Shown: in pieces, positions 1 to 64,000 of the stretch
How the letters are laid out: every line of letters begins with the position of its first letter
Numbering within the stretch: position 1 is the stretch's first letter
NCBI GenBank assembly: GCA_977017575.1
Contig: CDRNVI010000029.1
Location: 372,001 to 436,000, forward strand
Source of the DNA: Paramoeba atlantica
Taxonomy: Eukaryota > Protista > Discosea
DNA: 64,000 nucleotides
Direction: 5' to 3'
Program-made: the position numbers and the translations under genes
Notes under the pieces: generated by a model
Seen by the model: only the letters and a program-made list of their open reading frames with translations
What the model was told of the DNA's origin: nothing
Database searches by the model: none

Positions 1-359
1 ATAACATTCTGTACTGTGCATTTATCGACGACTAGCCCGTCACTTCTTTTGTTCTCTGTTTTTAGAGTCTTGTTTAGGGAAGCTTCGGCAGTGTGTACAC
101 TCGAGAAGAACTTCTTATCGGTAAGAAAGACAGCCGCGGCGTGTGTATCCGGAAAATATGACCACTGAACGCTTGAAGCGAGTCGAAGTTTCACTGGTAC
201 CGCGCGACTCTGGATGAAGTGGAAATTCTGTTGCTTCGCGCTGACAGGTCCTCGAGGAAGGCCGTCGTGCGCGTCGGGAGCAGATGTGATAACATTGGAG
301 GACATGCTCCGAGAGATAAGTTTAGTACAAAACAACAAGGTACAGAAACTGTATCTTTT
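1..359 (-). mobile_element. 5' end of an RLE non-LTR retrotransposon (copy A); ORF starts at ATG 305 and runs off the window start
   Basis: My translation from 305 (-) gives MSSNVITSAPDAHDGLPRGPVSAK...QWSYFPDTHAAAVFLTDKK...KRSDGLVVDKCTVQNV. This aligns with the N-terminus of the 11924 ORF (DLPRGSAGAK...SWLYFPDIHAAACFLTKKR...KRSDGILLEKCTLQDL). Not in the ORF track because it has no in-window stop. Confidence 0.85.
333..359 (-). other. Spliced-leader (SL) exon-like sequence at 5' end of retroelement copy A
   Basis: Minus strand reads AAAAGATACAGTTTCTGTACCTTGTTG. It matches 17/19 to the conserved kinetoplastid SL 3' core CAGTTTCTGTACTWTATTG, and its last 25 nt are identical to 11852-11876. Confidence 0.75.
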
Positions 360-619
360 CCTCTATCTTTCACCTTTTCCTCTATCTTTTACCTCGAATT
401 TTATCAGAGCTGGGTAATTTTCATCAACTCGAAGTTCCTTCATTAAGCCGAAATACACACCCCTGTATACAGCTGGAAGAACAATCACTAACTACTTGAT
501 CTAAGCTCATCTCAAGGAATAAAAGGAGTAATCACTGCCCTTTAAGTAGTAGCTTTAGTAATTCCTATAGTAATTACGAGATTTACTAACTTAAGCTATG
601 CAATTTAGACATACATTGT

Positions 620-690
620 GCGAGTAAGTGAGTACAGTACTAGAGTACCGTACTCGCCGTACTCGCTGTATGCGAGTACGGTACTCGCTC
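620..690. repeat. Cluster of GTACTCG/CGAGTAC motifs with short palindrome
   Basis: Several GTACTCGC/GCGAGTAC copies; GCGAGTAC-G-GTACTCGC at 672-688. Confidence 0.5.
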
Positions 691-707
691 AAAAAATGGT
701 AAATATA

Positions 708-1640
708 CAGGGGTGCAAATCAGATGCTGGGGGGTATAAAATTAGCAATTTTTGCGCAATTTTGGAAAATAATAGCGCGTTCGAGAGCTCTCGCAGAGAT
801 CTACGTATTTGGATAGTCGGTTTTCCGGGGTGTAAGGGGGTGGTCAACTGAGGAGAAGCCCAAAAACGTCAAAATGCAAAGAACGAATGAAAATTTTTGT
901 ACGTTCAATAATTACAACTTTCCCCTTATTTTTCTACTACTATGTCGAAACGCCGCGGCATGCTGTTTAAAGTGCTTATGAGCATGTCATGACCATCTGT
1001 TTTAATGTAATCAACCGCCTTTTCAATAGAATACAAAAGTTCAGTCCTATTTTCTGGATTTGTACCATCTTTAATTAAGGTGTCCATGATGTCCCAAGTG
1101 TTTTCAGTAGGGTTAAGATCTGGGGATTTTGGGTGAAAGTCTAAAACAAAGACTTGGTTTTCTCGAAAGGTTTTAAAGGTGCCATTGTGACAAGGAGCAT
1201 TACCCATGGCAACTCTAGTACCGCTATGACGCTTCAAGTAACTTAAGAAACCTCCCCTTTTTGTCATAGCTGCTTTAAAAACATTTGAAGTAATCGTAAC
1301 CTTCCCATTTCTGTCCCTTTTGGGAAAGACGTGATAAAAAACTCCATAAATAAGGCTTATACCCATCCAAACGTTTACTCCATCCCCCCCAAACCATTTT
1401 TGCGCAGCTTTTAGGGGTGGCTTGGGGGGGCCACTCACTCGGCTAATGTAAGAACGGCCTTCGCGCCCAAGTTGACAAGTGAACTTTTTTTCGTCGCACC
1501 AAATAATGTGACGAAGCTGTGCGACGGAACACTTCTGCATTCTGTATTTTTGGGTACAGTTTGAGTGTAGGATAACTGATTTTTTTCTCCTTGGTTTTCT
1601 TACATTTTACCCAACCAACTCTTCTGTAGATAATCCCGTA
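708..1640 (-). mobile_element. 5'-truncated Tc1-like DNA transposon remnant (transposase C-terminus 926-1540)
   Basis: TA|CAGGGGTGCAAAT... TIR at 708 is homologous to the TIRs of the 25317-26825 element. ORF has WCDEKKF, MGNAPCH (second catalytic D replaced by G) and SPDLNPTENTW. No partner TIR found. Confidence 0.85.
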
Positions 1641-1678
1641 GATACTAGTAATATATCCTTCCGTGCAGCTCGCTAAGA

Positions 1679-2332
1679 ATGTTGCGTCATTCACTCACTC
1701 GATTAGTCGCTGATTTCGGTGAGGAGGGTAAACGGAAGAGACTGCACCAGCACTACGGTAGAATTGCGTTGCCGCGCAAGCGATGGGGGAAGGGTCCTAG
1801 CCATCGCACCGCAGATAGCAACCGTTTGATTTCCATGCCGGTCTTCTCACAACTTGTCTCCGAACTCGATGACGCATTTCTTTCCGAGAAAGGAATTCCA
1901 AAAGAGGAGATTCGATGGAGGGACGAGCGATGGTTCCGATGGGTGTGTCATACCTGCAAACACACGTACATGAAACCGGTCTCCGACCGCACGAAACACG
2001 GTCACGGTTGCATGGAATGTCTCAAGAATATTCCCTCAGTGACGGACCCAACGCTTCGCACGGTGCCTGCTCGGGAGACGCTGCCCCCGTTGCAGGCAAA
2101 AGCCGTAGGCGAATTGACCGACGCCGCCTCTCGTCGTTCTTGCGTCCTAAAGTGTCCTGGCTGTGGTGGCTCCTTCACGCGGACTATTAGATGTGTCACA
2201 GGGAATGTAGCTCCGGGTCAGACCCCTGTGGTGCAACAAAATGTATGTAATTCGTGTCTGTGGAAGGAAAGAGTCATGGTATCTTCTGCAGAAGATTTTG
2301 ACACGCTCCGAAACACGTGCGTGCGTGATTGA
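1679..2332 (+). CDS. Zinc-ribbon (DUF4379-like) protein, probably mitochondrial
   Basis: WVCHTCKHTYMKPVSDRTKHGHGCMEC plus a second CPGC...CNSC set; presequence-like N-terminus MLRHSLTRL. Confidence 0.6.
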   Translation: MLRHSLTRLVADFGEEGKRKRLHQHYGRIALPRKRWGKGPSHRTADSNRLISMPVFSQLVSELDDAFLSEKGIPKEEIRWRDERWFRWVCHTCKHTYMKPVSDRTKHGHGCMECLKNIPSVTDPTLRTVPARETLPPLQAKAVGELTDAASRRSCVLKCPGCGGSFTRTIRCVTGNVAPGQTPVVQQNVCNSCLWKERVMVSSAEDFDTLRNTCVRD

Positions 2333-2574
2333 AAAAGACGGTTAATATTTGGTCTTTAACCCGAAAAGACTATCAGTACCGCTGCTGTCATTCTTTATTG
2401 TACTTTATAATAAATTATCACTGGTTTCCCTGATACTTTTCCGAAAATATTACACTGAACGCTCATCTTCTGTAGAAAAAGTGCTCAAAAACTGTCTTTA
2501 TAATTGTCTTTATACTCTTTCGCTTGTTTTTTCGTTTGTCTTTTCTCCTCTACTTACACTTTACACAAGGTTGT

Positions 2575-5031
2575 ATGTTGTCTTTGCGAGGTCGTCGGGA
2601 AGACTCGGATTCCGAGTCTGGATTCTCTAGTTCTGACGAAGAGACGACTTATCAAGTCTCCCGCACAGAGATATCCGGGCAAGAGGTGATGACGCAAAAG
2701 GCACGTCGTCACGATTTTCTTAAGAAGACAGCTGATGCCGATTTCGAGGACCATGCGGAGGAAGATTCTTCGAACATTGTCTCGCGACTTGCACGAGTAA
2801 CTGATCAACTGGACCAGTGTCAATACGCTTTTTTGAGTCACATACGAAGTAAGGAGTGGAGGAAAGCGTACGAGACGTGGTCTACGATGCTCAAACATCT
2901 TGAGTATGTCCTAACGCAGAAGACACAGCTGCCTTACCCGTTCCTGTCAGCCGCACGCTTTGCCCGAGATACGTTCACTGCACCTGTATTTTCTCAAGTT
3001 CGTGAAGAGGTTCCGCGAGATCAACGTAAAAGTCTTACAGATTTGCAAAAGAGTGTTGAACAGTATTACTCTCAGTACGAGGAACAGATCGAGGGCATGG
3101 ATCAAGCGAGTGATGAGGAGGAAGACGAAGTCAACACGCTTGCGCACAAATGGAAGAGTGTGGACAACGCAGCACTATGTGCTCTTGCTCAGGACAATGA
3201 TCTCTCCGAAGAGGCGATAGCGAAGAAAATTGAAGCGTTGCGCACTACTCAAGGCAAAAAGAGTACCGATCGCCGCCTATTTCACTTTGTGCTTGAAGCT
3301 CTGTTGACGCAGAGCGCTGCCTACCCTAGGGCTCAAGGGCTGGTAAATAGCCTTTTATTCGCATCGGTGCTGGACAATCGAAAGCGCGGAGATGAAGCCA
3401 TTGATTCTGCCCATTGGATGAAAGCGGCAAGTTACTTAGAAAAACTAATTAATTTGATGGACAAACACCCACGAGTAGTCGTAGAAGATCTAGTATCTCA
3501 ACGTAAAACCGCACCTTTGGAGCCAGACGCATTCGCATTGACAGCAAGTGTGTTTTCACTCGTGTCGCGTTTGCTTGAAGAATACAATGAAGGTATTAAA
3601 AAGGTAGATGTCTATTCCGATGAATATCTACGCTGGTTACGGGCGGAGAGTCACCTTGTAGTGCTGCTACAAAGGGGATTAAACATGTACGCAAAGAAAC
3701 CCTCGGAAGACATCAACGTACCCTCAGAGCTCGCGACAAGTCTGCTCTACCTGCTTCATTACAGAAAATCATCTACGCATAAGCAACTTGTAGTCGCCTA
3801 CGGCACACCCCCTCATCTTCGGTCTGTGCCAGCTGTTGGTCCAAATTTAAGAGAATCTATGTATGCTCTTCATCACTACGTACGGGGTCGGGCGTCGACT
3901 GACGAGTGCAAACTACGAGCGACGCTTTACTTTGTATACCACTTGGCTCAACAAGGCGATCACAGTGAAGCGCATCGGTTATTTCTAACAGCGAAATGCG
4001 GGAAGTACGCTCATCAAACGAAAGACGTTGCGATTCGAGTGCAGTACAACCGATGCATTATGCAGATCGCTATTGCAGCATTTCGTATCGGAAATATTGC
4101 CTACGCTGGTCAGTCCTTACTCAACATTTACTCTCTCAACAAATACAAGGAACTTGTTGCTCAAGCGCAGGATAGACGCAGACAAGAAACGGGACTTCGG
4201 CATAATTATGTGCCACCACACATGCACATCAATACAGAAATTACGGATGCGATCTACTTCATCTACTGCATGCTCTTCCACGACTACTCTCGGAGAAAAG
4301 AATTTCAAGTGTATCGCATCTTCGTTACATCAATGCAACGACAACACTTTCTTGGTCCCCCGGAAAGCTCCCGCGAACGGATTTACGCAGCCATCAGTGC
4401 ATTTAGAAAAGCAGACTGGGAGACATCCGTGTCTCATATCAGAGCCATAGGTGGATGGAAAGCAATTGGTCTTGACACTGGTGCTACAGAAAAACTTTTG
4501 GATCCCCTTTTTCAGACCATCAAATTAGAATGTCTAAAAAACTTTTTGGCGCATCATCGAGGATATTACGGTAATATTGGGCTCAACGACCTAGTTGCAA
4601 AGTTCGGACTGGATATTGCTACCGTTCGAAAAAAGCTTACCCGGATGATTTTATCCCGTGAGCTGTACGGGTCTTTTAATCCTGGGATGACTCATTTGCA
4701 CATCGGGAGTTCACATCATACAGTACACGAAAAAACCCTCCTGTACTTAATGGACCGAGTACAACAATTGTCCGAACTTACGGAAAGAGCGCAAGATCAA
4801 AAAGCTTCGGAGCAAAGCGGTGCCGTTGCCCCTGGGAGTCGTGATAATACGTACGGGACGTCACGATACGGTCCAACCCGATATGGACGAATTAATGTGC
4901 GCGGAGCTGCTCTAAAACAGGTTTCTGCAAAAAATCCTCTCAATACATTCCGGGTATCTCGTTCGTATCCAACAAGTGCACAAGGGTCGCGCAGCACCCC
5001 TACTTACCGTCGCGTTGGTATGGGAAAATAA
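2575..5031 (+). CDS. eIF3c: Translation initiation factor eIF3 subunit c
   Basis: Acidic/Ser N-terminus, PPHMHIN, FLGPPESSRERI and a C-terminal PCI region. ATG 2575 follows a pyrimidine tract and AG. Confidence 0.9.
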   Translation: MLSLRGRREDSDSESGFSSSDEETTYQVSRTEISGQEVMTQKARRHDFLKKTADADFEDHAEEDSSNIVSRLARVTDQLDQCQYAFLSHIRSKEWRKAYETWSTMLKHLEYVLTQKTQLPYPFLSAARFARDTFTAPVFSQVREEVPRDQRKSLTDLQKSVEQYYSQYEEQIEGMDQASDEEEDEVNTLAHKWKSVDNAALCALAQDNDLSEEAIAKKIEALRTTQGKKSTDRRLFHFVLEALLTQSAAYPRAQGLVNSLLFASVLDNRKRGDEAIDSAHWMKAASYLEKLINLMDKHPRVVVEDLVSQRKTAPLEPDAFALTASVFSLVSRLLEEYNEGIKKVDVYSDEYLRWLRAESHLVVLLQRGLNMYAKKPSEDINVPSELATSLLYLLHYRKSSTHKQLVVAYGTPPHLRSVPAVGPNLRESMYALHHYVRGRASTDECKLRATLYFVYHLAQQGDHSEAHRLFLTAKCGKYAHQTKDVAIRVQYNRCIMQIAIAAFRIGNIAYAGQSLLNIYSLNKYKELVAQAQDRRRQETGLRHNYVPPHMHINTEITDAIYFIYCMLFHDYSRRKEFQVYRIFVTSMQRQHFLGPPESSRERIYAAISAFRKADWETSVSHIRAIGGWKAIGLDTGATEKLLDPLFQTIKLECLKNFLAHHRGYYGNIGLNDLVAKFGLDIATVRKKLTRMILSRELYGSFNPGMTHLHIGSSHHTVHEKTLLYLMDRVQQLSELTERAQDQKASEQSGAVAPGSRDNTYGTSRYGPTRYGRINVRGAALKQVSAKNPLNTFRVSRSYPTSAQGSRSTPTYRRVGMGK

Positions 5032-5553
5032 TAGAAATCACTCGAACATGAGCTTAGCTTTAACGAATTTTATTTACCACTGTAGGACGGAAACTTGGGA
5101 CTATTCGTTGACATTTTCGCTGATATTATACTGTGCTCGACAATATTATTGTGTATCGACAATATTATTATGTATTACTACATTTTTTGGGGGGATTACG
5201 TTGCTGTTATACATATTCTTTTAACATTTTTTTGTGTGTAATAAGGGGCCAATGTATCAGAAAGCGCAGCATTTCAGAATTATTAGACATGTAAACGTCA
5301 TCTGCCTTTAACGAGAAATAATTTTATATGCGGATTCGTAATATATGTAATTGAACGAAGAGAATAGTTGATCTTGATATAGCATAGGCTTGTAAAGCTT
5401 TACACATATTAAACTGAACAGATCGGTATGGAACATTGTCAAAAATTTGCTTTTGAATTTTTTTTACAGTTATGAAAATGTACACTAGTACACGTTCGGC
5501 GTATACTGTATTCGTTTGAACAGCATTTATCGATCATACGTTATCCTTGAAGC

Positions 5554-7398
5554 ATGAACTTTTGGAGATGGGGTCGTCCATTGGATGGACAACAAAACTT
5601 TAGCGAAAGCCAGACCGACGAGACTTCTTTGGAGTATCGAAGGGGGTTTTATCACGCTGTGATGCGAAAACCAGAAATCTACGACGACGATCCTCCGTTT
5701 TGGCAGACGTTTTTTCGTAGCTTAATTTTTATGTCCGTGCCTATGGGACTACTATACTTTTTTCAAAGGAGCATGATGCGTGAAATCCGTACTGAAGGGA
5801 AAGGACTTATGAGCATGTTGATCGATCCTCCGCGCAATTTTCTCGTAACGAGCAAGAGTACTACGTTTAAAGACGTTATCGGGCTTCCGCAAGCTACTGA
5901 AGAACTCAGACTTTACGTTGATTTTCTTAGGAATCCAGGGAAGTTTATTACACTTGGCGCCCGGCTTCCACGCGGATGTCTTCTCACAGGCCCGCCCGGG
6001 ACGGGTAAGACGCTCTTAGCCAAAGCAGTAGCAGGCGAAGCTAACGTACCGTTCCTATCCTGTAGCGGGAGTGACTTTGTCGAAGTTTTCTTAGGGTCGG
6101 GTCCGAAGACTGTGCGAAAACTTTTTCAAGAGGCGAGAGACAAGTCTCCATGCATAGTCTTTATTGATGAAATTGATGCCGTAGGTGCACGAGGACGTCA
6201 GAGCACCGCTGGCAGTTCTCAGGAAGAAAACCGTACAATCAACCAGCTTCTGATGGAGTTGGATGGCTTAACTACATCTTCAAGCACTATTATAGTGCTG
6301 GCCGCAACAAATTTTGTAGAAAATGTAGATGGTGCGCTTCTGAGGGAAGGTAGATTTGATCGCAAAGTGGACTTACCTTTACCCGATCCTACTGCGCGGC
6401 AGCAACTATTTTATCATTTTCTGTGCAAGGTTGTCACCGGTGACCCTCGGGGCAAGCAAATAACGAACGAATATGCCGTTGAGAAGAACAAGCTCCATCC
6501 CACACAAGGCTTTAAAACTGAAAACCTGCCCCCTAACGTGAAGAATAATTCTCAACTTGCCGATATTATGTCTCAGCTCACTCCAGGACTGTCCCCAGCG
6601 ACTATTGCTTCCGTTGTAAACGAGGCAGCACTAGCCGCAGCATCTCGCAATGAATCCATTGTCGCACTCGGAAGACTCAAAGAAGCAGTTGATGACGTGA
6701 CCGTTGGTCGTCGAAGTCCCTCGCGACTCAGTACGGCGGGAAGAAAAAGGGTCGCACTACATGAATGTGGTCATGCCCTTACAGCATGGCTACTCCCTGA
6801 GCAGCGACCAGTGACTAAGATATCGATTATTCCTCGAGGACCTGCGGGAGGGTTTACTCAACAAGAAGGTAGGGAGGCTCTGGACCCCACTACACGTATG
6901 GAAATGTTTACAAACTTGTGTGTGCTACTAGGTGGACGCTGTGGTGAAAGTCTACACCACCGAAATTTGACCACTGGTGCTACAGATGATCTCCAGAAAG
7001 CAACCAAACAGTGTATTGCGCAACTTCTTACGCTGGGCATGTCACCTAGTGTAGGGTCTCTTTCGTTCAACCCCCAGGTTGTCACCAGGGGTCGACTGTT
7101 TGTTACGCATAGCTCAACTTTGCAGCATCGGGCGGAGACCGTCGCCGATGACCTTATTAATCTGGCGCTACAGATTACAACAGAGCTGCTAGAGGATCAC
7201 CGCAAAGAGTTGTTCACTTTGCAAAACGAGCTTTTAGAGCACAATGAGCTCTCCCAGGAACAAATGACTCTTATTCTAGGTGCAAGGCCCAAAGGAAGTT
7301 TATTCAGTGCCATTCGATGCAGACACATACATAACACATACGATGGAAAATCTGTGGATTCAAGTATGTCTTCCGCGCCAATGTCAACGTATTCATGA
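5554..7398 (+). CDS. FtsH/AFG3-like mitochondrial AAA metalloprotease
   Basis: TM segment, Walker A GPPGTGKT, Walker B VFIDEID, SRH with REGRFDR, HECGH zinc motif. Confidence 0.93.
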   Translation: MNFWRWGRPLDGQQNFSESQTDETSLEYRRGFYHAVMRKPEIYDDDPPFWQTFFRSLIFMSVPMGLLYFFQRSMMREIRTEGKGLMSMLIDPPRNFLVTSKSTTFKDVIGLPQATEELRLYVDFLRNPGKFITLGARLPRGCLLTGPPGTGKTLLAKAVAGEANVPFLSCSGSDFVEVFLGSGPKTVRKLFQEARDKSPCIVFIDEIDAVGARGRQSTAGSSQEENRTINQLLMELDGLTTSSSTIIVLAATNFVENVDGALLREGRFDRKVDLPLPDPTARQQLFYHFLCKVVTGDPRGKQITNEYAVEKNKLHPTQGFKTENLPPNVKNNSQLADIMSQLTPGLSPATIASVVNEAALAAASRNESIVALGRLKEAVDDVTVGRRSPSRLSTAGRKRVALHECGHALTAWLLPEQRPVTKISIIPRGPAGGFTQQEGREALDPTTRMEMFTNLCVLLGGRCGESLHHRNLTTGATDDLQKATKQCIAQLLTLGMSPSVGSLSFNPQVVTRGRLFVTHSSTLQHRAETVADDLINLALQITTELLEDHRKELFTLQNELLEHNELSQEQMTLILGARPKGSLFSAIRCRHIHNTYDGKSVDSSMSSAPMSTYS

Positions 7399-7702
7399 AA
7401 GCAATAAGATTTTTTCCGAGTCTTCTGTGCTCCAACAAAACAAATGTACGCTGGAATATAATTATTAATAGTTGGCTGCAGAAGAAATTGGTACACATCT
7501 GTATGCTTCAGATCATAACATTGTACAAAAAAATGTTTTTGAGTTACATTGTGTATAATTATACTTCTGTTGCTAGCATACATTGTATTGCAAAACAATT
7601 AGTAGATGCCGAATGAGTGATTGATTCGAGCGAACTACCGTACACATATTGTGCAAAGGTGGATTGAGCGTCATTTTTTTAGTGTTTTAACATTTTTGTC
7701 GC

Positions 7703-8761
7703 ATGACATGTACCTTATCAGAAGTCACATCTAAAGAGATGAATAGTAAGTGCCTCATTAAAACAGTGGAAAGCTCATGTGGAGAAGAGCGCCGAAATCT
7801 TTTGCTATCTTTTCAAAGGGCCTGTTCAAATTATGACACAGTTGAAAAAGAAATCCGACTGAACGCCTTGCTACGCCATTATGTTCATCATAATCAGTTT
7901 AGGCTTGCAGACCGTCTGATATCAACGACTTACCCGGAAATTGGGAAAAGACCATGTGCAGAACTCACCCATGCGGCTCTCTCTATGAGCAGTCATTCCC
8001 AAAGCGCTCGTTTCTTTTTCTATATGGCTGTGGTCAAGGCGATAAAGTTAGAATATTCTACTGCTCTTAGTTGTATATTACAATCACTCCGCGAGGCTAA
8101 TTCTCATGCACTTGGATTTCGAGTAATTGTATCAAAATTTGGAATTGTCGTCAAACTCCTTGCAGGCGAAGTACCTGAACGTTCTACGTTTTTTGCAAAC
8201 GAATTAAATCCGTTTTTATTGCCGTATTCTGCACTAGTGACTTGTGTACATAATGGTGAGCTATCTAGCTTTCAGCCTCTCCTTGCTCAGTACGAAGAAG
8301 TTTTTGAGACAGATGGAACGCTCTCTCTTATTCATCGAGTGCGCCATAGTGTTATAAAAATGGCACTTAAGCGCATAGTTAAATGCTATGCACGCATTTC
8401 TCTGAAAGATTTAGCAACGAAACTGAACTTGGAGCACGCGCAAGATGCTGAGCATATAGCATGCAAGGCCATACACGATCAGGTGATTGAAGCTTATTTG
8501 GACCATTCGACACAATCTTTAGTTAGTTTGGGGACCGAATATGACTCAAGCTGCTTTAGCTCTATGAAAGAATTTCAGAAAAGAATAAAAACATGCGATG
8601 CAATCCGGACTCAATCCTTGCGTTCTATGACATACAACATTTCAGAAAGCGAAGATGAGAAAAAATTTGAAGAATTGAGAAAAACTATCGAGGAGAGCAC
8701 GAAAGAACTGGTTAAAGCTCTCGAATCAGGTTTTGATTTCGACAGTGAAGATGAGTTTTAG
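7703..8761 (+). CDS. RPN3: 26S proteasome lid subunit Rpn3 (N-terminally short)
   Basis: LNALLRHYVHHN, ARFFFY...AIKLEYS, LLAGEVPER, RVRHSVIK, YARISLKDLATKL, KAIHDQVIEA. Confidence 0.9.
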   Translation: MTCTLSEVTSKEMNSKCLIKTVESSCGEERRNLLLSFQRACSNYDTVEKEIRLNALLRHYVHHNQFRLADRLISTTYPEIGKRPCAELTHAALSMSSHSQSARFFFYMAVVKAIKLEYSTALSCILQSLREANSHALGFRVIVSKFGIVVKLLAGEVPERSTFFANELNPFLLPYSALVTCVHNGELSSFQPLLAQYEEVFETDGTLSLIHRVRHSVIKMALKRIVKCYARISLKDLATKLNLEHAQDAEHIACKAIHDQVIEAYLDHSTQSLVSLGTEYDSSCFSSMKEFQKRIKTCDAIRTQSLRSMTYNISESEDEKKFEELRKTIEESTKELVKALESGFDFDSEDEF

Positions 8762-9193
8762 AAGCATTAACAAATACCTTAGAAGCACGACATACATGCA
8801 TGCGTATGTAGGCGTGCACTGCTCGTTGTACTGCTGATTTTGAAAATCATCTGCAATAATGCACACACAATATTTTTGCATTGTTTTAGAAGGATTCATG
8901 TATTCCAAAGGATTTATTAAAATTTAATCTGTATCCCTCGAATGTGATATAGCAAATGTCTTTTTATGAGAATTACACATGTGATTGAATTCAAAACTAA
9001 GAGGACACGCCCTTGTACTGACAATTTTACTGAATAACCTATTTTCTTTGAAGAAAGGGGTACCGCTAGTGAAATCTGAGATGCGATAATCACATTGGCC
9101 TTTTTTTATGGATTCTTAATTCATTATACAAAATCTTGCCCCGTCATATGCCAGTTGAATACCACCGAATTTGCAAAGATTCACCGTCATCCT

Positions 9194-9763
9194 ATGAGTC
9201 CCGAACCTTGCCCAGCTTCACTGTTTGAATTCTACGAAAGGGGGAAGCAAGAAGCATATCGACGAACGGAAGAACAGTGCATCTCCGCTCGAGAAAAGCG
9301 TTTGTGGTACTCAGCCGCAACAGGGCTTGTTACAATTTTTATAACCGGAGCTTACCTGAATTACATGTTAATTCGGGCTGAAAAGCGAGCCAAAGATCTA
9401 AATACACAGCTAATATCGGGACTTGCCGAACGCAACGCACAGTTGCGGCAGGAAAGGAAAAAAGTATTAGCCTTAAGAACTGCTATTGACGATATCTCTA
9501 CACTTTCGGAGCAGCAGAAGGAGGAAATCAATGGCCTTCGTACCGAGAGACTTGTCGAGGGATACCGTCAGAGACATCACGTACGAGAAAAGTTTAATCT
9601 CCGTCTCAATCAAGTGCGAATAATGAACGAACGAAGCAGAGATCAAATAATACTTCATCAAACTAGAAATAAGTACGATTGTTTTGTTCTTAAACGAGAC
9701 GTGCTTAAAGCTTGTTGCTATTCTATGTCGACAGCATTCTGTATATTATCTTTTATACGATAA
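9194..9763 (+). CDS. Hypothetical protein, one TM plus coiled coil
   Basis: ORF in gene-sense orientation; hydrophobic LWYSAATGLVTIFITGAYLNYML followed by heptad-rich region; first ATG 9194. Confidence 0.55.
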   Translation: MSPEPCPASLFEFYERGKQEAYRRTEEQCISAREKRLWYSAATGLVTIFITGAYLNYMLIRAEKRAKDLNTQLISGLAERNAQLRQERKKVLALRTAIDDISTLSEQQKEEINGLRTERLVEGYRQRHHVREKFNLRLNQVRIMNERSRDQIILHQTRNKYDCFVLKRDVLKACCYSMSTAFCILSFIR

Positions 9764-10054
9764 ATCGCCTTTTGTGCAGCTAGTACATTACCACACACAT
9801 CTGCACCAGTAGTAGACTGTATTCCTCTCATTATTGAAAACTCCCTCAGTTCATTGTAGGGCGATAAATTATTGGATGATAACCATATTCCTTTGTTTCT
9901 CGCATTTTTTGAATCCATATACCACCCACTTAGATTTCGGAACCCCTCTATGCAATTAGGAGAGATGCTGCAGAACTCCTTTTGGAACTCGTCGAAATGA
10001 TCTCGTCGAAATGAAGGGGTCCGTGGTGAACTGAGCAATAGTAATAAAAATACG

Positions 10055-11779
10055 ATGAAGTCGACTGCGACAGCAGCACTCTCACAGGCTCCTCTTGCGT
10101 TTTACGCCACTGAGTACGCGCTTCGTAAAAGAATACTTCCGCAGTACTCCACAAAAGATATTCGAAAAGTTTCTCAAACTGATGGCATTCAAGGATCGAG
10201 TGTTACAGGCGTAGAGAAGACTACATTAGAGAACCACTGCAGTTCTTTCTTCCGAATCAAAGAGAATTCTGTAAATGGTACTAATAAAGTACATAAGTTT
10301 GGTGCTGAACATTCCTGCGAATATTCCTTAATTTATGCTGGTGATATTTTGGAACATTTAACAAAACAAAGTCCTCTTGACATTTTTGAATTGGCGGGAT
10401 TACAACCAACTGGATCCACACAAAGCGATTTGTTGCATCTTTTTCGCCGAATCGTTGTTCATCACAAGAAAGCTCCTAGTGATGTGTTGCGCTCCTGTGC
10501 ACAAGAGATTATGGGCTACCTCAGACTGAAAGAGGTAACCAACATCCAAATGGATGACATTGTTTGTGTTATTGATGCCTTCGCTTATTTAAAAATCTTA
10601 GATGAATACTGGTCCTGTTTTCTACAAGCTGCCGAATGGGTGATAGAGCACGAAGCCGAATTGTGTAGAGCACACCTCGCACCAGTGGGATACGCATTAA
10701 TAGAGCTGTACAGTAATCACACAAAAACCCAAAAGCAAGTTTTTCAATGCCTGTTAAGCAGCATTCTGCAGAGGGCAAAATTATTTTCCACTATGTACAT
10801 TGAGCGTCATGACGAAATTAATTTCAACGAGCACCTACTAGGAAACCTGACAATTAAAGGAGGATGCACAACTCTGCTGCACGACGACGGCATATCGCTG
10901 GACCGTAAAAATCACGCGCGTCATGTTCCACAAAAAACTAGCCTACTCACAGTTCACGAAATGGCTATATTGTCCAACGCCGTTCATCTTCTCGAATTAT
11001 CACAATACGAGATGACGTTTCTTAACTCATGTACACAGCAATTGATACGTTCGTTGGATTATTGCTCTGTCATAGACCTGAGCTGCATATTATACTCCGT
11101 TGTGCAGGCCTCTCTGACAAACTCGGGAACGGCCCTGGTTGTACACGATCAGTATGCGGCAGATATCCGATCAAGTTTAGCTTCATGTGAAAGAAGGACG
11201 TATGAATTGTCCTGCAATATGGACCTTCCGTCACTTTGCTTTACACTTGACGCCTACAGTTACGTACCAGTGCTTAGTGTTGATACTTGTTCTTCATTAT
11301 GCGATAGAGTACTTCAACTGTGGACCGGTCGAATCCCAGAATCAAGCTATTCACACAGTCTTCCTGTATCTCTTATTCGTCTATTAACATTTTTTGAGTT
11401 CAAGACAGGTTTTCCTACAACGAAGGACCTTCATATTTCAATAAATACAATCAAAGATGCGACGTGCATGGTCGCGAGTACATTTTCTTCAATAGAATAT
11501 CGATTTGAGAATGATCACTTGTACTTTCTTCTCTACGAACTGCTACAATACTTTGAAAATTTTGACAAGACCTTCTGGTCTTCGAATGAGGAGACTGTAT
11601 CTATGCAACGGAACCCACAAAGTATATTATTTTCTCTCCTTGATGTGGTCATACGACGCTTGTATAAATCACTTAATAGCGTAATATCTAACCCAAGTAT
11701 GAAAAAGAAATATCTTTCTCTGCTTCAATCTGCGACAACACGAAAACTTTGCTCCCGTCATTTTTACAAAAAATGTTGA
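10055..11779 (+). CDS. Hypothetical alpha-helical repeat protein (FASTK/OPR-like, tentative)
   Basis: 574-aa ORF with recurring helical motifs such as IDLSCILYSVV and LPSLCFTLDAYS; family uncertain. Confidence 0.6.
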   Translation: MKSTATAALSQAPLAFYATEYALRKRILPQYSTKDIRKVSQTDGIQGSSVTGVEKTTLENHCSSFFRIKENSVNGTNKVHKFGAEHSCEYSLIYAGDILEHLTKQSPLDIFELAGLQPTGSTQSDLLHLFRRIVVHHKKAPSDVLRSCAQEIMGYLRLKEVTNIQMDDIVCVIDAFAYLKILDEYWSCFLQAAEWVIEHEAELCRAHLAPVGYALIELYSNHTKTQKQVFQCLLSSILQRAKLFSTMYIERHDEINFNEHLLGNLTIKGGCTTLLHDDGISLDRKNHARHVPQKTSLLTVHEMAILSNAVHLLELSQYEMTFLNSCTQQLIRSLDYCSVIDLSCILYSVVQASLTNSGTALVVHDQYAADIRSSLASCERRTYELSCNMDLPSLCFTLDAYSYVPVLSVDTCSSLCDRVLQLWTGRIPESSYSHSLPVSLIRLLTFFEFKTGFPTTKDLHISINTIKDATCMVASTFSSIEYRFENDHLYFLLYELLQYFENFDKTFWSSNEETVSMQRNPQSILFSLLDVVIRRLYKSLNSVISNPSMKKKYLSLLQSATTRKLCSRHFYKKC

Positions 11780-11851
11780 GATAATGGCATGCGGATCTAG
11801 CAACAACGATATACAAACGATGTACCATGTTTGTACAGTTTCGTCTTATTT

Positions 11852-11876
11852 AAGATACAGTTTCTGTACCTTGTTG
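11852..11876 (+). other. Spliced-leader exon-like sequence at 5' end of retroelement copy B
   Basis: AAGATACAGTTTCTGTACCTTGTTG; identical to the copy at 333-357 (-); not followed by the GT of an SL intron. Confidence 0.75.
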
Positions 11877-11923
11877 AATTAATTTTCATCTTTTGTACTA
11901 ACTGTTATCACCCCTATAGGGGC

Positions 11924-14900
11924 ATGTCACTCCACACCACTACCTCTGCCCTCCAGGCGCAAGGCGACCTCCCTCGAGGATCTGCTGGCGCAAAATCTTC
12001 ACGCAAGCATACCTTCAACTTCACAGAAAAAAGTGCGATTTCTGTAAAAATAAGACACTCAACTTCCACATCATGGCTCTATTTCCCTGACATCCACGCG
12101 GCGGCTTGTTTTCTAACCAAGAAGAGGCACTTCAATGCCGAAATTTCAGCGGAACTTTCCTTAGCACGAACCCTTGAAACAGGAGCAAAGCGATCTGATG
12201 GTATATTATTAGAAAAATGCACTTTACAAGACTTAATGAACGAGGAAGCATGCGAACATTTCGTATTCCGCGAAATTGCACCGCCACACAGGATATTCCG
12301 GCACACTAGCTGGGCGACAGCACACGCAGACGCATCTCTACAGCTCGATAAACAGTACTCTTGTCCTGGAACCCTTGGACGCGCCATCAAGAAGAAACTG
12401 GCTGGGAACAACATCTCGGGACTTGCGGCGTTCGACCTAATCCACGTCCACACTAAGGAAGTACACGATGAAGGCTCTTGGGAAAGAACTAGGATTGAGT
12501 ACGGCGAACCTTTCCTGATCCGGAAGCACAACCAGGCGGCGGCACAAGGAACGCGGACAGTGCGGGAACAACCTTGTGCCCACCGCTGCTTGAATAAACG
12601 CACCTGTCTCCACCCGTGTTGCAAAGCTGGGATGGAACCCGAGCTCACCAACAATCGTCCAGAGGAACCGGGTGGCCACGCACCAAACAGAAGTCATCCG
12701 CTGCCTCGTCCAACGGACGAACCGACCCCCAACCACGAAGCTCGACCCGGCCGTACTCAACCGTGTGCTCATCGATGTTTGAACAAGCGCATATGCCCCC
12801 ACCAATGTTGCAAGATCAGTATTGACCCCGAACCTATCGACCACCCCTCACCTCACCCAGATATGCAGAGAGCAGATAGTGCAATCCAAAAGTCTGATGC
12901 CAGGCCTGATGCTACACCATGGCTTCGAGATGAACAAACGTCTAGCACATGCGCGACACCTCGACGATCATGTAAACACATTTGCCAAAACAAGCAACAA
13001 TGTAAGCACATGTGTCGCAAGATTGGGGCAAAGATCGACCCTAGAAGACTTGAATCCCTAAACGAAGAAACAACAGTAATTGCCACCCCTCCCTCACCCG
13101 CCCCACGCACTCAGACACCGCCAGACAGGAATCTGCATCACATAACAACGTCGGAAGAACAAGAACACTCGCGCAGGCCCTGCAAGCACGTATGCCGCAA
13201 CAATGCCGAATGCAAACACCAATGTTGTAAGGAGGGAGTACTCAGCCGCCCTCAGGACGCTCGGCAGGAACCCACCCGCTGGAGCCTACGCAACCTCTTC
13301 TCGTGGAATCTGTCTAACAACGAGACAAACGGACAAGCACCTGCTGGTCACAGCGAAAGATCCGTAGCTTCTGAGCCCCAAAGGCAGGTAGAAACCAAAA
13401 TAGGCGCCGCACGGAGTTCACCACGAGATCAGCGCCACGAAAGGCGCTCCACAAATGCCTCCGAAGAAACCCGCATCAATCAGTCTCCACGACAACCAGC
13501 ACATCCACCGGTGAACAACCTAACCTCGGAACCGGCGCCAACCTCCGGAATTGAAAGTAACACACAGACGCTTACCCAGACTCTCCCACCGCGGGGCGGA
13601 CCACGGCAGACCCACGGGCCGAATGACAGCACGATCCTGAACTCACAGAGGAATAGATCTCGAAATGAAAACGTATTAGACCCCGAGACGGCTGAATACT
13701 TGTTAAGCACCACGCGTGCGATCGAAGGAGGTCGGGTCATGATAAGCCTCTCACAGGACCAATGGCAGCTGGCAATAAAGAAGGCCATGGATAGATGTAA
13801 AAAGTACTTAAAGCCTGCATCAACCCCGAGCGAAGCCCTACTACATGCCGAATTACTGACAGCTTGCATGGCGGTCTCGGTTTATGAAGTTGTACGGGAA
13901 CTTGACTCCACCAAAGGGTTCAAATTGCGCTCGAAAATTGGCCATGCGAAACGCCCCACACGACCCCTTAGCTATGACCGCTCTGCGAAGCAACTAGCAG
14001 GACACATCCGTCAACTGAAACGTACTCTTTCCTTTACCCACGGACGCTCAGAAAGGGACCGCTTGATCGGCAACATAAAAGAAGCGACCAAAGCGCACAA
14101 GCTGTACACGGAAGAAGCGAAACTAGTCAGGCAAGAACGAGAGAAACGCTGGATGATGGACAGGTTCCAAAGAAACCCTTGGACAGCAGCCGGAGAGTGT
14201 CTTGACAAGAACGAGCAACTGGTAAATCAGCCGGCAAACTTTCCAGACTGCTCGCAAGCAGCTATCGAAACATTTTTCCAAGAATCGTTAAGCACGGACA
14301 CGGAAGATCATAGTCTACCTCCAACAAACCTCCTTGGCCTGGATCTAGAGAATGCAATGGAATGGGAAGCAATCGACATACCAACCATAGCAGCGGCAAT
14401 CTCCTCGAAACGCCCCTCGGCTGCCCCAGGCTCCGATACCGTGGGAAACGCATTTCTCCGACGCTGCGAAGAGCTCTACCCGTTCATCGCGCAAGTCTTC
14501 AATGACATACTGAAGCATTCGGTCAGCCCTCCCTATTGGAAACAGGCCGTCACCTGACTCATCCATAAAGGCGGAGCTCCCAACCAATTGTCCAACTGGA
14601 GACCCATCAGGCTAACGAGCTGCCTTGGTAAGTTACTCCACTCTATTATTGGCCACAGAATCTTGAGCCATGCTGTGACGACAGGAATAATTGACACAAC
14701 CATACAAAAAGGATTTTTGCCAAACGCAAATGGAACTATCGAGCATACCCAGTCACTCTGTGAACTATTGGACTTTCAACGACAGCATAAACGACAATAC
14801 TGCCTTGGTCAATTTGACTTAAAGAACGCGTTTGGTTCTCTCCCGCACTCCATTCTCTTTCAAGTCCTAACGTGGGCAAAGGTATCACCTCAAATCATCG

Positions 14901-16428
14901 CGTACATCCGCTCCCTATACCATGATGCGACTATCCGGATCAAATGTTCGGAAGGGCTGACCAAACACATCCCCGTCAAACGAGGTGTTCTCCAGGGCGA
15001 CACACTATCCCCCGTACTATTCAATCTCGCCATGGAAGTGGTTCTACGATATCTCCGATCGAGCTTCCCTAGCTATGGTATTAAATGGGGCAACCAAGAG
15101 TCGTTCTTAAAAGCCTTTGCAGACGATCTGGCTATCATCACGAACTCGGCTGAAGAAATGCAACACGTGACGAACGCCCTGGTGAACATGCTTTCCAGGT
15201 TAGGCATGCGCCTTAACGTACCGAAATGTCGTCTCCAACACATGTCTGTAGCAGAAGGCGGATATAAGACCCACAGACCCCGTATCTTGGCATACGGTGA
15301 GAGTATTCCCAACGTTTGCGACAAAGGAAGTCAGTTCCTAGGTATGACACTCGCGCCGGGGGCCCAACAAGGGAAAGTACTGTTCAAAAGTCTACGAGCG
15401 AAGTTCTGTACTCTGAACGCGGCTGGGCTCTCACCAGCCTGTCTAAGCTTTGGTTACTCTGCACAGACACAACAGTTGAACAGATGAAAAAATCCCGTGA
15501 TCCAGCAGTGCAACAAGCGCTGAGATATCGCATCCGTCGTGAACACGACAAACGTTTTTCCGGACAAGTGCGACCAGTCGTCGAGTTGTACGACCGCAGT
15601 GGAAATCACGCATCGACACCGCAGTACATTGAACATGAATACGAAAGACATCTTTCAGAAGCTGTGCAGCGTCGAGCACCAATCGCGGGGCAGTGGTTTC
15701 GCATGGCTACAGAAGACGACCTCGCGAAAGACTTCGCTGCTGCTCTGTGCAATATTAAAAGTACGTCGCTCTCCAGATTTGCTTCATCTGTTCTGACACA
15801 GACACCGCTTCCGACCTGATCCGCCTTACACCGCTGGGGCCTCAGTTCCCACACGAACCGTAAATGCCCCATTTGCACAGAAGACGTACAAACTGTGCGC
15901 CACGTTCTAACAGGCTGCAAGGCCGCCCTGCAACAGGGGCGGTATACCTTCCGTCACAACCTCATTCTACACGCCCTTGCAGATGCTATTCGACAATCCC
16001 CCGAAACCGCACAGTGTCACTTTGACCTCGCTCACCATCAGAATCCGCAAACCTGGCTGAGCGGGCAAGAAACGTCCCTCCGACCTGATGGATGGGTCCA
16101 ACTTAAGAACGGTTCTGAGTTCATACTCGAACTGACATCTCCGTGGGAGGAAAACTTTATCTCCTCACACGAACGGAAGATGCATAAGTATGGACATATG
16201 TATCTACAAAGGAAAATGTCGAACCCCGCCACATTTCTCCTGGCCATTGAAGTAGGAGCCAGGGGAAAGCTCAACAGCTCAACTCGAGCACTGAACTCCC
16301 TTTTTGGTGGAAACAAGGCCACCGCCTCGCGATGTCGGCAGCATATGGTAACAAGAGCCCTTAGTGGGAGTTTCAAAAATTTTAATGATCGCGACATTGA
16401 GCAGTGGAGTGAGGGCACGTGCTGGTGA
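11924..16428 (+). pseudogene. Single retrotransposon ORF (Zn-finger repeats, RT, CCHC, RLE) with two in-frame TGA and a deletion/frameshift
   Basis: In-frame TGA at 14555-14557 and 15817-15819; frame change with apparently missing post-RT sequence near 15430-15480. Confidence 0.88.
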
Positions 16429-16954
16429 AGAGTTTTAAAAACCTAGGAGAAACTCGTTTTGTGCGAGGATTGCGTGCTAGTCATGCATCTTCTAGGTATC
16501 AATCTCTGCAGTTTAACTGCATGAATATCAAAAAAAAATCTCTCAAAAAAAGATAGAAAAAATTCTATTAAGTGGAATTAAATAAGTAAAAGGAACAAAA
16601 CTAAATACTATAGTTTACTATCGTTTTGTTCTTTTTTCTTACAGGAGCGATACTTGTTTTACAACGAGACGGCCTTTTTGCTACATTTTTCGTGCACGCT
16701 AACCCACGCTATCCTAGCGTTTACGGGCACTTCCTCTTAGCGATACTTTTGATGGGATTAACTCTTGCCGCGGATTGGCACTAATTTGTGACCCACCAAT
16801 GGCTTTTCTTCACGGAAGCCGGGTAAAGCTAGTGTAGGGGGCGGTGTATGATTTATGCTTATATGAGATGTTTATATGGGTATGTCTCTATGTTTTTATG
16901 AGATTATTTTCATCTTCTGAGCTCAATTTGACTTTAGTTTCAATTTTTTAGTTG

Positions 16955-19093
16955 ATGATAGGAATTGGCGCATTACGACGTACTGGTGGGGTCCTCTTTC
17001 GCCTAAAAATAGAAAAACCGAATTGGTTTCTAAAGGAAACAAGTATGGAGTGTTACGTCGAGAAAGTAAGGCGGAAGCGCCATGAGCTCGAAGGAAAATG
17101 GGGAAAGCATTATATCTCCCATCAACCACTATGGCCTTCGGCTTGGGATATGGAATTCGAAAACACAAACAAACTTGTTCGAGAAAAGCGTGTACTTCAT
17201 TTGAGCGACCCGAAAAGACCCACAGTTGCTCTGGCCGATAAACAGCCGAATACTCAAATAGCAAACACGAATCATGATTCCTCGGTTTCAACACGCTCGG
17301 AGCCATCAGCTCATTTGAGCTTTGTTCCATATCCCAGAATACGTACCGATTCGATCATAACCTCGCAAGTGCCTCTTAAAAGTGAACTAAGTCATGAACA
17401 ATGGGGAGAGCTAGGATTCGACCCGGTGTTATGTGACCGATTGGTTTCTTGTATCGGTTCGAAGCCATCCAAAGCACAGGCACGAATTCTTCCAGTTTTA
17501 CTTAATGAGCAGTGTGATATTTTAATAGCTGCCGGCGAAGGCAGTGGTTTGACTTCTGCGCTGCTGGCTTCGATTGTCCATGGCGTACGTTGTGAGGATG
17601 AAGGACTAAATTTTGTTTTGTGCAGCAGCGTTGAAAGCTGCGAAAAGTTTTACAATCGGTTAATTCATTTCGCAAAACCTTACGGAGGAGCCATAGTGAG
17701 CAGGCACATAGACAGTAAATCAAATTCATGGGCAAAACTTGCACAATACCGTGAAGACGCTGAACAATATGCAGAGGCATTACTCCGTTCGCGACACGAC
17801 CCGGTCGGCCCGATTAGATTGGTTATTACAACTCCTGAGGTGTGGAATGACTTAGAGACTCGTAAGCCAGGTTTGAAATTTAATTCACTGGGCCTCTTGC
17901 GGCGCGTCTATGTTGATGATATCGACAGGCAACTTTGCCTGCCTCCTGAGTATCTTTCGATAAGAGAGATTAAAGAAAGAGATGCCAATCCATCAGCCAT
18001 AGAACTTACACTAGCCTCGATCCACCAGCGACTTTCAGCCCCTACGCGTTCAGCTTGTCAAATTGTGTGTGTAGGCTCTAATGTCTGTACCAAAGCAAAG
18101 AAACATCTCAAAGAGTTATGTTTGAATCCTTTTAATACAAGATACATGCTTTGCATGGAAAGGATACCTTCTACCATTCGTTTTTCACACGTTTTTCATA
18201 GAAGGAAATCCCGATACTCAACCATAATTGATTTAGCTCAACAAATTAAAATACCTGGAAGAATGTTGATTTGTGTAGCGGATAACGATGATGTGATGGA
18301 AGCTCGATTTAAGCTTCGTAGTGAAGGCATGGCAGCGATGCTTTTGGACGACGTGATATTACCAAACAGTTACGGAAGTATTTCGGAGGAAATGGTGTTA
18401 GAGAGACATTTCCAAGGGAAACTCCGCATATCTCTAGACTGGCGCTTTCTTATACTAACGGAAACGCAACTTACATCATTTGGCGGTTTTCCACTTGTGA
18501 GTCACATTGTAGTGGCATGCATCCCACACAATCGATATCAGTACCTTCATTTCTTGCGACCGATATTAGGGTGTGGTAAAAGTGCTTGGTGTATTAATAT
18601 GTGGCCTACTAAAAGTACCCCCCAAGTAGCGGAGATTCTTGGTGAGTTAGATATCGACATTACGCAGAACGCTGTAGACGGAGATGAGTTGCGTTGTATA
18701 TCACCACAAGAGATGGCCCTTCGTGTGGCACCTCCAGAAAGGTGGGATTTGGATCCTCAGAGAAGCGTAATCGACATGTATTGTTCAGAAGAAGACCCGG
18801 TTGCTCGTGCGAATTCTCAACTTTTTCGTCGGGATGACACTTCCACGTCCTACATTCGCGAAGATTACACTCCTTTGAGTCAGCAAAAAAGAGAGTACAA
18901 AAGAGCTAGAAAACTTTTTAGCTCCGTAGGTACGAATTCTGAGCTTTTACATAGAATGATTGAAGGGGAATTTATTAGACCCGACGACGCTAAGCCCACG
19001 AGAAAACTTTGGTCGTGGTTGAAAGCAGGTCAGTCAACTAAAGAACGTAGAGCCCAGGAATATGATGCTGAAAAGCGAACAGGTCTTTTCTAG
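16955..19093 (+). CDS. Degenerate DEAD-box-like helicase, probably mitochondrial
   Basis: Q-motif-like WGELG...PSKAQARILP; motif I GSGLT (K replaced); TTPE; motif II VDDID instead of DEAD. Confidence 0.7.
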   Translation: MIGIGALRRTGGVLFRLKIEKPNWFLKETSMECYVEKVRRKRHELEGKWGKHYISHQPLWPSAWDMEFENTNKLVREKRVLHLSDPKRPTVALADKQPNTQIANTNHDSSVSTRSEPSAHLSFVPYPRIRTDSIITSQVPLKSELSHEQWGELGFDPVLCDRLVSCIGSKPSKAQARILPVLLNEQCDILIAAGEGSGLTSALLASIVHGVRCEDEGLNFVLCSSVESCEKFYNRLIHFAKPYGGAIVSRHIDSKSNSWAKLAQYREDAEQYAEALLRSRHDPVGPIRLVITTPEVWNDLETRKPGLKFNSLGLLRRVYVDDIDRQLCLPPEYLSIREIKERDANPSAIELTLASIHQRLSAPTRSACQIVCVGSNVCTKAKKHLKELCLNPFNTRYMLCMERIPSTIRFSHVFHRRKSRYSTIIDLAQQIKIPGRMLICVADNDDVMEARFKLRSEGMAAMLLDDVILPNSYGSISEEMVLERHFQGKLRISLDWRFLILTETQLTSFGGFPLVSHIVVACIPHNRYQYLHFLRPILGCGKSAWCINMWPTKSTPQVAEILGELDIDITQNAVDGDELRCISPQEMALRVAPPERWDLDPQRSVIDMYCSEEDPVARANSQLFRRDDTSTSYIREDYTPLSQQKREYKRARKLFSSVGTNSELLHRMIEGEFIRPDDAKPTRKLWSWLKAGQSTKERRAQEYDAEKRTGLF

Positions 19094-20130
19094 AAAACAT
19101 TTTGCTCTGAAGTATCCTGTAGCCTATGTAAACCCCTGGCCAAAATGAGGCACCCCCCTCTAAAAATTCGATGCTTTGCTTGTTTGAGCTAATTTCAATG
19201 GCATTTTGCAGATCTCAGTTCGGGATTTATGTCCTCCCACACTTGGTCACTAGTCCTATAGCTATTTATAAAGTGGAAACTATTTACCACTTTTTTACCT
19301 TTTCGCCACCTAGTTCGACGCAGGCCTTCAGTCTACGATCGAAACTTAAGATGGTATCATTTATCATCTCAGTCGGTAAAGAACTCCATGTGTTTAGAAT
19401 ACACCTTTGCAGTTCGGAAACTGTAGATGGTAGCTTTTCATTTACGTCTTGTTGTACCATTGACCATATGTTTTCAATGGGAGAAAGATCGGGAGAATTT
19501 GGGGGCCAATTTTTTAGTAGATTAATTTTTCGTTTGTTCAGGTAATTTATGGTGGCCTTGGCCGTATGAGCGGTGGCACCATCTTGTTGAAATATTCTTT
19601 TGCGGGGGAAATAAACATGTTTTAGTGTGTCTATGTATGTTTCGTGGATAATAGAGGTCCTGCTGGATAAAAATTTTAAGCATCTCCAGTTAATTCCTAT
19701 AGCACCCCACACCTGACACTTAGGCGCCCAGCGCACCTTTAGTCTCTTTGCAGGGGTCTCTCCTTTTTTTACCCACATTTTCATTCGATTATCGTTTGTA
19801 TCAAACACCTTCTCATCTGAGAATATCAATTTCGATGTGTCCTCTTTGTAATTTAAAGAAAACTGTACGCGTTTTTCTTTTTGTACAGCCATACCCTGGT
19901 GGGTAATAGGTGGTAATTTACCACCTATTACCACCTATTACCACATTTTACTGGCTACTCCAGCATAGAAAAATATTCCCTATGAATTCGATACATAGTT
20001 CAAGAAATGTCTTTAAACAACAATGCATATGCTATGCGACGTAATTACTGGTCTGTTCTACACGCTATGACATTTTCTTTGTTCTTTAGACTGCTGTTTA
20101 ACATTATTTTATTCCTCCGAGAAATTCTAA

Positions 20131-20526
20131 TTGATGAGAGGACGACCGCCCGTCGCAAACATACCAGTACGCATTCCGAGGCCTCCCCATCGGCCATCCG
20201 CAATCCCTCATAACCAAATTAATAAAATTTCTTCCACCTCGCAAGGGAATGGACCCCCTTCTATGTACTCTCCTGGCAGCCGGAACTCCCACGATGACAC
20301 CCTATCTCAACATACCAGTCATACCCCGGAGCCTGTACAAGATACGGTCGATGGCACAGTTTGTCGGAGCTCTCGGAGCAAAACAGATCAGCTGAATTCT
20401 GCAGATTTACCGCCGAAGAAAAGCAGAACTCGGTCAAAATCCAAAGAACTTTCCGATGCAGTTGCTCAACGCATTGTAGAAGGGTCAGCTAGCTCAGCCT
20501 CTCAATTCTCCAGGAATCCCCGCTGA
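20131..20526 (+). CDS. Low-complexity ORF, probably the frameshifted N-terminus of the hAT-like transposase
   Basis: Overlaps an open reading (QESPLNTALKKKDRRSGNVEDP) that leads into the 20565 ORF in another frame. Confidence 0.4.
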   Translation: MMRGRPPVANIPVRIPRPPHRPSAIPHNQINKISSTSQGNGPPSMYSPGSRNSHDDTLSQHTSHTPEPVQDTVDGTVCRSSRSKTDQLNSADLPPKKSRTRSKSKELSDAVAQRIVEGSASSASQFSRNPR

Positions 20527-20564
20527 ACACTGCACTTAAGAAGAAGGACCGGCGTTCAGGAAAC

Positions 20565-22814
20565 GTGGAGGATCCGCTGAAGTATGGAGACCTATCCAAC
20601 TTTTTCTACTATGAGTTATGCTCTTTCAAGCCAAACGGGAGTTTTCCTTCAAAGCTGTGCATTAAGGAAATGGAGCATAGACAAGGGTCGGCATCCTTCT
20701 TGAAAGACTCCGCAAATCAAAGACGACATGCGGTGTGTCGCTCGTGTGGCATTACCCTTCACAGTAGGTGTAAGCAAACATACTACACCCACAAAAATGA
20801 ATCTTGCAAAACACTGAAGAAACAACGAAAAGGAGGCGCCCATGAATCGCCAAAAACGAACCTCACGGCTCAAACTTTTCTTTCGAAAGCATTGCCGTGC
20901 CTCGGAGCACAGGCAAATTTATCGACCGAGGGCCTTCTCAAGTTCGTAAGTGCATACGAAGGAGCACGCCCTGACATTTCCCCGGACCAAAATATTTCGA
21001 AGCTACCGTGCGCCAAAAAATTCCACCTCTCCGAGAAAGGCTTGACTACCGAAATATGGGAGCTAGTCCACAAGACGGTTTCTGAAAGCGCCTTCTTTGG
21101 TATAGCTGTGGACGGAGGGATCGACAACGTGAAGCATCAAAACATATTAGTCAGTGTTTTGTACGCAGGAGCCAATTCGTTTGTTCTGCCTCCAATCTAT
21201 CACAAACGTTTCAAAGCGTTTAATGGGATTGAGATGGCGAAATCTATCGTTAGTATGCTTCGCAGCGGCCTAGGTGACGGAGTTCAAAAGCTTCGTTACT
21301 TCATGGTCGATGGGTGCGGCGTGAATCACGTTGCACGACAGGCCACGGAGCGTGAACTTCGTGATATTTATGATCGAATATCTCCTGTCGGGACTGAGGA
21401 TGTCACAAACGTGTGTAATGGGATTCGCATGGCTGTACCGTGCGTGAAAGAAGTATCGTACTTCGGACACATTCTCAACCTAATTGCCAGAGATACTATG
21501 GTACCGTATCAATCATTACCCGTTATGTGTCTCAGAGATGCATTTGCGCATATTTTCTGGTCAGGAGGAAAACCGAGTGCAAAGAAAGGTAAGTATATGG
21601 GACGTGCGATCGAAGAAATCTTGTGTTCCGTGGATGAAGAAACCCGTGATGCTGTGCAACTGTTCTCTCAATGGTACCAAATTCTGGGGGATACCAATGT
21701 GCCCGATGAATTCCGTTCATCTCATGTCAATGATCTTTGCAGCGCTCTTGAAATTATTAAAAATGTATGTGTAGAGCCTGTGCAGTCTCTTCTTGTGACG
21801 TTACGCGGGAATGGTACCTTTGAGGAAAAGCACTTTGAACTAGTAGAAAAAGGCCCGTTGATCATGGAAGCTGTGGAACGCACGAAGCGAATAAATAAAT
21901 TACCTGCCCCTAAATTGGGTGGAGCTACCAGATGGTGTACCGGCCGCTTCGAAAGTTTGCAGTACATTGCAGAAAATCTCCCAACCATTACTCGGTTTGT
22001 ATATGATGAAGTTACTTCGGGAAATGCGTCGGATTCTATCAAGAAATGTGCGGAAATTATAAAAGAAAGCGACCCCCAAGATTTGATGGGACAAGCACGC
22101 GAAATATTAAAACAGTTAGATGTTGTCCACAAGTCGTTGAAACAGTTGTCAGATATGCCTAATGAGCCCATGGCGTTGGTCCCGTATCCAATTTTACAGC
22201 GATTGAAGTCTGAAAGTGAGAAAGAAACTGCTAATCCTGAGTTAATAAATTCCCTACAGAAGCATAAACAGCGACTTGAAAATAAAGCATACATGTATTA
22301 TTGGTGCGCAGTAATGAGTTTTTCTCCATTGCACATTTTTTTGAGAAGGAAGCATCCGACAGCACAATACCCCGTCATTAGCGTTGATGTGGCAAACGAC
22401 GTTTTTCAGAGTGGAGAACCTCTTTTTCATATTTCAGAAGACGAGTGGAACTCTTATATTAAATGTAAGAACTTTGATTGGCAACCCTCCGTGCACACCT
22501 CCGTATGGAAATGGTGGGAAGATGTCGGAAAAGAAAACTTTCCATCTATATACCAAGCCGCTCGTCACTACTTGTGGGTGCCGCCAATCGTCACAGCATG
22601 TGATTCCCTGCTTTCCATTATGGGATGGAAGTATAACCCGCGTCAAGCCTCCCTTGATAGCGACGTAATCGCCACTCAAATGTTTCTTCGAGGTAATCTA
22701 AATAAATTGACTTATCTTTGTAAAGCTCCAGCCGATACACAGACAAGTGAAGACGGATACAAAAGCGAAGGGAAAGATGAAACAGAATCTAGCGAATCGG
22801 AGCACGACATATAG
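20565..22814 (+). CDS. hAT-like transposase (BED-like finger, DDE/RNase H core, C-terminal dimerisation domain)
   Basis: CRSC...H..C finger; AVDGG, MVDGCG, GHILNLIARD, GATRW, WKWW...FPSIYQAARHYLWVPP..TACDSLLS...RQASL. Confidence 0.8.
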   Translation: MEDPLKYGDLSNFFYYELCSFKPNGSFPSKLCIKEMEHRQGSASFLKDSANQRRHAVCRSCGITLHSRCKQTYYTHKNESCKTLKKQRKGGAHESPKTNLTAQTFLSKALPCLGAQANLSTEGLLKFVSAYEGARPDISPDQNISKLPCAKKFHLSEKGLTTEIWELVHKTVSESAFFGIAVDGGIDNVKHQNILVSVLYAGANSFVLPPIYHKRFKAFNGIEMAKSIVSMLRSGLGDGVQKLRYFMVDGCGVNHVARQATERELRDIYDRISPVGTEDVTNVCNGIRMAVPCVKEVSYFGHILNLIARDTMVPYQSLPVMCLRDAFAHIFWSGGKPSAKKGKYMGRAIEEILCSVDEETRDAVQLFSQWYQILGDTNVPDEFRSSHVNDLCSALEIIKNVCVEPVQSLLVTLRGNGTFEEKHFELVEKGPLIMEAVERTKRINKLPAPKLGGATRWCTGRFESLQYIAENLPTITRFVYDEVTSGNASDSIKKCAEIIKESDPQDLMGQAREILKQLDVVHKSLKQLSDMPNEPMALVPYPILQRLKSESEKETANPELINSLQKHKQRLENKAYMYYWCAVMSFSPLHIFLRRKHPTAQYPVISVDVANDVFQSGEPLFHISEDEWNSYIKCKNFDWQPSVHTSVWKWWEDVGKENFPSIYQAARHYLWVPPIVTACDSLLSIMGWKYNPRQASLDSDVIATQMFLRGNLNKLTYLCKAPADTQTSEDGYKSEGKDETESSESEHDI

Positions 22815-24667
22815 TTTGAATTACATTTTCTTTATAAATTATATCCTAAAAAATACCTGAATTCTGCAGCACGTGATCTAACCACGTTTAGTTTCTCATT
22901 ATGCTTGTATTTTTCAAGATTAGTTATATTGAAGCATACAGTATAGTTATAAAAAGGTAGTTATATGGAATACAATTGGGGGGTAGGCTTCCGGTGGGCC
23001 TAGGGGGTGTACACCAAAAAAAATACAATCAGTTATATTGAACAACAAACAGTATGTAGCTGCAAAATATAGTTGAGGTCTTCCATATTGGTCGTCAAGG
23101 GGAAGCATGTGCGCAACAAATTTTACACAAAAGTTTACAATGGTATACTCATTTTGTTTTGGGGTTTTTTCCATGATTTGTGTTATGCTTCTAGGAAGCA
23201 TGAGAGCTATACTTTTTCCCCGCACTAACACTTAATTTGAATTTTGTAACGCGCGCTACTTTTCATATTATTCATACACGCCATTGAGGCTATATTTTTA
23301 AACACATCATTAATCGTAATGCTTTTAAATTAATTTAGAAACTTTCCCTACTTTTCTAAACATGTAGGTATTCATGTACATGAATTTGATTACCTCCCGG
23401 ACTCATTTTTCTTGTAACTAGGATCTTCCTCCACGTAAATACTCTGCTCCGTGGTAAACTCTCGCGTTTCTTCGCGATGATGTCCTGTTCGACACGCGAT
23501 TCTACGCGATGGCGTCCGATAACCCCAGACGATCTGTTACCCACACGTTACGTCCACGATTGTGCGTCAAATCTCAGGTAGCTTTTGAATGTGGTAATTG
23601 GGTAATTGAAATGTGGTAATTACCACCTATTACCACACATGTGGTAAATTACCGCATTACCACATCCAGGGTACACCACATACAGGGCTCACCGCTGTAA
23701 CAGCGGTGAGCCCTTGTGAAATTGGGCGTGGCCTATATTGATGCCCTGCTTGCCTCAAATCTCGACGAACAGTTCGAGGGCTTGCAGTAACACCCTTTCT
23801 GCACAAAACAACAGAAATACGCTTTGAACTGTTGTACTTTGGCACCCCTGCCGCATCTTTCTTAGAAATAATGGTTTCAATCCTTTTTTTACGAGACTTT
23901 ATTTTTTTTTCTGTGGGGATTTCTTTAGGCTTTTTTTCGTCTCAATTTTGGGGTGATCACGGAGGTATTTTCGAATGTATTTCACGCTTACATTCAATTC
24001 ACGTACTATTCGTTTCTTTGGGATGCCATCTTGAAACCTTAAAAGCATGAGTTCTTTCCCCAGGGGGCTGAGGCCACCTTTCGGAGGCCTGCGGAATGAT
24101 TTTTTCATAAATCGACCCTAATGTTAAAGTGATAAAATATTTTTTTATTTTTTTATTTTTCATGAGCTAAAAACAGCGGGAACGTACAGATCTCAAAATT
24201 TTAAACGAAAACATGGTATGATAACCCTACCATACCCCCTCATGCAAAAAATAAGTGGGGGTGCCTTATTGGTGGCCAGGGGTTTATAATATATTTCAAG
24301 CCTATGTACATGTACTTAATTATGAAAAACAGAGCTTTGAAAACTTTTTCATTCTGATCTTGTACTTCAGAGATTTTTTCATGGGAATGTTTATTTTTAG
24401 AACGTCAGGCGATGAAGTTGACGTACTTGGGTCTTGCTTTCAAAACAACGATTGCGATTTACTACGCAACTCATGCAGCCATTTAATTGCTAATAAGGTA
24501 TTTCGAAAAAAAATCGTTGAACACGTAAATAGAAAATGTACATGATTGAGAAAAAGTATGTTTGCTCTTCAGAAATCACCTGTATTTCATACGTGATATA
24601 TAGAATGCGTGAATACTTCGTGTGCGAATAAACAATGGGATCAAATTAGTTCATATAAGTCCTTTTG

Positions 24668-25216
24668 ATGAATCATACAAGGCCCCTTAAGGGCACAGTC
24701 GAGGACTCCGAGCAGAATCGTTCAGTCCAAATACAAAAAGCGCACCAAGCTTTCACGAAACACGCACGTATGCGTCGGAAAAAAGACGTCTGGTGTTCAA
24801 GATTTGAAACCTTGTTTGAAGGCCCTCTCCTTGATGACGATATTCTACCGTCCTCTCAAGGCTCATCTCAACACACTCCACATCTGTCTTCAGGCGTTCA
24901 ATCGTCTTCTGCCCCCAGCGATACTTCACCACAGCACATTAGTGCAGATCAAACTAATTCAAGCCCACCGATTCATTTTGTTTCTCAATCGCCAGCTCGA
25001 AGGCTAGAATTTAGCCAAGTGGCAGAGGCGCGGACGATAGAGGACCGAGACGCTATCTTAGATGAGTACAGAAATTTACCCATTGAACTTTTACTTCAGA
25101 TAGAGCGCGATGCAAATGAGGAAGCAGCTAATGAACTGCACACAGAAATGCAGATGGCGGAAGCGCTTGCCCACGAAGAGCAATATAGGCGTTATTTTTT
25201 GTCTCGTGGTACGTAA
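24668..25216 (+). CDS. Hypothetical protein between two transposons
   Basis: 182-codon ORF in gene-sense orientation; Ser-rich middle, acidic helical C-terminus; no family recognised. Confidence 0.4.
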   Translation: MNHTRPLKGTVEDSEQNRSVQIQKAHQAFTKHARMRRKKDVWCSRFETLFEGPLLDDDILPSSQGSSQHTPHLSSGVQSSSAPSDTSPQHISADQTNSSPPIHFVSQSPARRLEFSQVAEARTIEDRDAILDEYRNLPIELLLQIERDANEEAANELHTEMQMAEALAHEEQYRRYFLSRGT

Positions 25217-25316
25217 GTAAAGAAGGAATAAAATTTTTGCACCGTCTTTACTTTCATCCGTTTAAGGTATTGAAATCTAATGTTTTGTAATTGTGGAGAA
25301 TGATAGTGACCATATA

Positions 25317-26825
25317 CAGGGGTGTAAATTTGGATGTGGGGGGGTCTAAAATTCGTAAAACTTGGCCAATTGTGGAAAATAATAGCGCATTCGAGAGCTC
25401 TCGAACAGGGCTCATGAACGCAACATGGCCGCGATAGGCACAAGGGGGTATTGCCCCCTCGACAAAGGGCCCCCAAATGCGATTTGCAACTTTCTAAAGC
25501 ACGGGAAAAAATAGAAAAAAAATTAATAATTGCAGTTTCCGCCGTTCTTTTCAAGCACAATACGGCATCGCTTACGAAAGCTCTTCATAGCGTTTTCAGA
25601 GGCTATAGAATGTGTCGTTTGAAGATCTTGAAACGCTGCTTCGATCGCAATGATTAAATCTGTACGATTTCTAGGGGCCAAACTATTTTTGAAATTGTCC
25701 ATTATGGACCATAAATTTTCAACGGGCATGAGATCAGGTGATTTTGCTGGCCAAGGAAGAACAGTAATTCCTTTCTCTTGAAAGCTTGTCCTGGCCAGAT
25801 TGTGCACCGTACAGTTATCCATTGCAATAACGCTAGAACGGTGCCGCTTAAGGTAAGAAATTAACCCTCCACGCTTCTTCATGGCTTCATCAAAAATAGC
25901 CCCCGTCACTGTACCTCGGTTTACTTGAGAACGAACAGAAGGAAAAACGTGAAGGTGAAACCCATGCTTAAGGCTCGCTGCCATCCAAACCATAACACCA
26001 TTCCCCCCATGCCATGCATCCAATTCACCTTGCTGCTCCTTGGGAGCGTCAGTTTTGCGGCAGAGGTACGTGATGTGCTCCCCATTCTTCCCACAGGTAA
26101 TTTTTTTTCATCCATCCAAATGATATTGGACAGTTCCGCGTCACTCCACGTTAGCATTTCTTCACAGAAACGTACTCGTTTCTCTTTATGCACTGAGGTA
26201 AGTGCAGGGGATTTCCGGACTGTGCGCAAGACGATGCCATGTGATTTCATGTGGGTCGTCAAAGTTTGACGAGAGCAAGTGAACCCAAGATTTTCCATTA
26301 ACCGATGGAGCTCACTCCAGCTCCTGATGCCATAGGGTTGATCTCGAACACCCTCGTCTATCGCTTTCAACGTAGTTCAGGTGTCACAGCGATGTTCGTT
26401 GGGGCGTGTTTCTGGTTCTTGGAGTCTACTTCTCCAGTATCACGATAGCGCTCCACCCAGCGCTTCACAGTAGCTTCATGAACTTGAAAATTGCGCGCGG
26501 TTAGGGAAAAATACTGTGTTGCTTCGTAATATGTGCCCAGGCGAGGAATAAGCACTTTCGGAGTGCTTATGTTCCGGAGATCGTCCACAATCCCGTCGTT
26601 GTGGCATGAATAAGGGCAAAAAACAGAAAAATTGTGAAAATTGCAGGATTTCGTCTTCCAAAAAACTATGTTTTTTTATGTGCATCCGAAAATCTAATTA
26701 ACACGGATACGGTATATGCACGTTCATGAGCCCTGTTCGAGATCTCTCGAATGCGCTATTATTTTCCAAAAATGGCCAAATTTTACGAATTTTGGACCCA
26801 CCCCACATCCAAATTTACACCCCTG
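25317..26825 (-). mobile_element. Complete Tc1-like transposon (1509 bp, DD32E) with frameshifted transposase
   Basis: ~100-bp TIRs (CAGGGGTGTAAATTTGGATGTGGGG...) flanked by TA at 25315-16 and 26826-27. Transposase spread over three frames (26588-26367, 26370-~26100, ~26100-25523) with WMDEKK, AMDNCTVH, SPDLMPVENLW. Confidence 0.93.
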
Positions 26826-26956
26826 TAGTTACTATACTAAGTTAGTTATATCAAAGAATGTTTTTTTTCCCTTGTAGGTAAGCATCTTGTTATTTTTATG
26901 TCTCAGAGAGGGTGAAGAAACCCAATGATTGGGTTTCAGACAGTGATTGGCAATCA

Positions 26957-27540
26957 CTGTCACCCCCCCTTTTATAGTTCCTCCGGTTTCGGTACTTTTT
27001 TAGAAGCAACCTTTCGGAAGTAAAGGTTATAAAGGGGGCCGAAAGTTTGAATACCGGAAAGAAAGCTTTTTGAAAAAGGGACAACAAAACACGCCGTATT
27101 TATCGCTAGGTTATTGTGCACTGTTACTCGAGTGACACACATTCAACTTGTCCTGCATCGTGAGATTCTTTCTTCTCTGAGGTGCACCGACGGACACTGG
27201 CTCGGGTCTTAAAACTGTTAGTTCGTGGGGGGGGGCGAACGCGAGGAAAAGGGGGACGAAGCTTAACCCACTGTGTGACTAATGGCATGTTAAAGAGTAT
27301 CGCAGATAAATTTGCTGTATATCTAGAAATATCTCCATACACCTCCAAATTTTTATGCGGAAACATGTAGAAAAATATTCAAAAAAAGCGCTGCTTCGCA
27401 GTGCGTGTTTTCTTAGGTGGAAGTAAAGTTTATAAGCTTTCTACTTTAGTAAAGGCGGGGGCTAAATTTTCGTTTGGATGAAAACGGAAGTACATGTATA
27501 AAGAGGGGTTCCCCACCTGAAGTACAAAGGAGGGTGACAG
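26957..27540. mobile_element. Possible MITE (~580 bp)
   Basis: Imperfect ~20-bp TIRs CTGTCACCCCCCCTTTTATA / GTACAAAGGAGGGTGACAG; TA on the right side only. Confidence 0.4.
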
Positions 27541-27635
27541 TAATTAAATTCACTCAGATATTGTGTTCCTCCAACTTTTTACATTTACGTACACCGGTAT
27601 ATTGTTTAAGATTTTTTTGTACGCTCACTCTGACC

Positions 27636-27953
27636 ATGACTACCTTTCCGGCAAACGACGGAAATATTGAAGCATTCAGCTGCAAAGCATGTAGAATAGA
27701 ATTTAGGAACTTCCAGTCTCTTGAAATACATAAACTATCAAACTCTCATTTAAGAACTATGGGCGAGTCTACAAGCGTTTCACACTCGACATTGAAGGAT
27801 TTTCGAGAAACGATAGATAATCTTTCACGCGACAGAACAACAAGTCGTTCTAATGATGTAAGATCCGAACTTGTAGGTAGCAACTCCGGTGCTCAAATCT
27901 TTAACCAAACTGAACAAATGAAAGATTCTATGGGCTTTACTTCTTTTAGGTAG
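27636..27953 (+). CDS. Small C2H2 zinc-finger protein
   Basis: CKACRIEFRNFQSLEIHKLSNSH; first ATG at 27636 after a T-rich tract. Confidence 0.55.
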   Translation: MTTFPANDGNIEAFSCKACRIEFRNFQSLEIHKLSNSHLRTMGESTSVSHSTLKDFRETIDNLSRDRTTSRSNDVRSELVGSNSGAQIFNQTEQMKDSMGFTSFR

Positions 27954-28114
27954 TATGGTGTGACTTATCTACGTAGGGTTGTATCTTTCAAGGATGCCAC
28001 TGACTGTAGGCGTGCGTAAGCCTCTGTTGTTGGATCTTCAAGTGTTATTAATGTATGGTCCTAAGTTTGTTTTATTTTTTTTCTATTTGGTTCCCTATTT
28101 TGAAAACGAGATAC

Positions 28115-29791
28115 ATGGTGCATCGTCGTCCGTACGATCCTTCAAAATTGAACGAGCATGTTTCTATACCTTGCATAGTGGTAACGACGGTAGATGTTGC
28201 GCCAGTCCTGAAGTTGCTCCTGGGGTATATGTATAAAAAGTGTGGCGTTAAGCAAGTTCAAGAAATTGAATTGTGCGGATGTACAGGGAAATGTGAAGAT
28301 CATGATGTTGTGAAGTTAACATCCTTTCGGGCTATCCTCTTGAAAGAAAACGCAGATGTATCACTAATCAGGTCTATTTTGATGCCAGCTCTTAATATTG
28401 AAGTAAATGCGGCACCTCGTGCATGTTTATCGTGTATGCTTAGAACAGGAAGTTTAAAAGCTGGAATGCTTGGTACTCTTAGCCTACGCCTTAGTGTTCA
28501 TAACTATAAATATAAGGAAGCATTGTGCCTTTTGCTCGGGCAAGAGGGGTGTGTTCGAAACTGTATTCCGAGTAGTTTTGAACAGGTTGGCCACATAGCG
28601 CATTTTAACTTGACGCCAGAGGATGAACCGTGCAAAAATATTATTGGTGGACTTTTACTTGATACACATCCTACAGTATCTTTAGTGGTGAATAAACTTG
28701 ATTCCATTGATACGAAGTATCGTGAATTTAAAATGGAAGTTCTGGCCATGCGACGCAACGTCCTGTTCTCGCTTAATGTGGAACGGTTGGCTTTAAAAGC
28801 AGGCACCACGAAGAAGTTAAAAAGGGAACATGAAAATATTCATGAAGAAAAAATCACGCGGGATACTCAAAACCTTTTATCTGAAGGAGTGGAAAAGTCA
28901 ATCATATACCCTGCAGACACACCGCTTCCGTCGGATATATTTATTGTGTCGATCAAACAAAATCAATGTATTTTTCGTTTTCCGTACAACAAGGTGTATT
29001 GGAACACGCGACTTGACACTGAACATCGTCGGATGATCAATAGTATAAAACAGGAAGACACCGTGATTGACGTCTTTGCTGGGGTAGGCCCTTTTTCCTT
29101 GCCCTTGGCCAGGCAGAGATTTCAAAATATACTTTCCGAAAAGAAAAAGAAATTTCTGACAGAACATCCAAAGATAAAGCTTTTAGGCTGTGTGCATGCA
29201 AATGATTTAAATCCTCATTGCTATAGCGCATTGATTCAGAATGCGAAGGAGAATCGAATTAGAATTGCTAGTGAAGGCGGGGTAGAGGACAACAATGTTG
29301 ATAATTCATCTTCAAATTCGAACGGAAGAAAAATGCAGAGCATGCTGGGGGAAGAGGTACTTCAGATGCACTCGGCTTCTGATGATATTCTTTTTATCTC
29401 CAATAGAGAGGGTGCAGAGTTTGTAAAGCATTGGTTGGTTACTTTAAACGAAAAAAGAAGCGACGAAAAACATTCCTTTGGATTGATTCATTTCATACTC
29501 AATCTACCGGGAAGTGCAATGGAAATGGTGGTTCCGCTTTTTCAGGAATATTTGTTTAAGCCATGTGTAGAAAAGGTTGTAGTGCATGTATACACCTTTC
29601 TAAAATCCTCGACCGCACCTCATAAAGACTCAGCGCACAAACTTCAACAGTATTTAGGATGTGTAAGTTCTGTACAAGATCTTATTATTAACACACATAT
29701 TGTTCGCGATGTGGGTCCAAGAAAAACAATGATGTGTATTTCGTTTTGTCTCACACAAAAGACTGCTGTGGAATACGAGGCACACAGTTAG
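28115..29791 (+). CDS. TRM5: tRNA (guanine-37-N1)-methyltransferase Trm5
   Basis: SFEQVGHIAHFNL, YREFKMEVLA, VYWNTRL, DVFAGVGPF, ANDLNP, ILNLP. Confidence 0.93.
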   Translation: MVHRRPYDPSKLNEHVSIPCIVVTTVDVAPVLKLLLGYMYKKCGVKQVQEIELCGCTGKCEDHDVVKLTSFRAILLKENADVSLIRSILMPALNIEVNAAPRACLSCMLRTGSLKAGMLGTLSLRLSVHNYKYKEALCLLLGQEGCVRNCIPSSFEQVGHIAHFNLTPEDEPCKNIIGGLLLDTHPTVSLVVNKLDSIDTKYREFKMEVLAMRRNVLFSLNVERLALKAGTTKKLKREHENIHEEKITRDTQNLLSEGVEKSIIYPADTPLPSDIFIVSIKQNQCIFRFPYNKVYWNTRLDTEHRRMINSIKQEDTVIDVFAGVGPFSLPLARQRFQNILSEKKKKFLTEHPKIKLLGCVHANDLNPHCYSALIQNAKENRIRIASEGGVEDNNVDNSSSNSNGRKMQSMLGEEVLQMHSASDDILFISNREGAEFVKHWLVTLNEKRSDEKHSFGLIHFILNLPGSAMEMVVPLFQEYLFKPCVEKVVVHVYTFLKSSTAPHKDSAHKLQQYLGCVSSVQDLIINTHIVRDVGPRKTMMCISFCLTQKTAVEYEAHS

Positions 29792-29940
29792 GGGAGTACC
29801 TCAATGTGCATTTCCTGACTGACAAGTTTTTTCCTCACGTGTACGATATAGACAAACGCTATAAACAAAAGAGGTGCAGTGTACCGTTACCCCCCCCCCC
29901 CTTAGATATCGCGCATTCCGTCTCCGAAATGGACGGTTTG

Positions 29941-29993
29941 AGGATAAGTAACGTACTAGGATAAGTAGCATACTAGGATAAGTAGCGTACTAG
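29941..29993 (+). repeat. 3 x 17-bp tandem subterminal repeat of the pogo element
   Basis: AGGATAAGTA(A/G)C(G/A)TACT x3; the same motif forms a perfect 20-bp inverted pair at 37101-37120 / 37146-37165. Confidence 0.85.
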
Positions 29994-30450
29994 AAGAAGT
30001 TCGAGTGACCTTTGTGCCAAAAGTTGCTTTTAGCATGATACAACCATTGTGTTCTTTTCGTCGGAGTTGCACGCTGTCCAAGTGAGGCATCAAAAACAAA
30101 GTTAAAAATTATGTGATGGCTGTGATAAAGGAGATATGCTATGTAAATAATGAGCGTGTTGTTATACCTGCACAGGAGTTTCCTGTTCAGGGTACAACAC
30201 GCCATTATCTCGGCGTAGTAAACACGCCTTTGCTTGCTTGGCACAGTGATCGCCGGAAAATTATATATTTTTTTTCGGTTCATTTCACTGCCCAAGCTTC
30301 TTCCCACTTAAGGGGCTTGCCCCCACAACTGAGTGATCTCCCCGGTGGCATAGTATTACCTACATGTGTCAAGGAGGCTAAGAAGTGAGACCAAGGAACT
30401 CTGTCTGCCTTAAGTTTCGCGCATTATGATTGTTGAATATGGATTGATCA

Positions 30451-31950
30451 TTAGTTTGGGTCTAGATGGGACAATGCTACCTGGAATGCAGATTCCAGAA
30501 TATCATGTTTAATACTGAAACCAAACTCTGCGCGGGTCAAGCCGTCCGCCGGATTCTCCTTAGATCTAATGTGGAAGACCCTGTACGACATTTTTCCTTT
30601 CTTCTGTCTTTCGATATCCATCAACTCTAAGCAGATAGAGCGTCGAATTGATGTGTTTCTCTGCAACGACCGCACCGCATCCAGATTATCGCACCCCAGA
30701 ATGACATGGGGGGCGAACTCCCATCCTTTAAACAAAGCGCGCTTTGCTGCCGCGAACTCAGCGTCGTATATGTTCTCCAAATATTGCGCAGTATACCATT
30801 GAAACAAAAGCTTGCTATTGGGATCAAAGATCGCAAATCACATGTGCGTTAACGAGGCATCTGAAAATGCCACTACGAATCGCTTAATAGGAACAGGTGG
30901 AAGTTTGTGACACGTGTCGTTAAGCAACATTTTCCCCCAGTGCCATCTCAGCAGCCCAGTTGGTGTTTTGCGAGTGAGTATACCGCATCTTCTGCTAGAA
31001 AAGACAGTGCCCGGGACATCATGCGAACGTCGTACACACCTGCGTAAGAAGACTGAATCACCATTGTATCCCACATGAGAACACCTATATTTTCATGATG
31101 TTGCGCACGGAATCGCGTGTTTTCAGTTGTATCGTACTCCACCGGGACATGTTCGATGATGTATGCATCCAGCAGAGCTTGCCATTCTTCAAGGGGAGAA
31201 GTCAATTCCCAAACATGTTGCTGTATTTGACACGGAAACATACTTCCACTCAATATGACAACCTTTAGGCGGATGCTTGCTGGCTTTTCGCAAATTTGAT
31301 GCCAACTGATCACGTATGTTTTTATGATGAGCCACTGCGAACACATTGTCCATCCACAAGAAAATTGCAGCAACTTTTTGATTTGTCTTAATATTTATTA
31401 GAAACATGAAAGCCGGTGGACTTTCAGTAGTGTATCGTACCTGATGTACTTCGTATCCTATAGGACATGCTTCTAATACTACCAGCCAAGCCAAACATTG
31501 AGCAAAATAGGGGGGCCACGAAAACCCCATCGGAAGTAGTTTCAGCTGGAATGTTGATTGTTCACATTTGATCGAGAAATGGAGAAATCTCAGAAGGAAT
31601 TCGTATTTGATGGAAAAAGTGTCGTACATCGGCCGTAAGAAAGATCCCACCTGGGAAACATGAAGTTATGTGAAATAATTCTGCCAGTGACGGTAAATTT
31701 AGTGTTGGAGATTTGGCACACATATCGTTTAATGGTGTGCCGTCCACTATGCTACGAGACTTAGTTGTACCTTTTGGTACTTCGAAATAACGGAGGTACA
31801 AACGGGGAGAAGAACGGAGATCTTCAACTTCTTTTAGAACCCCACAATGACAGAGTTCCGCAAGGTGTTCTTTCCATTTCACTTGAGTGGTAAATCCTTG
31901 CTTCCCCTTCAATGTCTTCAGTGGGTTCTTCCATTGTTTGAAGTACTAGT
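30451..31950 (-). pseudogene. RT/RNase H of the YR retroelement, multiply frameshifted
   Basis: YFEVPK..KSRSIVD, ADVRHFFHQI, LPMGFSWPPYFAQ, WMDN; RNase H AFSDAS, AEFAAA, GCDN, NPADGLTR. Confidence 0.88.
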
Positions 31951-32269
31951 GTTCAGTCTTATGATCCTATTCGAATAGCTATAGCCATAATTAGAACGGG
32001 TTGAATAATTCATTCATATTTTCTATCTAGGTTATGCTGTTTAAATTACATCATGTAATTTACATGATGCATCATGTATATACATCATGTAATGCAAAGG
32101 TGGGACCCCTGCATTTAATTTACATGCATACCCGCCTCTTTCCTTTCTGCAGCTAAATGGCGGTTATAATCAACAGTTTAAAAGAGAGTTCTCCGGAAGC
32201 ACACGAGTCAGCACACGAGTAAATTCGATTTGTGTTACTATTGATGAGGTTTTGTTTTCTTCACGCTCG

Positions 32270-33160
32270 TCATTGCCTTCGAGGAGCGAGGTAGTGACTT
32301 TGTCTGACCTGATGAGACATGCCAGTAAGGGCGTTGGAGATCATGTTCACAGCGTTTTCCATTACCACACCTGTCCCTCCATGCCTCAGCGTGTGCGTCC
32401 CATCAAAGGAAATACCTGTGGGCCAACCCAGCTCCAGAGCTGCTCGTGTTATGATGCGCCCTGCTTGCCGTTTCTTGTAAGCCGGAAAGAGTATTGCACC
32501 GTGTGGTACCTCAGACATCGCCGACTTTAGTAAATGAACAGCTATAGGAGTCAGGGGTTTGTACCTCTGTTTCTCGGATGAAGCCGGTTGAACCTTGTTG
32601 TGTCTAAGTAAAAGGTGGGCCCATGAGCCCTCTCCACATAAATCTCCACTTCGAATTTGTTCAACCTCACATGACCTCAACGCTGCGTAGTACTGAACCT
32701 GAAAAGCCATCGAAAGTTGAGGTCCATGTGGTTGAGGTTGTAGCCAATTTACGAGGCTGCGCAGCATTTCCTCTGAAACATATCCCCGCGGGTTTTTTCT
32801 TACTCTTTTCCTTGCTGATGCCGCGGCTCCTTCTACAGCTCTCAATATGACACGATCTCCAGCCCACGGACTTTCGTCTGGTTCCAGGTCCATATGCTGA
32901 CACTCCTGGTAAAAGAGTAGGGCGCTCCGGTAACCTTGCAAAGTAGACCTTGAACAACCCATTACTGAGCGATTCCAAAGAAAGCAACCAAAGGATTCTT
33001 TGGAAACTTTACTATACTCCTTTTCTCTACAGAAAGCCTTTAGAATTTCAATTCTATTTTCATACAGCTTTCGCGTACTTGGTGCAATAGATTGCAAGGC
33101 GAGACGCTCGACAAAACTTTCTGTGCGAGGGAGGCTTCCTTGACTTTGGGATTCTTGCAT
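32270..33160 (-). CDS. Tyrosine recombinase of the retroelement (open frame)
   Basis: STLQGYRSAL N-domain; YAALRSCEV (R), HNK, HTLRHGG (HxxR), QSHYL (Y); ATG 33160. Confidence 0.9.
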   Translation of the reverse strand: MQESQSQGSLPRTESFVERLALQSIAPSTRKLYENRIEILKAFCREKEYSKVSKESFGCFLWNRSVMGCSRSTLQGYRSALLFYQECQHMDLEPDESPWAGDRVILRAVEGAAASARKRVRKNPRGYVSEEMLRSLVNWLQPQPHGPQLSMAFQVQYYAALRSCEVEQIRSGDLCGEGSWAHLLLRHNKVQPASSEKQRYKPLTPIAVHLLKSAMSEVPHGAILFPAYKKRQAGRIITRAALELGWPTGISFDGTHTLRHGGTGVVMENAVNMISNALTGMSHQVRQSHYLAPRRQ

Positions 33161-33654
33161 AGGTAGCAAAACTAGATTCTCACAGAAGGAGGTTCTGTAT
33201 ATGTACAAATAATTAATAAGAATACAATATATTTGCAGTAGGGATATTTTATCTTTGTTGCTCTGGATTTCTAATATGTAGTATGTATGTGCGTACTACC
33301 TCTGTTTCCATTATTGGGGCTGTAAATAATGGCTAATCTGAAGAATCTTTGTTTAATGATGTGTCTACTCTAATAATGAGGTATATGCAGAGTCTTCACC
33401 ACGTCGTATTATCTCTTGTGATAATTGCAATACAGAACCAAATATTATCCAAAATCGATTCAAGGTCTTTTTTTTTTCTCTTCTCTGGAATACGCTTACT
33501 GATTTCCCTTAAACCAATCGATGTGTCATGGCATACATAGCTATAAATTTATTAATAAGTATATTGGGCGGCAGTACATTGTACATGACTTTCAAATTGA
33601 GAAAAATGGGTTTATTATCAAAGGGTTTATAAGTAAAGAAATAACGTCGAATAT

Positions 33655-34221
33655 CTAGCAATCACGCGAATAACTACTCCAGAGGACGAAACTCTTCGTC
33701 TTCCAGGACATCCCAGAGCTTCCCCCCAAATGAGGACGGCTTTCGGTCCCTGCCCATTCCGTTAGCTGCCCTCCTTCCTTCTCTCCGTCGCGGGCTTTTT
33801 GAATTTTCATTTCCTTTGGAGGATTGAGTAGCAATTCTGCCAACTTTGAACGTTGACTTAAGTCTACGATCATAGCTTCAAAGGCCTGGACATTTTGAGT
33901 ACGACGAAACCCTAGGATTTTACTTGACAATTGAGCTCGGACTTCTAGCGATTCGCCCTTGTAGGCACTATCGACGAACTCCATAACAGCCATCGCGCAT
34001 TCATCTTCGCTTATTTCTGCCATATACTTGGCCATGCTCGCCAAGCTGACATTCCGATTAAAGCGGAGTTGAATTTTTATGTCCGTTTTCGTTGAGACTG
34101 GGTCATGCTCACTCGGTGCAACCTCAACTTCGTCTCGGTTCATGGTCAAAACGTTTCTTCGAGGCATAATAAGATATAGTGTACATGTAAATTTTCCTTT
34201 TCTTTCGGCAAGTATGATCAT
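33655..34221 (-). CDS. gag-like ORF1 of the YR retroelement
   Basis: 188-aa ORF first in order, directly downstream of the internal complementary region; assigned by position only. Confidence 0.5.
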   Translation of the reverse strand: MIILAERKGKFTCTLYLIMPRRNVLTMNRDEVEVAPSEHDPVSTKTDIKIQLRFNRNVSLASMAKYMAEISEDECAMAVMEFVDSAYKGESLEVRAQLSSKILGFRRTQNVQAFEAMIVDLSQRSKLAELLLNPPKEMKIQKARDGEKEGGQLTEWAGTESRPHLGGSSGMSWKTKSFVLWSSYSRDC

Positions 34222-34268
34222 CGAACCTGGACAGTAGGGCCTGTCAAACTATTGCCCAAACCACAGGT

Positions 34269-34435
34269 AAAAAAAATATATAATTTTCCGGCGATCACTG
34301 TGCCAGGCAAGCAAAGGCGTGTTTACTACGCCGAGATAATGGTGTGTCGTACCTTGAACAGGAAACTCCTGTACAAGTATAACAACACGCTCATTATCAC
34401 AGCTCCATAAGCACCTAGATACAGGACCCAGCCCG
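34269..34435. repeat. Internal complementary region = reverse complement of the joined element ends
   Basis: 34269-34397 pairs with 30147-30275 (6 mismatches in 129 bp); 34395-34435 pairs with 35798-35840 (38/43 columns). Confidence 0.93.
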
Positions 34436-34548
34436 AGCTGCTAGGCAAGCTCAGCACAGCATCACCCCCTTTTCCCCCCTTTGCAATCTAAGTTTAGTAT
34501 CCTCGGGACATGGAATCCCGAGGACCCGGAAAATAAACAACACATTTC

Positions 34549-35522
34549 GGAACACATGCCCGAGGGGAGGGAGCCATGAATAACCTCGGAGGAAGATGAC
34601 AACCCCCGGAACGTGCACCCTCGGGACACGGAGTCTACAAGAAGACCTCGAATACCAAACCTAAACTGATTCGGAACACATTCCCGAGGGGAGGGAGCCA
34701 CGAATGACCTCGGAGGAAGATGACAACCTCCGGAGCGTGCACCCTCGGGACATGGAGTCTACAAGAAGACTTCGAATACCATACCTAAACTGATTCGGAA
34801 CACATTCCCGAGGGGAGGGAGCCACGAATGACCTCGGAGGAAGATGACAACCTCCGGAGCGTGCACCCTCGGGACATGGAGTCTACAAGAAGACCTCGAA
34901 TACCATACCTAAACTGATTCGGAACACATGCCCGAGGGGAGGGAGCCACGAATGACCTCGGAGGCAGATGACAACCTCCGGAACGTGCACCCTCGGGACA
35001 TGGAGTCTACAAGAAGACCTCGAATACCATACCTAAACTGATTCGGAACACATGCCCGAGGGGAGGGAGCCACGAATGACCTCGGAGGAAGATGACAACC
35101 TCCGGAGCGTGCACCCTCGGGACATGGAGTCTACAAGAAGACCTCGAATACCAAACCTAAACTGATTCGGAACACATGCCCGAGGGGAGGGAGCCACGAA
35201 TGACCTCGGAGGAAGATGACAACCTCCGGAGCGTGCACCCTCGGGACATGGAGTCTACAAGAAGACCTCGAATACCAAACCTAAACTGATTCGGAACACA
35301 TGCCCGAGGGGAGGGAGCCACGAATGACCTCGGAGGAAGATGACAACCTCCGGAGCGTGCACCCTCGGGACATGGAGTCTACAAGAAGACCTCGAATACC
35401 ATACCTAAACTGATTCGGAACACATGCCCGAGGGGAGGGAGCCACGAATGACCTCGGAGGCAGATGACAACCCCCGGAACGTGCACCCTCGGGACACGGA
35501 GTCTACAAGAAGACCTCGAATA
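34549..35522. repeat. Tandem array of ~7.9 x 124-bp units with internal inverted repeats
   Basis: Units start at 34549, 34673, 34797, 34921, 35045, 35169, 35293, 35417; each has CATG-CCCGAGGG ... CCCTCGGGACATG. Confidence 0.97.
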
Positions 35523-36215
35523 AGAACATTCATAGGGGCTGTGAAGTAATGTCGTGCCAGGCTTCCCAAGCCATTTCGTGCGAGTCTCCCAAGCGCTTCT
35601 TTATTATAAAGATGTCGGGAAAAACATAAGTAAATACATTAAGTAGATGAATAAATAGATAATATGAAGAAAGTCCAGAAACAAATACAAGACTTTGTTT
35701 TCGTTTACCCACTATAGCTCAATACTTTATCCGTTTAATATTGCGTTTTGTTCTGCGTTCTTCCCTCACACTTTCCCGTGTTTTTGCACGAGAACGCCGG
35801 GCTTGGGACCGGTATCTAGCGTGTTTATGGAGCTGTGATAGTGTATTGTATACGAAAAAAGATACGCAAGCATTTTGCTTTCAAACATACACTGTGCCAC
35901 TTTAAGGAAGAAGCGCGCGGAAATTAGAATACCTATAGAGGATTTACAACACACTAAGGAAAACCACAGAAAAACTTAGATACGACGAGTAAAAATACAA
36001 TATGAAAAACGTTGCTGTGGACGTAGCTCGGGAAGGTGGGGAGCGCTAAACCCCAACATTGCCAAAAAGGAAAATAGGCAATGCCCCTGTCCTATAGCCT
36101 TGAACCCACCTTGAAAATAATGATACAAGAATTGTTAAAATGTATGCCGCGCACATATAAGAAGATGATTTTCAGTAGTATACTTCAATAATCAAAATTA
36201 GCCTAGGAAATAACC

Positions 36216-37058
36216 TTATTCCTCGTCTTCGGGACGAGCTTCATCCTCCAAAGTTAAAGTTTGCGCCAAAAGAGAAATAAAACCAGTCTCTTCATCGATA
36301 TCTTGAGTCGTGGCAGTCACAACTAAGGTGTTGGCATGTAACTCTTCAACCGCTGTAATCGGGACGGTCTGCAAATCGCGCTGTAAGGCAGGAACATAAA
36401 TCTTCCAAAAGGACTTCTCATAAGCTGAAGTCTCGACGGAAGCTAGGGCGCCGGCAACGAACTGAGTGATTAGCCGGCGAGTGGGTGGCCGTTTTTGTGT
36501 TCTGGTCGCTGCACGCCAATGAGCGAACAGCTCCTTGTACTTTTTCTTGAACGGCCGATTGACAGCCAAGTCCATTAGCTGAACCAGCGCTGCGCAGCCT
36601 GCACGGACGAAACAAACGTCGATTTCCTGGCGACGAAGAAGGGACAGGGCTACCTCGGTTCGGTGACTTACGTACAAGTCTAGAACCAATAAAGTCTTGC
36701 CGGGTGGATACTTTTTTTTGCAGCATGTTGGCTCCGGCCTCATACTGTATTCTGCGGCATTTTGGCGCGGAGGGTGATACTGGTTCATAGAACCGCAGCC
36801 AAGGCGCACCAAACGGTCCCACTTTTGCTTTTTTTTATATATTTTTCTGACGGTGTTTCGATCAAGGTGATACTTTTGAGCAGCCTGTCGTTCTGTTTTT
36901 CCTGCATCCAGAGAAGCGCAGATCTGTATCGTAAGCTCTACTCGAGACATGCGCTCACGCTCGCTTTCCACATGCTGCTCCGTGAGAAGCTGAGCTGTCG
37001 GAAGGATGTTGGTAATGTTCTCTGGAGCAGTGACAACAACGACAGGGTCTCGAGGCAT
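36216..37058 (-). pseudogene. pogo-like transposase with apparent internal deletion
   Basis: N-terminal HTH (ERQAAQKYHLDRNTVRKI) is followed almost directly by LLVLDLYVSH ... VQLMDLAVNRPFK; second HTH and first catalytic D not seen. Confidence 0.8.
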
Positions 37059-37339
37059 TATAGCACCCCTAACCTGATTGATGAAAAATTATCTGTAAAC
37101 TAGTACGCTACTTATCCTCTCGTGACCCGGAGGTTTCATCACAAAAGAGGATAAGTAGCGTACTAGGATATCTAAGGGGGGGTAGCGGTAATTCTTTTTG
37201 TTCCACACCGTTGCAGACGGAAACTTTCAATCACATTTCATTTCTTACCGTAAACGCTTACCGAGTCCGTTTACGCTGTTTTTTCATTTCGACCATAACA
37301 TTCTTTAACTTACAAATCTTCCCCCCATCTCTCCAAACC

Positions 37340-38284
37340 ATGCGTTGGGCATTCCTTGCAGGAGGCTGTGTCGCAGGCCTCACAACAGGCTTCGTACACT
37401 ACAACCCCTCCTCCCCCTCCTCCCCCTCCACCATCGCCTGGGCCTCCGACCGCTCCTCCTCCCTCTCCCACAGTTTCCACAAATTCCCCGTAACCTCCAT
37501 CACTGAACTCTCCCACGACACCAAACTCCTCTCCTTCGCGCTCCCCCACCCCGACGAGCCCTTCCGTCTCACCTGCTCCCAAACCCTCCAGTGCGGCGTG
37601 ATGGACCCCAACCGCAGCCGACGCATCACCCGGCACTACACCCCCGTAACCCCCAACGGCACCCCCGGACACTTCTCCGTCATGGTGAAGCGCTGCCCCG
37701 AGGGGCTCCTATCCCCCCGGCTCCACGCCCTCCAACCCGGCGACACCATGGAGTGGGCCACCGTCCCCCCGAGCTTCGTCTACAAGCCCGGCATGTTCGC
37801 CCGGGTCTACATGATCGCCGGGGGCGCCGGGATCACCCCGATGCTCCAGATGATCCGCACCGTGCTCGGCAACCCCAGCGACACCACCCCGATGCGCCTG
37901 CTGTTCTGCAACAAGACCGAGCAGGACATTCTGTTGCGCGGGGAGCTGGACAAGTTGGCGAAGGAGCACCCCGGGCGGTTCCAGGTGCACTACGCCCTGG
38001 ACCAGCCCCCCGCGGGGTGGAGCGGGGAGAGCGGGTACGTGACCGCGGAGATGGTACGCAGGACATTGAAGGAGGGTGGGCCGGAGAAAGGGGATCGGAT
38101 GCTGGTGTGCGGCCCGGATGCGATGCTGAACCATGTGGCCGGGAACCCGATGGATGTGATGGGGAAGTGGTCCGGGAAGGTGCAACGGATGCAGCCGTTC
38201 TTTCCTGGGGTAAACAATCTTCCCGAGGTGGAGGGGGTATTGGGCTCCATGGGGTGGGATAAGTCGACCACGCATCGGTTTTAG
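37340..38284 (+). CDS. NADH-cytochrome b5 reductase-like flavoprotein
   Basis: RHYTPV, MIAGGAGITPMLQ, LLFCNKTEQDILL, CGP; N-terminal hydrophobic anchor; ATG 37340. Confidence 0.93.
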   Translation: MRWAFLAGGCVAGLTTGFVHYNPSSPSSPSTIAWASDRSSSLSHSFHKFPVTSITELSHDTKLLSFALPHPDEPFRLTCSQTLQCGVMDPNRSRRITRHYTPVTPNGTPGHFSVMVKRCPEGLLSPRLHALQPGDTMEWATVPPSFVYKPGMFARVYMIAGGAGITPMLQMIRTVLGNPSDTTPMRLLFCNKTEQDILLRGELDKLAKEHPGRFQVHYALDQPPAGWSGESGYVTAEMVRRTLKEGGPEKGDRMLVCGPDAMLNHVAGNPMDVMGKWSGKVQRMQPFFPGVNNLPEVEGVLGSMGWDKSTTHRF

Positions 38285-38806
38285 ATATGGCCATGGGAGT
38301 GAGACAGAAGTTTATGTGAGTTTATGAGTTTGTAAAAAAGGCTTTTGAAAGTTGGTTAAATTTCGTTGTTGAGCAACATGCGCACACATGAACCCTGTAC
38401 ATATTATTGATATTCCCTTTGGAAACTTGTGGGCTACATTTCAATCTTCGATATGCAACACAACAAATTATTTGTACGGTACAAGAAATTCTTTTGCAAA
38501 TTGTAAAACAATAAACACATTCTACAGCAATATGGTTAATTTTCTGTTGAGCACGTTGCATTTTTTTGATCCTCTAAAGCAGATATAATTTTGGGCGCCT
38601 TAACCCCGATCTTTCCTGCCTTCGTAAGTTTTTTTCAATTTTTCTTCGTAAACTGATTTCTTCTTAAGATTCTTCATGAACTTATTTTTGTAATTTTATA
38701 TTGACTGGTGTATCGTTATGGTGTATGACCACATCTCCATGTATTTTTCGGAGTGCAGTATAATCAATTTTGAAGTTTTTTCATTAAGCTTTTGCATACT
38801 TTCAGA

Positions 38807-39163
38807 ATGTCCAGATTTTCGGCAGATTTTTCGAAAAAATGTCGGACCTTTCTCGAAGAAAATGCGACAAAGCGCGAAGATCTTCAGAAATGTCTCGAGG
38901 AGAATGTGAAATACGACGTGAACAAAATGTGCGCCAAGCAAAAAAGCGATTACTTATATGCGATTTCACTGGCGTTCTGTCGTCCTGAATACGAGACCGG
39001 TGTGAAATGCCAGAAGGCGGCCGGGGATGAGTGGGCAGACAAGTGCTTTCAAGACAACGTCCTGGTGGGGCAGTGCCTTGATACAACGCTAAAGAAATTG
39101 TACATGTATGGGGTGCAAACGGACCCCAAGAATCCAAACAATCCTAAGACAGTAAGAAGTTAA
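38807..39163 (+). CDS. Small Cys-rich CX9C mitochondrial intermembrane-space-type protein
   Basis: CRPEYETGVKC and CFQDNVLVGQC (twin CX9C) plus additional Cys; ATG follows CAG-A. Confidence 0.7.
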   Translation: MSRFSADFSKKCRTFLEENATKREDLQKCLEENVKYDVNKMCAKQKSDYLYAISLAFCRPEYETGVKCQKAAGDEWADKCFQDNVLVGQCLDTTLKKLYMYGVQTDPKNPNNPKTVRS

Positions 39164-39531
39164 CCGACGTCAGCTAGGTGCTTGGAGCGAGTTTGATACA
39201 GCTTAGTGATTTTCGAGTGATAACGAAAAGGAATGCACTGCGCACCAGTACGTACAGCCGTGCTTCCTTCAGTGTATTATGACTGAGCTGATCCTGTTGA
39301 TGCAGGTTATGCAGGGTATACCCGCTTGTCAGTGTAGAACGCGCCATTAGTGGGTTATGCCTTGACGGTCTAGTCAAGCAAAGTAACTGTATCTGATGGT
39401 ATCCTTTTAATCACAAGGACTATGTGTACCTCACAACAGAGGGTCTACACTTTCCTTTTTTCATCCACTATTTTCTCACCCTTTTCGCACCCTTTTTCTC
39501 CCTCAATACCCCGTTTTTTTCTCCCCCTCCC

Positions 39532-40176
39532 ATGCCCCGGATCCCACTTTCCTGGTTCCCCCCCTCCCCCCTCCCTGGTTGGTTCTCTGACCTCGCCCTG
39601 GAGCTTCGTCTCCCCGCCCTCGCCGCCCTCTACCACTGCTACCGCACCACCGCGCACTACTTTGACGCCTGCCGGTACTTTGAGGAGCGCCGCGGGTGGG
39701 CCTCCACCCGTGGCACCCTGCTCCAGCTCGAGCGTCACACCTACCGCCACCACTACCTCCCGCGGTACAGCGTGGTCTATGAATTTACAGTCAACGGGGA
39801 GCGCTACGAAGGCAGGAGATCCGCGACCGGGAGTCTGTACCCCGGGTGGGTGCTGGAGTGGCTCCCGACCGGCACCGATGTGATCACGGAGGTACAGTAC
39901 CTCCAGGCCACCCCCCCGATGCGCGTGGGGAGCCCATGTACGGTTTTCTATCACAAAAAGAATCCCAGGCTGTGTGGGATTGCCCATGATGCGTGCTCGT
40001 TTGAGTGTAGTGTGCTAGGGAGCGTAAGTGTGCTGGTACTGATCTGGGCGACCCTGTTGAAGCGTCAGGTGCGGACGGGGTGGCGAGGGCTGTTTCCGAG
40101 AACGTACAAGGTGAGGTTGCCGCGGACGATGCAGACAGGGGGAGCGGGTTCGAATGGAAAGCAGCTGGATTCGTAG
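39532..40176 (+). CDS. DUF3592-like membrane protein
   Basis: TM, WASTRGTL..., VVYEFTVNGERYEG, CTVFYHKKNP, second TM. Confidence 0.65.
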   Translation: MPRIPLSWFPPSPLPGWFSDLALELRLPALAALYHCYRTTAHYFDACRYFEERRGWASTRGTLLQLERHTYRHHYLPRYSVVYEFTVNGERYEGRRSATGSLYPGWVLEWLPTGTDVITEVQYLQATPPMRVGSPCTVFYHKKNPRLCGIAHDACSFECSVLGSVSVLVLIWATLLKRQVRTGWRGLFPRTYKVRLPRTMQTGGAGSNGKQLDS

Positions 40177-40773
40177 CGGAGGGAGAGGGATACGGTGGTG
40201 CGTAGTTTATGCGACATGGCTGGCCTTGTATGGCTGTTGATCTTCTGTGCATGCCATAAGCCGTATTTCATGGTAACTCACCAGATGAAGCGGGACTGCA
40301 AAGAATGTCGTAGTCCTGTCACTCGCTCGCTTGTCGTATTGGGTGACCTCCTCGATTGATGCTCTGTCACCTAATGGCTCGAAGCATAGTTAGTCAGTGA
40401 AAGTTGTATTTATCAAATAATTACTCGCTAAAGTTCTATTTCTCGCCGTATTGATTCAAAACATCTTCTGCTTGGGTAGAGCTGATAGTCAATGAAGAGG
40501 GATTCTTTTTCACTGTTTCGCCCACTTTTTTGAGGATATGAGAAGGTATCCACATAATTTGTTGGGGATATAAAAGACAAAATGAAGTGTGATAAAAGGA
40601 AAATACTAAGTATATTGGTGTGAACCCCCTCCCGCTGTGTATAAGGGTGACGGTGTCCATAATGTTCGTTTGAATTCAGAAAAATGAAAATCAAAAAGCT
40701 CTTCTTTGTAAAACTCGATCTCTGAAAGCAGTATTGATTTTTGAATGATCAGCACGCTTAACTCATAAATCGA

Positions 40774-41856
40774 ATGCAACGACATGCAGTAAGGATCGCT
40801 GAGAAGGTATGGGACAAGAAGAATAAAGAACGCGTACAAGATGAGTTAAAAACTGCATGTAGCGCACTAGAGAAGCTTGCTTTAGCTCCATGCCGAGAAA
40901 AGGCCACTTCCCGCAACGTTCTCAGCACCTCATCAGTTCATGATAAAATTGATCAGAATCGGAGAAATGAGATGTTTCAACACATAGTGATGGGAATCGG
41001 AGACCTGCATCTGAAGATGATGAGCGGAAGGCAAGCCATGCAGATTCTTCGCGCATGCAAAAAATTTCCTGAATACTCAATGTACTTACGGAGGCATACG
41101 ATGAATCGTGCCTGTTTGTTGGCTGAATCCTTTTCTCCGCGCGAGGCGCTCGAGTTTCTGCGTTTACTAGTTTCAAAACATTGTAAATACGCTCTGGCAA
41201 ACGTTGACGAACAATCACCTACGTCACTTCCTCTGTTTTCTGGTGATTCTTCACTCCGAGCTTCGCTTATTGATAAGATCCTGACGAGTGTGGAAACGCG
41301 CATCAAAGCCCACAATAGTTCTTCACTGAGCCATACACTAGAAACTATAGTATTTTTAGCAGAAGTCTCCGTTGCCATCATTCACACGCTCCGTGCGAGT
41401 CTAGTATCTCGAATAGAATCAGTTTGTAGACATTTCATATCCATGTCTATGAAAGCCTCCGATAAAGAGTCGTCGAATGGTAAGCCTTCTCAGTTGGAAA
41501 CTAGTCATTTTTGCTTTACCGCATCTCACATATCCCGTTTATTGAAAGTCTTCTGTATTCTTAAATCACACAGTAGCAAAGACCTTTTTATATATTTGTG
41601 TGAAGAAAGTATTGTTCGTTGCAGTGAACTACAAGGTCATCACATTGCGGATATTTTAGAATCCCTTTGTTACTGCAAAATGTGGAGTTGGGAACTTTTC
41701 ACGACCCTGGGCGAAGAAGCTCGACGAAAAGCACACAAAATATCGGCTAGCGATTCAGGACGAATATTGCTTGCCTTTCAGAAAACCCCAATACAGTGGG
41801 AAAGCCTCGCGAGCACTTTATCTATCGGTCCCAATGACCAGAGAGTTTCAACGTAA
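40774..41856 (+). CDS. Hypothetical helical-repeat protein (FASTK/RAP-associated-like, tentative)
   Basis: 360-aa ORF; repeats like HHIADILESLCYCK and SDSGRILLAFQK. Confidence 0.6.
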   Translation: MQRHAVRIAEKVWDKKNKERVQDELKTACSALEKLALAPCREKATSRNVLSTSSVHDKIDQNRRNEMFQHIVMGIGDLHLKMMSGRQAMQILRACKKFPEYSMYLRRHTMNRACLLAESFSPREALEFLRLLVSKHCKYALANVDEQSPTSLPLFSGDSSLRASLIDKILTSVETRIKAHNSSSLSHTLETIVFLAEVSVAIIHTLRASLVSRIESVCRHFISMSMKASDKESSNGKPSQLETSHFCFTASHISRLLKVFCILKSHSSKDLFIYLCEESIVRCSELQGHHIADILESLCYCKMWSWELFTTLGEEARRKAHKISASDSGRILLAFQKTPIQWESLASTLSIGPNDQRVST

Positions 41857-42436
41857 GGTGTGTTGTGCCCTACGACACTATGAACAAACTCGTCGCAAAC
41901 TACGCCTGGTCTACGTATGGTCGACTCTAATGCGGCTTTTGATTGGCGAACAATTTAGAAATACGTAAAACTGGGGCAAAAACATTTCAAGTGCGTGCTC
42001 TTGGAAGAGGAATCTGTAGCTAACGTGAAGGAAATAAATACTCATCTGAGATGCAACAGCCTCTTTCTTATCTTATCAACTCGTTTGTTTTTGTGACCAT
42101 TGTTTTGGTAACGCACGTAAGAATTTATTTCGCGCGTAAAACGTGTGATAAACTGAACCCTGACCGCATTCGTCATGAAAATAGGGTGTTAACATTCTCC
42201 TTTTGTAAAGAATGTGTTTGGTAAGAATATTTTCGGTTAGGTACAAATCTTTTGACGTTTTATTCTCCGTTACCCGGTTTTGACGCTTACTAGGGGAACC
42301 AAGTAAAGATTTATGAAGTAATAAAATGTTTGTACCCAATTTTTGTCTTTATTAAGGAATGGGTCGAAGGTGTAAACATTTTTTATTAGTATTAAATATT
42401 TCTTACTAATAGGTCTTTATTTGGCCAATCTTACTA

Positions 42437-45400
42437 ATGCGACGACTGAGTCTCTATTCTCCTTTTTTACGACAACTTGCACAAAAAGCCAAATATTCAT
42501 CTCCTCCTCTTGAATCTTTATCTGCCCGCACGATACAAGACGTAATTTTACCTGTTGTACACGCTTCTGGTGGGAAGTTATCTGTCGAGAATTTGGAATC
42601 CGCTCTTGAATGGGATGTATGGTACTTGACCACGTGTGGACCACTTCAATCATTCGTAGATAAGCATGGAGCTCAGAAGCTAACAGTTGCTGGAGGGGTA
42701 GTATCAATACGGAGTGAAACAGGTCGAGAAACTACCAGGAGCCAGAAGAATGATAGTCTCGAGAAAACAGATGATTCGCGAAAAGTAGAGCAATCGACTG
42801 TAAGCACGAAATCAGACACTAACACCACTGAGCAAGTGACAGTCGACTTGTCTCCAAAATCGAAACAGCGAAAAGGTAACGCGAAGTTGAAAACTAAAAC
42901 GCATTCCTTGAAAACTCCTAAGACCGTGTTAGCTTCGTGCCCTACTGAGCGGCAAATCCATACTACTAAAGAAGCTTCTTCCACTTTACAAAACCATAAA
43001 ACAGTGGGAAAAGGCGCAAGACAAAAAAAGGCGTGCGGGGGAGATGCGCGAAGTGCGCTGGTTGAGATCTCCGATGGTCGAAAAGAGAATTATAAAAAAG
43101 ATGGAAAACGCCATGTATGCGTAGAACGTGAAAAAGACAAAAAGCTGCCCAGAAAAAGGAAAAGCCGGGTGATAACTGAAGCTGATGCCCCCGTAGAGAG
43201 CGCAAGGTTAGACGCTGATTCAAACGAGAAGTCCGAAACTATCACGCAAGAAATCTCTCAAAATGAGGCTGTGATGCTGAATCCTACAAAAAAGGATGTC
43301 CCGAAAACAAAGGATTCAAGCTTTTGGTCTTGTTACGCACCTCAAGTAGCCGTGAATAGAGGAATATCAATTTACGAGTTTAGCCTACTTGCTAAAAATA
43401 TCCTTAATAAAGATCGCGAGGAGTTGAGTGCTGAGGCAAAAGCTCTACTGAAAGACCTTTCAGAACGTAAGTTTCCGAAGTCAGAAAATGGACTTTCTGC
43501 CATAAACTGTGAATTGCTGTGTTTTTCTTCATTCAGTGGTGATGAAATTTCTGCTAGATCGATGACTTACATCTTCCAAAAACCGGTCGGAAACATTCTC
43601 AAATCAGCATATGAAAATGTCCCGGATAATTCTGAAGGGGTTTCCGTTAGTGAACTGCGAAGAAAGCTGTTGATGAACCGCGTTTGCACAGAAGAATACT
43701 TGGATGAACATCTAAATAATATTTTAGAGGAGAATCCTTTTGTTTTACCACAAAAGCTAATTAACAAAGAAATTCGTGTTTTGCGGGGAATTACCTCGCG
43801 AGGTCACATGCGTCCTGTTTCTCCGGACATAGCCAAAGCAGTGAGATATTTAGAGACATCTTTACGAAACATGTCTTCGCGTGACGTACGTTTCAGTTCA
43901 CTTGCCCATTCGGCGAAATGGAATTCCAGCTTTAAGTGTCCTATTCTTTTGTTTTTGAACTCTCATAGCGGCGTCTTTATTGTAAACAGGAAGGGTTTTG
44001 TTCGACTGAAGACCGAATCTAGCTCTCAAAATCTAAGTAGCGGTGTTTCATCATCAGTACGTAGTAGCAGTTGGGATCTTCCACAACAACAGAATAATGC
44101 TTCAAATGCGAAGCCTACCCCTAAAAATACCGAAACGTTGACAGAATCCTCTGAAGCATTGAAGTCGTCGGATTCCGAGCTGACGAGATCCAAGGATATT
44201 TCTCGGAGCCTTCTTTTCCGGGTGCACTCGGGTAATGGAAATTTCGTTCCGAGTCCAACATTAGTGCGTGCGCTCAGCCCATCTCCCTCGACACTGGATG
44301 CTGTACCACAGCATTCATATGAGTGGGCTATGCGTGTGACCAAGTTTATTACGTTAAAGAAAAATCCTACTTACGGAACGCCATTAGAATGGATTCAATC
44401 TCGCATGTGTATCTTCTTTAGCCAATATGGTTCGAAACTCTCTTTCGATTCGCATCTGTGTGACTCTAGTTACTATCCCGGATTATACACTTCTCTGGAT
44501 GCACTCTATTCAATATCGCGCGTACTAACGATATGTTGCACTATTCATCGACTTTTTCTTCCCGAATCATCTCAAATGAATGGAACTGAAGGAGACATGG
44601 TGAAGTTACATTTTTCGTCGCTACCTATCGTGTATCCTATGATACCAGATACTGATGAAGGCGTTTTGGTGCTAGATATTTGCAAAGTCCTACCAGATTT
44701 TGACTCGAAGTTGTTTATAAAAAGGTATAATAGATATGTGTCAGAGTCTAGCGATGGTACACGTCTAATTCGGGTTTATCGCATGGATGGGTCTGCTCGT
44801 GAATCTGTTCCTTCGGTCAACGCGTATTTTAGAAAGTTGGGTGAAGCATTAGAAACTCAGAAAGTTCACGTCAAAGAACTTCATAAGTATTGTCCATGGA
44901 ATTGTTCGTGGCGTTCAGCACTGGCCCCTCTACTATGTTCCAAAAAGTTCCACGTTCATAACCGTATGATTCGCCTTGGGGAGACAAAAATTCCAGCAGA
45001 ACTTATTGACTATTTAAAGCGCGCCAGCGTAGATCAACCTTTTCGAGCTATACCTAAGTCTGAGGTGAGACGTTTCTTGCGTGCCCGGGGTATGAATTCA
45101 ACTCAGGCAGAAGGGATCTTTCTTTGTCTCCCTCGAATCGCAATATCATGGAACTTTATGGCCCTTTTTCCCGGGGTTTCAGACGGAAAGGATTGTTCCA
45201 GCGAAGTGCTTCTCAAACTTCGTTTTGACCACTCATGTGAGGAAATGAAACAACCAAAACGGGAATCTTCAGATTCGGAAAAGCTTAAACCTGTAGCGAG
45301 CGATACCGCTAGTTCTAAGCTACCGAACGCGCTAGAGACTGAGAAGGAAGATTCTAAGTTTTCTCCCAGCGAAATAAATAATCTTTGGACAGCATTTTCC

Positions 45401-48154
45401 TCTTTGTACGGACGTATACCAGATAAAATGCATGAAAACGTATCGATTGAAAAACTTTGTGGTGAAGTCGAAAACGTGGGACATTCTTCATCTCTTCTCC
45501 TTGCAATGTCATCCTTACCTAAGACAGTTATGCAAGAAACGGTTCTGAGGCTTCTTCGAAAATTTTCCGGCTACGTTGATGTTCAATTACAGGAGCATAA
45601 TGTATGTATTTCACGTAGGCTGGGCGTTCTGCTACAAAGTAGTGGGGATAACTTGACCTTGCAGTGCCTCTCCAAAACTCAGAGAGCGTTATCGGAGGGT
45701 TTGATGCCGTTACCTGTGCTTAAGAAGAAAACAGAATGGGGATCTAATGCGTTAGAGAACTGCGTGCCAATCTCAATATTTTTGAGTTCATTCCCGAACA
45801 TGTTTCGACAATATCCGGACTTGAGCGAAGGAATGCTCTCATTCCATAAGAACAAAGTATCACATTTGGATAGACGGGCCCACAACATCGCAACAAGGGC
45901 CTCACATTCTAGTTGTGGCCCACTGACAGAGTTATTGAAAGTATATGGTAGTGATTCTATAAGGCTTCATTCTCCTGGTGAATGGTGCTTTGATGTGCTC
46001 GGCGTGGCGAGCGGAGCGGAGCGCGTTAAGGCACGTATCTGGAAGCCTTTTTACTCCGTGAATGTTGGTTTAGATTGTCACGTTCCGTTTAATCTACATA
46101 ACAATGATTTTTGGGCTACAGCCAAGACAGTTCCTTGGGATGTGTTGCTAGACAATGTTCCTCCTGGCGATATAGGCATCACTACTGAGCACCTTTACAA
46201 CAAATTACATCCAATATTTTCTGCACTGTCCATTGAAACGCTGCGTGAACAAATTTCTTCTGACGAATCCATCCTGTGCCATGATCCGCATACAGGTAAT
46301 ATTCTTCGCTCTGTAAATGAGAATTCGGAACTTCGCCCCACGGTCCGAGTAACTGATTGTCGCAATCAAATTTCAAAAGCGTTGCAGATGAAACCAAGAG
46401 GCATGTCTGTACATGAAATGAAAAGTACCATATCTGACAAGCGGCTCCTTGGCTCATATTCACTCTTTAATTTTGTTGTGCTAAGTGGGTCAAAATTTTG
46501 TATTGAAAAAGGTGCCATTTGGGACCTCCATCCCAAGGGAAAGAAGAAAGCCAACGATCAGGGGGGAGCGCCCGAACCCCGCACTCAAACCTTTATTGGA
46601 TGGTCGGGTAAATGTCATGTGCACCTTCGCACAGCGCAGAACACTAGCTGGCCGTTGCTGAGATCTTTGTTTTCCCATTCCGAAAAAACTAAAGACGAGA
46701 CAATATCTACAGTAGCTGATGTAAAGGAAATCATATTGAACTTGATACCCCAAGCAACAGGCATGAGTATTCTAGGTCTGGAAATTCGGATTATTCAGCA
46801 ACTGAGTACACCGGCAAACGCGGAGAATAGCTATCAACGACCGTTGCCACCTCTGCGAGATTGTTTGAAGAATATTGCACTCTCTCACAATCTTAGTCGG
46901 GATTCTGTTCGAAAAGCATTCGAAGAGTTAATTGACTCAAAGCGAATACGTACTTGTGTTCTCAGCGAAACTGAATTGTTGGGTTCACCTTTTGTTTGGT
47001 TGTTCCGATCAGATTCTCCGGATAAAGTTTTTCATCGTATTCTCTGTGATGCATATCAACACATTCCAAGAGATAGCAAAGGAATTTCTATAAAAATGTT
47101 GATGTCCCGTCTTCAAGAATCTAGTGCACGCGGAGATGGCGAACCTGGACTCTCATACCAAAATCTTCTTCGTGCGTTGAATTTGCTGAACGGTTATATT
47201 GTTCATTTAGTAGATTACAGCTCAGATAAGAACTCCAATGTTGCAAAGAAGTTTGAAAGTTTATATGCGGTGCGATCCCTTGATGACTCCCTGTTCTTTA
47301 CTAACAGACTCACTGTTCGAGGAACATGTGCCTATTGGATATCATTCATTCAGAACAACATCGATCCATTTTTTCAAACTTCTGTGGAAATTTCTCCAAA
47401 CGGTAGTTTTGTACGCTCGATAGAATCGACATTTAAGCATTGTTCCGAAGCGTGGGAAAGTGAGCCCCTTTCAAAGTGTGTTCCATTCGATATTTTCCTG
47501 TCAATTTCCTCTCCTTGCATAACCTTCTTTCATAAAATCTCTGATTCAGGACAAGGTGCGAAGGCGACGAATGAGTTTGCGTATGTTCCACATCATCTGT
47601 TGGTGTCTACCGTGGAGTTGCATAGAGGAATTTCATTTTTTGCCCTTTGTAAATTATTTCCACATTTGAGCAAGATAAGAAACTTTGAGTCGTACGTAAA
47701 AACCTACTTATCAGATAAAATTCAAGTAATTACGACCTATGGGGGTACACTTTTCCTCATTCCAAAATTCATAGCAAAATTTATTCCTCCCGCAAAAGAA
47801 GGCAATGGCATTGATTGTCAAACACTCAACCCGCAAATAGATTTTTTGCGTCAATTAGCGCAAGTGAAGAGTCTTATTACAGTGAGGTTTAATCAGAGTA
47901 AAATTGATTCAGAACCTGCTTGGAAAAGAAACGCAAGTTCGCCAGAAATCAATTCTTATCTCATGGAGATATTCTACCTTCAACTGGCCCCGCTGCTGAG
48001 AAATGCGCATGTCGTAGAATCCCGTGAATTATTACTTGAAGCATGGAAAAAGTACGAAAATAAATTGGGAAGCCTGCCTACGTTTCTTCTTTCACTTTCG
48101 AGGGGTGAGGCTGCCAAAAACACGGATGAAACAAATGTTATAACCGAGGAATGA
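42437..48154 (+). CDS. Giant 1905-aa protein with presequence-like N-terminus and repeated winged-helix/LOTUS-like motifs
   Basis: Uninterrupted ORF; recurring G(I/M/V)S-x-x-x-L motifs (e.g. GVSVSELRRKL, GMSVHEMKS, GISIKMLMSRL, GISFFALCKLF). Confidence 0.75.
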   Translation: MRRLSLYSPFLRQLAQKAKYSSPPLESLSARTIQDVILPVVHASGGKLSVENLESALEWDVWYLTTCGPLQSFVDKHGAQKLTVAGGVVSIRSETGRETTRSQKNDSLEKTDDSRKVEQSTVSTKSDTNTTEQVTVDLSPKSKQRKGNAKLKTKTHSLKTPKTVLASCPTERQIHTTKEASSTLQNHKTVGKGARQKKACGGDARSALVEISDGRKENYKKDGKRHVCVEREKDKKLPRKRKSRVITEADAPVESARLDADSNEKSETITQEISQNEAVMLNPTKKDVPKTKDSSFWSCYAPQVAVNRGISIYEFSLLAKNILNKDREELSAEAKALLKDLSERKFPKSENGLSAINCELLCFSSFSGDEISARSMTYIFQKPVGNILKSAYENVPDNSEGVSVSELRRKLLMNRVCTEEYLDEHLNNILEENPFVLPQKLINKEIRVLRGITSRGHMRPVSPDIAKAVRYLETSLRNMSSRDVRFSSLAHSAKWNSSFKCPILLFLNSHSGVFIVNRKGFVRLKTESSSQNLSSGVSSSVRSSSWDLPQQQNNASNAKPTPKNTETLTESSEALKSSDSELTRSKDISRSLLFRVHSGNGNFVPSPTLVRALSPSPSTLDAVPQHSYEWAMRVTKFITLKKNPTYGTPLEWIQSRMCIFFSQYGSKLSFDSHLCDSSYYPGLYTSLDALYSISRVLTICCTIHRLFLPESSQMNGTEGDMVKLHFSSLPIVYPMIPDTDEGVLVLDICKVLPDFDSKLFIKRYNRYVSESSDGTRLIRVYRMDGSARESVPSVNAYFRKLGEALETQKVHVKELHKYCPWNCSWRSALAPLLCSKKFHVHNRMIRLGETKIPAELIDYLKRASVDQPFRAIPKSEVRRFLRARGMNSTQAEGIFLCLPRIAISWNFMALFPGVSDGKDCSSEVLLKLRFDHSCEEMKQPKRESSDSEKLKPVASDTASSKLPNALETEKEDSKFSPSEINNLWTAFSSLYGRIPDKMHENVSIEKLCGEVENVGHSSSLLLAMSSLPKTVMQETVLRLLRKFSGYVDVQLQEHNVCISRRLGVLLQSSGDNLTLQCLSKTQRALSEGLMPLPVLKKKTEWGSNALENCVPISIFLSSFPNMFRQYPDLSEGMLSFHKNKVSHLDRRAHNIATRASHSSCGPLTELLKVYGSDSIRLHSPGEWCFDVLGVASGAERVKARIWKPFYSVNVGLDCHVPFNLHNNDFWATAKTVPWDVLLDNVPPGDIGITTEHLYNKLHPIFSALSIETLREQISSDESILCHDPHTGNILRSVNENSELRPTVRVTDCRNQISKALQMKPRGMSVHEMKSTISDKRLLGSYSLFNFVVLSGSKFCIEKGAIWDLHPKGKKKANDQGGAPEPRTQTFIGWSGKCHVHLRTAQNTSWPLLRSLFSHSEKTKDETISTVADVKEIILNLIPQATGMSILGLEIRIIQQLSTPANAENSYQRPLPPLRDCLKNIALSHNLSRDSVRKAFEELIDSKRIRTCVLSETELLGSPFVWLFRSDSPDKVFHRILCDAYQHIPRDSKGISIKMLMSRLQESSARGDGEPGLSYQNLLRALNLLNGYIVHLVDYSSDKNSNVAKKFESLYAVRSLDDSLFFTNRLTVRGTCAYWISFIQNNIDPFFQTSVEISPNGSFVRSIESTFKHCSEAWESEPLSKCVPFDIFLSISSPCITFFHKISDSGQGAKATNEFAYVPHHLLVSTVELHRGISFFALCKLFPHLSKIRNFESYVKTYLSDKIQVITTYGGTLFLIPKFIAKFIPPAKEGNGIDCQTLNPQIDFLRQLAQVKSLITVRFNQSKIDSEPAWKRNASSPEINSYLMEIFYLQLAPLLRNAHVVESRELLLEAWKKYENKLGSLPTFLLSLSRGEAAKNTDETNVITEE

Positions 48155-48751
48155 TTTTCTCCAGAGAAATATGGTCTCGTAAATAGTACAGGATGGGATG
48201 TCGTTTTCTAACCGTTAAAATAATTTTTTTCACCCTATGCATTTGATGTATAGGGCTGGTTTGTGTCTTTTCGATGTATCATAATTTGTCAAACACTATC
48301 TAATCAGAGTATCACAGCACGTTGCCTATTTGTCGCACCTTTTTTGGTGATCTGAGGTAAACAATTGCGTGTACGTAATAAACGGTATTACATGGTAGGT
48401 ACCTGCTATCTAAAACAATTTAATTATCCTTGTCTCTTGTAATTCAGGCTGTTGCGCGTCTAGTGCCATCATGCTAGAAAATAGGGCCGTAGAACTGTAC
48501 ACAGTGTACGGTATGAAGCTAATGCGACCATTACTCTATATTTTATTATAACAGAAAAATAACATACGACTTGATGTCAGAGTTTCACTTATCGCTCGAG
48601 GAGTAGTGCACTAAAGTGAATTCTGAGTTACAACAATAGTTTAATTCAATAAAACAATACAATAAAATTTATTGTGTACACTATCCACAATCGAATTCGT
48701 ACTTAGTATCAACATTACTTCTGCTAGACTTTGCGTAAGCCTAATACATCG

Positions 48752-49648
48752 ATGTCATCGAATAGCAGCGCCGACATGGAAAACGGAGACTTGTGTTCGA
48801 GCCTTTTTCTGTGCACTCTCTGTCGTGAGCTTTTCGACATTCCAATGCTAAACACAGTGTGTGGCCATATTTTTTGTCGTCGTTGCATTTCTCACTGTAT
48901 TGAGAAAGGCATCCCGCATGGTCGCCGAGGTCGCATAACAAGGAATTTATGCCCAACTTGTCATGGACCTGCGTTTCTGTGGCAGATGTGTCGTCTGTAC
49001 GTATTAGAAAATTGTGTCTCGCTCCTTCGTGCATCTAGAAATTCGCATTCCAAACTAATGCCCGACTTCACTGTGGAGAATGACCGAAACGAACAAAGGG
49101 CACCTTCGTACACCAATCAAGAAAGCACTCTGGGACCTGAAAGCGGGTCGTTAATAACATCTCCCTTACCCCTGCCACTAAACAGGGAGGATGAAAACTT
49201 TATATCACGCTCCACAAACTTCAGTCCTTTATTCCCTGCTCCAGCAATGGTGACAGGGTTTCACATTGGCCGCACCCCACGTACGATACATAAGCCGTTT
49301 CCTCTCCGCACTGATTCGCCTCCCACAGAGGCACGTTTGTTACGCGCGGGTGAATACGTGATGAAAAAGAGCTCCCCGGCGAGACGTGATGAAGCAAGGA
49401 GATGTAGTCAAGAAAAAAACCATACATTCGCAAGCCCTTCCTCAGGGAGATACATGTATTTTCCGAAAGATATAGAGGTGGAAAATGGCATCCAAGCACG
49501 CAACACAGGTGCTAAGCGCACGACAATACGCAGTGAGCACATGAGAGAGATCCTAAGTGACATATCAAGGGAACTCAAGAGGCAGAGAGCAATGATTCGT
49601 CGCATGCGACGTGTTTATGAGGAGGCGCGGAGTGCAAGCGACACATGA
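48752..49648 (+). CDS. RING-finger protein
   Basis: CTLC...CGHIFCRRC...CPTC. Confidence 0.85.
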   Translation: MSSNSSADMENGDLCSSLFLCTLCRELFDIPMLNTVCGHIFCRRCISHCIEKGIPHGRRGRITRNLCPTCHGPAFLWQMCRLYVLENCVSLLRASRNSHSKLMPDFTVENDRNEQRAPSYTNQESTLGPESGSLITSPLPLPLNREDENFISRSTNFSPLFPAPAMVTGFHIGRTPRTIHKPFPLRTDSPPTEARLLRAGEYVMKKSSPARRDEARRCSQEKNHTFASPSSGRYMYFPKDIEVENGIQARNTGAKRTTIRSEHMREILSDISRELKRQRAMIRRMRRVYEEARSASDT

Positions 49649-50250
49649 TACTGAGACTGTTTTTCTGAACGACTTTTGTTACACACTTTTTCGTGTGTCT
49701 GCTCACATTCGACATGATCCGGCAAGAACATTTTAAATTATTTCCTGAAATGTGAGATCCAAAAGTAAGTGCTGCACTTTTTTTCAATGACTTACTACAG
49801 TACCATGTTCGTTTTTCTATGGATACACTTTTTAAAGTAACTTTAGACTTGAAGAATAACATGGCCTCTTGCTCTATTTCGCCTGCTCCTCTACTGGAAC
49901 TACGTGTATTATTCATACTCTGAAGGATCTGCCTCCTGGTTGCCCTTCTTCATCTCCCACTGCTTAACAGTCTGTAGTAGTTAAAACGTAGCACAATGGT
50001 ACATACTTTATCCCTTATCGAAGACTTGATGCACCAAAAAGCAACAATTTTTGTTTCTCCTTCTTTAAAAGAAGAAATGTGGTCTGCAAAAGACTTTTGC
50101 AGACCGTTTCATTTTTTTCGAAAAACAACAATAGCCCTTTCCCCTCTTTCACACAAACCCTTCCCCTCACCGTTTCGCCCTACCTACAACCTACCTCTCC
50201 CTAACACCCACCCATGCCCCCCTTTCTCCTCCCCCCCTCCCCCCTCCCCC

Positions 50251-51487
50251 ATGTCTGACCCCCACGACAACCCCCTCCCCCACCCCGGGGACGACCACGA
50301 CGACCACGACGACCCCACCCCCTTCGAGCCCCCCCACGACCTGCTGGGTCAGCGCTCTGACCTCTCTGACCTCTCTGACCCCTCCTGCGACCCCTGCGAC
50401 GCCCTGCTGACCTGCCCCCCGACCCACACCGCCCCCATCCACAGCCTTGCGGTCCACGCGGCCCGCCCCCGCCTCCTGGCGACCGGGGCCGAGGACGACA
50501 GCGTGGTGCTGTGGGACTTAGCCGCGGAGCCCGGGGTCTCCACCACGGTGCTGCGGGCACATACCGATACCGTACTCGCGCTGGGGTTCCAGCCCGCCCC
50601 CGGGGGGGGGACGGCTGCTGGCCTCGGGGGGGATGGACGGGGTGCTGGTGCTGTGGGAGGTAGGCCCCGGGGGGAGGGCGGACGAGGCGGGGGGGGAGGA
50701 GGAGGGGGAGGAGAAAATAGGAGCCCAGGAGATCGCACGACGGTGTGATTTTGATGGGGAGGTGCTGTGGTTGCAGTGGCACTCCAGTGGGAGGTTTGTG
50801 GTAGCGGGGGGGAGTGGGGGTGTGGTGGTGTTGTGGAATGTGGAGACGAAGGGAGCGGTGGTGTTTCGTTGTGCAGCCGCGGTGACGAGTGGGATATGGA
50901 CGGTGAACGAGCGATCGTTGCTGGTGGCGTGTCAGGATTATGCCGTACACAGGTTGGAGCCACGGAGTCCGGAGGAAAAGGAAAGTTTTTGGATTGGGTC
51001 TTACCAGCCGACGGCGTTGTGCGCGACGGAATGCCACCCGGACGCGTTTATAATTGGTGGGGAGGATGGGTCGATAGATGTCGCGTCCCTCACGAAAGGG
51101 AAAATTGTAAACCAGTTGGCTTCTCCTCACGAACAAGCTATCGAATGTATATGTGCACAACAAACCGTTGGATTACTCGGTTGCGTTAGCTGTGATGGTA
51201 TTGTCACGATGTGGAATCTGAACACACTTCAAATACGCTACGTTGTAAGGGAGGAAGATGGTATCTCGCAAGGCATTTGGATGGGCTACAATTTTGCTGC
51301 CGCCACGCTTGCTGGAGATGTCCTTATTTGGGATGGGAGACGGGAATTCGACCCCAAAAGTGCACGACGATTTAATGCCCATGCATCACTGATACAGAAC
51401 CTTGCTTCAGTAACAGAAACACTATTGGCCACCGTGGGAGACGATGCGCAGCTAAAACTATTTGACGTGCAGGAAATTGAATTCTAA
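50251..51487 (+). CDS. WD40 protein, SQT1/AAMP-like; one frameshift in G-run 50602-50610
   Basis: Acidic N-terminus; HTAPIHSLAV..LLATGAEDDSVVLW; HTDTV..LGF then GRLLASGGMDGVLVLW in the adjacent frame; WLQWHSSGRFVVAG. Confidence 0.75.
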
Positions 51488-51801
51488 AGTGATGAGTTCG
51501 AAATCACCTTGAACCGTTATCACTATGCAGTCTGTGTTAGAATGATTCCCATCAGGAAAATAAGTTTTCTCTCCGGCTTACTCATTTTTGTTGGAGTTAT
51601 CTCGTTCCCGTAGGAACCAGCTCTGCCGCAGGTTTCCCTTTTTAATAAGTAAAATACACGTTTTCTAAAAAATCGAAAAATGAAAAAGTGGTTTCTGTAG
51701 TACAGTTATGTATTAGCCGATATTTATGTCCTGTTTGTAGTTCATCCTTCCATATTTTTCTTATTTACACTGGTTGCTTTTGATTTATTTGAAAAGAAAT
51801 C

Positions 51802-51990
51802 ATGGATGATGATACATGTATAGATCGCCACCCTGGACCGAAACGTGACGAGGATCAGCAATACTTGAAACTTGTCTCAGATATTTTCGGTGAAGAGCTC
51901 GTCAAGATGAAAGATAGTATAGAGGAACACAACATAGAGTTGCTTCGCGAAGCGATCTTGTCTACAAGGTCTACGTATGAACGGAATTAG
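51802..51990 (+). CDS. 62-aa protein, possibly Rsa3-like ribosome assembly factor
   Basis: ATG after a long T-rich tract; YLKLVSDIFGEELVKMK...IELLREAI resembles the Rsa3 domain as I recall it. Confidence 0.4.
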   Translation: MDDDTCIDRHPGPKRDEDQQYLKLVSDIFGEELVKMKDSIEEHNIELLREAILSTRSTYERN

Positions 51991-52504
51991 TAATACGATG
52001 GCCAGCACAACGATTGCGAAATTATAATTGAGATTCTTTATAGTGTGACAAATACAGGTAGTCATTAGTCATCCTCTCATCACGCAGAAGTATATTCATT
52101 GTTACGAATAATAGGCTTGCTGAGATGAAGAGTATGAGCAGATACGATATGCAGGTTCTTCTTTGAATAAGAATCAAAATGAGCCATCTTCGCGGACTTG
52201 CGATCAGTGTAGTTCTTATGCGTCTAGTGGATACACCTGTAGAATTCAACAAGTAGGCGGACCACATGCACCCACAGGTCCTGCTATCTACTAGCGTACT
52301 AAATGTCAGTAACTTAAATTTCTACATCCCAGAAACGGGTTGTTCCCAGAAACACTAATTGTAGTTTTACTGTCATTTTGTACCGATCTGAATTTTTGAA
52401 ATATACAGGACATCATTCCTGTACGTCTTTTTAAAAGAAGCATAGAACACCAATTTTAGTACACTCTACATTCCGGGACTCTCTATCCCCATCCCCGCGG
52501 TGCT

Positions 52505-53146
52505 ATGCCAGCCAGCCCCTCCAGTACCTCCCTGGGGCTCCCCAACGAGTCCTACACCCTTGCTGACCTCTACACCTGGCTCTCCCCCAACAGTGCGTGC
52601 TCCTTCCTGTTTCGTGGGCATGACCTCTCCACCCTGGGGCTTAACCTCGCGAGCTCCGAGAGCCTCTGCGGCACCTTCTCCTCCCCCTGGTCCGACACCT
52701 CCCCCCCGGCGGTGCAGCCCGAGTTCCGCATACCCTCGTGTTACCTTATGAACCCCCCGCACCTGCGGTTCCCCATGTTCCAGGGGTTCTCGCTAAAAAC
52801 GCTGTTTTACATTTTCTACAGCATGCCGCGGGACGTGCTGCAGCTCGCGGCGGCCCAGGAGCTCTACAACCGCGGGTGGCGCTACCACAAGCGAAGACGC
52901 CTGTGGGTCGCGGACGGGGCCTGGGCGGAGGGCTCGAAGGGTTCCCCCCCGAGCGCGAAGAGCACGTCCTACCAGGGGTTTATCCCCGAGCGGTGGGAGG
53001 TGGAGGTGTGGGAGAGTGTAGCGGGGGAGCTCGAGGCGTTGGAGGATCACGCCCCGATCGGTTCGCAGGGAGGGAAAGGGGTGAGGGAGGGCTCGTCGAG
53101 AACTTCGCCTTCGGTACGTCATAGCAAAACGCGACCCATGGGGTAG
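52505..53146 (+). CDS. NOT2: CCR4-NOT subunit NOT2
   Basis: GHDLSTLGLNL, FSSPW, PEFRIPSCY, TLFYIFYSMPRDVLQLAAAQELYNRGWRYHK. Confidence 0.9.
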   Translation: MPASPSSTSLGLPNESYTLADLYTWLSPNSACSFLFRGHDLSTLGLNLASSESLCGTFSSPWSDTSPPAVQPEFRIPSCYLMNPPHLRFPMFQGFSLKTLFYIFYSMPRDVLQLAAAQELYNRGWRYHKRRRLWVADGAWAEGSKGSPPSAKSTSYQGFIPERWEVEVWESVAGELEALEDHAPIGSQGGKGVREGSSRTSPSVRHSKTRPMG

Positions 53147-53472
53147 GGTGGGGGAAAGGCGTAAGGGGGTGGAGAATGGGAAATCACAAAGGGAGGGTTA
53201 TTGCGGGTTCTGTAGTGGATGTGTGATCTTAAAATTTTAGTTGTATATCTTCCATCAATATTCTCTTATAGATTGTATAGGCGAAGGGTTTGGCGTACAC
53301 TGATGCTGAGATTAGAAGAACATAATAAGCTTTACGAGTTGATATCTGTACTTCCTTACGCTTATTATTGATAGCAATGGCTTCAGCTCTGTTCCCCGGG
53401 ATTGTGTCCAGCGGCACGGGGCACAGCATATACAAACTCTTTTTAGGACACAAGAAGAGTATCGAACAGAGC

Positions 53473-54804
53473 ATGATTCGTAACTTACAGTCACTTTACC
53501 CCTGGATTGCTAGTAGGCGTAAAGTTAGGGAGGAGAATAGAGAATACTACGAATTGGAACTTGGTGCATCATGCGATGCTGAGATTGTACTACGTTGGTC
53601 GCAAACGTACTATGCGCGGCGAAAACTTTTCGATCATCTCATGGAATATTCGAATGATTACGTAAAACAGCGCATTGCCAAGGAAGGAAATCTTCTAGAT
53701 TCATCCTTTCTTCCAATTTTGAAAACTATTCGTGATGAACTCGATAAGGAACGTCTGCCCTATGAAAGAAGGAGAATGCTACATGCGCTTCGCACGGCGC
53801 AGGTTCCCATGCGTCGCGAATTGAACGCCTCACACGCTGAGCTCACGAACCATCATATGCTAATAGCGCGTCGTTACGTGGAGGAAGATACATTGAAGAA
53901 CCGTTTCGGATTGATTGGTGTTAATTTGGAGCAAAAAATTAAAACCTACTTTCGACGTGATCAGGTACAAAATACATTGAAACGGTACATGAATATGCTA
54001 CTTCCTGAGGAGGGAGCGGAATGTACCGTGCGCGAAGAAAAGACATTGGAAAAGATTGTGACACCAGAATATCAGCGATTCGGGTATATCCCCCAATATC
54101 GCCCTCTTGACATTCAATTTCTGTTCAAACACAGAGTTTTAAATTTCATGCGATGTACCGAAATTGTAACTCCCCGTGTTGGCGAAAAATCGCTAGAAAA
54201 AAGTAGCGAGTCGTTACCCGATGTGGCGGCATGTGACCAGGTATCGGTCTCCACTTTAAATGATAGATACCGTGCCTATGTATATGGCAACGTATTTGCC
54301 AAAATAGCCCTTCACCCTGGCCGACTTCTGAGAGATGCTTCTCCGTGGTACGACAGCTTTGATACGGGAAACAATAACGTGGCACGTGCTGACCTACGGG
54401 ATCCGGATTTATCAACTCTCTGTATTGCTGCAGAAGCCATGACGAATATTTTGCCAGGATCTCTGCTGGTCCCTTACCTATGTCTGGCGTCTCCCGCACA
54501 GAGTGTGTCTTGGATGACGGACGCTTTTGCCGTACCACTTCCTCGAGTACTCCCTTTTATTGGGAATGCACTCGCGTTAGATTTATTCTCAAGGCTCAAT
54601 GTCGAAGGAGCCTGGAGAAAACTACGTATTAGCCCAGAAAGTGATCTGGAAGACCCCGACGCACTGCAGAAAATCCGAGCTCTGATTTTGAGCCTTAATA
54701 CTGTTAATGCGGCTAGCGCTTCCGCTTCAGCTGTTGAAAATGTAAAGGAACTGTACGGTTCACTATCTGCTGAAGAGAAGAACTGGATGAGTTCTCACAG
54801 ATAG
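53473..54804 (+). CDS. Hypothetical protein, possibly mitochondrial
   Basis: Long ORF; probable start MIRNLQSLYPW at 53473; no family recognised with confidence. Confidence 0.65.
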   Translation: MIRNLQSLYPWIASRRKVREENREYYELELGASCDAEIVLRWSQTYYARRKLFDHLMEYSNDYVKQRIAKEGNLLDSSFLPILKTIRDELDKERLPYERRRMLHALRTAQVPMRRELNASHAELTNHHMLIARRYVEEDTLKNRFGLIGVNLEQKIKTYFRRDQVQNTLKRYMNMLLPEEGAECTVREEKTLEKIVTPEYQRFGYIPQYRPLDIQFLFKHRVLNFMRCTEIVTPRVGEKSLEKSSESLPDVAACDQVSVSTLNDRYRAYVYGNVFAKIALHPGRLLRDASPWYDSFDTGNNNVARADLRDPDLSTLCIAAEAMTNILPGSLLVPYLCLASPAQSVSWMTDAFAVPLPRVLPFIGNALALDLFSRLNVEGAWRKLRISPESDLEDPDALQKIRALILSLNTVNAASASASAVENVKELYGSLSAEEKNWMSSHR

Positions 54805-55124
54805 CGGACAAAATAGTAAATTTGTCTGGTATGGGAGGCCACTTTTATTGTTGTAGTCTAGATTTCGCGCAATTTCAAGACACATGTTTGTAAAAGAAAG
54901 AATTACTGATTATCAGGGTCGTTTGTTACGTGGAACATACAAGTCGGAACATAAAAGTGGAACATACAAGTGTATTGGTGTTAATTGAACATATTATTTT
55001 TACTTACGATACCTGTCACTTGTTACGAAAATAAAAGTCACGTGTAGTCAGAGATGCCGGTCAACGCGAAACGATCCGCCTTATTCCTTATTTATTTCAC
55101 ATTCAGTTTTCTTACCCTTAGTTT

Positions 55125-55574
55125 ATGAACGGGCCTGAATCTGAAGCACACGAACCAAACGAGATTTCTTGGACCGAGAAAGTTCCAATTTATGGTAGAT
55201 ACAAAACAGAGCAACGTCTCGCATCCAAGTATACCTACGTTGCGCAATCCCTTCAAAAGGACGAATTCTATCTTCGAGGATGTACAATGAATCCTCGCTT
55301 GTCCGAGTATCCCCAATGCAAAGACATTATTAGAGATTACTGGAGATGCCGTGACGAGCATCCGGTATTGTCGTTTCTCAACATATGTTATCCCTTTAAG
55401 GAAGAGCTTTCAGGATGTCTTAATCTGGAATTTCTTAGACGTCAAGAGAAAGTTCGTCGCAAACTGCCGAAAAATCGGAGGAAAAGTCTTCAGCAGACGA
55501 AAGAACATTTCGAGAAGTCAGTGGAAACGAAGAAAATACAAATTAAAGAAATGAACGAAAAATTCATTGACTGA
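55125..55574 (+). CDS. Cmc1/Cmc2-family twin CX9C COX assembly protein
   Basis: PRLSEYPQCKDIIRDYWRCRDEHP...ICYPFKEELSGCL..E. Confidence 0.75.
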   Translation: MNGPESEAHEPNEISWTEKVPIYGRYKTEQRLASKYTYVAQSLQKDEFYLRGCTMNPRLSEYPQCKDIIRDYWRCRDEHPVLSFLNICYPFKEELSGCLNLEFLRRQEKVRRKLPKNRRKSLQQTKEHFEKSVETKKIQIKEMNEKFID

Positions 55575-55764
55575 AAATATTTGATGAGTGGTAGCGCGCC
55601 GTGTCGTCTCATATTGATGCGACTTGCAATAATCATGTGGACTTCGGACAAGCGCGGCAATCTTGCCAACGTATAAAAGATCAGGAAGGAAATGTGAAAC
55701 TTATCCTGTGTGCAGTGCGAAATGTATGGATTAGGTTAAGGGTACGATTCTTTATTGCCGTATA

Positions 55765-56014
55765 CCCCCCCCAGTAAGAGACCCCCCTGGATATGGCTCG
55801 GGAGTCGCACAGGCGGCGTATAGGGAGTAGGGGGTGGGTGCCCGCATGTCTGGGGCCTTGGGGGTAACCCAAACGAGCATTTTAACACTTTTTCAGAAGA
55901 ACAAGTAGAACCGTTTCTCAAAAAAGGTTGGGAAAACTGGCCAAAAAATCATACCCCCCAGTAAGGGAGTTTCAAATATTTTCACCAAAAACCCATTTCT
56001 CTTACTGGGGGGGG
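55765..56014. mobile_element. 250-bp MITE with TA-type flanks
   Basis: Perfect TIR CCCCCCCCAGTAAGAGA / TCTCTTACTGGGGGGGG, flanked by CGTATA and TATACG; third partial TIR copy at about 55951-55966. Confidence 0.8.
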
Positions 56015-56192
56015 TATACGATAGATTAGGGATACGATTAGATTATGGTACCATGCTAAGATACAGATCGGTTAAAGATATGTTTCTTGGACAATTCTAA
56101 TAGTAGATTTGTGTAGGTTTCAGTTAGACAATTGTGTAGATTTTCGCTACGAGAAATTCACTTTCATTAGACTTTTAGTATAATTCAGAAAT

Positions 56193-57086
56193 ATGTCAGG
56201 GAAACTCCGCTTGTATAAGGACAAGTTGGACGGGTACAAGCGCTTCTACTCTATTGTAAAAACCATAAAGATGGTTACGCTTGCAAAGTTTCGTCAAGCA
56301 ATGGGTCGTGTAAAAACAAGAGATGCGAATTTGCGATACACAGAAAAGTGTTTTGCAGCTATAAAAGGTCAGAACACCTCAGCCGAAGAGACTAATCAAT
56401 TAATTGTTCCGATCACAACGAATCGTGGCTCTTGTGGCCCGTTGAATAGCAACATCTATAAACATATAGATGGGGCTATCCGGCCAAAATCCAAGCTTAT
56501 GGCAGTTGGTAAAAAGGGTAACGATTCCCTGTCTCGTTTATTTCCTACGGAGTATACCTATGCGATTATCAATGATATGAAACAGGCTGTTCATTTCGGA
56601 TTCGCGTCCTACATTTATGAAAATATGAAAACAGTTCCGAAGCTCAATGAAGTTCATGTTGTCTTTAATCGCTTTATATCGGCAGGTGTACAACGACAAT
56701 CGGTTTATACTATACCAGATTTTGGCACCTGGATTGCGAAGCTTACGTTAGCTGGATGTGGTGAATCAAATAAAGCGAACTATCAGTTTACCAATGCTGT
56801 ATTGAATCTGGATGAATCGGTGGCCAAAGACTTTTACGATTTTCATGCTAGCATGTGTATTTTGAATGCTGTTTCAGAAAATGAGCACTCTGAGTACGCA
56901 GCTCGCTTGCTTGCTGTGGAATCTCAGATGACGAACATTGCGCAACTGCAAGAACGAACTCGATATCTTTATAATAAAACGCGACAAGGGAGTATTACTG
57001 CAGCTCTGATTGAATTGCTTAGTGCAATGTCCGCGATGTCTGACTCAGTCAGGCCTATTAATACCAGAGCTCGTTTCTGGGAGTAA
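56193..57086 (+). CDS. ATP3: Mitochondrial F1-ATP synthase gamma subunit (kinetoplastid type)
   Basis: MSGKLRLYKDKLDGYKRFYSIVKTIKMVTLAK, ITTNRGSCG, EYAARLLAVE, LYNKTRQGSITAALIE. Confidence 0.95.
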   Translation: MSGKLRLYKDKLDGYKRFYSIVKTIKMVTLAKFRQAMGRVKTRDANLRYTEKCFAAIKGQNTSAEETNQLIVPITTNRGSCGPLNSNIYKHIDGAIRPKSKLMAVGKKGNDSLSRLFPTEYTYAIINDMKQAVHFGFASYIYENMKTVPKLNEVHVVFNRFISAGVQRQSVYTIPDFGTWIAKLTLAGCGESNKANYQFTNAVLNLDESVAKDFYDFHASMCILNAVSENEHSEYAARLLAVESQMTNIAQLQERTRYLYNKTRQGSITAALIELLSAMSAMSDSVRPINTRARFWE

Positions 57087-57682
57087 GCAGCCGATAGGAT
57101 GGACTTTTTAAGTATCTGTGCCAGCACGTCGTAAAATCAAGCGTCATAATATCTTCAGGTTATAAAAGATATTATTCACATAGAAAATCCTAATACGTTG
57201 GTAAAATACATCAATATATACCTTATATTGGTTCCTACTACTTTTTTCATGCAGTTTAAGTAATAAAAAGCCTTTCCAGTTCTTCAGAAAGCTGTTACGG
57301 TAATCTTATCCCTCATCACAAACATTTTTGTGAACATGATTTTTTCCGAAATTCTTGTTTTCTGCATAAAACTGCCTCAGATCGATATTAAAACTGTTTG
57401 ATACTTGATACGTGGATTATAGACGTAAGAATTGTACCGCATTATGGTGCAACTTCATTTTGAGGGTTTACAGCAAATCTCATTCAATGTTTTGGCCGCA
57501 GTTCGTGTATGCACGGGCATGCGTGTCTATTACATAGCATGTATCTGAAATACATGCTCTATATAGTGCACTTTAGTATATGTACTTATATAAATCATTT
57601 TACAAACAAGAACAACTTGCTAACACGTTTGCCCCCTGTTATTTTTAAACAATATAGATTCATGTAACTACGGACTCAAATT

Positions 57683-60103
57683 ATGGGATGCTCATGTTCC
57701 AAACAAAACCGTAAAAAATATCATTCCATTCACCTATCGAAACAGATATCAGGACAGGTTCGACACGATATAGAAAGCTTCGTACGAAGATATGAACTAG
57801 GCGACCTTCCCGTCGTCTTTCGAGATGTTATAGGAACCTTTCTCCAGGGGGGACGAGCCAATGAATGTACTAACATAGAACAGCAAATTGAATTTGACGA
57901 AGAGCAGTACGCGAAATGCGTGCTTGCTAGTTTTTCGAAGGCCTTACAGGACTTGACAGACGTACAATTGTTGCCGCTCATTACTAAAATTGTGACAGAG
58001 CTGTGGGAGCAATCTAAAAGAAACACAGGAACGGGAATGCCAACTTTGGCTTTTGAGCACGAGGACGCTGATTCGTTTACCGTACGTGAACTTCATTTCT
58101 GGATATCTCCCAAAGTTCAATTTCGAAGACCAAAATCTGATGTACTAAGGATTTTACGGCGCGCTAACTCCAAGAACGATGAGTTTGATGCTGTTCATTT
58201 GGGTTCTACTGTAACGTTCAACCAATTCCATCAATTGTACACCAAACTTTTTCATCGACCAGAATTGGATGCGATTTTTTGCACTTTTGCTCGAAGGCAT
58301 GTCATGACATTCACGGAACTTCAAACGTTTTTAGTAAAAATGCAAAATGAAACAGAAAATGTTGCAAAAGACAAGGCAAAAAAAATTCTACGAGTTACAG
58401 GTCCTCTGACGAAGTATGCTTTCGCTGAATATTTTGGTTCGATCACTACGAATCCGTGCCAATGGCATGAGCCCATTCTTAGCGATGTTGATGTTCGTTG
58501 GGATGAGCACCCTCTTCATCATTATTACATTTCCACTTCGTTCCATACGTTTCTTACCGGAGATCAAATTCATAGTGAAGTCTCGTTGGACATGTACCGA
58601 TATGTGCTTTTAGAGGGCTGCCGCTGCATCGAACTTGAGATATGGGACGGACCCATGGGTCATCCTGTCGTGTACCATGGAGGGAACATGAATTCCACTC
58701 TCGCCGTACGTCGCGTGCTAGAAGTAATTCGCCAACACGCTTTTGTATCTTCAAGTTACCCTATTATTCTGTCATTCGACGTATATAACGCATCGGAGGA
58801 GCAACAAAGAATGCTTGCGTATCATCTCCAAAGAATATTTTCCAAGAGTCTTACACTTGGAATGATGTTTAATTCCGGACATCACCCGGAGCGTTCTCTG
58901 GCAACTCTTCGGCAACTGCAGAAAAAAGTATTGGTTAAATGCAAACAACTTCCAATCAAACCTTTTGTGGGGATTCGGGTTGCGAATATGCGGCGCCTCA
59001 ATCAGGGCGTAAAGGTCACGGAAGTTAAACTAGAGAGCGCGGCTTGCTCTGCCGGTCTTCAATCTAATGACTGGATCACTCATGTCAATGGTGAACCAAT
59101 TAAAAATGTTCAAGATTTCAAATCCAAAATTGAATTCCTTCGTGTAGGCGATAATCTTACGCTGCGTTGCGAGAATCTCAGTGACATTTCGTTTGTACTT
59201 GGTGGCGTTGATGATGTAGCCCAAGGCGTAGACGCTAGTGATGACGATATTTGCGACGAAGCTCGTGTTCTGCGTAAACAAAATCAAAAGACTTCTTTGG
59301 AGACCGTTGCTGCCGAATTATCCCACCTAGTATTTCTTACCGCAGCTCGCCGTAAATCGTACAATTGCAATCAAACGAAACCGTGGGAAGTGGTTGCAAT
59401 TTCCGAAACACGTGCCATTGAGGATGCTGAAATATTGCGCAATCAAATGATTGCACATAATGCAAGACGTTTTTGTCGCGTATACCCGTCTACATTCCGA
59501 GTTGATTCCAGCAATATGAATCCGATAAATTTTTGGGCGATCGGATCTCAAATGGTGGCTCTAAATTGGCAAACGAAGTGTGAATTTATGCGTCTCTACA
59601 AAGCCAAGTTCTACTTTGAAGGCCATAGCTCGGGCTTCGTTTTGAAACCCTCGCATCTTCGTCCATCCGACAAACTTCCCTCAGCACATGAACGATGTAA
59701 GGCGTCCGATTTTTGCATTCGAATCTTAGCAACCCACTGTTTACAGCTTACCATGCGTTCTACTGACCAAGAACCAGTTGCTCGAATCGTTGTCTTTATA
59801 AGAGGCACTGCGGAGGACGACACTTCTCACTTGCCTCAAGTCGCACACCACGGAAAATCTTCTTCGTGGAATACCGAGGTTGCAAGCTCGTTTCAATTTT
59901 CTGTCTCTGATCCTGCTTTATCATTCCTAGTAATCCGTATATTTGAGGATATTTCCGGCGATACGATTCTTGGGGAATGTATTTTGCCTGTATCGTGCAT
60001 CAGGTTAGGTATACGTGTGCTTCCAATGTGGGATGAAGAAGGCACTCTTATGGATCACGATACTACCTTGTTGTGTCTTTTTTCAAAATACAGAGCGGTC
60101 TAA
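57683..60103 (+). CDS. PI-PLC-like protein with N-terminal acylation motif and PDZ domain in the X-Y linker
   Basis: MGCSCS; X box (GCRCIELEIWDG, VVYHG, YPIILS); PDZ (FVGIRV...GVKVTEV...AGLQSNDWITHVNG); Y box (RVYP..FRVDSSN, QMVALNWQ); C2 region. Confidence 0.9.
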   Translation: MGCSCSKQNRKKYHSIHLSKQISGQVRHDIESFVRRYELGDLPVVFRDVIGTFLQGGRANECTNIEQQIEFDEEQYAKCVLASFSKALQDLTDVQLLPLITKIVTELWEQSKRNTGTGMPTLAFEHEDADSFTVRELHFWISPKVQFRRPKSDVLRILRRANSKNDEFDAVHLGSTVTFNQFHQLYTKLFHRPELDAIFCTFARRHVMTFTELQTFLVKMQNETENVAKDKAKKILRVTGPLTKYAFAEYFGSITTNPCQWHEPILSDVDVRWDEHPLHHYYISTSFHTFLTGDQIHSEVSLDMYRYVLLEGCRCIELEIWDGPMGHPVVYHGGNMNSTLAVRRVLEVIRQHAFVSSSYPIILSFDVYNASEEQQRMLAYHLQRIFSKSLTLGMMFNSGHHPERSLATLRQLQKKVLVKCKQLPIKPFVGIRVANMRRLNQGVKVTEVKLESAACSAGLQSNDWITHVNGEPIKNVQDFKSKIEFLRVGDNLTLRCENLSDISFVLGGVDDVAQGVDASDDDICDEARVLRKQNQKTSLETVAAELSHLVFLTAARRKSYNCNQTKPWEVVAISETRAIEDAEILRNQMIAHNARRFCRVYPSTFRVDSSNMNPINFWAIGSQMVALNWQTKCEFMRLYKAKFYFEGHSSGFVLKPSHLRPSDKLPSAHERCKASDFCIRILATHCLQLTMRSTDQEPVARIVVFIRGTAEDDTSHLPQVAHHGKSSSWNTEVASSFQFSVSDPALSFLVIRIFEDISGDTILGECILPVSCIRLGIRVLPMWDEEGTLMDHDTTLLCLFSKYRAV

Positions 60104-60682
60104 AGAAGAGTAACTCTAACTCCATCACATGGATTCGCAGTAAAATTTATTTAACAGGGCTTAACTATTATTTGAAATGAGCTTTTATGCCTAAAATCAA
60201 TCTTTCTTTGAGCCAGCCAATAAAATTCTCTTTGGAATACTATTGAAATTTCAATAGTATTTGGATTGGCCCTTACTGTAGAAAATGGTTGGCCCTTACT
60301 GCAGCAATATAGAGAATACATTGTTGTATTCTGTATACATTGTTGTATATTGCGGTGGTTGTAACTACCACTCTACCCTCGATTATTGAAAAAAGTGGGC
60401 AAAAACAGTGGAAGCACACATGGGCATTCACGTGTACAGAGAATACTCGTGTATGAAGAGGAACACAGTACACTCCCGCTAATACATTTTTATAAATATA
60501 GATTATAAAACTTTTGCATTTATTTGTATTTATAGTACGAATGTATACAAATTATTTTGCGGTGTTACCGGTTGATGTCACCACTATCACCTACTTTTCC
60601 CGACGATGGTGAAAGCATCATCACTCCCAATACTCTAGGAATGTCGCTTTCGACCACTTTCATAAAAAAAGGTATACAACAT

Positions 60683-60740
60683 ACCCTGACAGTTAATTAA
60701 TTAATTAACCATTAATTAACCAGTTAATTAATGGTTGACC
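60683..60740. repeat. TTAA-repeat tract with 14-bp hairpin
   Basis: AACCATTAATTAAC-CA-GTTAATTAATGGTT at 60707-60736, preceded by (TTAA)n and TA|CCCTG. Confidence 0.6.
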
Positions 60741-60868
60741 ACTTACAACAAAAACATTTCGAATTATAGCTGAATTTTGTATTCAGCTATTGAGTAAATA
60801 ACACCGTTGCATTGGTAATGTGTCCTAGTAGTGTACGTATGAGTGTCACGTTACAGGTCCTCTAGGGT

Positions 60869-60995
60869 CGTTATCTTGTCGGAAGATAACCTTTGGGGGA
60901 TCTAGACCCATAGTTTCGATGGAGGGGGAAGGATTCTCTTCAAGAATCTCGACGTACTGATCGGCATTCAGGTTCGACGCTCCAAAAGTCGAGAT
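60869..60995 (-). mobile_element. Short Tc1-like transposase fragment
   Basis: NLNADQYVEILEEN...KVIFRQDNDP. Confidence 0.75.
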
Positions 60996-60999
60996 CCTC

Positions 61000-61420
61000 G
61001 CACGGAAATTTTGTCTGATACAAGTAAAATACAAGGTGATCTCCTTCCTTGAGACATTGAAGGGGATCAGCAGACAATGTGCCTTGCCCCTTCTGAGACT
61101 CTGCGGAAGCCCCAGATGGAACTTCATTGTGAGGACGCACGAGCCTCCTGTAACCAAAAGGGCCAACGACCAGGTGGATAAGGGCGTCATGGCATGTGCC
61201 GAGGTCCTGCTCGGGGGCATGGGTTCCTTGGGGAAAACGCCGTTTACTAATAACCTCTTTACGGCAGATTTCCTAGGGACCATCCCCTTCGTGCACAAGG
61301 CTCAGGACATGCAGGTGAAGGCGAAAAGCGCACGTCAAGGCATACCACCTGGCATTTCTGTCAAAGATCTGCGTCGCAACCTTTGTGCGGCAGCCCTGGG
61401 GAACGCCCCGACGGCAACCC
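61000..61420 (+). mobile_element. Fragment of a CRE/SLACS-like non-LTR element (post-RT region)
   Basis: RQCALPLLRLCGSPRWNFIVRTHEP...DQVDKGV resembles the CRE-clade Q.A..LLR.C..PR..Y..RT.PP block. Confidence 0.5.
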
Positions 61421-61980
61421 AATTGGTCTGCATGCGTCAGATCCAGAAAGTGCACTCCACCAAACCACTTCCCGGAAAGCCGGATGTTTACGTGTGTACT
61501 TTCCGTGGGGCCGACGAACCGATTCGTTGTCGTGCTACAATTAGTAAGTTCATGTCATACCTTACTACACGCTCCAAGGTCACACTTTGGTGTTGATTTG
61601 GACTGACATGGCAGATAACATGACCACGGGACAGATCGCTCGAAACCGTGGCGTTCCGCAGAAAACTGTTTCTCGACTTCTACACCACTTGGGGGAAGCG
61701 GCAATTTACTGTGAAGAGAACACGACGTACAATTTTTTCCGAGTTCAGGTCGATGAAACTTTCATTGGAAAACGTAAGTGGATGAGTGCCCTGCCGAACA
61801 TGCCGGAGTACTACATGCGGGACCCGCAGTGGGAGACTGCGGCCCGCCTCCGGTACATGGTCGCCCCGACCTCGGAACCTGAGCTCCAGTACGTGTGCGG
61901 TACAACCATCAGCAATGGGGAGTTTCCAGCTGGGACGGAAGATCGTCCTGATTGACGTCACATCTGTGAACAGGAGGTGC
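61421..61980 (+). mobile_element. Merlin/IS1595-like transposase fragment
   Basis: HTH-like TTGQIARNRGVPQKTVSRLLHHL followed by VQVDETFIGKRK; frameshifted and interrupted. Confidence 0.75.
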
Positions 61981-62045
61981 GGGCGCAGTTGGTAGACGGT
62001 GGGCCTTACAACCTGCAAGTTGTTGGTTCGATTCCCGCTATAGAC
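61981..62045 (+). pseudogene. tRNA-like (Val-TAC-type) fragment with Pol III box A and box B
   Basis: GGGCGCAGTTGGTAGA (box A/D loop), CTTACAA loop, GGTTCGATTCC (box B, 62025-62035); acceptor stem does not close. Confidence 0.55.
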
Positions 62046-63216
62046 AAAACTCGCAACCTGGCGGCCTCACTACAAAGGGAAAGCGATCAGGAGTGCCTTC
62101 AAGGCCCACACCCAACCCCGCTCCCCTGGAGGACCCAGAACCGCCGAGCTGAACCAGGCTGCAGCGCAGCCGCTAAATTGCGAGCTGCTTACGTAAAGGA
62201 TGCTTGAGGCACAGCCTACACGCCACTGTGTCAGACCAGTCACCACATGAGAAGGGGCTGGAGCGAACGCTCATGTGCGGAGCGCATACCTTCTTTTTTG
62301 GAAGAAGCATATCTGTAACCTCGTATCATACCGGGGGGTATGGCATCGTGACCCAGGGTCGATAGCATACCCTCCCACCCCCGGTTTTTCAGGCAGAGAG
62401 GGCGTGATGTCGACTTCTTGTTCGAGGCTCAAAAGAGGTTTCAGATGGTAAAAGAGATTTAATAGAAAAGTAATGACAAGCGGCACCAAATAAGGTAAAG
62501 AGTGTTTTAACTAATTCAGTCTACTTTGCCTACATGCAATCATCCTAGCGGCCGAGCCTTTGAGCCCTCTCAAATAATGCCAAAAAAATTCTACACGAAT
62601 GTACACGGATTACCACACAGCTCAAGTTTGAAAAAAAACTTTTATGAATTATAAAATATTTACAACCAAGAAAATTATAAGAGTCGAAAAATCACCCGTT
62701 TGTAAAAATGTATAAGCGGGGGTGTAAAATAAGTTTTAGTCGCTTCGTTAAGCGCGGTGGTTGTTGACAACATACAAGTCACTCATGCTGTGCGTTGATA
62801 ACGGCCTCCGTGTTTAACGATGGACTAAAAACGAAAAATTGGCTTCAAAAGCGGAACGAACAGGAAGGATTTGAAAAAAGAAGAAAATATTTAGAGCAGA
62901 TGCAATTGATTGCAGGAAATGTAATTGATTGCTACAGTAAAATTGATTCCTAGCTTTGGGCTGGCCAAGTTTTATTACTGTGAACCCTTTTAATAGAGAC
63001 CCCCTTTTAATAGAAACAAAATTTTGGGGGAAGTTGTTGGGAATTGCTTTGGCGAAAGTAGAGAAGAAAAAGTGGAATGTTGCTTAAAATGTGAGGAAAA
63101 ATACTTAGAATTCACCTAACGTTCAATAGTCTCCACCATTCACCGCATCCGTGGAATCTCTTGTGAAATTAAAAGGAATTCAATATTGTACAAAATAAGA
63201 ACCGGGGAGCGAAACA

Positions 63217-63831
63217 TTATGAAAACCTGATCAATCGTTCTATGGGCGGCAGTTGCAGATATCGCGGTTTTAACGCAAGAGGGGGGGATAATAATGACGC
63301 GGAGGCCATAACACATAGTAAAGCAGAAGCTATGGAACGCGTTTCCTTTCGTCTCCTCTTACAAAAACTATCGTTATGGATATGATTCGAGAGCACACTT
63401 GTCTCGCATCTTCGAACGCCCTCGAAGAGATACATTCGCGTTTTCGAAAAATGTATTACGGGTGTGGCGGCGTTGGGGAAGAACTCAGTTGCCCCTGTAG
63501 ACGTTGATATCGCATTACACGCTGGGCAGAAAAACTGTATCGTCAAAATACAGTTCGACGCTACAGATTTGCAATATTCGGTGATGAGACTGCTGTTTTC
63601 GTCAATGGAGAAGTACAGGGCCATACGCTTGCACCGATCCCATGCGCCCAACCCAAAAGTAAGGATACCAACCCTAAGGAAATTGTAACAGCTTTCTTGG
63701 CTGGTATTTATGATTTTGGGATGGACGAGGTGTACCCCTGCCTCCAACAGTAACTTTTGAGCATGGTGCCAAGTCTCGTGAAACATCAACGATTTACACA
63801 GATACAGTATGTTGCGTCTCGCCCCTACCAT
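63217..63831 (-). CDS. Hypothetical 204-aa ORF on the antisense strand
   Basis: ATG-started ORF only; no motif recognised. Confidence 0.25.
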   Translation of the reverse strand: MVGARRNILYLCKSLMFHETWHHAQKLLLEAGVHLVHPKIINTSQESCYNFLRVGILTFGLGAWDRCKRMALYFSIDENSSLITEYCKSVASNCILTIQFFCPACNAISTSTGATEFFPNAATPVIHFSKTRMYLFEGVRRCETSVLSNHIHNDSFCKRRRKETRSIASALLCVMASASLLSPPLALKPRYLQLPPIERLIRFS

Positions 63832-64000
63832 GAAAGGGATTTATATCGACGTTAGCCGATCTGGTTGGGTCAAAGACGACGTGTACCCTCGCATTTTAAA
63901 AAACCATCTTCCTCTTAAAGGGGGTTAAGTTTGTCAATTTTCCTTTTCTATTCACTTTGTTCAACACGGCGGTTGTTTTCAGCGCGAAGCTATGCTATTA

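What the first reader, a model, noticed from the sequence alone, without database searches (positions are those of the whole stretch)
11852..11926. Non-LTR retrotransposon family whose copies begin with a spliced-leader exon fragment
Seen: both copies start with an identical 25-nt sequence matching 17/19 of the kinetoplastid SL core CAGTTTCTGTACTWTATTG. It ends exactly where an SL exon ends (TTG), has no GT intron after it, and joins the UTR at different points (27 vs 47 nt from ATG). Known: CRE/SLACS/CZAR in trypanosomatids and NeSL in nematodes insert into SL RNA genes. Inference: this HERO/NeSL-like family, which is not CRE-like, either independently targets SL genes and carries target sequence to dispersed sites, or picks up the SL by trans-splicing or template switching each cycle. 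Either would be an SL-coupled retrotransposition system distinct from the known CRE clade.
Basis: partly seen in the sequence, partly recalled or inferred. Interest (0 to 1): 0.9.

Follow-up and report, generated by a model that had tools for sequence, protein, structure and literature searches.

The report
Retrotransposon headed by host spliced leader
Two broken copies of a jumping gene in this kinetoplastid-type genome each begin with a DNA copy of the tail of the cell's own spliced leader, as does every full-length relative, so the leader reached them through RNA and not by landing in leader genes.

Summary
The 25-mer is bases 14-38 of this organism's own 38-base spliced leader (SL). I found about 40 SL RNA genes in which the same exon is followed by a trypanosomatid-like GTATGAGAAGC intron.

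The window holds a frameshifted 4.7-kb copy (11852-16538, +) of a single-ORF non-LTR retrotransposon with a restriction-like endonuclease (RLE). It also holds the 5' end of a divergent copy (358-1, -).

All 19 independent 5'-complete copies, in five subfamilies, carry the tag. The subfamilies are only 54-71% identical in the ORF start. The tag matches the host SL, always ends at the exon's last base, and most often starts at SL base 11. No copy lies in an SL gene.

The SL is therefore RNA-derived and kept equal to the host SL, not carried-over target DNA. How it is renewed is unresolved: the moved junctions lack an AG acceptor.

This is not special to this family. The core 20-mer occurs 743 times in the genome and heads several families, including a SINE.

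This scan has already reported the same phenomenon many times on other pieces of this genome. I found no report of it in papers for kinetoplastid mobile elements. The clade claim (HERO/NeSL-like, not CRE) was not tested against references.

The parts
11834..11842 (+). Stray SL fragment (TACAGTTTC, SL bases 18-26) 9 nt upstream of the tag. It is a 5' stutter of the kind seen in other copies (L064, L067, L076).
   Evidence: Read directly. Comparable partial SL pieces lie upstream of tags.
11852..11876 (+). SL tag of copy 1. It is identical to bases 14-38 of the host's 38-base SL exon and ends at the exon's last base.
   Evidence: SL RNA genes with exon plus GTATGAGAAGC intron.
11877..11923 (+). 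47-nt 5' UTR. It starts AATTAATTTTC, holds GTACTAAC, and has a small CCCC-N4-GGGG hairpin just before the ATG.
   Evidence: The UTR is 9-55% diverged between subfamilies while the tag is invariant.
11924..14557 (+). First ORF piece (877 aa). It covers the N-terminal region with four Cys/His clusters and the start of the RT. It is closed by a stop where intact relatives read on.
   Evidence: No Pfam hit, so no AP endonuclease and no Ulp1 protease. Intact relatives have open frames of 1490-1860 aa.
14588..15487 (+). Reverse transcriptase piece (299 aa), in another frame.
   Evidence: Pfam RVT_1 at E 2.7e-31. R2Bm 8gh6 at E 9e-21.
15835..16428 (+). C-terminal CCHC knuckle (CPIC...H...C) and restriction-like endonuclease (RPD ... 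ELT ... K..KY), in a third frame.
   Evidence: Read. This piece aligns to the C-termini of about 50 of the RT-matched proteins. It gave no PDB hit by sequence.
16429..16538 (+). 3' UTR with the conserved tail ATCTCTGCAG-N8-GCATGA.., ending in a run of nine A (16530-16538).
   Evidence: Homology to other copies stops at window bases 16530-16538. The same tail motif ends L090, L092 and the SINE.
333..358 (-). SL tag of copy 2 (SL bases 13-38).
1..332 (-). Copy 2, a divergent subfamily: 27-nt UTR (332-306) and the ORF start (ATG 305-303), running off the window.
   Evidence: A closer relative with a longer UTR is L090:4971-9130.

Best explanation
Window 11852-16538 is a decayed copy, and 358-1 the head of a second copy, of a single-ORF non-LTR retrotransposon with a reverse transcriptase and a C-terminal restriction-like endonuclease (R2-group type).

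Its first 25-26 bases are a DNA copy of the 3' part of the host's own spliced leader. The leader entered through RNA. The template that was reverse-transcribed carried, or was extended onto, genuine SL sequence joined flush at the exon's last base. It did not come from integration into SL RNA genes.

The tag is kept equal to the host SL over many rounds, so it is renewed or refreshed from host SL RNA rather than passively inherited.

The usual loss of SL bases 1-10 is a signature of this element's own machinery. The SINE that shares its 3' tail shows the same limit, whereas other families in the same genome keep the SL from base 1-3.

Shown: SL identity, presence in the whole family, flush and moving junctions, absence from SL genes.

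Inferred: the renewal step. My odds within this explanation:
- About 40%: reverse transcriptase switching within or next to the tag onto other SL-bearing RNAs.
- About 35%: fresh trans-splicing in each round.
- The remainder: a selected, inherited 5' module.
For: 1. The SL exon is defined by about 40 SL RNA genes, in which the exon is followed by GTATGAGAAGC. They lie in 2.56-kb tandem arrays on C97 and C107, among others.

2. 19 of 19 independent 5'-complete copies in five subfamilies carry the tag. One lineage has a single T>C change.

3. The subfamilies are 54-71% identical over the first 600 nt of the ORF. Their tags are 16/16 identical in all, and 28/28 where present.

4. The tag always ends at SL base 38, but the UTR starts at six or more different points. 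Shortened forms arose separately in subfamilies A, B and D.

5. Tag starts peak at base 11 in the LINE (9 of 19) and in the SINE (8 of 23), against bases 1-3 in other families. The LINE and the SINE share the 3' tail motif.

6. Of 70 SINE copies with a tag from base 11, 11 reach base 9 and 5 reach base 6. Chance gives about 4.4 and 0.07. Some source RNAs therefore had a longer, probably full, SL.

7. Signs of trans-splicing before copying:
- Tandems of SL plus SL bases 23-38, joined after the AG inside an older tag: 14 exact and 3 near matches.
- A SINE copy with the SL joined exactly after its internal GCTAG (L087/L088).

8. Signs of template switching: partial SL stutters upstream of tags (window 11834-11842; L007, L010, L025, L064, L067, L076). 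There is also a retro-copy of unspliced SL RNA with an A tail (L045).

9. No SL or intron sequence lies at the 3' flanks.
Against: - No RNA data could be laid. No listed run is on record as RNA, and the one guessed RNA run gave nothing. No SL-bearing transcript of the element has been seen.
- None of the moved junctions is preceded by AG in the longer UTR (the preceding bases are TC, CA, TC, TG, AA/AC, TT). The canonical acceptor predicted in subfamily A (TATAG just before GGGCATG) is never the junction.
- No tag-less source copy with a normal acceptor was found among the 28 matches.
- If old tags were routinely re-spliced at their internal AG, tandem relics should be common. There are about 17 against about 700 tags.
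- Only 88 loci of the genome could be read.
Confidence: 0.75

Rival explanations
1. Master copies sit in SL RNA genes, inserted right after the exon. They are transcribed from the SL promoter as SL-plus-element RNA, and all dispersed copies are their dead-end offspring. This is a CRE-like lifestyle with leaky targeting.
For: - It would give a full SL joined flush without any AG acceptor.
- One SL gene start with native upstream sequence (C41:280831) has no matching exon-intron hit.
- Two units of the C74 array are 7.3 kb apart instead of about 2.6-2.7 kb, which leaves room for an insert of about 4.6-4.7 kb.
- The modal tag, the last 28 bases of the exon, equals the part of the exon that lies downstream of the CZAR/SLACS insertion point, between bases 11 and 12 of a 39-base SL (PMC5814959).
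Against: - 34 of 35 SL genes with native upstream sequence keep the exon-intron joint.
- In the C74 units both the promoter-exon and the exon-intron joints are intact, so that insert does not follow the exon.
- No 5' end, 3' end or RT match of this family lies in an SL array. The nearest RT is only 43% identical, lies about 2 kb away, and is on the opposite strand.
- Six or more junction variants in several families would each need their own master copy.
Confidence: 0.1
2. The tag is an inherited, functional 5' module, for example an internal promoter or processing signal like Pr77 of L1Tc/ingi. It was captured once from an SL-bearing RNA and is kept identical to the SL by selection. The element's RNA starts at about SL base 11.
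For: - The start at base 11 is sharp in both the LINE and the SINE.
- No upstream flank is ever carried along.
- The main junction (SL followed by AATTA...) is stable within subfamilies.
- Kinetoplastid LINEs are known to carry an internal 5' promoter/ribozyme (PMC5814959, PMC1874656).
Against: - The junction has moved at least five times, always exactly at SL base 38.
- Some tags extend to base 6 or beyond, far above chance.
- Unrelated families with different machinery carry full SLs.
- No known ribozyme family matches 11700-12300.
- Perfect identity of 28 bases to the host SL has no obvious selective reason in a promoter.
Confidence: 0.1
3. The tag belongs to the target, not the element. 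The endonuclease cuts DNA right after pre-existing genomic SL copies, and the element lands behind them.
For: - It would explain flush joints with variable element 5' ends.
- In L091 and L076 a slightly mutated SL copy precedes a perfect partial one.
Against: - It needs a solitary SL tag at every one of 19 unrelated sites, including ordinary intergenic DNA in this window.
- What follows the element is never an SL intron or another element's UTR.
- 18 of 19 tags are mutation-free, so they are no older than the elements behind them.
Confidence: 0.05

Closest known systems
CRE clade (SLACS, CZAR, CRE1/CRE2) of trypanosomatids
   Same: Kinetoplastid host. Single-ORF RLE-type non-LTR element with an A-rich 3' end and an association with the spliced leader. 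The modal tag length (28 bases from the exon end) equals the stretch downstream of the CRE insertion point.
   Different: CRE elements sit inside SL RNA genes between exon bases 11 and 12 (PMC5814959, PMC12278014). These copies are dispersed in unique DNA, and the SL piece is at their own 5' end, flush with the exon end. No SLACS- or CRE-named protein appeared among the listed relatives. No CRE reference was at hand for a direct test.
NeSL-1 / Utopia (NeSL clade)
   Same: RLE-type element. Several of the nearer outside relatives of this lineage carry the Ulp1-type protease typical of NeSL/Utopia (PF02902). NeSL-1 is also linked to a spliced leader.
   Different: NeSL-1 inserts into SL1 genes. 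This element has no protease domain and no SL-gene insertions.
HERO clade
   Same: RLE-type element with largely non-specific insertion. Two insertions in (TG)n repeats were seen, one of a related element and one of the SINE (L023, L054). This recalls the microsatellite preference of some HERO-related families (PMC4640811).
   Different: The clade is defined by RT phylogeny, which I could not run against named references. HERO elements are not known to carry an SL head.
Dinoflagellate retrogenes with relict DinoSL
   Same: DNA-encoded spliced leader at the 5' end of retrocopies. Tandem truncated leaders arise from re-splicing at an AG inside the old leader (PMC5585692, PMC6050394; here).
   Different: There the phenomenon concerns cellular genes. 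Here it concerns autonomous retrotransposons and their SINE, hundreds of copies. Relict tandems are the exception, and the usual junction has no AG.
Chimeric retrocopies made by LINE template jumps (U6-L1, Magnaporthe MGL chimeras) and R2 5'-junction formation
   Same: A host RNA is fused flush to the 5' side of an element copy. There are stutters and short fillers at the joint (PMC4476161, PMC2104539). L1Tc RT is reported to switch templates readily (PMC5814959).
   Different: In those cases the chimeras are rare by-products. Here the host-RNA head is on every full-length copy of the family.

Membership tests
RLE-type (R2-group) non-LTR retrotransposon | Reverse transcriptase of the non-LTR type | tested here: met
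   Pfam RVT_1 at E 2.7e-31. Best solved relatives are R2Bm and L1 ORF2p, E 1e-21 to 1e-19.
RLE-type (R2-group) non-LTR retrotransposon | C-terminal CCHC knuckle plus PD-(D/E)xK restriction-like endonuclease, and no AP endonuclease | tested here: met
   CPIC..H....C, RPD, ELT and K..KY were read. The piece aligns to the C-termini of about 50 RT-matched proteins. The 877-aa N-terminal piece has no Exo_endo_phos hit. The RLE piece gave no PDB hit by sequence.
CRE clade (SLACS/CZAR/CRE) | Site-specific insertion in SL RNA genes between exon bases 11 and 12 | tested here: not met
   Copies lie in unique DNA with unrelated flanks. 34 of 35 SL genes are uninterrupted. No family match lies in an SL array.
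CRE clade (SLACS/CZAR/CRE) | RT groups with SLACS/CRE in a phylogeny | not testable with these tools
   No named CRE reference sequence could be obtained. None appeared by name among the listed relatives.
NeSL clade | Insertion in SL (or U2) genes, and in NeSL proper an N-terminal Ulp1-like protease | tested here: not met
   No Peptidase_C48 hit in the N-terminal piece and no SL-gene insertions. Some outside relatives do carry PF02902.
HERO clade | Placement by RT phylogeny; mostly non-specific insertion | not testable with these tools
   Dispersed insertion is consistent with HERO. No HERO reference was at hand.
Retroposition of SL-trans-spliced RNA (dinoflagellate type) | DNA-encoded leader that ends exactly at the exon end at the 5' end of the copy, with an A run at the 3' end | tested here: met
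Retroposition of SL-trans-spliced RNA (dinoflagellate type) | Junction corresponds to an AG acceptor in the source, with relict leaders from repeated rounds | tested here: inconclusive
   Relict tandems exist in the genome, and one SINE copy is joined after an AG. The junctions of this family have no AG, and no tag-less source copy was found.

The most novel reading that the evidence does not exclude
The LINE and its SINE form an SL-dependent retrotransposition system. In it the 5' head is rebuilt in each round by the reverse transcriptase switching onto host SL-bearing RNA.

The endonuclease would still recognise the ancestral CRE-type site in the SL, 28 bases from the exon end. It would therefore trim its own product there. 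That would make this lineage a bridge between SL-gene-targeting elements (CRE, NeSL) and freely dispersed elements.
Probability: 0.15. Interest if true: 0.8.

Novelty: new variant of a known kind. Interest (0 to 1): 0.6.

Why it matters
Kinetoplastid mRNAs need the capped spliced leader to be translated, and their retrotransposons have no promoters of the usual kind. A whole set of retrotransposon families whose DNA copies begin with the host leader shows how mobile elements cope with a genome that is transcribed in long units and trans-spliced.

It also gives a built-in mark of RNA-mediated copying, as the DinoSL does for dinoflagellate retrogenes. Here the mark sits on the elements that supply the reverse transcriptase.

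The sharp family-specific limit at SL base 11 and the AG-less moving junctions point to a step that is not yet understood: template switching, unusual splicing, or processing. That step can be tested directly with long-read RNA data and a marked element.

Tried and rejected
- RNA evidence: no listed run is on record as RNA. The one guessed RNA run (X5) laid nothing, and the other runs are contigs that cannot show RNA ends. No empty allele of the copy-1 site appeared among the joints.
I did not try to get the letters another way. Target-site duplications could therefore be looked for only in copy 1, L090 and L092, and none was seen.
Exact patterns were used instead.
- Rfam with permissive thresholds found no ribozyme or other RNA family in 11700-12300.
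- The small hairpin before the ATG shows no compensatory changes.
- The ESM Atlas gave only generic RT clusters.
- A word-indexed protein search with the 299-aa RT piece returned only fragments, because of the length window.
- The RLE piece had no PDB match by sequence.
- The old SLACS and CZAR papers (PMC330328, PMC361791) are not held, so their duplication lengths rest on my memory and are not used as evidence.
- A full-text search for the 13-base SL tail returned only one unrelated paper.
- AAGATA as a target-site duplication of copy 1: rejected. The 3' copy lies 13 nt beyond the end of the element.
- Routine re-splicing at the AG inside old tags followed by collapse of the repeat: rejected as the main route, because relics are rare.

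Full report
**What is there**

The core 20-mer of the reported sequence occurs twice in the window, at 11857-11876 (+) and 352-333 (-). None is expected by chance.

Copy 1 runs from 11852 to an A9 run at 16530-16538. Homology to other copies stops there. It contains:
- a 47-nt UTR;
- an 877-aa first ORF piece with four Cys/His clusters and no Pfam hit;
- a 299-aa RT piece (RVT_1, E 2.7e-31);
- a C-terminal piece with a CCHC knuckle and RPD/ELT/K..KY endonuclease motifs.

The three coding pieces lie in three frames, so this copy is broken. Relatives elsewhere in the genome have open frames of 1490-1860 aa. One of them, of the same subfamily, is at C3:862280. Copy 2 is the first 358 bases of a divergent subfamily and runs off the window.

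**Is it the spliced leader?**

Yes, and it is the organism's own. Searching the genome for the tag followed by GTA found tandem genes. In them a 38-base exon, AACTTTAACGATAAAGATACAGTTTCTGTACCTTGTTG, is followed by GTATGAGAAGC..., the same intron start as in trypanosomatid SL RNA genes.

There are about 40 such exon-intron joints, mostly in 2.56-kb arrays on C97 and C107 and smaller groups on C74, C11 and C3. The 20-mer core occurs 743 times in the 45.7-Mb assembly, so about 700 copies lie outside SL genes.

**The family**

A search with the first 600 bases behind the tag found 28 matches. After removing haplotig duplicates, and adding the window's second copy, the L023 element and a copy from a second assembly of the same or a very close organism (ENA ERZ24900291, L090), I had 19 independent 5'-complete copies. 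These copies fall into five subfamilies. L023, with its T-run leader, is a related element counted here by its GTACTA motif.

- Every one carries the tag. One lineage, present in three duplicated places, has a single T>C change.
- The subfamilies are only 54-71% identical over the first 600 nt of the ORF and 45-91% in the UTR.
- The last 16 tag bases are identical in all ten pairs, and all 28 where present.

A neutral inherited segment would have diverged, so the tag is either refreshed from the host SL or under very strong selection.

**The junction**

The tag always ends at exon base 38. What follows differs.
- The long form starts AATTA(A)TTTTC....
- Shortened forms lack 10-17 bases of UTR. 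They arose separately in subfamily A (two forms), B (two forms, one of them at two unrelated sites) and D (window copy 2 against L090).
- In the long UTRs the bases before these points are TC, CA, TC, TG, AA/AC and TT, never AG.
- The canonical site predicted in subfamily A (TATAG before GGGCATG) is never used as a junction.
- No tag-less copy with a normal acceptor appeared.

**The tag start**

- In this LINE the tag starts most often at SL base 11 (9 of 19; range 9-23).
- A 590-bp non-coding element that begins with the tag followed by GTACATTTTGCTAG shows the same peak (8 of 23).
- That element ends in the same tail motif as the LINE (ATCTCTGC.. N8 G[CT]ATGA..). It is therefore very likely this LINE's SINE.
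- Other families in the same genome keep the SL from base 1-3 and are usually preceded by another element's poly(A).

The loss of bases 1-10 is therefore a mark of this machinery, not of the RNA pool.

Genome-wide, 70 SINE copies have the tag from base 11. Eleven reach base 9 and five reach base 6, against about 4.4 and 0.07 expected by chance. Some templates therefore had a longer, probably complete, SL.

**Traces of both candidate processes**

Trans-splicing before copying:
- 14 exact and 3 near matches to SL followed by SL bases 23-38. This is a new SL spliced after the AG inside an older tag. Two further matches are of the type that uses the other AG.
- A SINE copy (L087/L088) has the SL joined exactly after its internal GCTAG.

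Template switching:
- Stray partial SL pieces with short fillers lie upstream of tags. Examples are window 11834-11842 and L007, L010, L025, L064, L067 and L076.
- Relics such as TACCTTGTTG do not follow an AG (L008, L091).
- A retro-copy of unspliced SL RNA carries an A tail (L045).

**SL-gene targeting**

- Of 35 SL genes with their native upstream sequence, 34 coincide with an intact exon-intron joint.
- The exception, C41:280831, could not be read.
- Two 7.3-kb units in the C74 array hold an insert of about 4.6-4.7 kb, but their promoter-exon and exon-intron joints are intact.
- No 5', 3' or RT match of this family lies in an array. A 43%-identical RT lies about 2 kb from SL genes on C24/C74, on the other strand.
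- The 3' flanks of copy 1, L090 and L092 show no SL, no intron and no obvious duplication.

**A coincidence worth noting**

CZAR and SLACS insert between bases 11 and 12 of a 39-base SL (PMC5814959). That is 28 bases from the exon end, the same distance as the modal tag start here. This may be chance. It may instead mean that the endonuclease still recognises that point.

**Classification**

The element is an RLE-type non-LTR retrotransposon.
- The RT piece finds 73 representatives at E<=1e-30 and 4688 at E<=1e-10.
- About 50 of the fetched relatives share the C-terminal endonuclease piece.
- The nearest named relatives are from nematodes, a tardigrade, a brine shrimp, arachnids and turtles.
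- Some unnamed relatives carry Ulp1 protease or Myb domains.
- No protein named SLACS or CRE was listed.

Without reference sequences I cannot place the element in HERO, NeSL, R4, R2 or CRE.

**Literature**

Searches found SL-tagged retrogenes in dinoflagellates, and CRE/NeSL as SL-gene-specific elements. I found no report of retrotransposons headed by the SL in kinetoplastids. Earlier agents of this scan reported the same phenomenon on many other pieces of this genome, and also left the renewal step open.

**Limits**

- There is no RNA evidence.
- Only 88 loci of the genome could be read.
- Repeat counts are lower bounds.

Noticed in passing
L005-L030 (for example L015, L017, L030): In other families the SL tag is complete from base 1-3 and directly preceded by a long poly(A) that ends another element (recurrent ...TTATTAATTGC-A(n)). 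These are head-to-tail joints, as expected from jumps from the 5' end of one RNA to the tail of another, or from insertion at A tails.
   Followed up: partly
L001-L030, first bases of full-length tags: SL base 2 (A in the gene) reads A, T or C in different retrocopies, and many tags start at base 3. This may record miscopying or stalling at the modified cap-proximal bases.
   Followed up: no
L045 (G000:C6 near 27079): A retro-copy of the unspliced SL RNA (exon from base 3, plus intron to ...GGGGCTT) with an A6 tail, next to a tandem repeat. Five more exon-intron hits lack the native upstream sequence (C11:274167, C24:3426, C83:133019, C87:74382, C87:106940).
   Followed up: partly
G000:C41:280831-280859: An SL gene upstream region plus exon start with no matching exon-intron joint in the genome-wide list. 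This may be an interrupted SL gene or an element behind an SL promoter.
   Followed up: no
G000:C74:106906-121512: Two SL array units are 7.3 kb apart instead of about 2.6-2.7 kb, so each holds an insert of about 4.6-4.7 kb. No RT of this family was listed there.
   Followed up: no
L023 and L054: An RLE-type element and a SINE copy each sit directly behind a long (TG)n run, which hints at a microsatellite preference.
   Followed up: no
G000:C11:3817 and 6710; C97:23431 and 25975: Variant SL genes. One type has TGTCCC instead of TGTACC, 297 bp behind a normal gene. The other has AAAGGTAC instead of AAAGATAC.
   Followed up: no
window 11852-16538 versus G000:C16:348647-353333: The same insertion with the same flanks is on contig C16 (99-100% identical). 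There the RT lies in a 1228-aa open frame, against 309 aa here. The two are probably haplotigs that differ by a frameshift.
   Followed up: partly
L001-L004 (G000:C1:9752-25049): A 5.09-kb tandem repeat in which a full SL is flanked on both sides by the same 31-nt UTR piece (TTTCTTATTTGTATTTCGCACGAATAAAAGT).
   Followed up: no
Upstream flanks of 42 LINE/SINE insertions: T at position -1 in 20 of 42 and A at -2 in 19 of 42. This is a possible weak target or junction preference.
   Followed up: partly

Follow-up and report, generated by a model that had tools for sequence, protein, structure and literature searches.

Four gene-anchored GC islands with mirrored C/G skew in a 64-kb window of prokinetoplastid-like DNA: probable traces of a process acting outward from fixed centres

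Why should coding DNA turn, within about one kilobase, from strongly C-rich to strongly G-rich and then return to an ordinary composition? This question is raised by four discrete GC islands in the stretch of 64 kb analysed here as a whole (hereafter the window, whose positions are used throughout). The islands are 745-1035 nt long and have a GC content of 60-75% (up to 0.755) against ~42% elsewhere, and across each of the four the skew rises from values of -0.38 to -0.73 to values of +0.36 to +0.63 (Table 1). The first-pass annotation had described four such C-to-G islands; a flip scan of the 64 kb fully confirmed them, and the three 60-nt counts given there (33 C/5 G, 40 C/3 G and 33 G/7 C) were exact, the maximum in 60-nt windows outside the islands being 31 C or 30 G. 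To score a flip, the excess of C over G in the 300 nt on its left was compared with the excess of G over C in the 300 nt on its right, and the lower value was taken. The islands scored 57 (centre 37913), 42 (39844), 89 (50526) and 52 (52857), the remaining C-to-G flips scored at most 29 and the top G-to-C flip 35; the scan of the window revealed no reverse flip comparable to the islands. GC was 0.63-0.72 in the islands versus at most 0.51 at all weak flips, which were themselves balanced (11 C-to-G and 8 G-to-C). The four islands thus stand apart as a class of their own and are not the end of a continuous distribution. No more than 100-200 nt past the edge of an island, the skew has returned to between ~0 and ±0.15, and neighbouring islands lie in pairs only 1.9-2.3 kb apart. 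The analysis rests on these four islands of a single window.

Table 1. Coordinates of the islands and of the genes that carry them.
Feature	Position	Strand	Description
Island 1	37300..38335		C-rich arm 37300-37912, centre ~37913, G-rich arm to ~38335; GC 0.58-0.70; skew -0.66 to +0.36
Island 2	39470..40215		Centre ~39844; arms 374 and 371 nt; GC up to 0.66; skew -0.59 to +0.46
Island 3 (strongest)	50130..51075		Centre ~50526; GC up to 0.755; skew -0.73 to +0.63
Island 4	52470..53230		Centre ~52857; arms 387 and 373 nt; GC up to 0.695; skew -0.38 to +0.48
NADH-cytochrome b5 reductase gene	37340..38284	+	Pfam FAD_binding_6 and NAD_binding_1; entirely within island 1
Small DUF3592-like gene	39532..40176	+	Weak Pfam DUF3592 match slightly under the curated cut-off; entirely within island 2
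WD40-repeat gene	50251..51487	+	WD40 family matches; only the first ~820 nt within island 3
CCR4-NOT subunit 2-like gene (NOT2/3/5 C-terminal domain)	52505..53146	+	Pfam PF04153, E 1.4e-26; entirely within island 4

Assembly chimerism, the objection raised in the first-pass annotation itself, did not hold, since independent contigs cross the island borders evenly. In run X1 one contig spans 49000-51463 with zero differences to the window, and in the independent sample X3 a 5,554-nt contig over 50277-54000 covers most of island 3, the whole of island 4 and their flanks, at the depth of its neighbours and evenly across islands and flanks. The window carries a frameshift in the WD40 gene, at a G-run (50602-50610); runs X3 and X4 have one letter less at 50602 and G>C at 50605, by which two open reading frames join in one frame. 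Between X3 and the window there are 10 site differences and one indel in 49000-50204 and zero differences in 50804-54000, and this one-sided distribution points to a haplotype switch within island 3, as a single case. An explanation by artefact or foreign DNA (a chimeric assembly, miscalled bases on modified DNA, or genes recently acquired from a GC-rich donor) has the sharp change of composition in its favour and nothing else, and we regard its probability as negligible. Besides the bridging contigs, which carry the same sequence at even depth, the invariant residues and reading frames are intact, the closest homologues are prokinetoplastid, the WD40 gene is half island and half ordinary, and a mirror skew is not producible by transfer. 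That the islands lie in ordinary native genes was also borne out: the nearest relatives are prokinetoplastids (those of the CCR4-NOT subunit 2-like gene include CNOT2 of Prokinetoplastina PhF-6) and conserved motifs are intact, as in the alignment of the b5 reductase with its relatives. The idea that the C-rich and G-rich arms belong to a palindrome or a mobile element was rejected, the complementarity being of low complexity only and the proteins aligning end to end with homologues.

The islands are anchored to genes, contrary to the title of the first-pass annotation, which had called them irrespective of genes. The start of each lies 35-121 nt 5' of the ATG in a gene on the + strand (chance ~6e-6), three terminate 39-84 nt 3' of the stop codon, and the flip centres fall 275-573 nt downstream of the ATG, within coding sequence. 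The left edge of island 3 lies immediately 3' of an AG preceded by a T-run, and its right edge within coding sequence. Islands 2-4 are located inside a run of same-strand genes, and only island 1 comes after a transposon cluster; tRNA or known RNA genes that could serve as landmarks were absent from the 64-kb window. The four-fold sites of the b5 reductase, taken per quarter, hold C at 0.75, 0.77, 0.49 and 0.20 and G at 0.02, 0.15, 0.51 and 0.62, and the third positions of the DUF3592-like gene hold C at 0.60 in the left half and G at 0.55 in the right half. The tail of the WD40 gene, beyond island 3, is ordinary (third positions A 0.30, C 0.22, G 0.20, T 0.28). A trait of all genes was rejected as an explanation, as background genes contain at most a trace of the trend (the first 300 nt have 155 C and 133 G, the last 300 nt 125 C and 154 G).

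Analysis of the base composition revealed a gradient in GC together with a mirror image in skew. Pooled four-fold GC is highest in the two 125-nt bins next to the centre, at 0.95 and 0.92, and is 0.74-0.79 at ±375-500 nt; from left to right across an island, the four-fold share of C drops from 0.74 to 0.04 while that of G climbs from 0.00 to 0.75, the 'wrong' base of the outermost bins (0.00 and 0.04) comparing with ~0.20 in background genes. When read along the outward strand, the four-fold sites of the left arms count A 23, T 16, G 196 and C 67, and those of the right arms A 30, T 15, G 165 and C 55. The arms are equal in this reading (chi-square p=0.49; unmirrored p=7.6e-27), in agreement with the strand symmetry claimed in the first-pass annotation, the outward strand being G-rich on both sides. 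Four-fold A and T decrease from 0.28 and 0.32 to 0.05-0.11 in the islands (T to 0.05-0.06), so that all bases shift to one base per arm, transversions included; a weak A>T excess (53 vs 31) is present on the outward strand. In the right arms NNR codons end in G at 0.88 and NNY codons in C at 0.48, and in the left arms NNY codons end in C at 0.90 and NNR codons in G at 0.70, against 0.39 for both in the background. As had been claimed, the pattern runs from the 5' UTR across synonymous and non-synonymous sites: C or G at codon position 2 is up by as much as 0.18, Pro and Gly increase to 12%, and 63 window-specific amino-acid replacements fall at columns conserved among relatives. In the left arm of the b5 reductase, the amino-acid changes specific to the window are mostly A>C (18.8/68) and G>C (9.8/68). 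Of the window's 11 canonical G-quadruplex motifs, nine are in islands, where the left arms carry them on the - strand and the right arms on the + strand. The observed/expected ratio of CpG is 1.0 in the background and 0.70-0.82 in the islands, the same as that of GpC, because C and G are spatially separated there; a CpG effect was therefore rejected.

Taken together, these data support, with a probability that we put at roughly 0.8, the notion that each island is the accumulated trace of some kind of DNA-level drive that acts from the centre outward, is strand-symmetric and is fixed in position. The GC peak at the centre and its outward decay fit a fixed process acting from the centre both ways. 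A process running inward from the edges was rejected, four-fold GC being minimal at the edges and maximal at the centre, with no mirror pattern beyond the left edges. The first-pass annotation had proposed a fixed bidirectional process, and this part stands with the symmetry and the decay; its three processes (replication origin, transcription-initiation or R-loop site, break or gene-conversion hotspot) are all candidates, and the polarity fits origin-type and promoter-type skew alike. The known chemistry of single-strand damage, combined with the observed polarity, argues against a resected double-strand break. The drive would start from a zone within the 5' part of certain genes, a few hundred bases in, and on either side it would push the strand running 5'->3' outward towards G, the partner strand becoming C-rich.

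Our preferred version of this drive, adopted tentatively and from sequence features, involves R-loop or divergent-transcription zones with bypass by C insertion. At the centre, RNA would be made divergently or R-loops would form, with a sense R-loop on the G-rich arm and an antisense one on the mirror arm, and the outward non-template strand might repeatedly become single-stranded over ~400 nt per side. Lost or damaged bases on the exposed strand would then be bypassed via C insertion (the Rev1-type 'C rule'), which would turn any base into G. The resulting G-richness may stabilise RNA:DNA hybrids and G-quadruplexes and make the process self-reinforcing, which would account for all-or-none islands; indeed, a discrete class without intermediates fits a runaway process, and the single sink base per arm is what would be predicted if C were inserted opposite lost bases. 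For single-stranded DNA, C>G changes that depend on REV1 are documented (PMC9329121, PMC3521656), and the polarity is shared with the GT-rich promoters of T. brucei (PMC5579346) and with the asymmetry of human CpG islands (PMC2817419). The concentration of G-quadruplexes in the islands and their placement on the outward strand are further points in favour of the R-loop version. Briggs and colleagues are said to have found in 2018 (as cited in PMC13179062) that R-loops of T. brucei concentrate at gene 5' boundaries, to which all four islands are tied. Several observations argue against the same version. The skew (up to ±0.7) and the GC gain are far above any known promoter case, the flip is at an odd location for a start zone, so deep within coding sequence, and islands are absent from three Perkinsela-type relatives, true divergent strand-switch regions included. 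Mutation pressure alone seldom overrides amino-acid selection. The classical bias of the non-template strand is T>A, of which the weak A>T excess of the outward strand is the reverse. Moreover, the left arm would require putative antisense transcription.

Long-lived recombination hotspots centred on the flips, where double-strand-break repair with GC-biased conversion would lift GC, are a possible alternative to which we give somewhat less credit. A fixation bias is the easiest account of the replacements at conserved columns and of the Pro and Gly content, and gerbil genes are damaged likewise (PMC7403616, PMC6573468). The ±400 nt size and centre-peaked GC resemble conversion tracts, the haplotype switch between X3 and the window falls inside island 3, although this is one case only, and the faint ramps in the closest orthologues of two island genes would suit evolutionarily stable hotspots. 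In GC-biased conversion as it is known, the two strands are affected alike and A>G equals T>C, and the unequal NNR and NNY codons of the right arms do not show this equality. For the skew, a fixed make-up of heteroduplex strands per side and repair that depends on mismatch type could favour G on the donor strand, for example if G·G were mended well and C·C poorly; such a mismatch-efficiency model is nevertheless ad hoc, and glycosylase-type repair of G·T and G·A gives an ambiguous or reversed skew. In addition, 5'->3' resection exposes the inward strand, where single-strand damage predicts the reverse polarity.

Fixed replication initiation sites are an unlikely source of the islands. In that case the outward strand would be the lagging-strand template, transiently single-stranded, and synthesis of the first few hundred bases by less accurate polymerases would give a local skew jump. 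Origins in bacteria and in human show skew jumps of the same order, C-rich then G-rich (PMC2817419), and the mirror-symmetric pattern decaying from the centre, with a leading-strand G excess on both sides, agrees with this. However, the skew does not persist along a replicon, the island pairs are denser than efficient origins, and neither the tie to gene 5' ends nor the GC gain is explained by replication. In T. brucei, the origins mapped by stranded nascent-strand sequencing have + strand G-quadruplexes on their upstream side and - strand ones on their downstream side (PMC13179062), which is opposite to the islands. Still more improbable is selection on the transcript, by which an excess of C in the 5' half and of G in the 3' half would serve mRNA folding, protein binding or a grammar of trans-splicing and polyadenylation, on top of a general GC preference. 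All islands begin at a presumed mRNA 5' end and three cover about the whole mRNA, their RNAs have a very stable predicted folding, and some relatives have a weak gene-polar C-to-G trend at four-fold sites (in L008, 119 C/84 G in the first 360 nt versus 67 C/97 G in the last 360 nt). Against this, folding energies are merely 1.5-3.2 SD under those of within-half shuffles and real inverted repeats are absent, which gives no support to a specific RNA structure; counts of C and G runs are as composition predicts, which gives none to selection for G-runs or quadruplexes themselves; and background genes lack pyrimidine-to-purine polarity and have 5' UTRs that are not C-rich, which excludes a polypyrimidine grammar of trans-splicing. 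There is no reason at the RNA level for exact mirror symmetry of composition, island changes damage the protein, and island 3 stops mid-gene.

The Perkinsela genome paper and its supplements make no mention of skew or GC islands, and our literature searches found no description of the pattern in kinetoplastids. The two-directional DNA process favoured here seems to be undescribed for this group. GC islands and skew switches serve to infer promoters, origins and recombination hotspots, three causes that are confounded in animals. The present signal is unusually strong (four-fold GC of 95%, C or G nearly lost at the edges, exact mirror symmetry), and its location in the coding sequence of a compact, intron-free, polycistronic genome makes the direction of change readable per codon. 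The kinetoplastid lineage is, to our knowledge, thought to be without gene-specific Pol II promoters. A speculative reading, which we would not call probable, is that of an early-branching kinetoplastid with thousands of self-reinforcing, gene-anchored 'skew islands', where divergent transcription or R-loops would make them per-gene promoters similar to CpG islands; as a mutational by-product, the displaced strand would drift to G at every base, the mirror image would be printed into coding sequence and the overlapped proteins would degrade. If the islands are initiation zones, they would provide a map of such sites that can be read from sequence, the first for a kinetoplastid relative, and would bear on the organisation of Pol II transcription or replication in the lineage; if they reflect conversion drive, it would be a strand-asymmetric form, so far undescribed. 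Either way, a non-adaptive force would be overriding protein sequence, and the islands will mislead gene finders, codon-usage measures and selection tests in this genome.

Among known systems, the GC-skewed CpG-island promoters of vertebrates are alike in being GC-rich islands of ~1 kb with a C-rich antisense and a G-rich sense side, skew being negative upstream and positive downstream. Ginno and colleagues are said to have described such promoters as R-loop-forming in 2012. Bidirectional strand asymmetries surround human CpG islands (PMC2817419), with transcription, replication and recombination all candidate causes, as here. In contrast, our islands lie within the coding sequence of a trans-splicing, polycistronic organism and flip well past the ATG and not at a known start site, their skew is several-fold stronger, and CpG retention in a CpG-depleted genome is not seen in the window. 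The directional Pol II promoters of T. brucei and Leishmania, GT-rich, with G-runs and, in T. brucei, depleted of nucleosomes (PMC5579346), belong to the same lineage (Kinetoplastea) and also carry the G-rich strand in the direction of travel. They differ in that T is depleted in our islands, which extend over ~1 kb instead of ~10 kb, are always two-armed, and are located inside a one-strand gene array (islands 2-4) and not at the start of a polycistronic unit.

Origin skew switches, at bacterial oriC and as human skew jumps, have the same change of sign at a point and the same polarity, but the skew of the islands is confined to ±400-600 nt. Runaway GC-biased gene conversion (hotspots of gerbil and sand rat, stable avian and canid hotspots, the 5' GC gradient of grass genes) shares near-saturated synonymous GC, conserved amino acids changed against selection, a kilobase scale and a frequent location at gene 5' ends; no mirror C/G skew has been reported there, whereas A>G and T>C are strongly unequal in each arm here. 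Finally, strand-coordinated mutation clusters with REV1-dependent C>G (PMC3521656, PMC9329121) are alike in that one strand is changed per side and G is the sink on the exposed strand. Those clusters are somatic, one-off, break-adjacent and on the resected side, while the islands are germ-line, fixed and at equilibrium, and their polarity needs exposure of the outward strand and not of the strand spared by resection.

Four stretches of the window form GC-rich islands in which the + strand turns from C-rich (left arm) to G-rich (right arm) at a flip centre. Within the islands, all of which lie in the window (n = 4), GC content is 0.60-0.755 against about 0.40-0.45 around them, and the composition profile shows skew going from strongly negative to strongly positive. 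The three 60-nt base counts reported for them in the first-pass annotation were reproduced exactly, and 60-nt windows off the islands reached a maximum of 31 C or 30 G over the 64 kb. Each flip was scored from two excesses, that of C over the 300 nt to its left and that of G over the 300 nt to its right, the smaller of which was taken. The remaining C-to-G flips of the window scored at most 29, the top G-to-C flip reached 35 with ordinary GC, and weak flips were evenly split (11 vs 8). Given scores so clearly set apart and a balance among weak flips, the four islands constitute a discrete class of constant polarity. Between the Cmc1-like gene and that of ATP synthase gamma, a short intergenic element has runs of C8 and C6 and, some 60 nt further on, G-rich runs; it resembles a C-to-G flip in miniature, and the fold predicted for its RNA does not surpass that of shuffles (z +1.1). 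Another region (GC 0.50-0.62), without skew flip, long ORF or Pfam match, shows that GC can be raised in the window without mirror skew; it may be a transposon remnant.

Islands, their genes and other features of the window (window numbering)
Feature	Position	Strand	Skew, left to right	Flip (score)	Arms, left/right (nt)
Island 1	37300-38335		-0.66 to +0.36	37913 (57)	613/422
NADH-cytochrome b5 reductase gene (island 1)	37340-38284	+
Island 2	39470-40215		-0.59 to +0.46	39844 (42)	374/371
Small DUF3592-like protein gene (island 2)	39532-40176	+
Island 3	50130-51075		-0.73 to +0.63	50526 (89)	396/549
WD40 protein gene (island 3)	50251-51487	+
Island 4	52470-53230		-0.38 to +0.48	52857 (52)	387/373
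CCR4-NOT subunit 2-like protein gene (island 4)	52505-53146	+
Tyrosine-recombinase retroelement	30147-35840
DDE_1 transposase fragment	36216-37058	-
Intergenic element resembling a miniature flip	55765-55880
GC-raised region without skew flip	60800-62400
C-run quadruplex motif in the GC-raised region	62105-62136

From 37 to 60 kb the window carries intron-less ORFs, all on one strand. The nearest named relative of the island-gene products is Prokinetoplastina sp. PhF-6, and these prokinetoplastid affinities place the islands in native genes, as had been proposed. The window's ATP synthase gamma shares 67% identity with its counterpart in Perkinsela sp. CCAP 1560/4 and 64% with the one in PhF-6, which indicates a prokinetoplastid distinct from both. 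In the Perkinsela-type loci L004, L006 and L007 this gene lies in a divergent strand-switch region (around 9100-10000), whereas in the window it belongs to a one-strand array; synteny is thus not conserved. Upstream of island 1 is a transposon cluster that includes the retroelement and the transposase fragment, and island 1 is the first host gene beyond it. No tRNA genes or Rfam families were found in the 64-kb window.

The description of the pattern as irrespective of genes could not be maintained, since all four islands start 35-121 nt upstream of a + strand ATG, a proximity with a chance of about 6e-6 for four random points. Island 3 starts immediately 3' of an AG preceded by a T-run, plausibly a splice-leader acceptor. 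Three of the four islands end 39-84 nt past the stop codon of a short gene; island 3 stops midway through the WD40 gene, the remaining tail of which is ordinary in composition. Background 5' UTRs are T-rich, not C-rich, and background genes show a trace of the C-to-G pattern at most.

Base composition at degenerate codon positions
Class	Left arms	Right arms	Background
Four-fold A	0.05	0.11	0.28
Four-fold C	0.65	0.19	0.19
Four-fold G	0.21	0.63	0.21
Four-fold T	0.08	0.06	0.32
NNY codons with final C	0.90	0.48	0.39
NNR codons with final G	0.70	0.88	0.39

The effect extends to the proteins. Second codon positions in islands shift by up to 0.18, and Pro makes up 12% of residues in left arms and Gly 12% in right arms, compared with 4-5% in the background. 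In the b5 reductase, 63 residues deviate from the one that three or all of the four closest relatives share; the base changes implied in its left arm are chiefly A>C and G>C, with half of all going to C, and the invariant catalytic motifs are retained. These codon and amino-acid shifts point to a force stronger than weak purifying selection that drives all bases to one base per arm, transversions included.

When the four islands were pooled and four-fold sites binned by distance from the flip, GC from left to right was 0.74, 0.81, 0.89 and 0.95 before the flip and 0.92, 0.81, 0.76 and 0.79 after it. The corresponding values were 0.74, 0.69, 0.70, 0.52 and 0.39, 0.15, 0.11, 0.04 for C, and 0.00, 0.11, 0.19, 0.43 and 0.53, 0.66, 0.64, 0.75 for G. 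Intensity therefore peaks at the centre and fades outward, which rules out a process entering from the island edges. The change of polarity is spread over about ±125 nt, which suggests that the process starts at several points across a zone and not at one site. On the outward strand, which reads 5' to 3' away from the flip centre on either side, left arms (G 0.65, C 0.22, A 0.08, T 0.05) and right arms (G 0.62, C 0.21, A 0.11, T 0.06) have equal composition (p=0.49); unmirrored, they differ at p=7.6e-27. The strand symmetry noticed in the first-pass annotation thus holds. Within the islands, C and G runs are in no excess over composition, no true inverted repeats were found, CpG and GpC behave alike, and the RNA folds only 1.5-3.2 SD better than within-half shuffles. 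The islands contain nine of the 11 canonical G-quadruplex motifs present in the window; those of left arms are on the - strand and those of right arms on the + strand, a placement due to base composition.

Contigs from public sequencing runs were aligned to 49000-54000. A 13-kb contig of X1 is identical to the window over 49000-51463; a 5.5-kb contig of the independent sample X3 spans 50277-54000, that is most of island 3, the whole of island 4 and flanks, at a depth (about 60-71) equal to that of the adjoining contig; and X4, a third sample, contributes short contigs that agree with the window to 99% or more. Owing to this agreement and to the even X3 depth over islands and flanks, the sequence is taken as genuine and not as an assembly chimera, and an artefact of any kind is extremely improbable. 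The G-run at 50602-50610, within the WD40 gene, is 9 G long in the window; X3 and X4 are one letter shorter, with G>C at 50605, and with their version the ORFs 49996-50748 and 50633-51487 fall in a single frame. What looks like a frameshift in the window therefore reflects a difference in homopolymer length or an assembly error, not a dead gene. X3 also differs from the window by a repeat length of 12 nt at 50347-50360. Over 49000-50204 it shows 10 differing sites and a 10-nt indel (0.8% divergence) and over 50804-54000 no differing site, which locates a haplotype boundary inside island 3.

Neither islands nor any significant ramp (0/39 genes) were found in three 21-kb loci of Perkinsela-type genomes, the divergent strand-switch regions of which are of plain composition. 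A faint four-fold ramp of the same sense is present in the closest orthologues of the b5 reductase (L001, 58% amino-acid identity, p=0.004) and of NOT2 (L009, 56%, p=0.02) and absent from more distant ones. Thus, the strong islands belong to the lineage of the window. On L001 (1-1579), L009 (1-3102) and L008 (1-10853), loci of environmental relatives, four-fold sites of neighbouring genes tend to be C-rich at the start of each gene and G-rich at its end, and spacers between such genes show G-to-C flips (L001 at 1218, L009 at 997). Six genes of L008, a 10.9-kb contig, when pooled have 119 C and 84 G over their first 360 nt and 67 C and 97 G over their last 360 nt. This trend is a weak per-gene form of the island pattern, and these comparisons suggest that a weak same-sense tendency may be older than the strong islands and may recur at the same genes.

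Whatever the model, the outward strand has been driven to G on both sides of the centre. GC-skewed CpG-island promoters have the same polarity. Single-strand damage at a central break predicts the opposite one, since 5' to 3' resection leaves the inward strand single-stranded. The islands share their polarity with the skew jumps of bacterial and human origins and with the asymmetry flanking human CpG islands (PMC2817419), and also with T. brucei promoters that are GT-rich on the coding strand (PMC5579346). The G-quadruplex arrangement reported for nascent-strand origins of T. brucei is the opposite one (PMC13179062). In REV1-type bypass, C is inserted opposite lost bases of an exposed strand (PMC9329121, PMC3521656), so that any base of that strand drifts to G; this is one known chemistry by which a rise in GC, a skew and one sink base come about together. 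For this, the exposed strand would have to be the outward one, for instance the displaced strand of R-loops from divergent transcription. G-richness would in turn stabilise the hybrids and increase exposure, a feedback that would explain the all-or-none character of the islands.

We tentatively favor this R-loop version (probability roughly 0.35) over a replication origin, in which the exposed outward strand would be the lagging-strand template and which we regard as doubtful. This preference is based on the tie to gene 5' boundaries, on island pairs merely 2 kb apart, on the disappearance of skew right at the island edges and on the fact that R-loops in T. brucei concentrate at the boundaries between genes. 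A conversion hotspot is a serious rival, if somewhat less probable: fixation bias gives the best account of the overridden amino acids, island scale matches that of conversion tracts, and X3 goes from divergence to identity within island 3, but a strand-asymmetric repair bias of a kind undescribed so far would be required. Selection at the RNA level is unlikely, since so exact a mirror symmetry points to a single biochemical process on opposite strands and not to transcript selection.

No description of such islands was found in the literature, genome papers on Perkinsela and free-living prokinetoplastids included. A GC island with a skew switch is a known kind of feature at vertebrate CpG islands and origins; what appears to be new here is its strength, its exact symmetry, its location within coding sequence in an organism with polycistronic transcription and trans-splicing, and the way in which it alters proteins.
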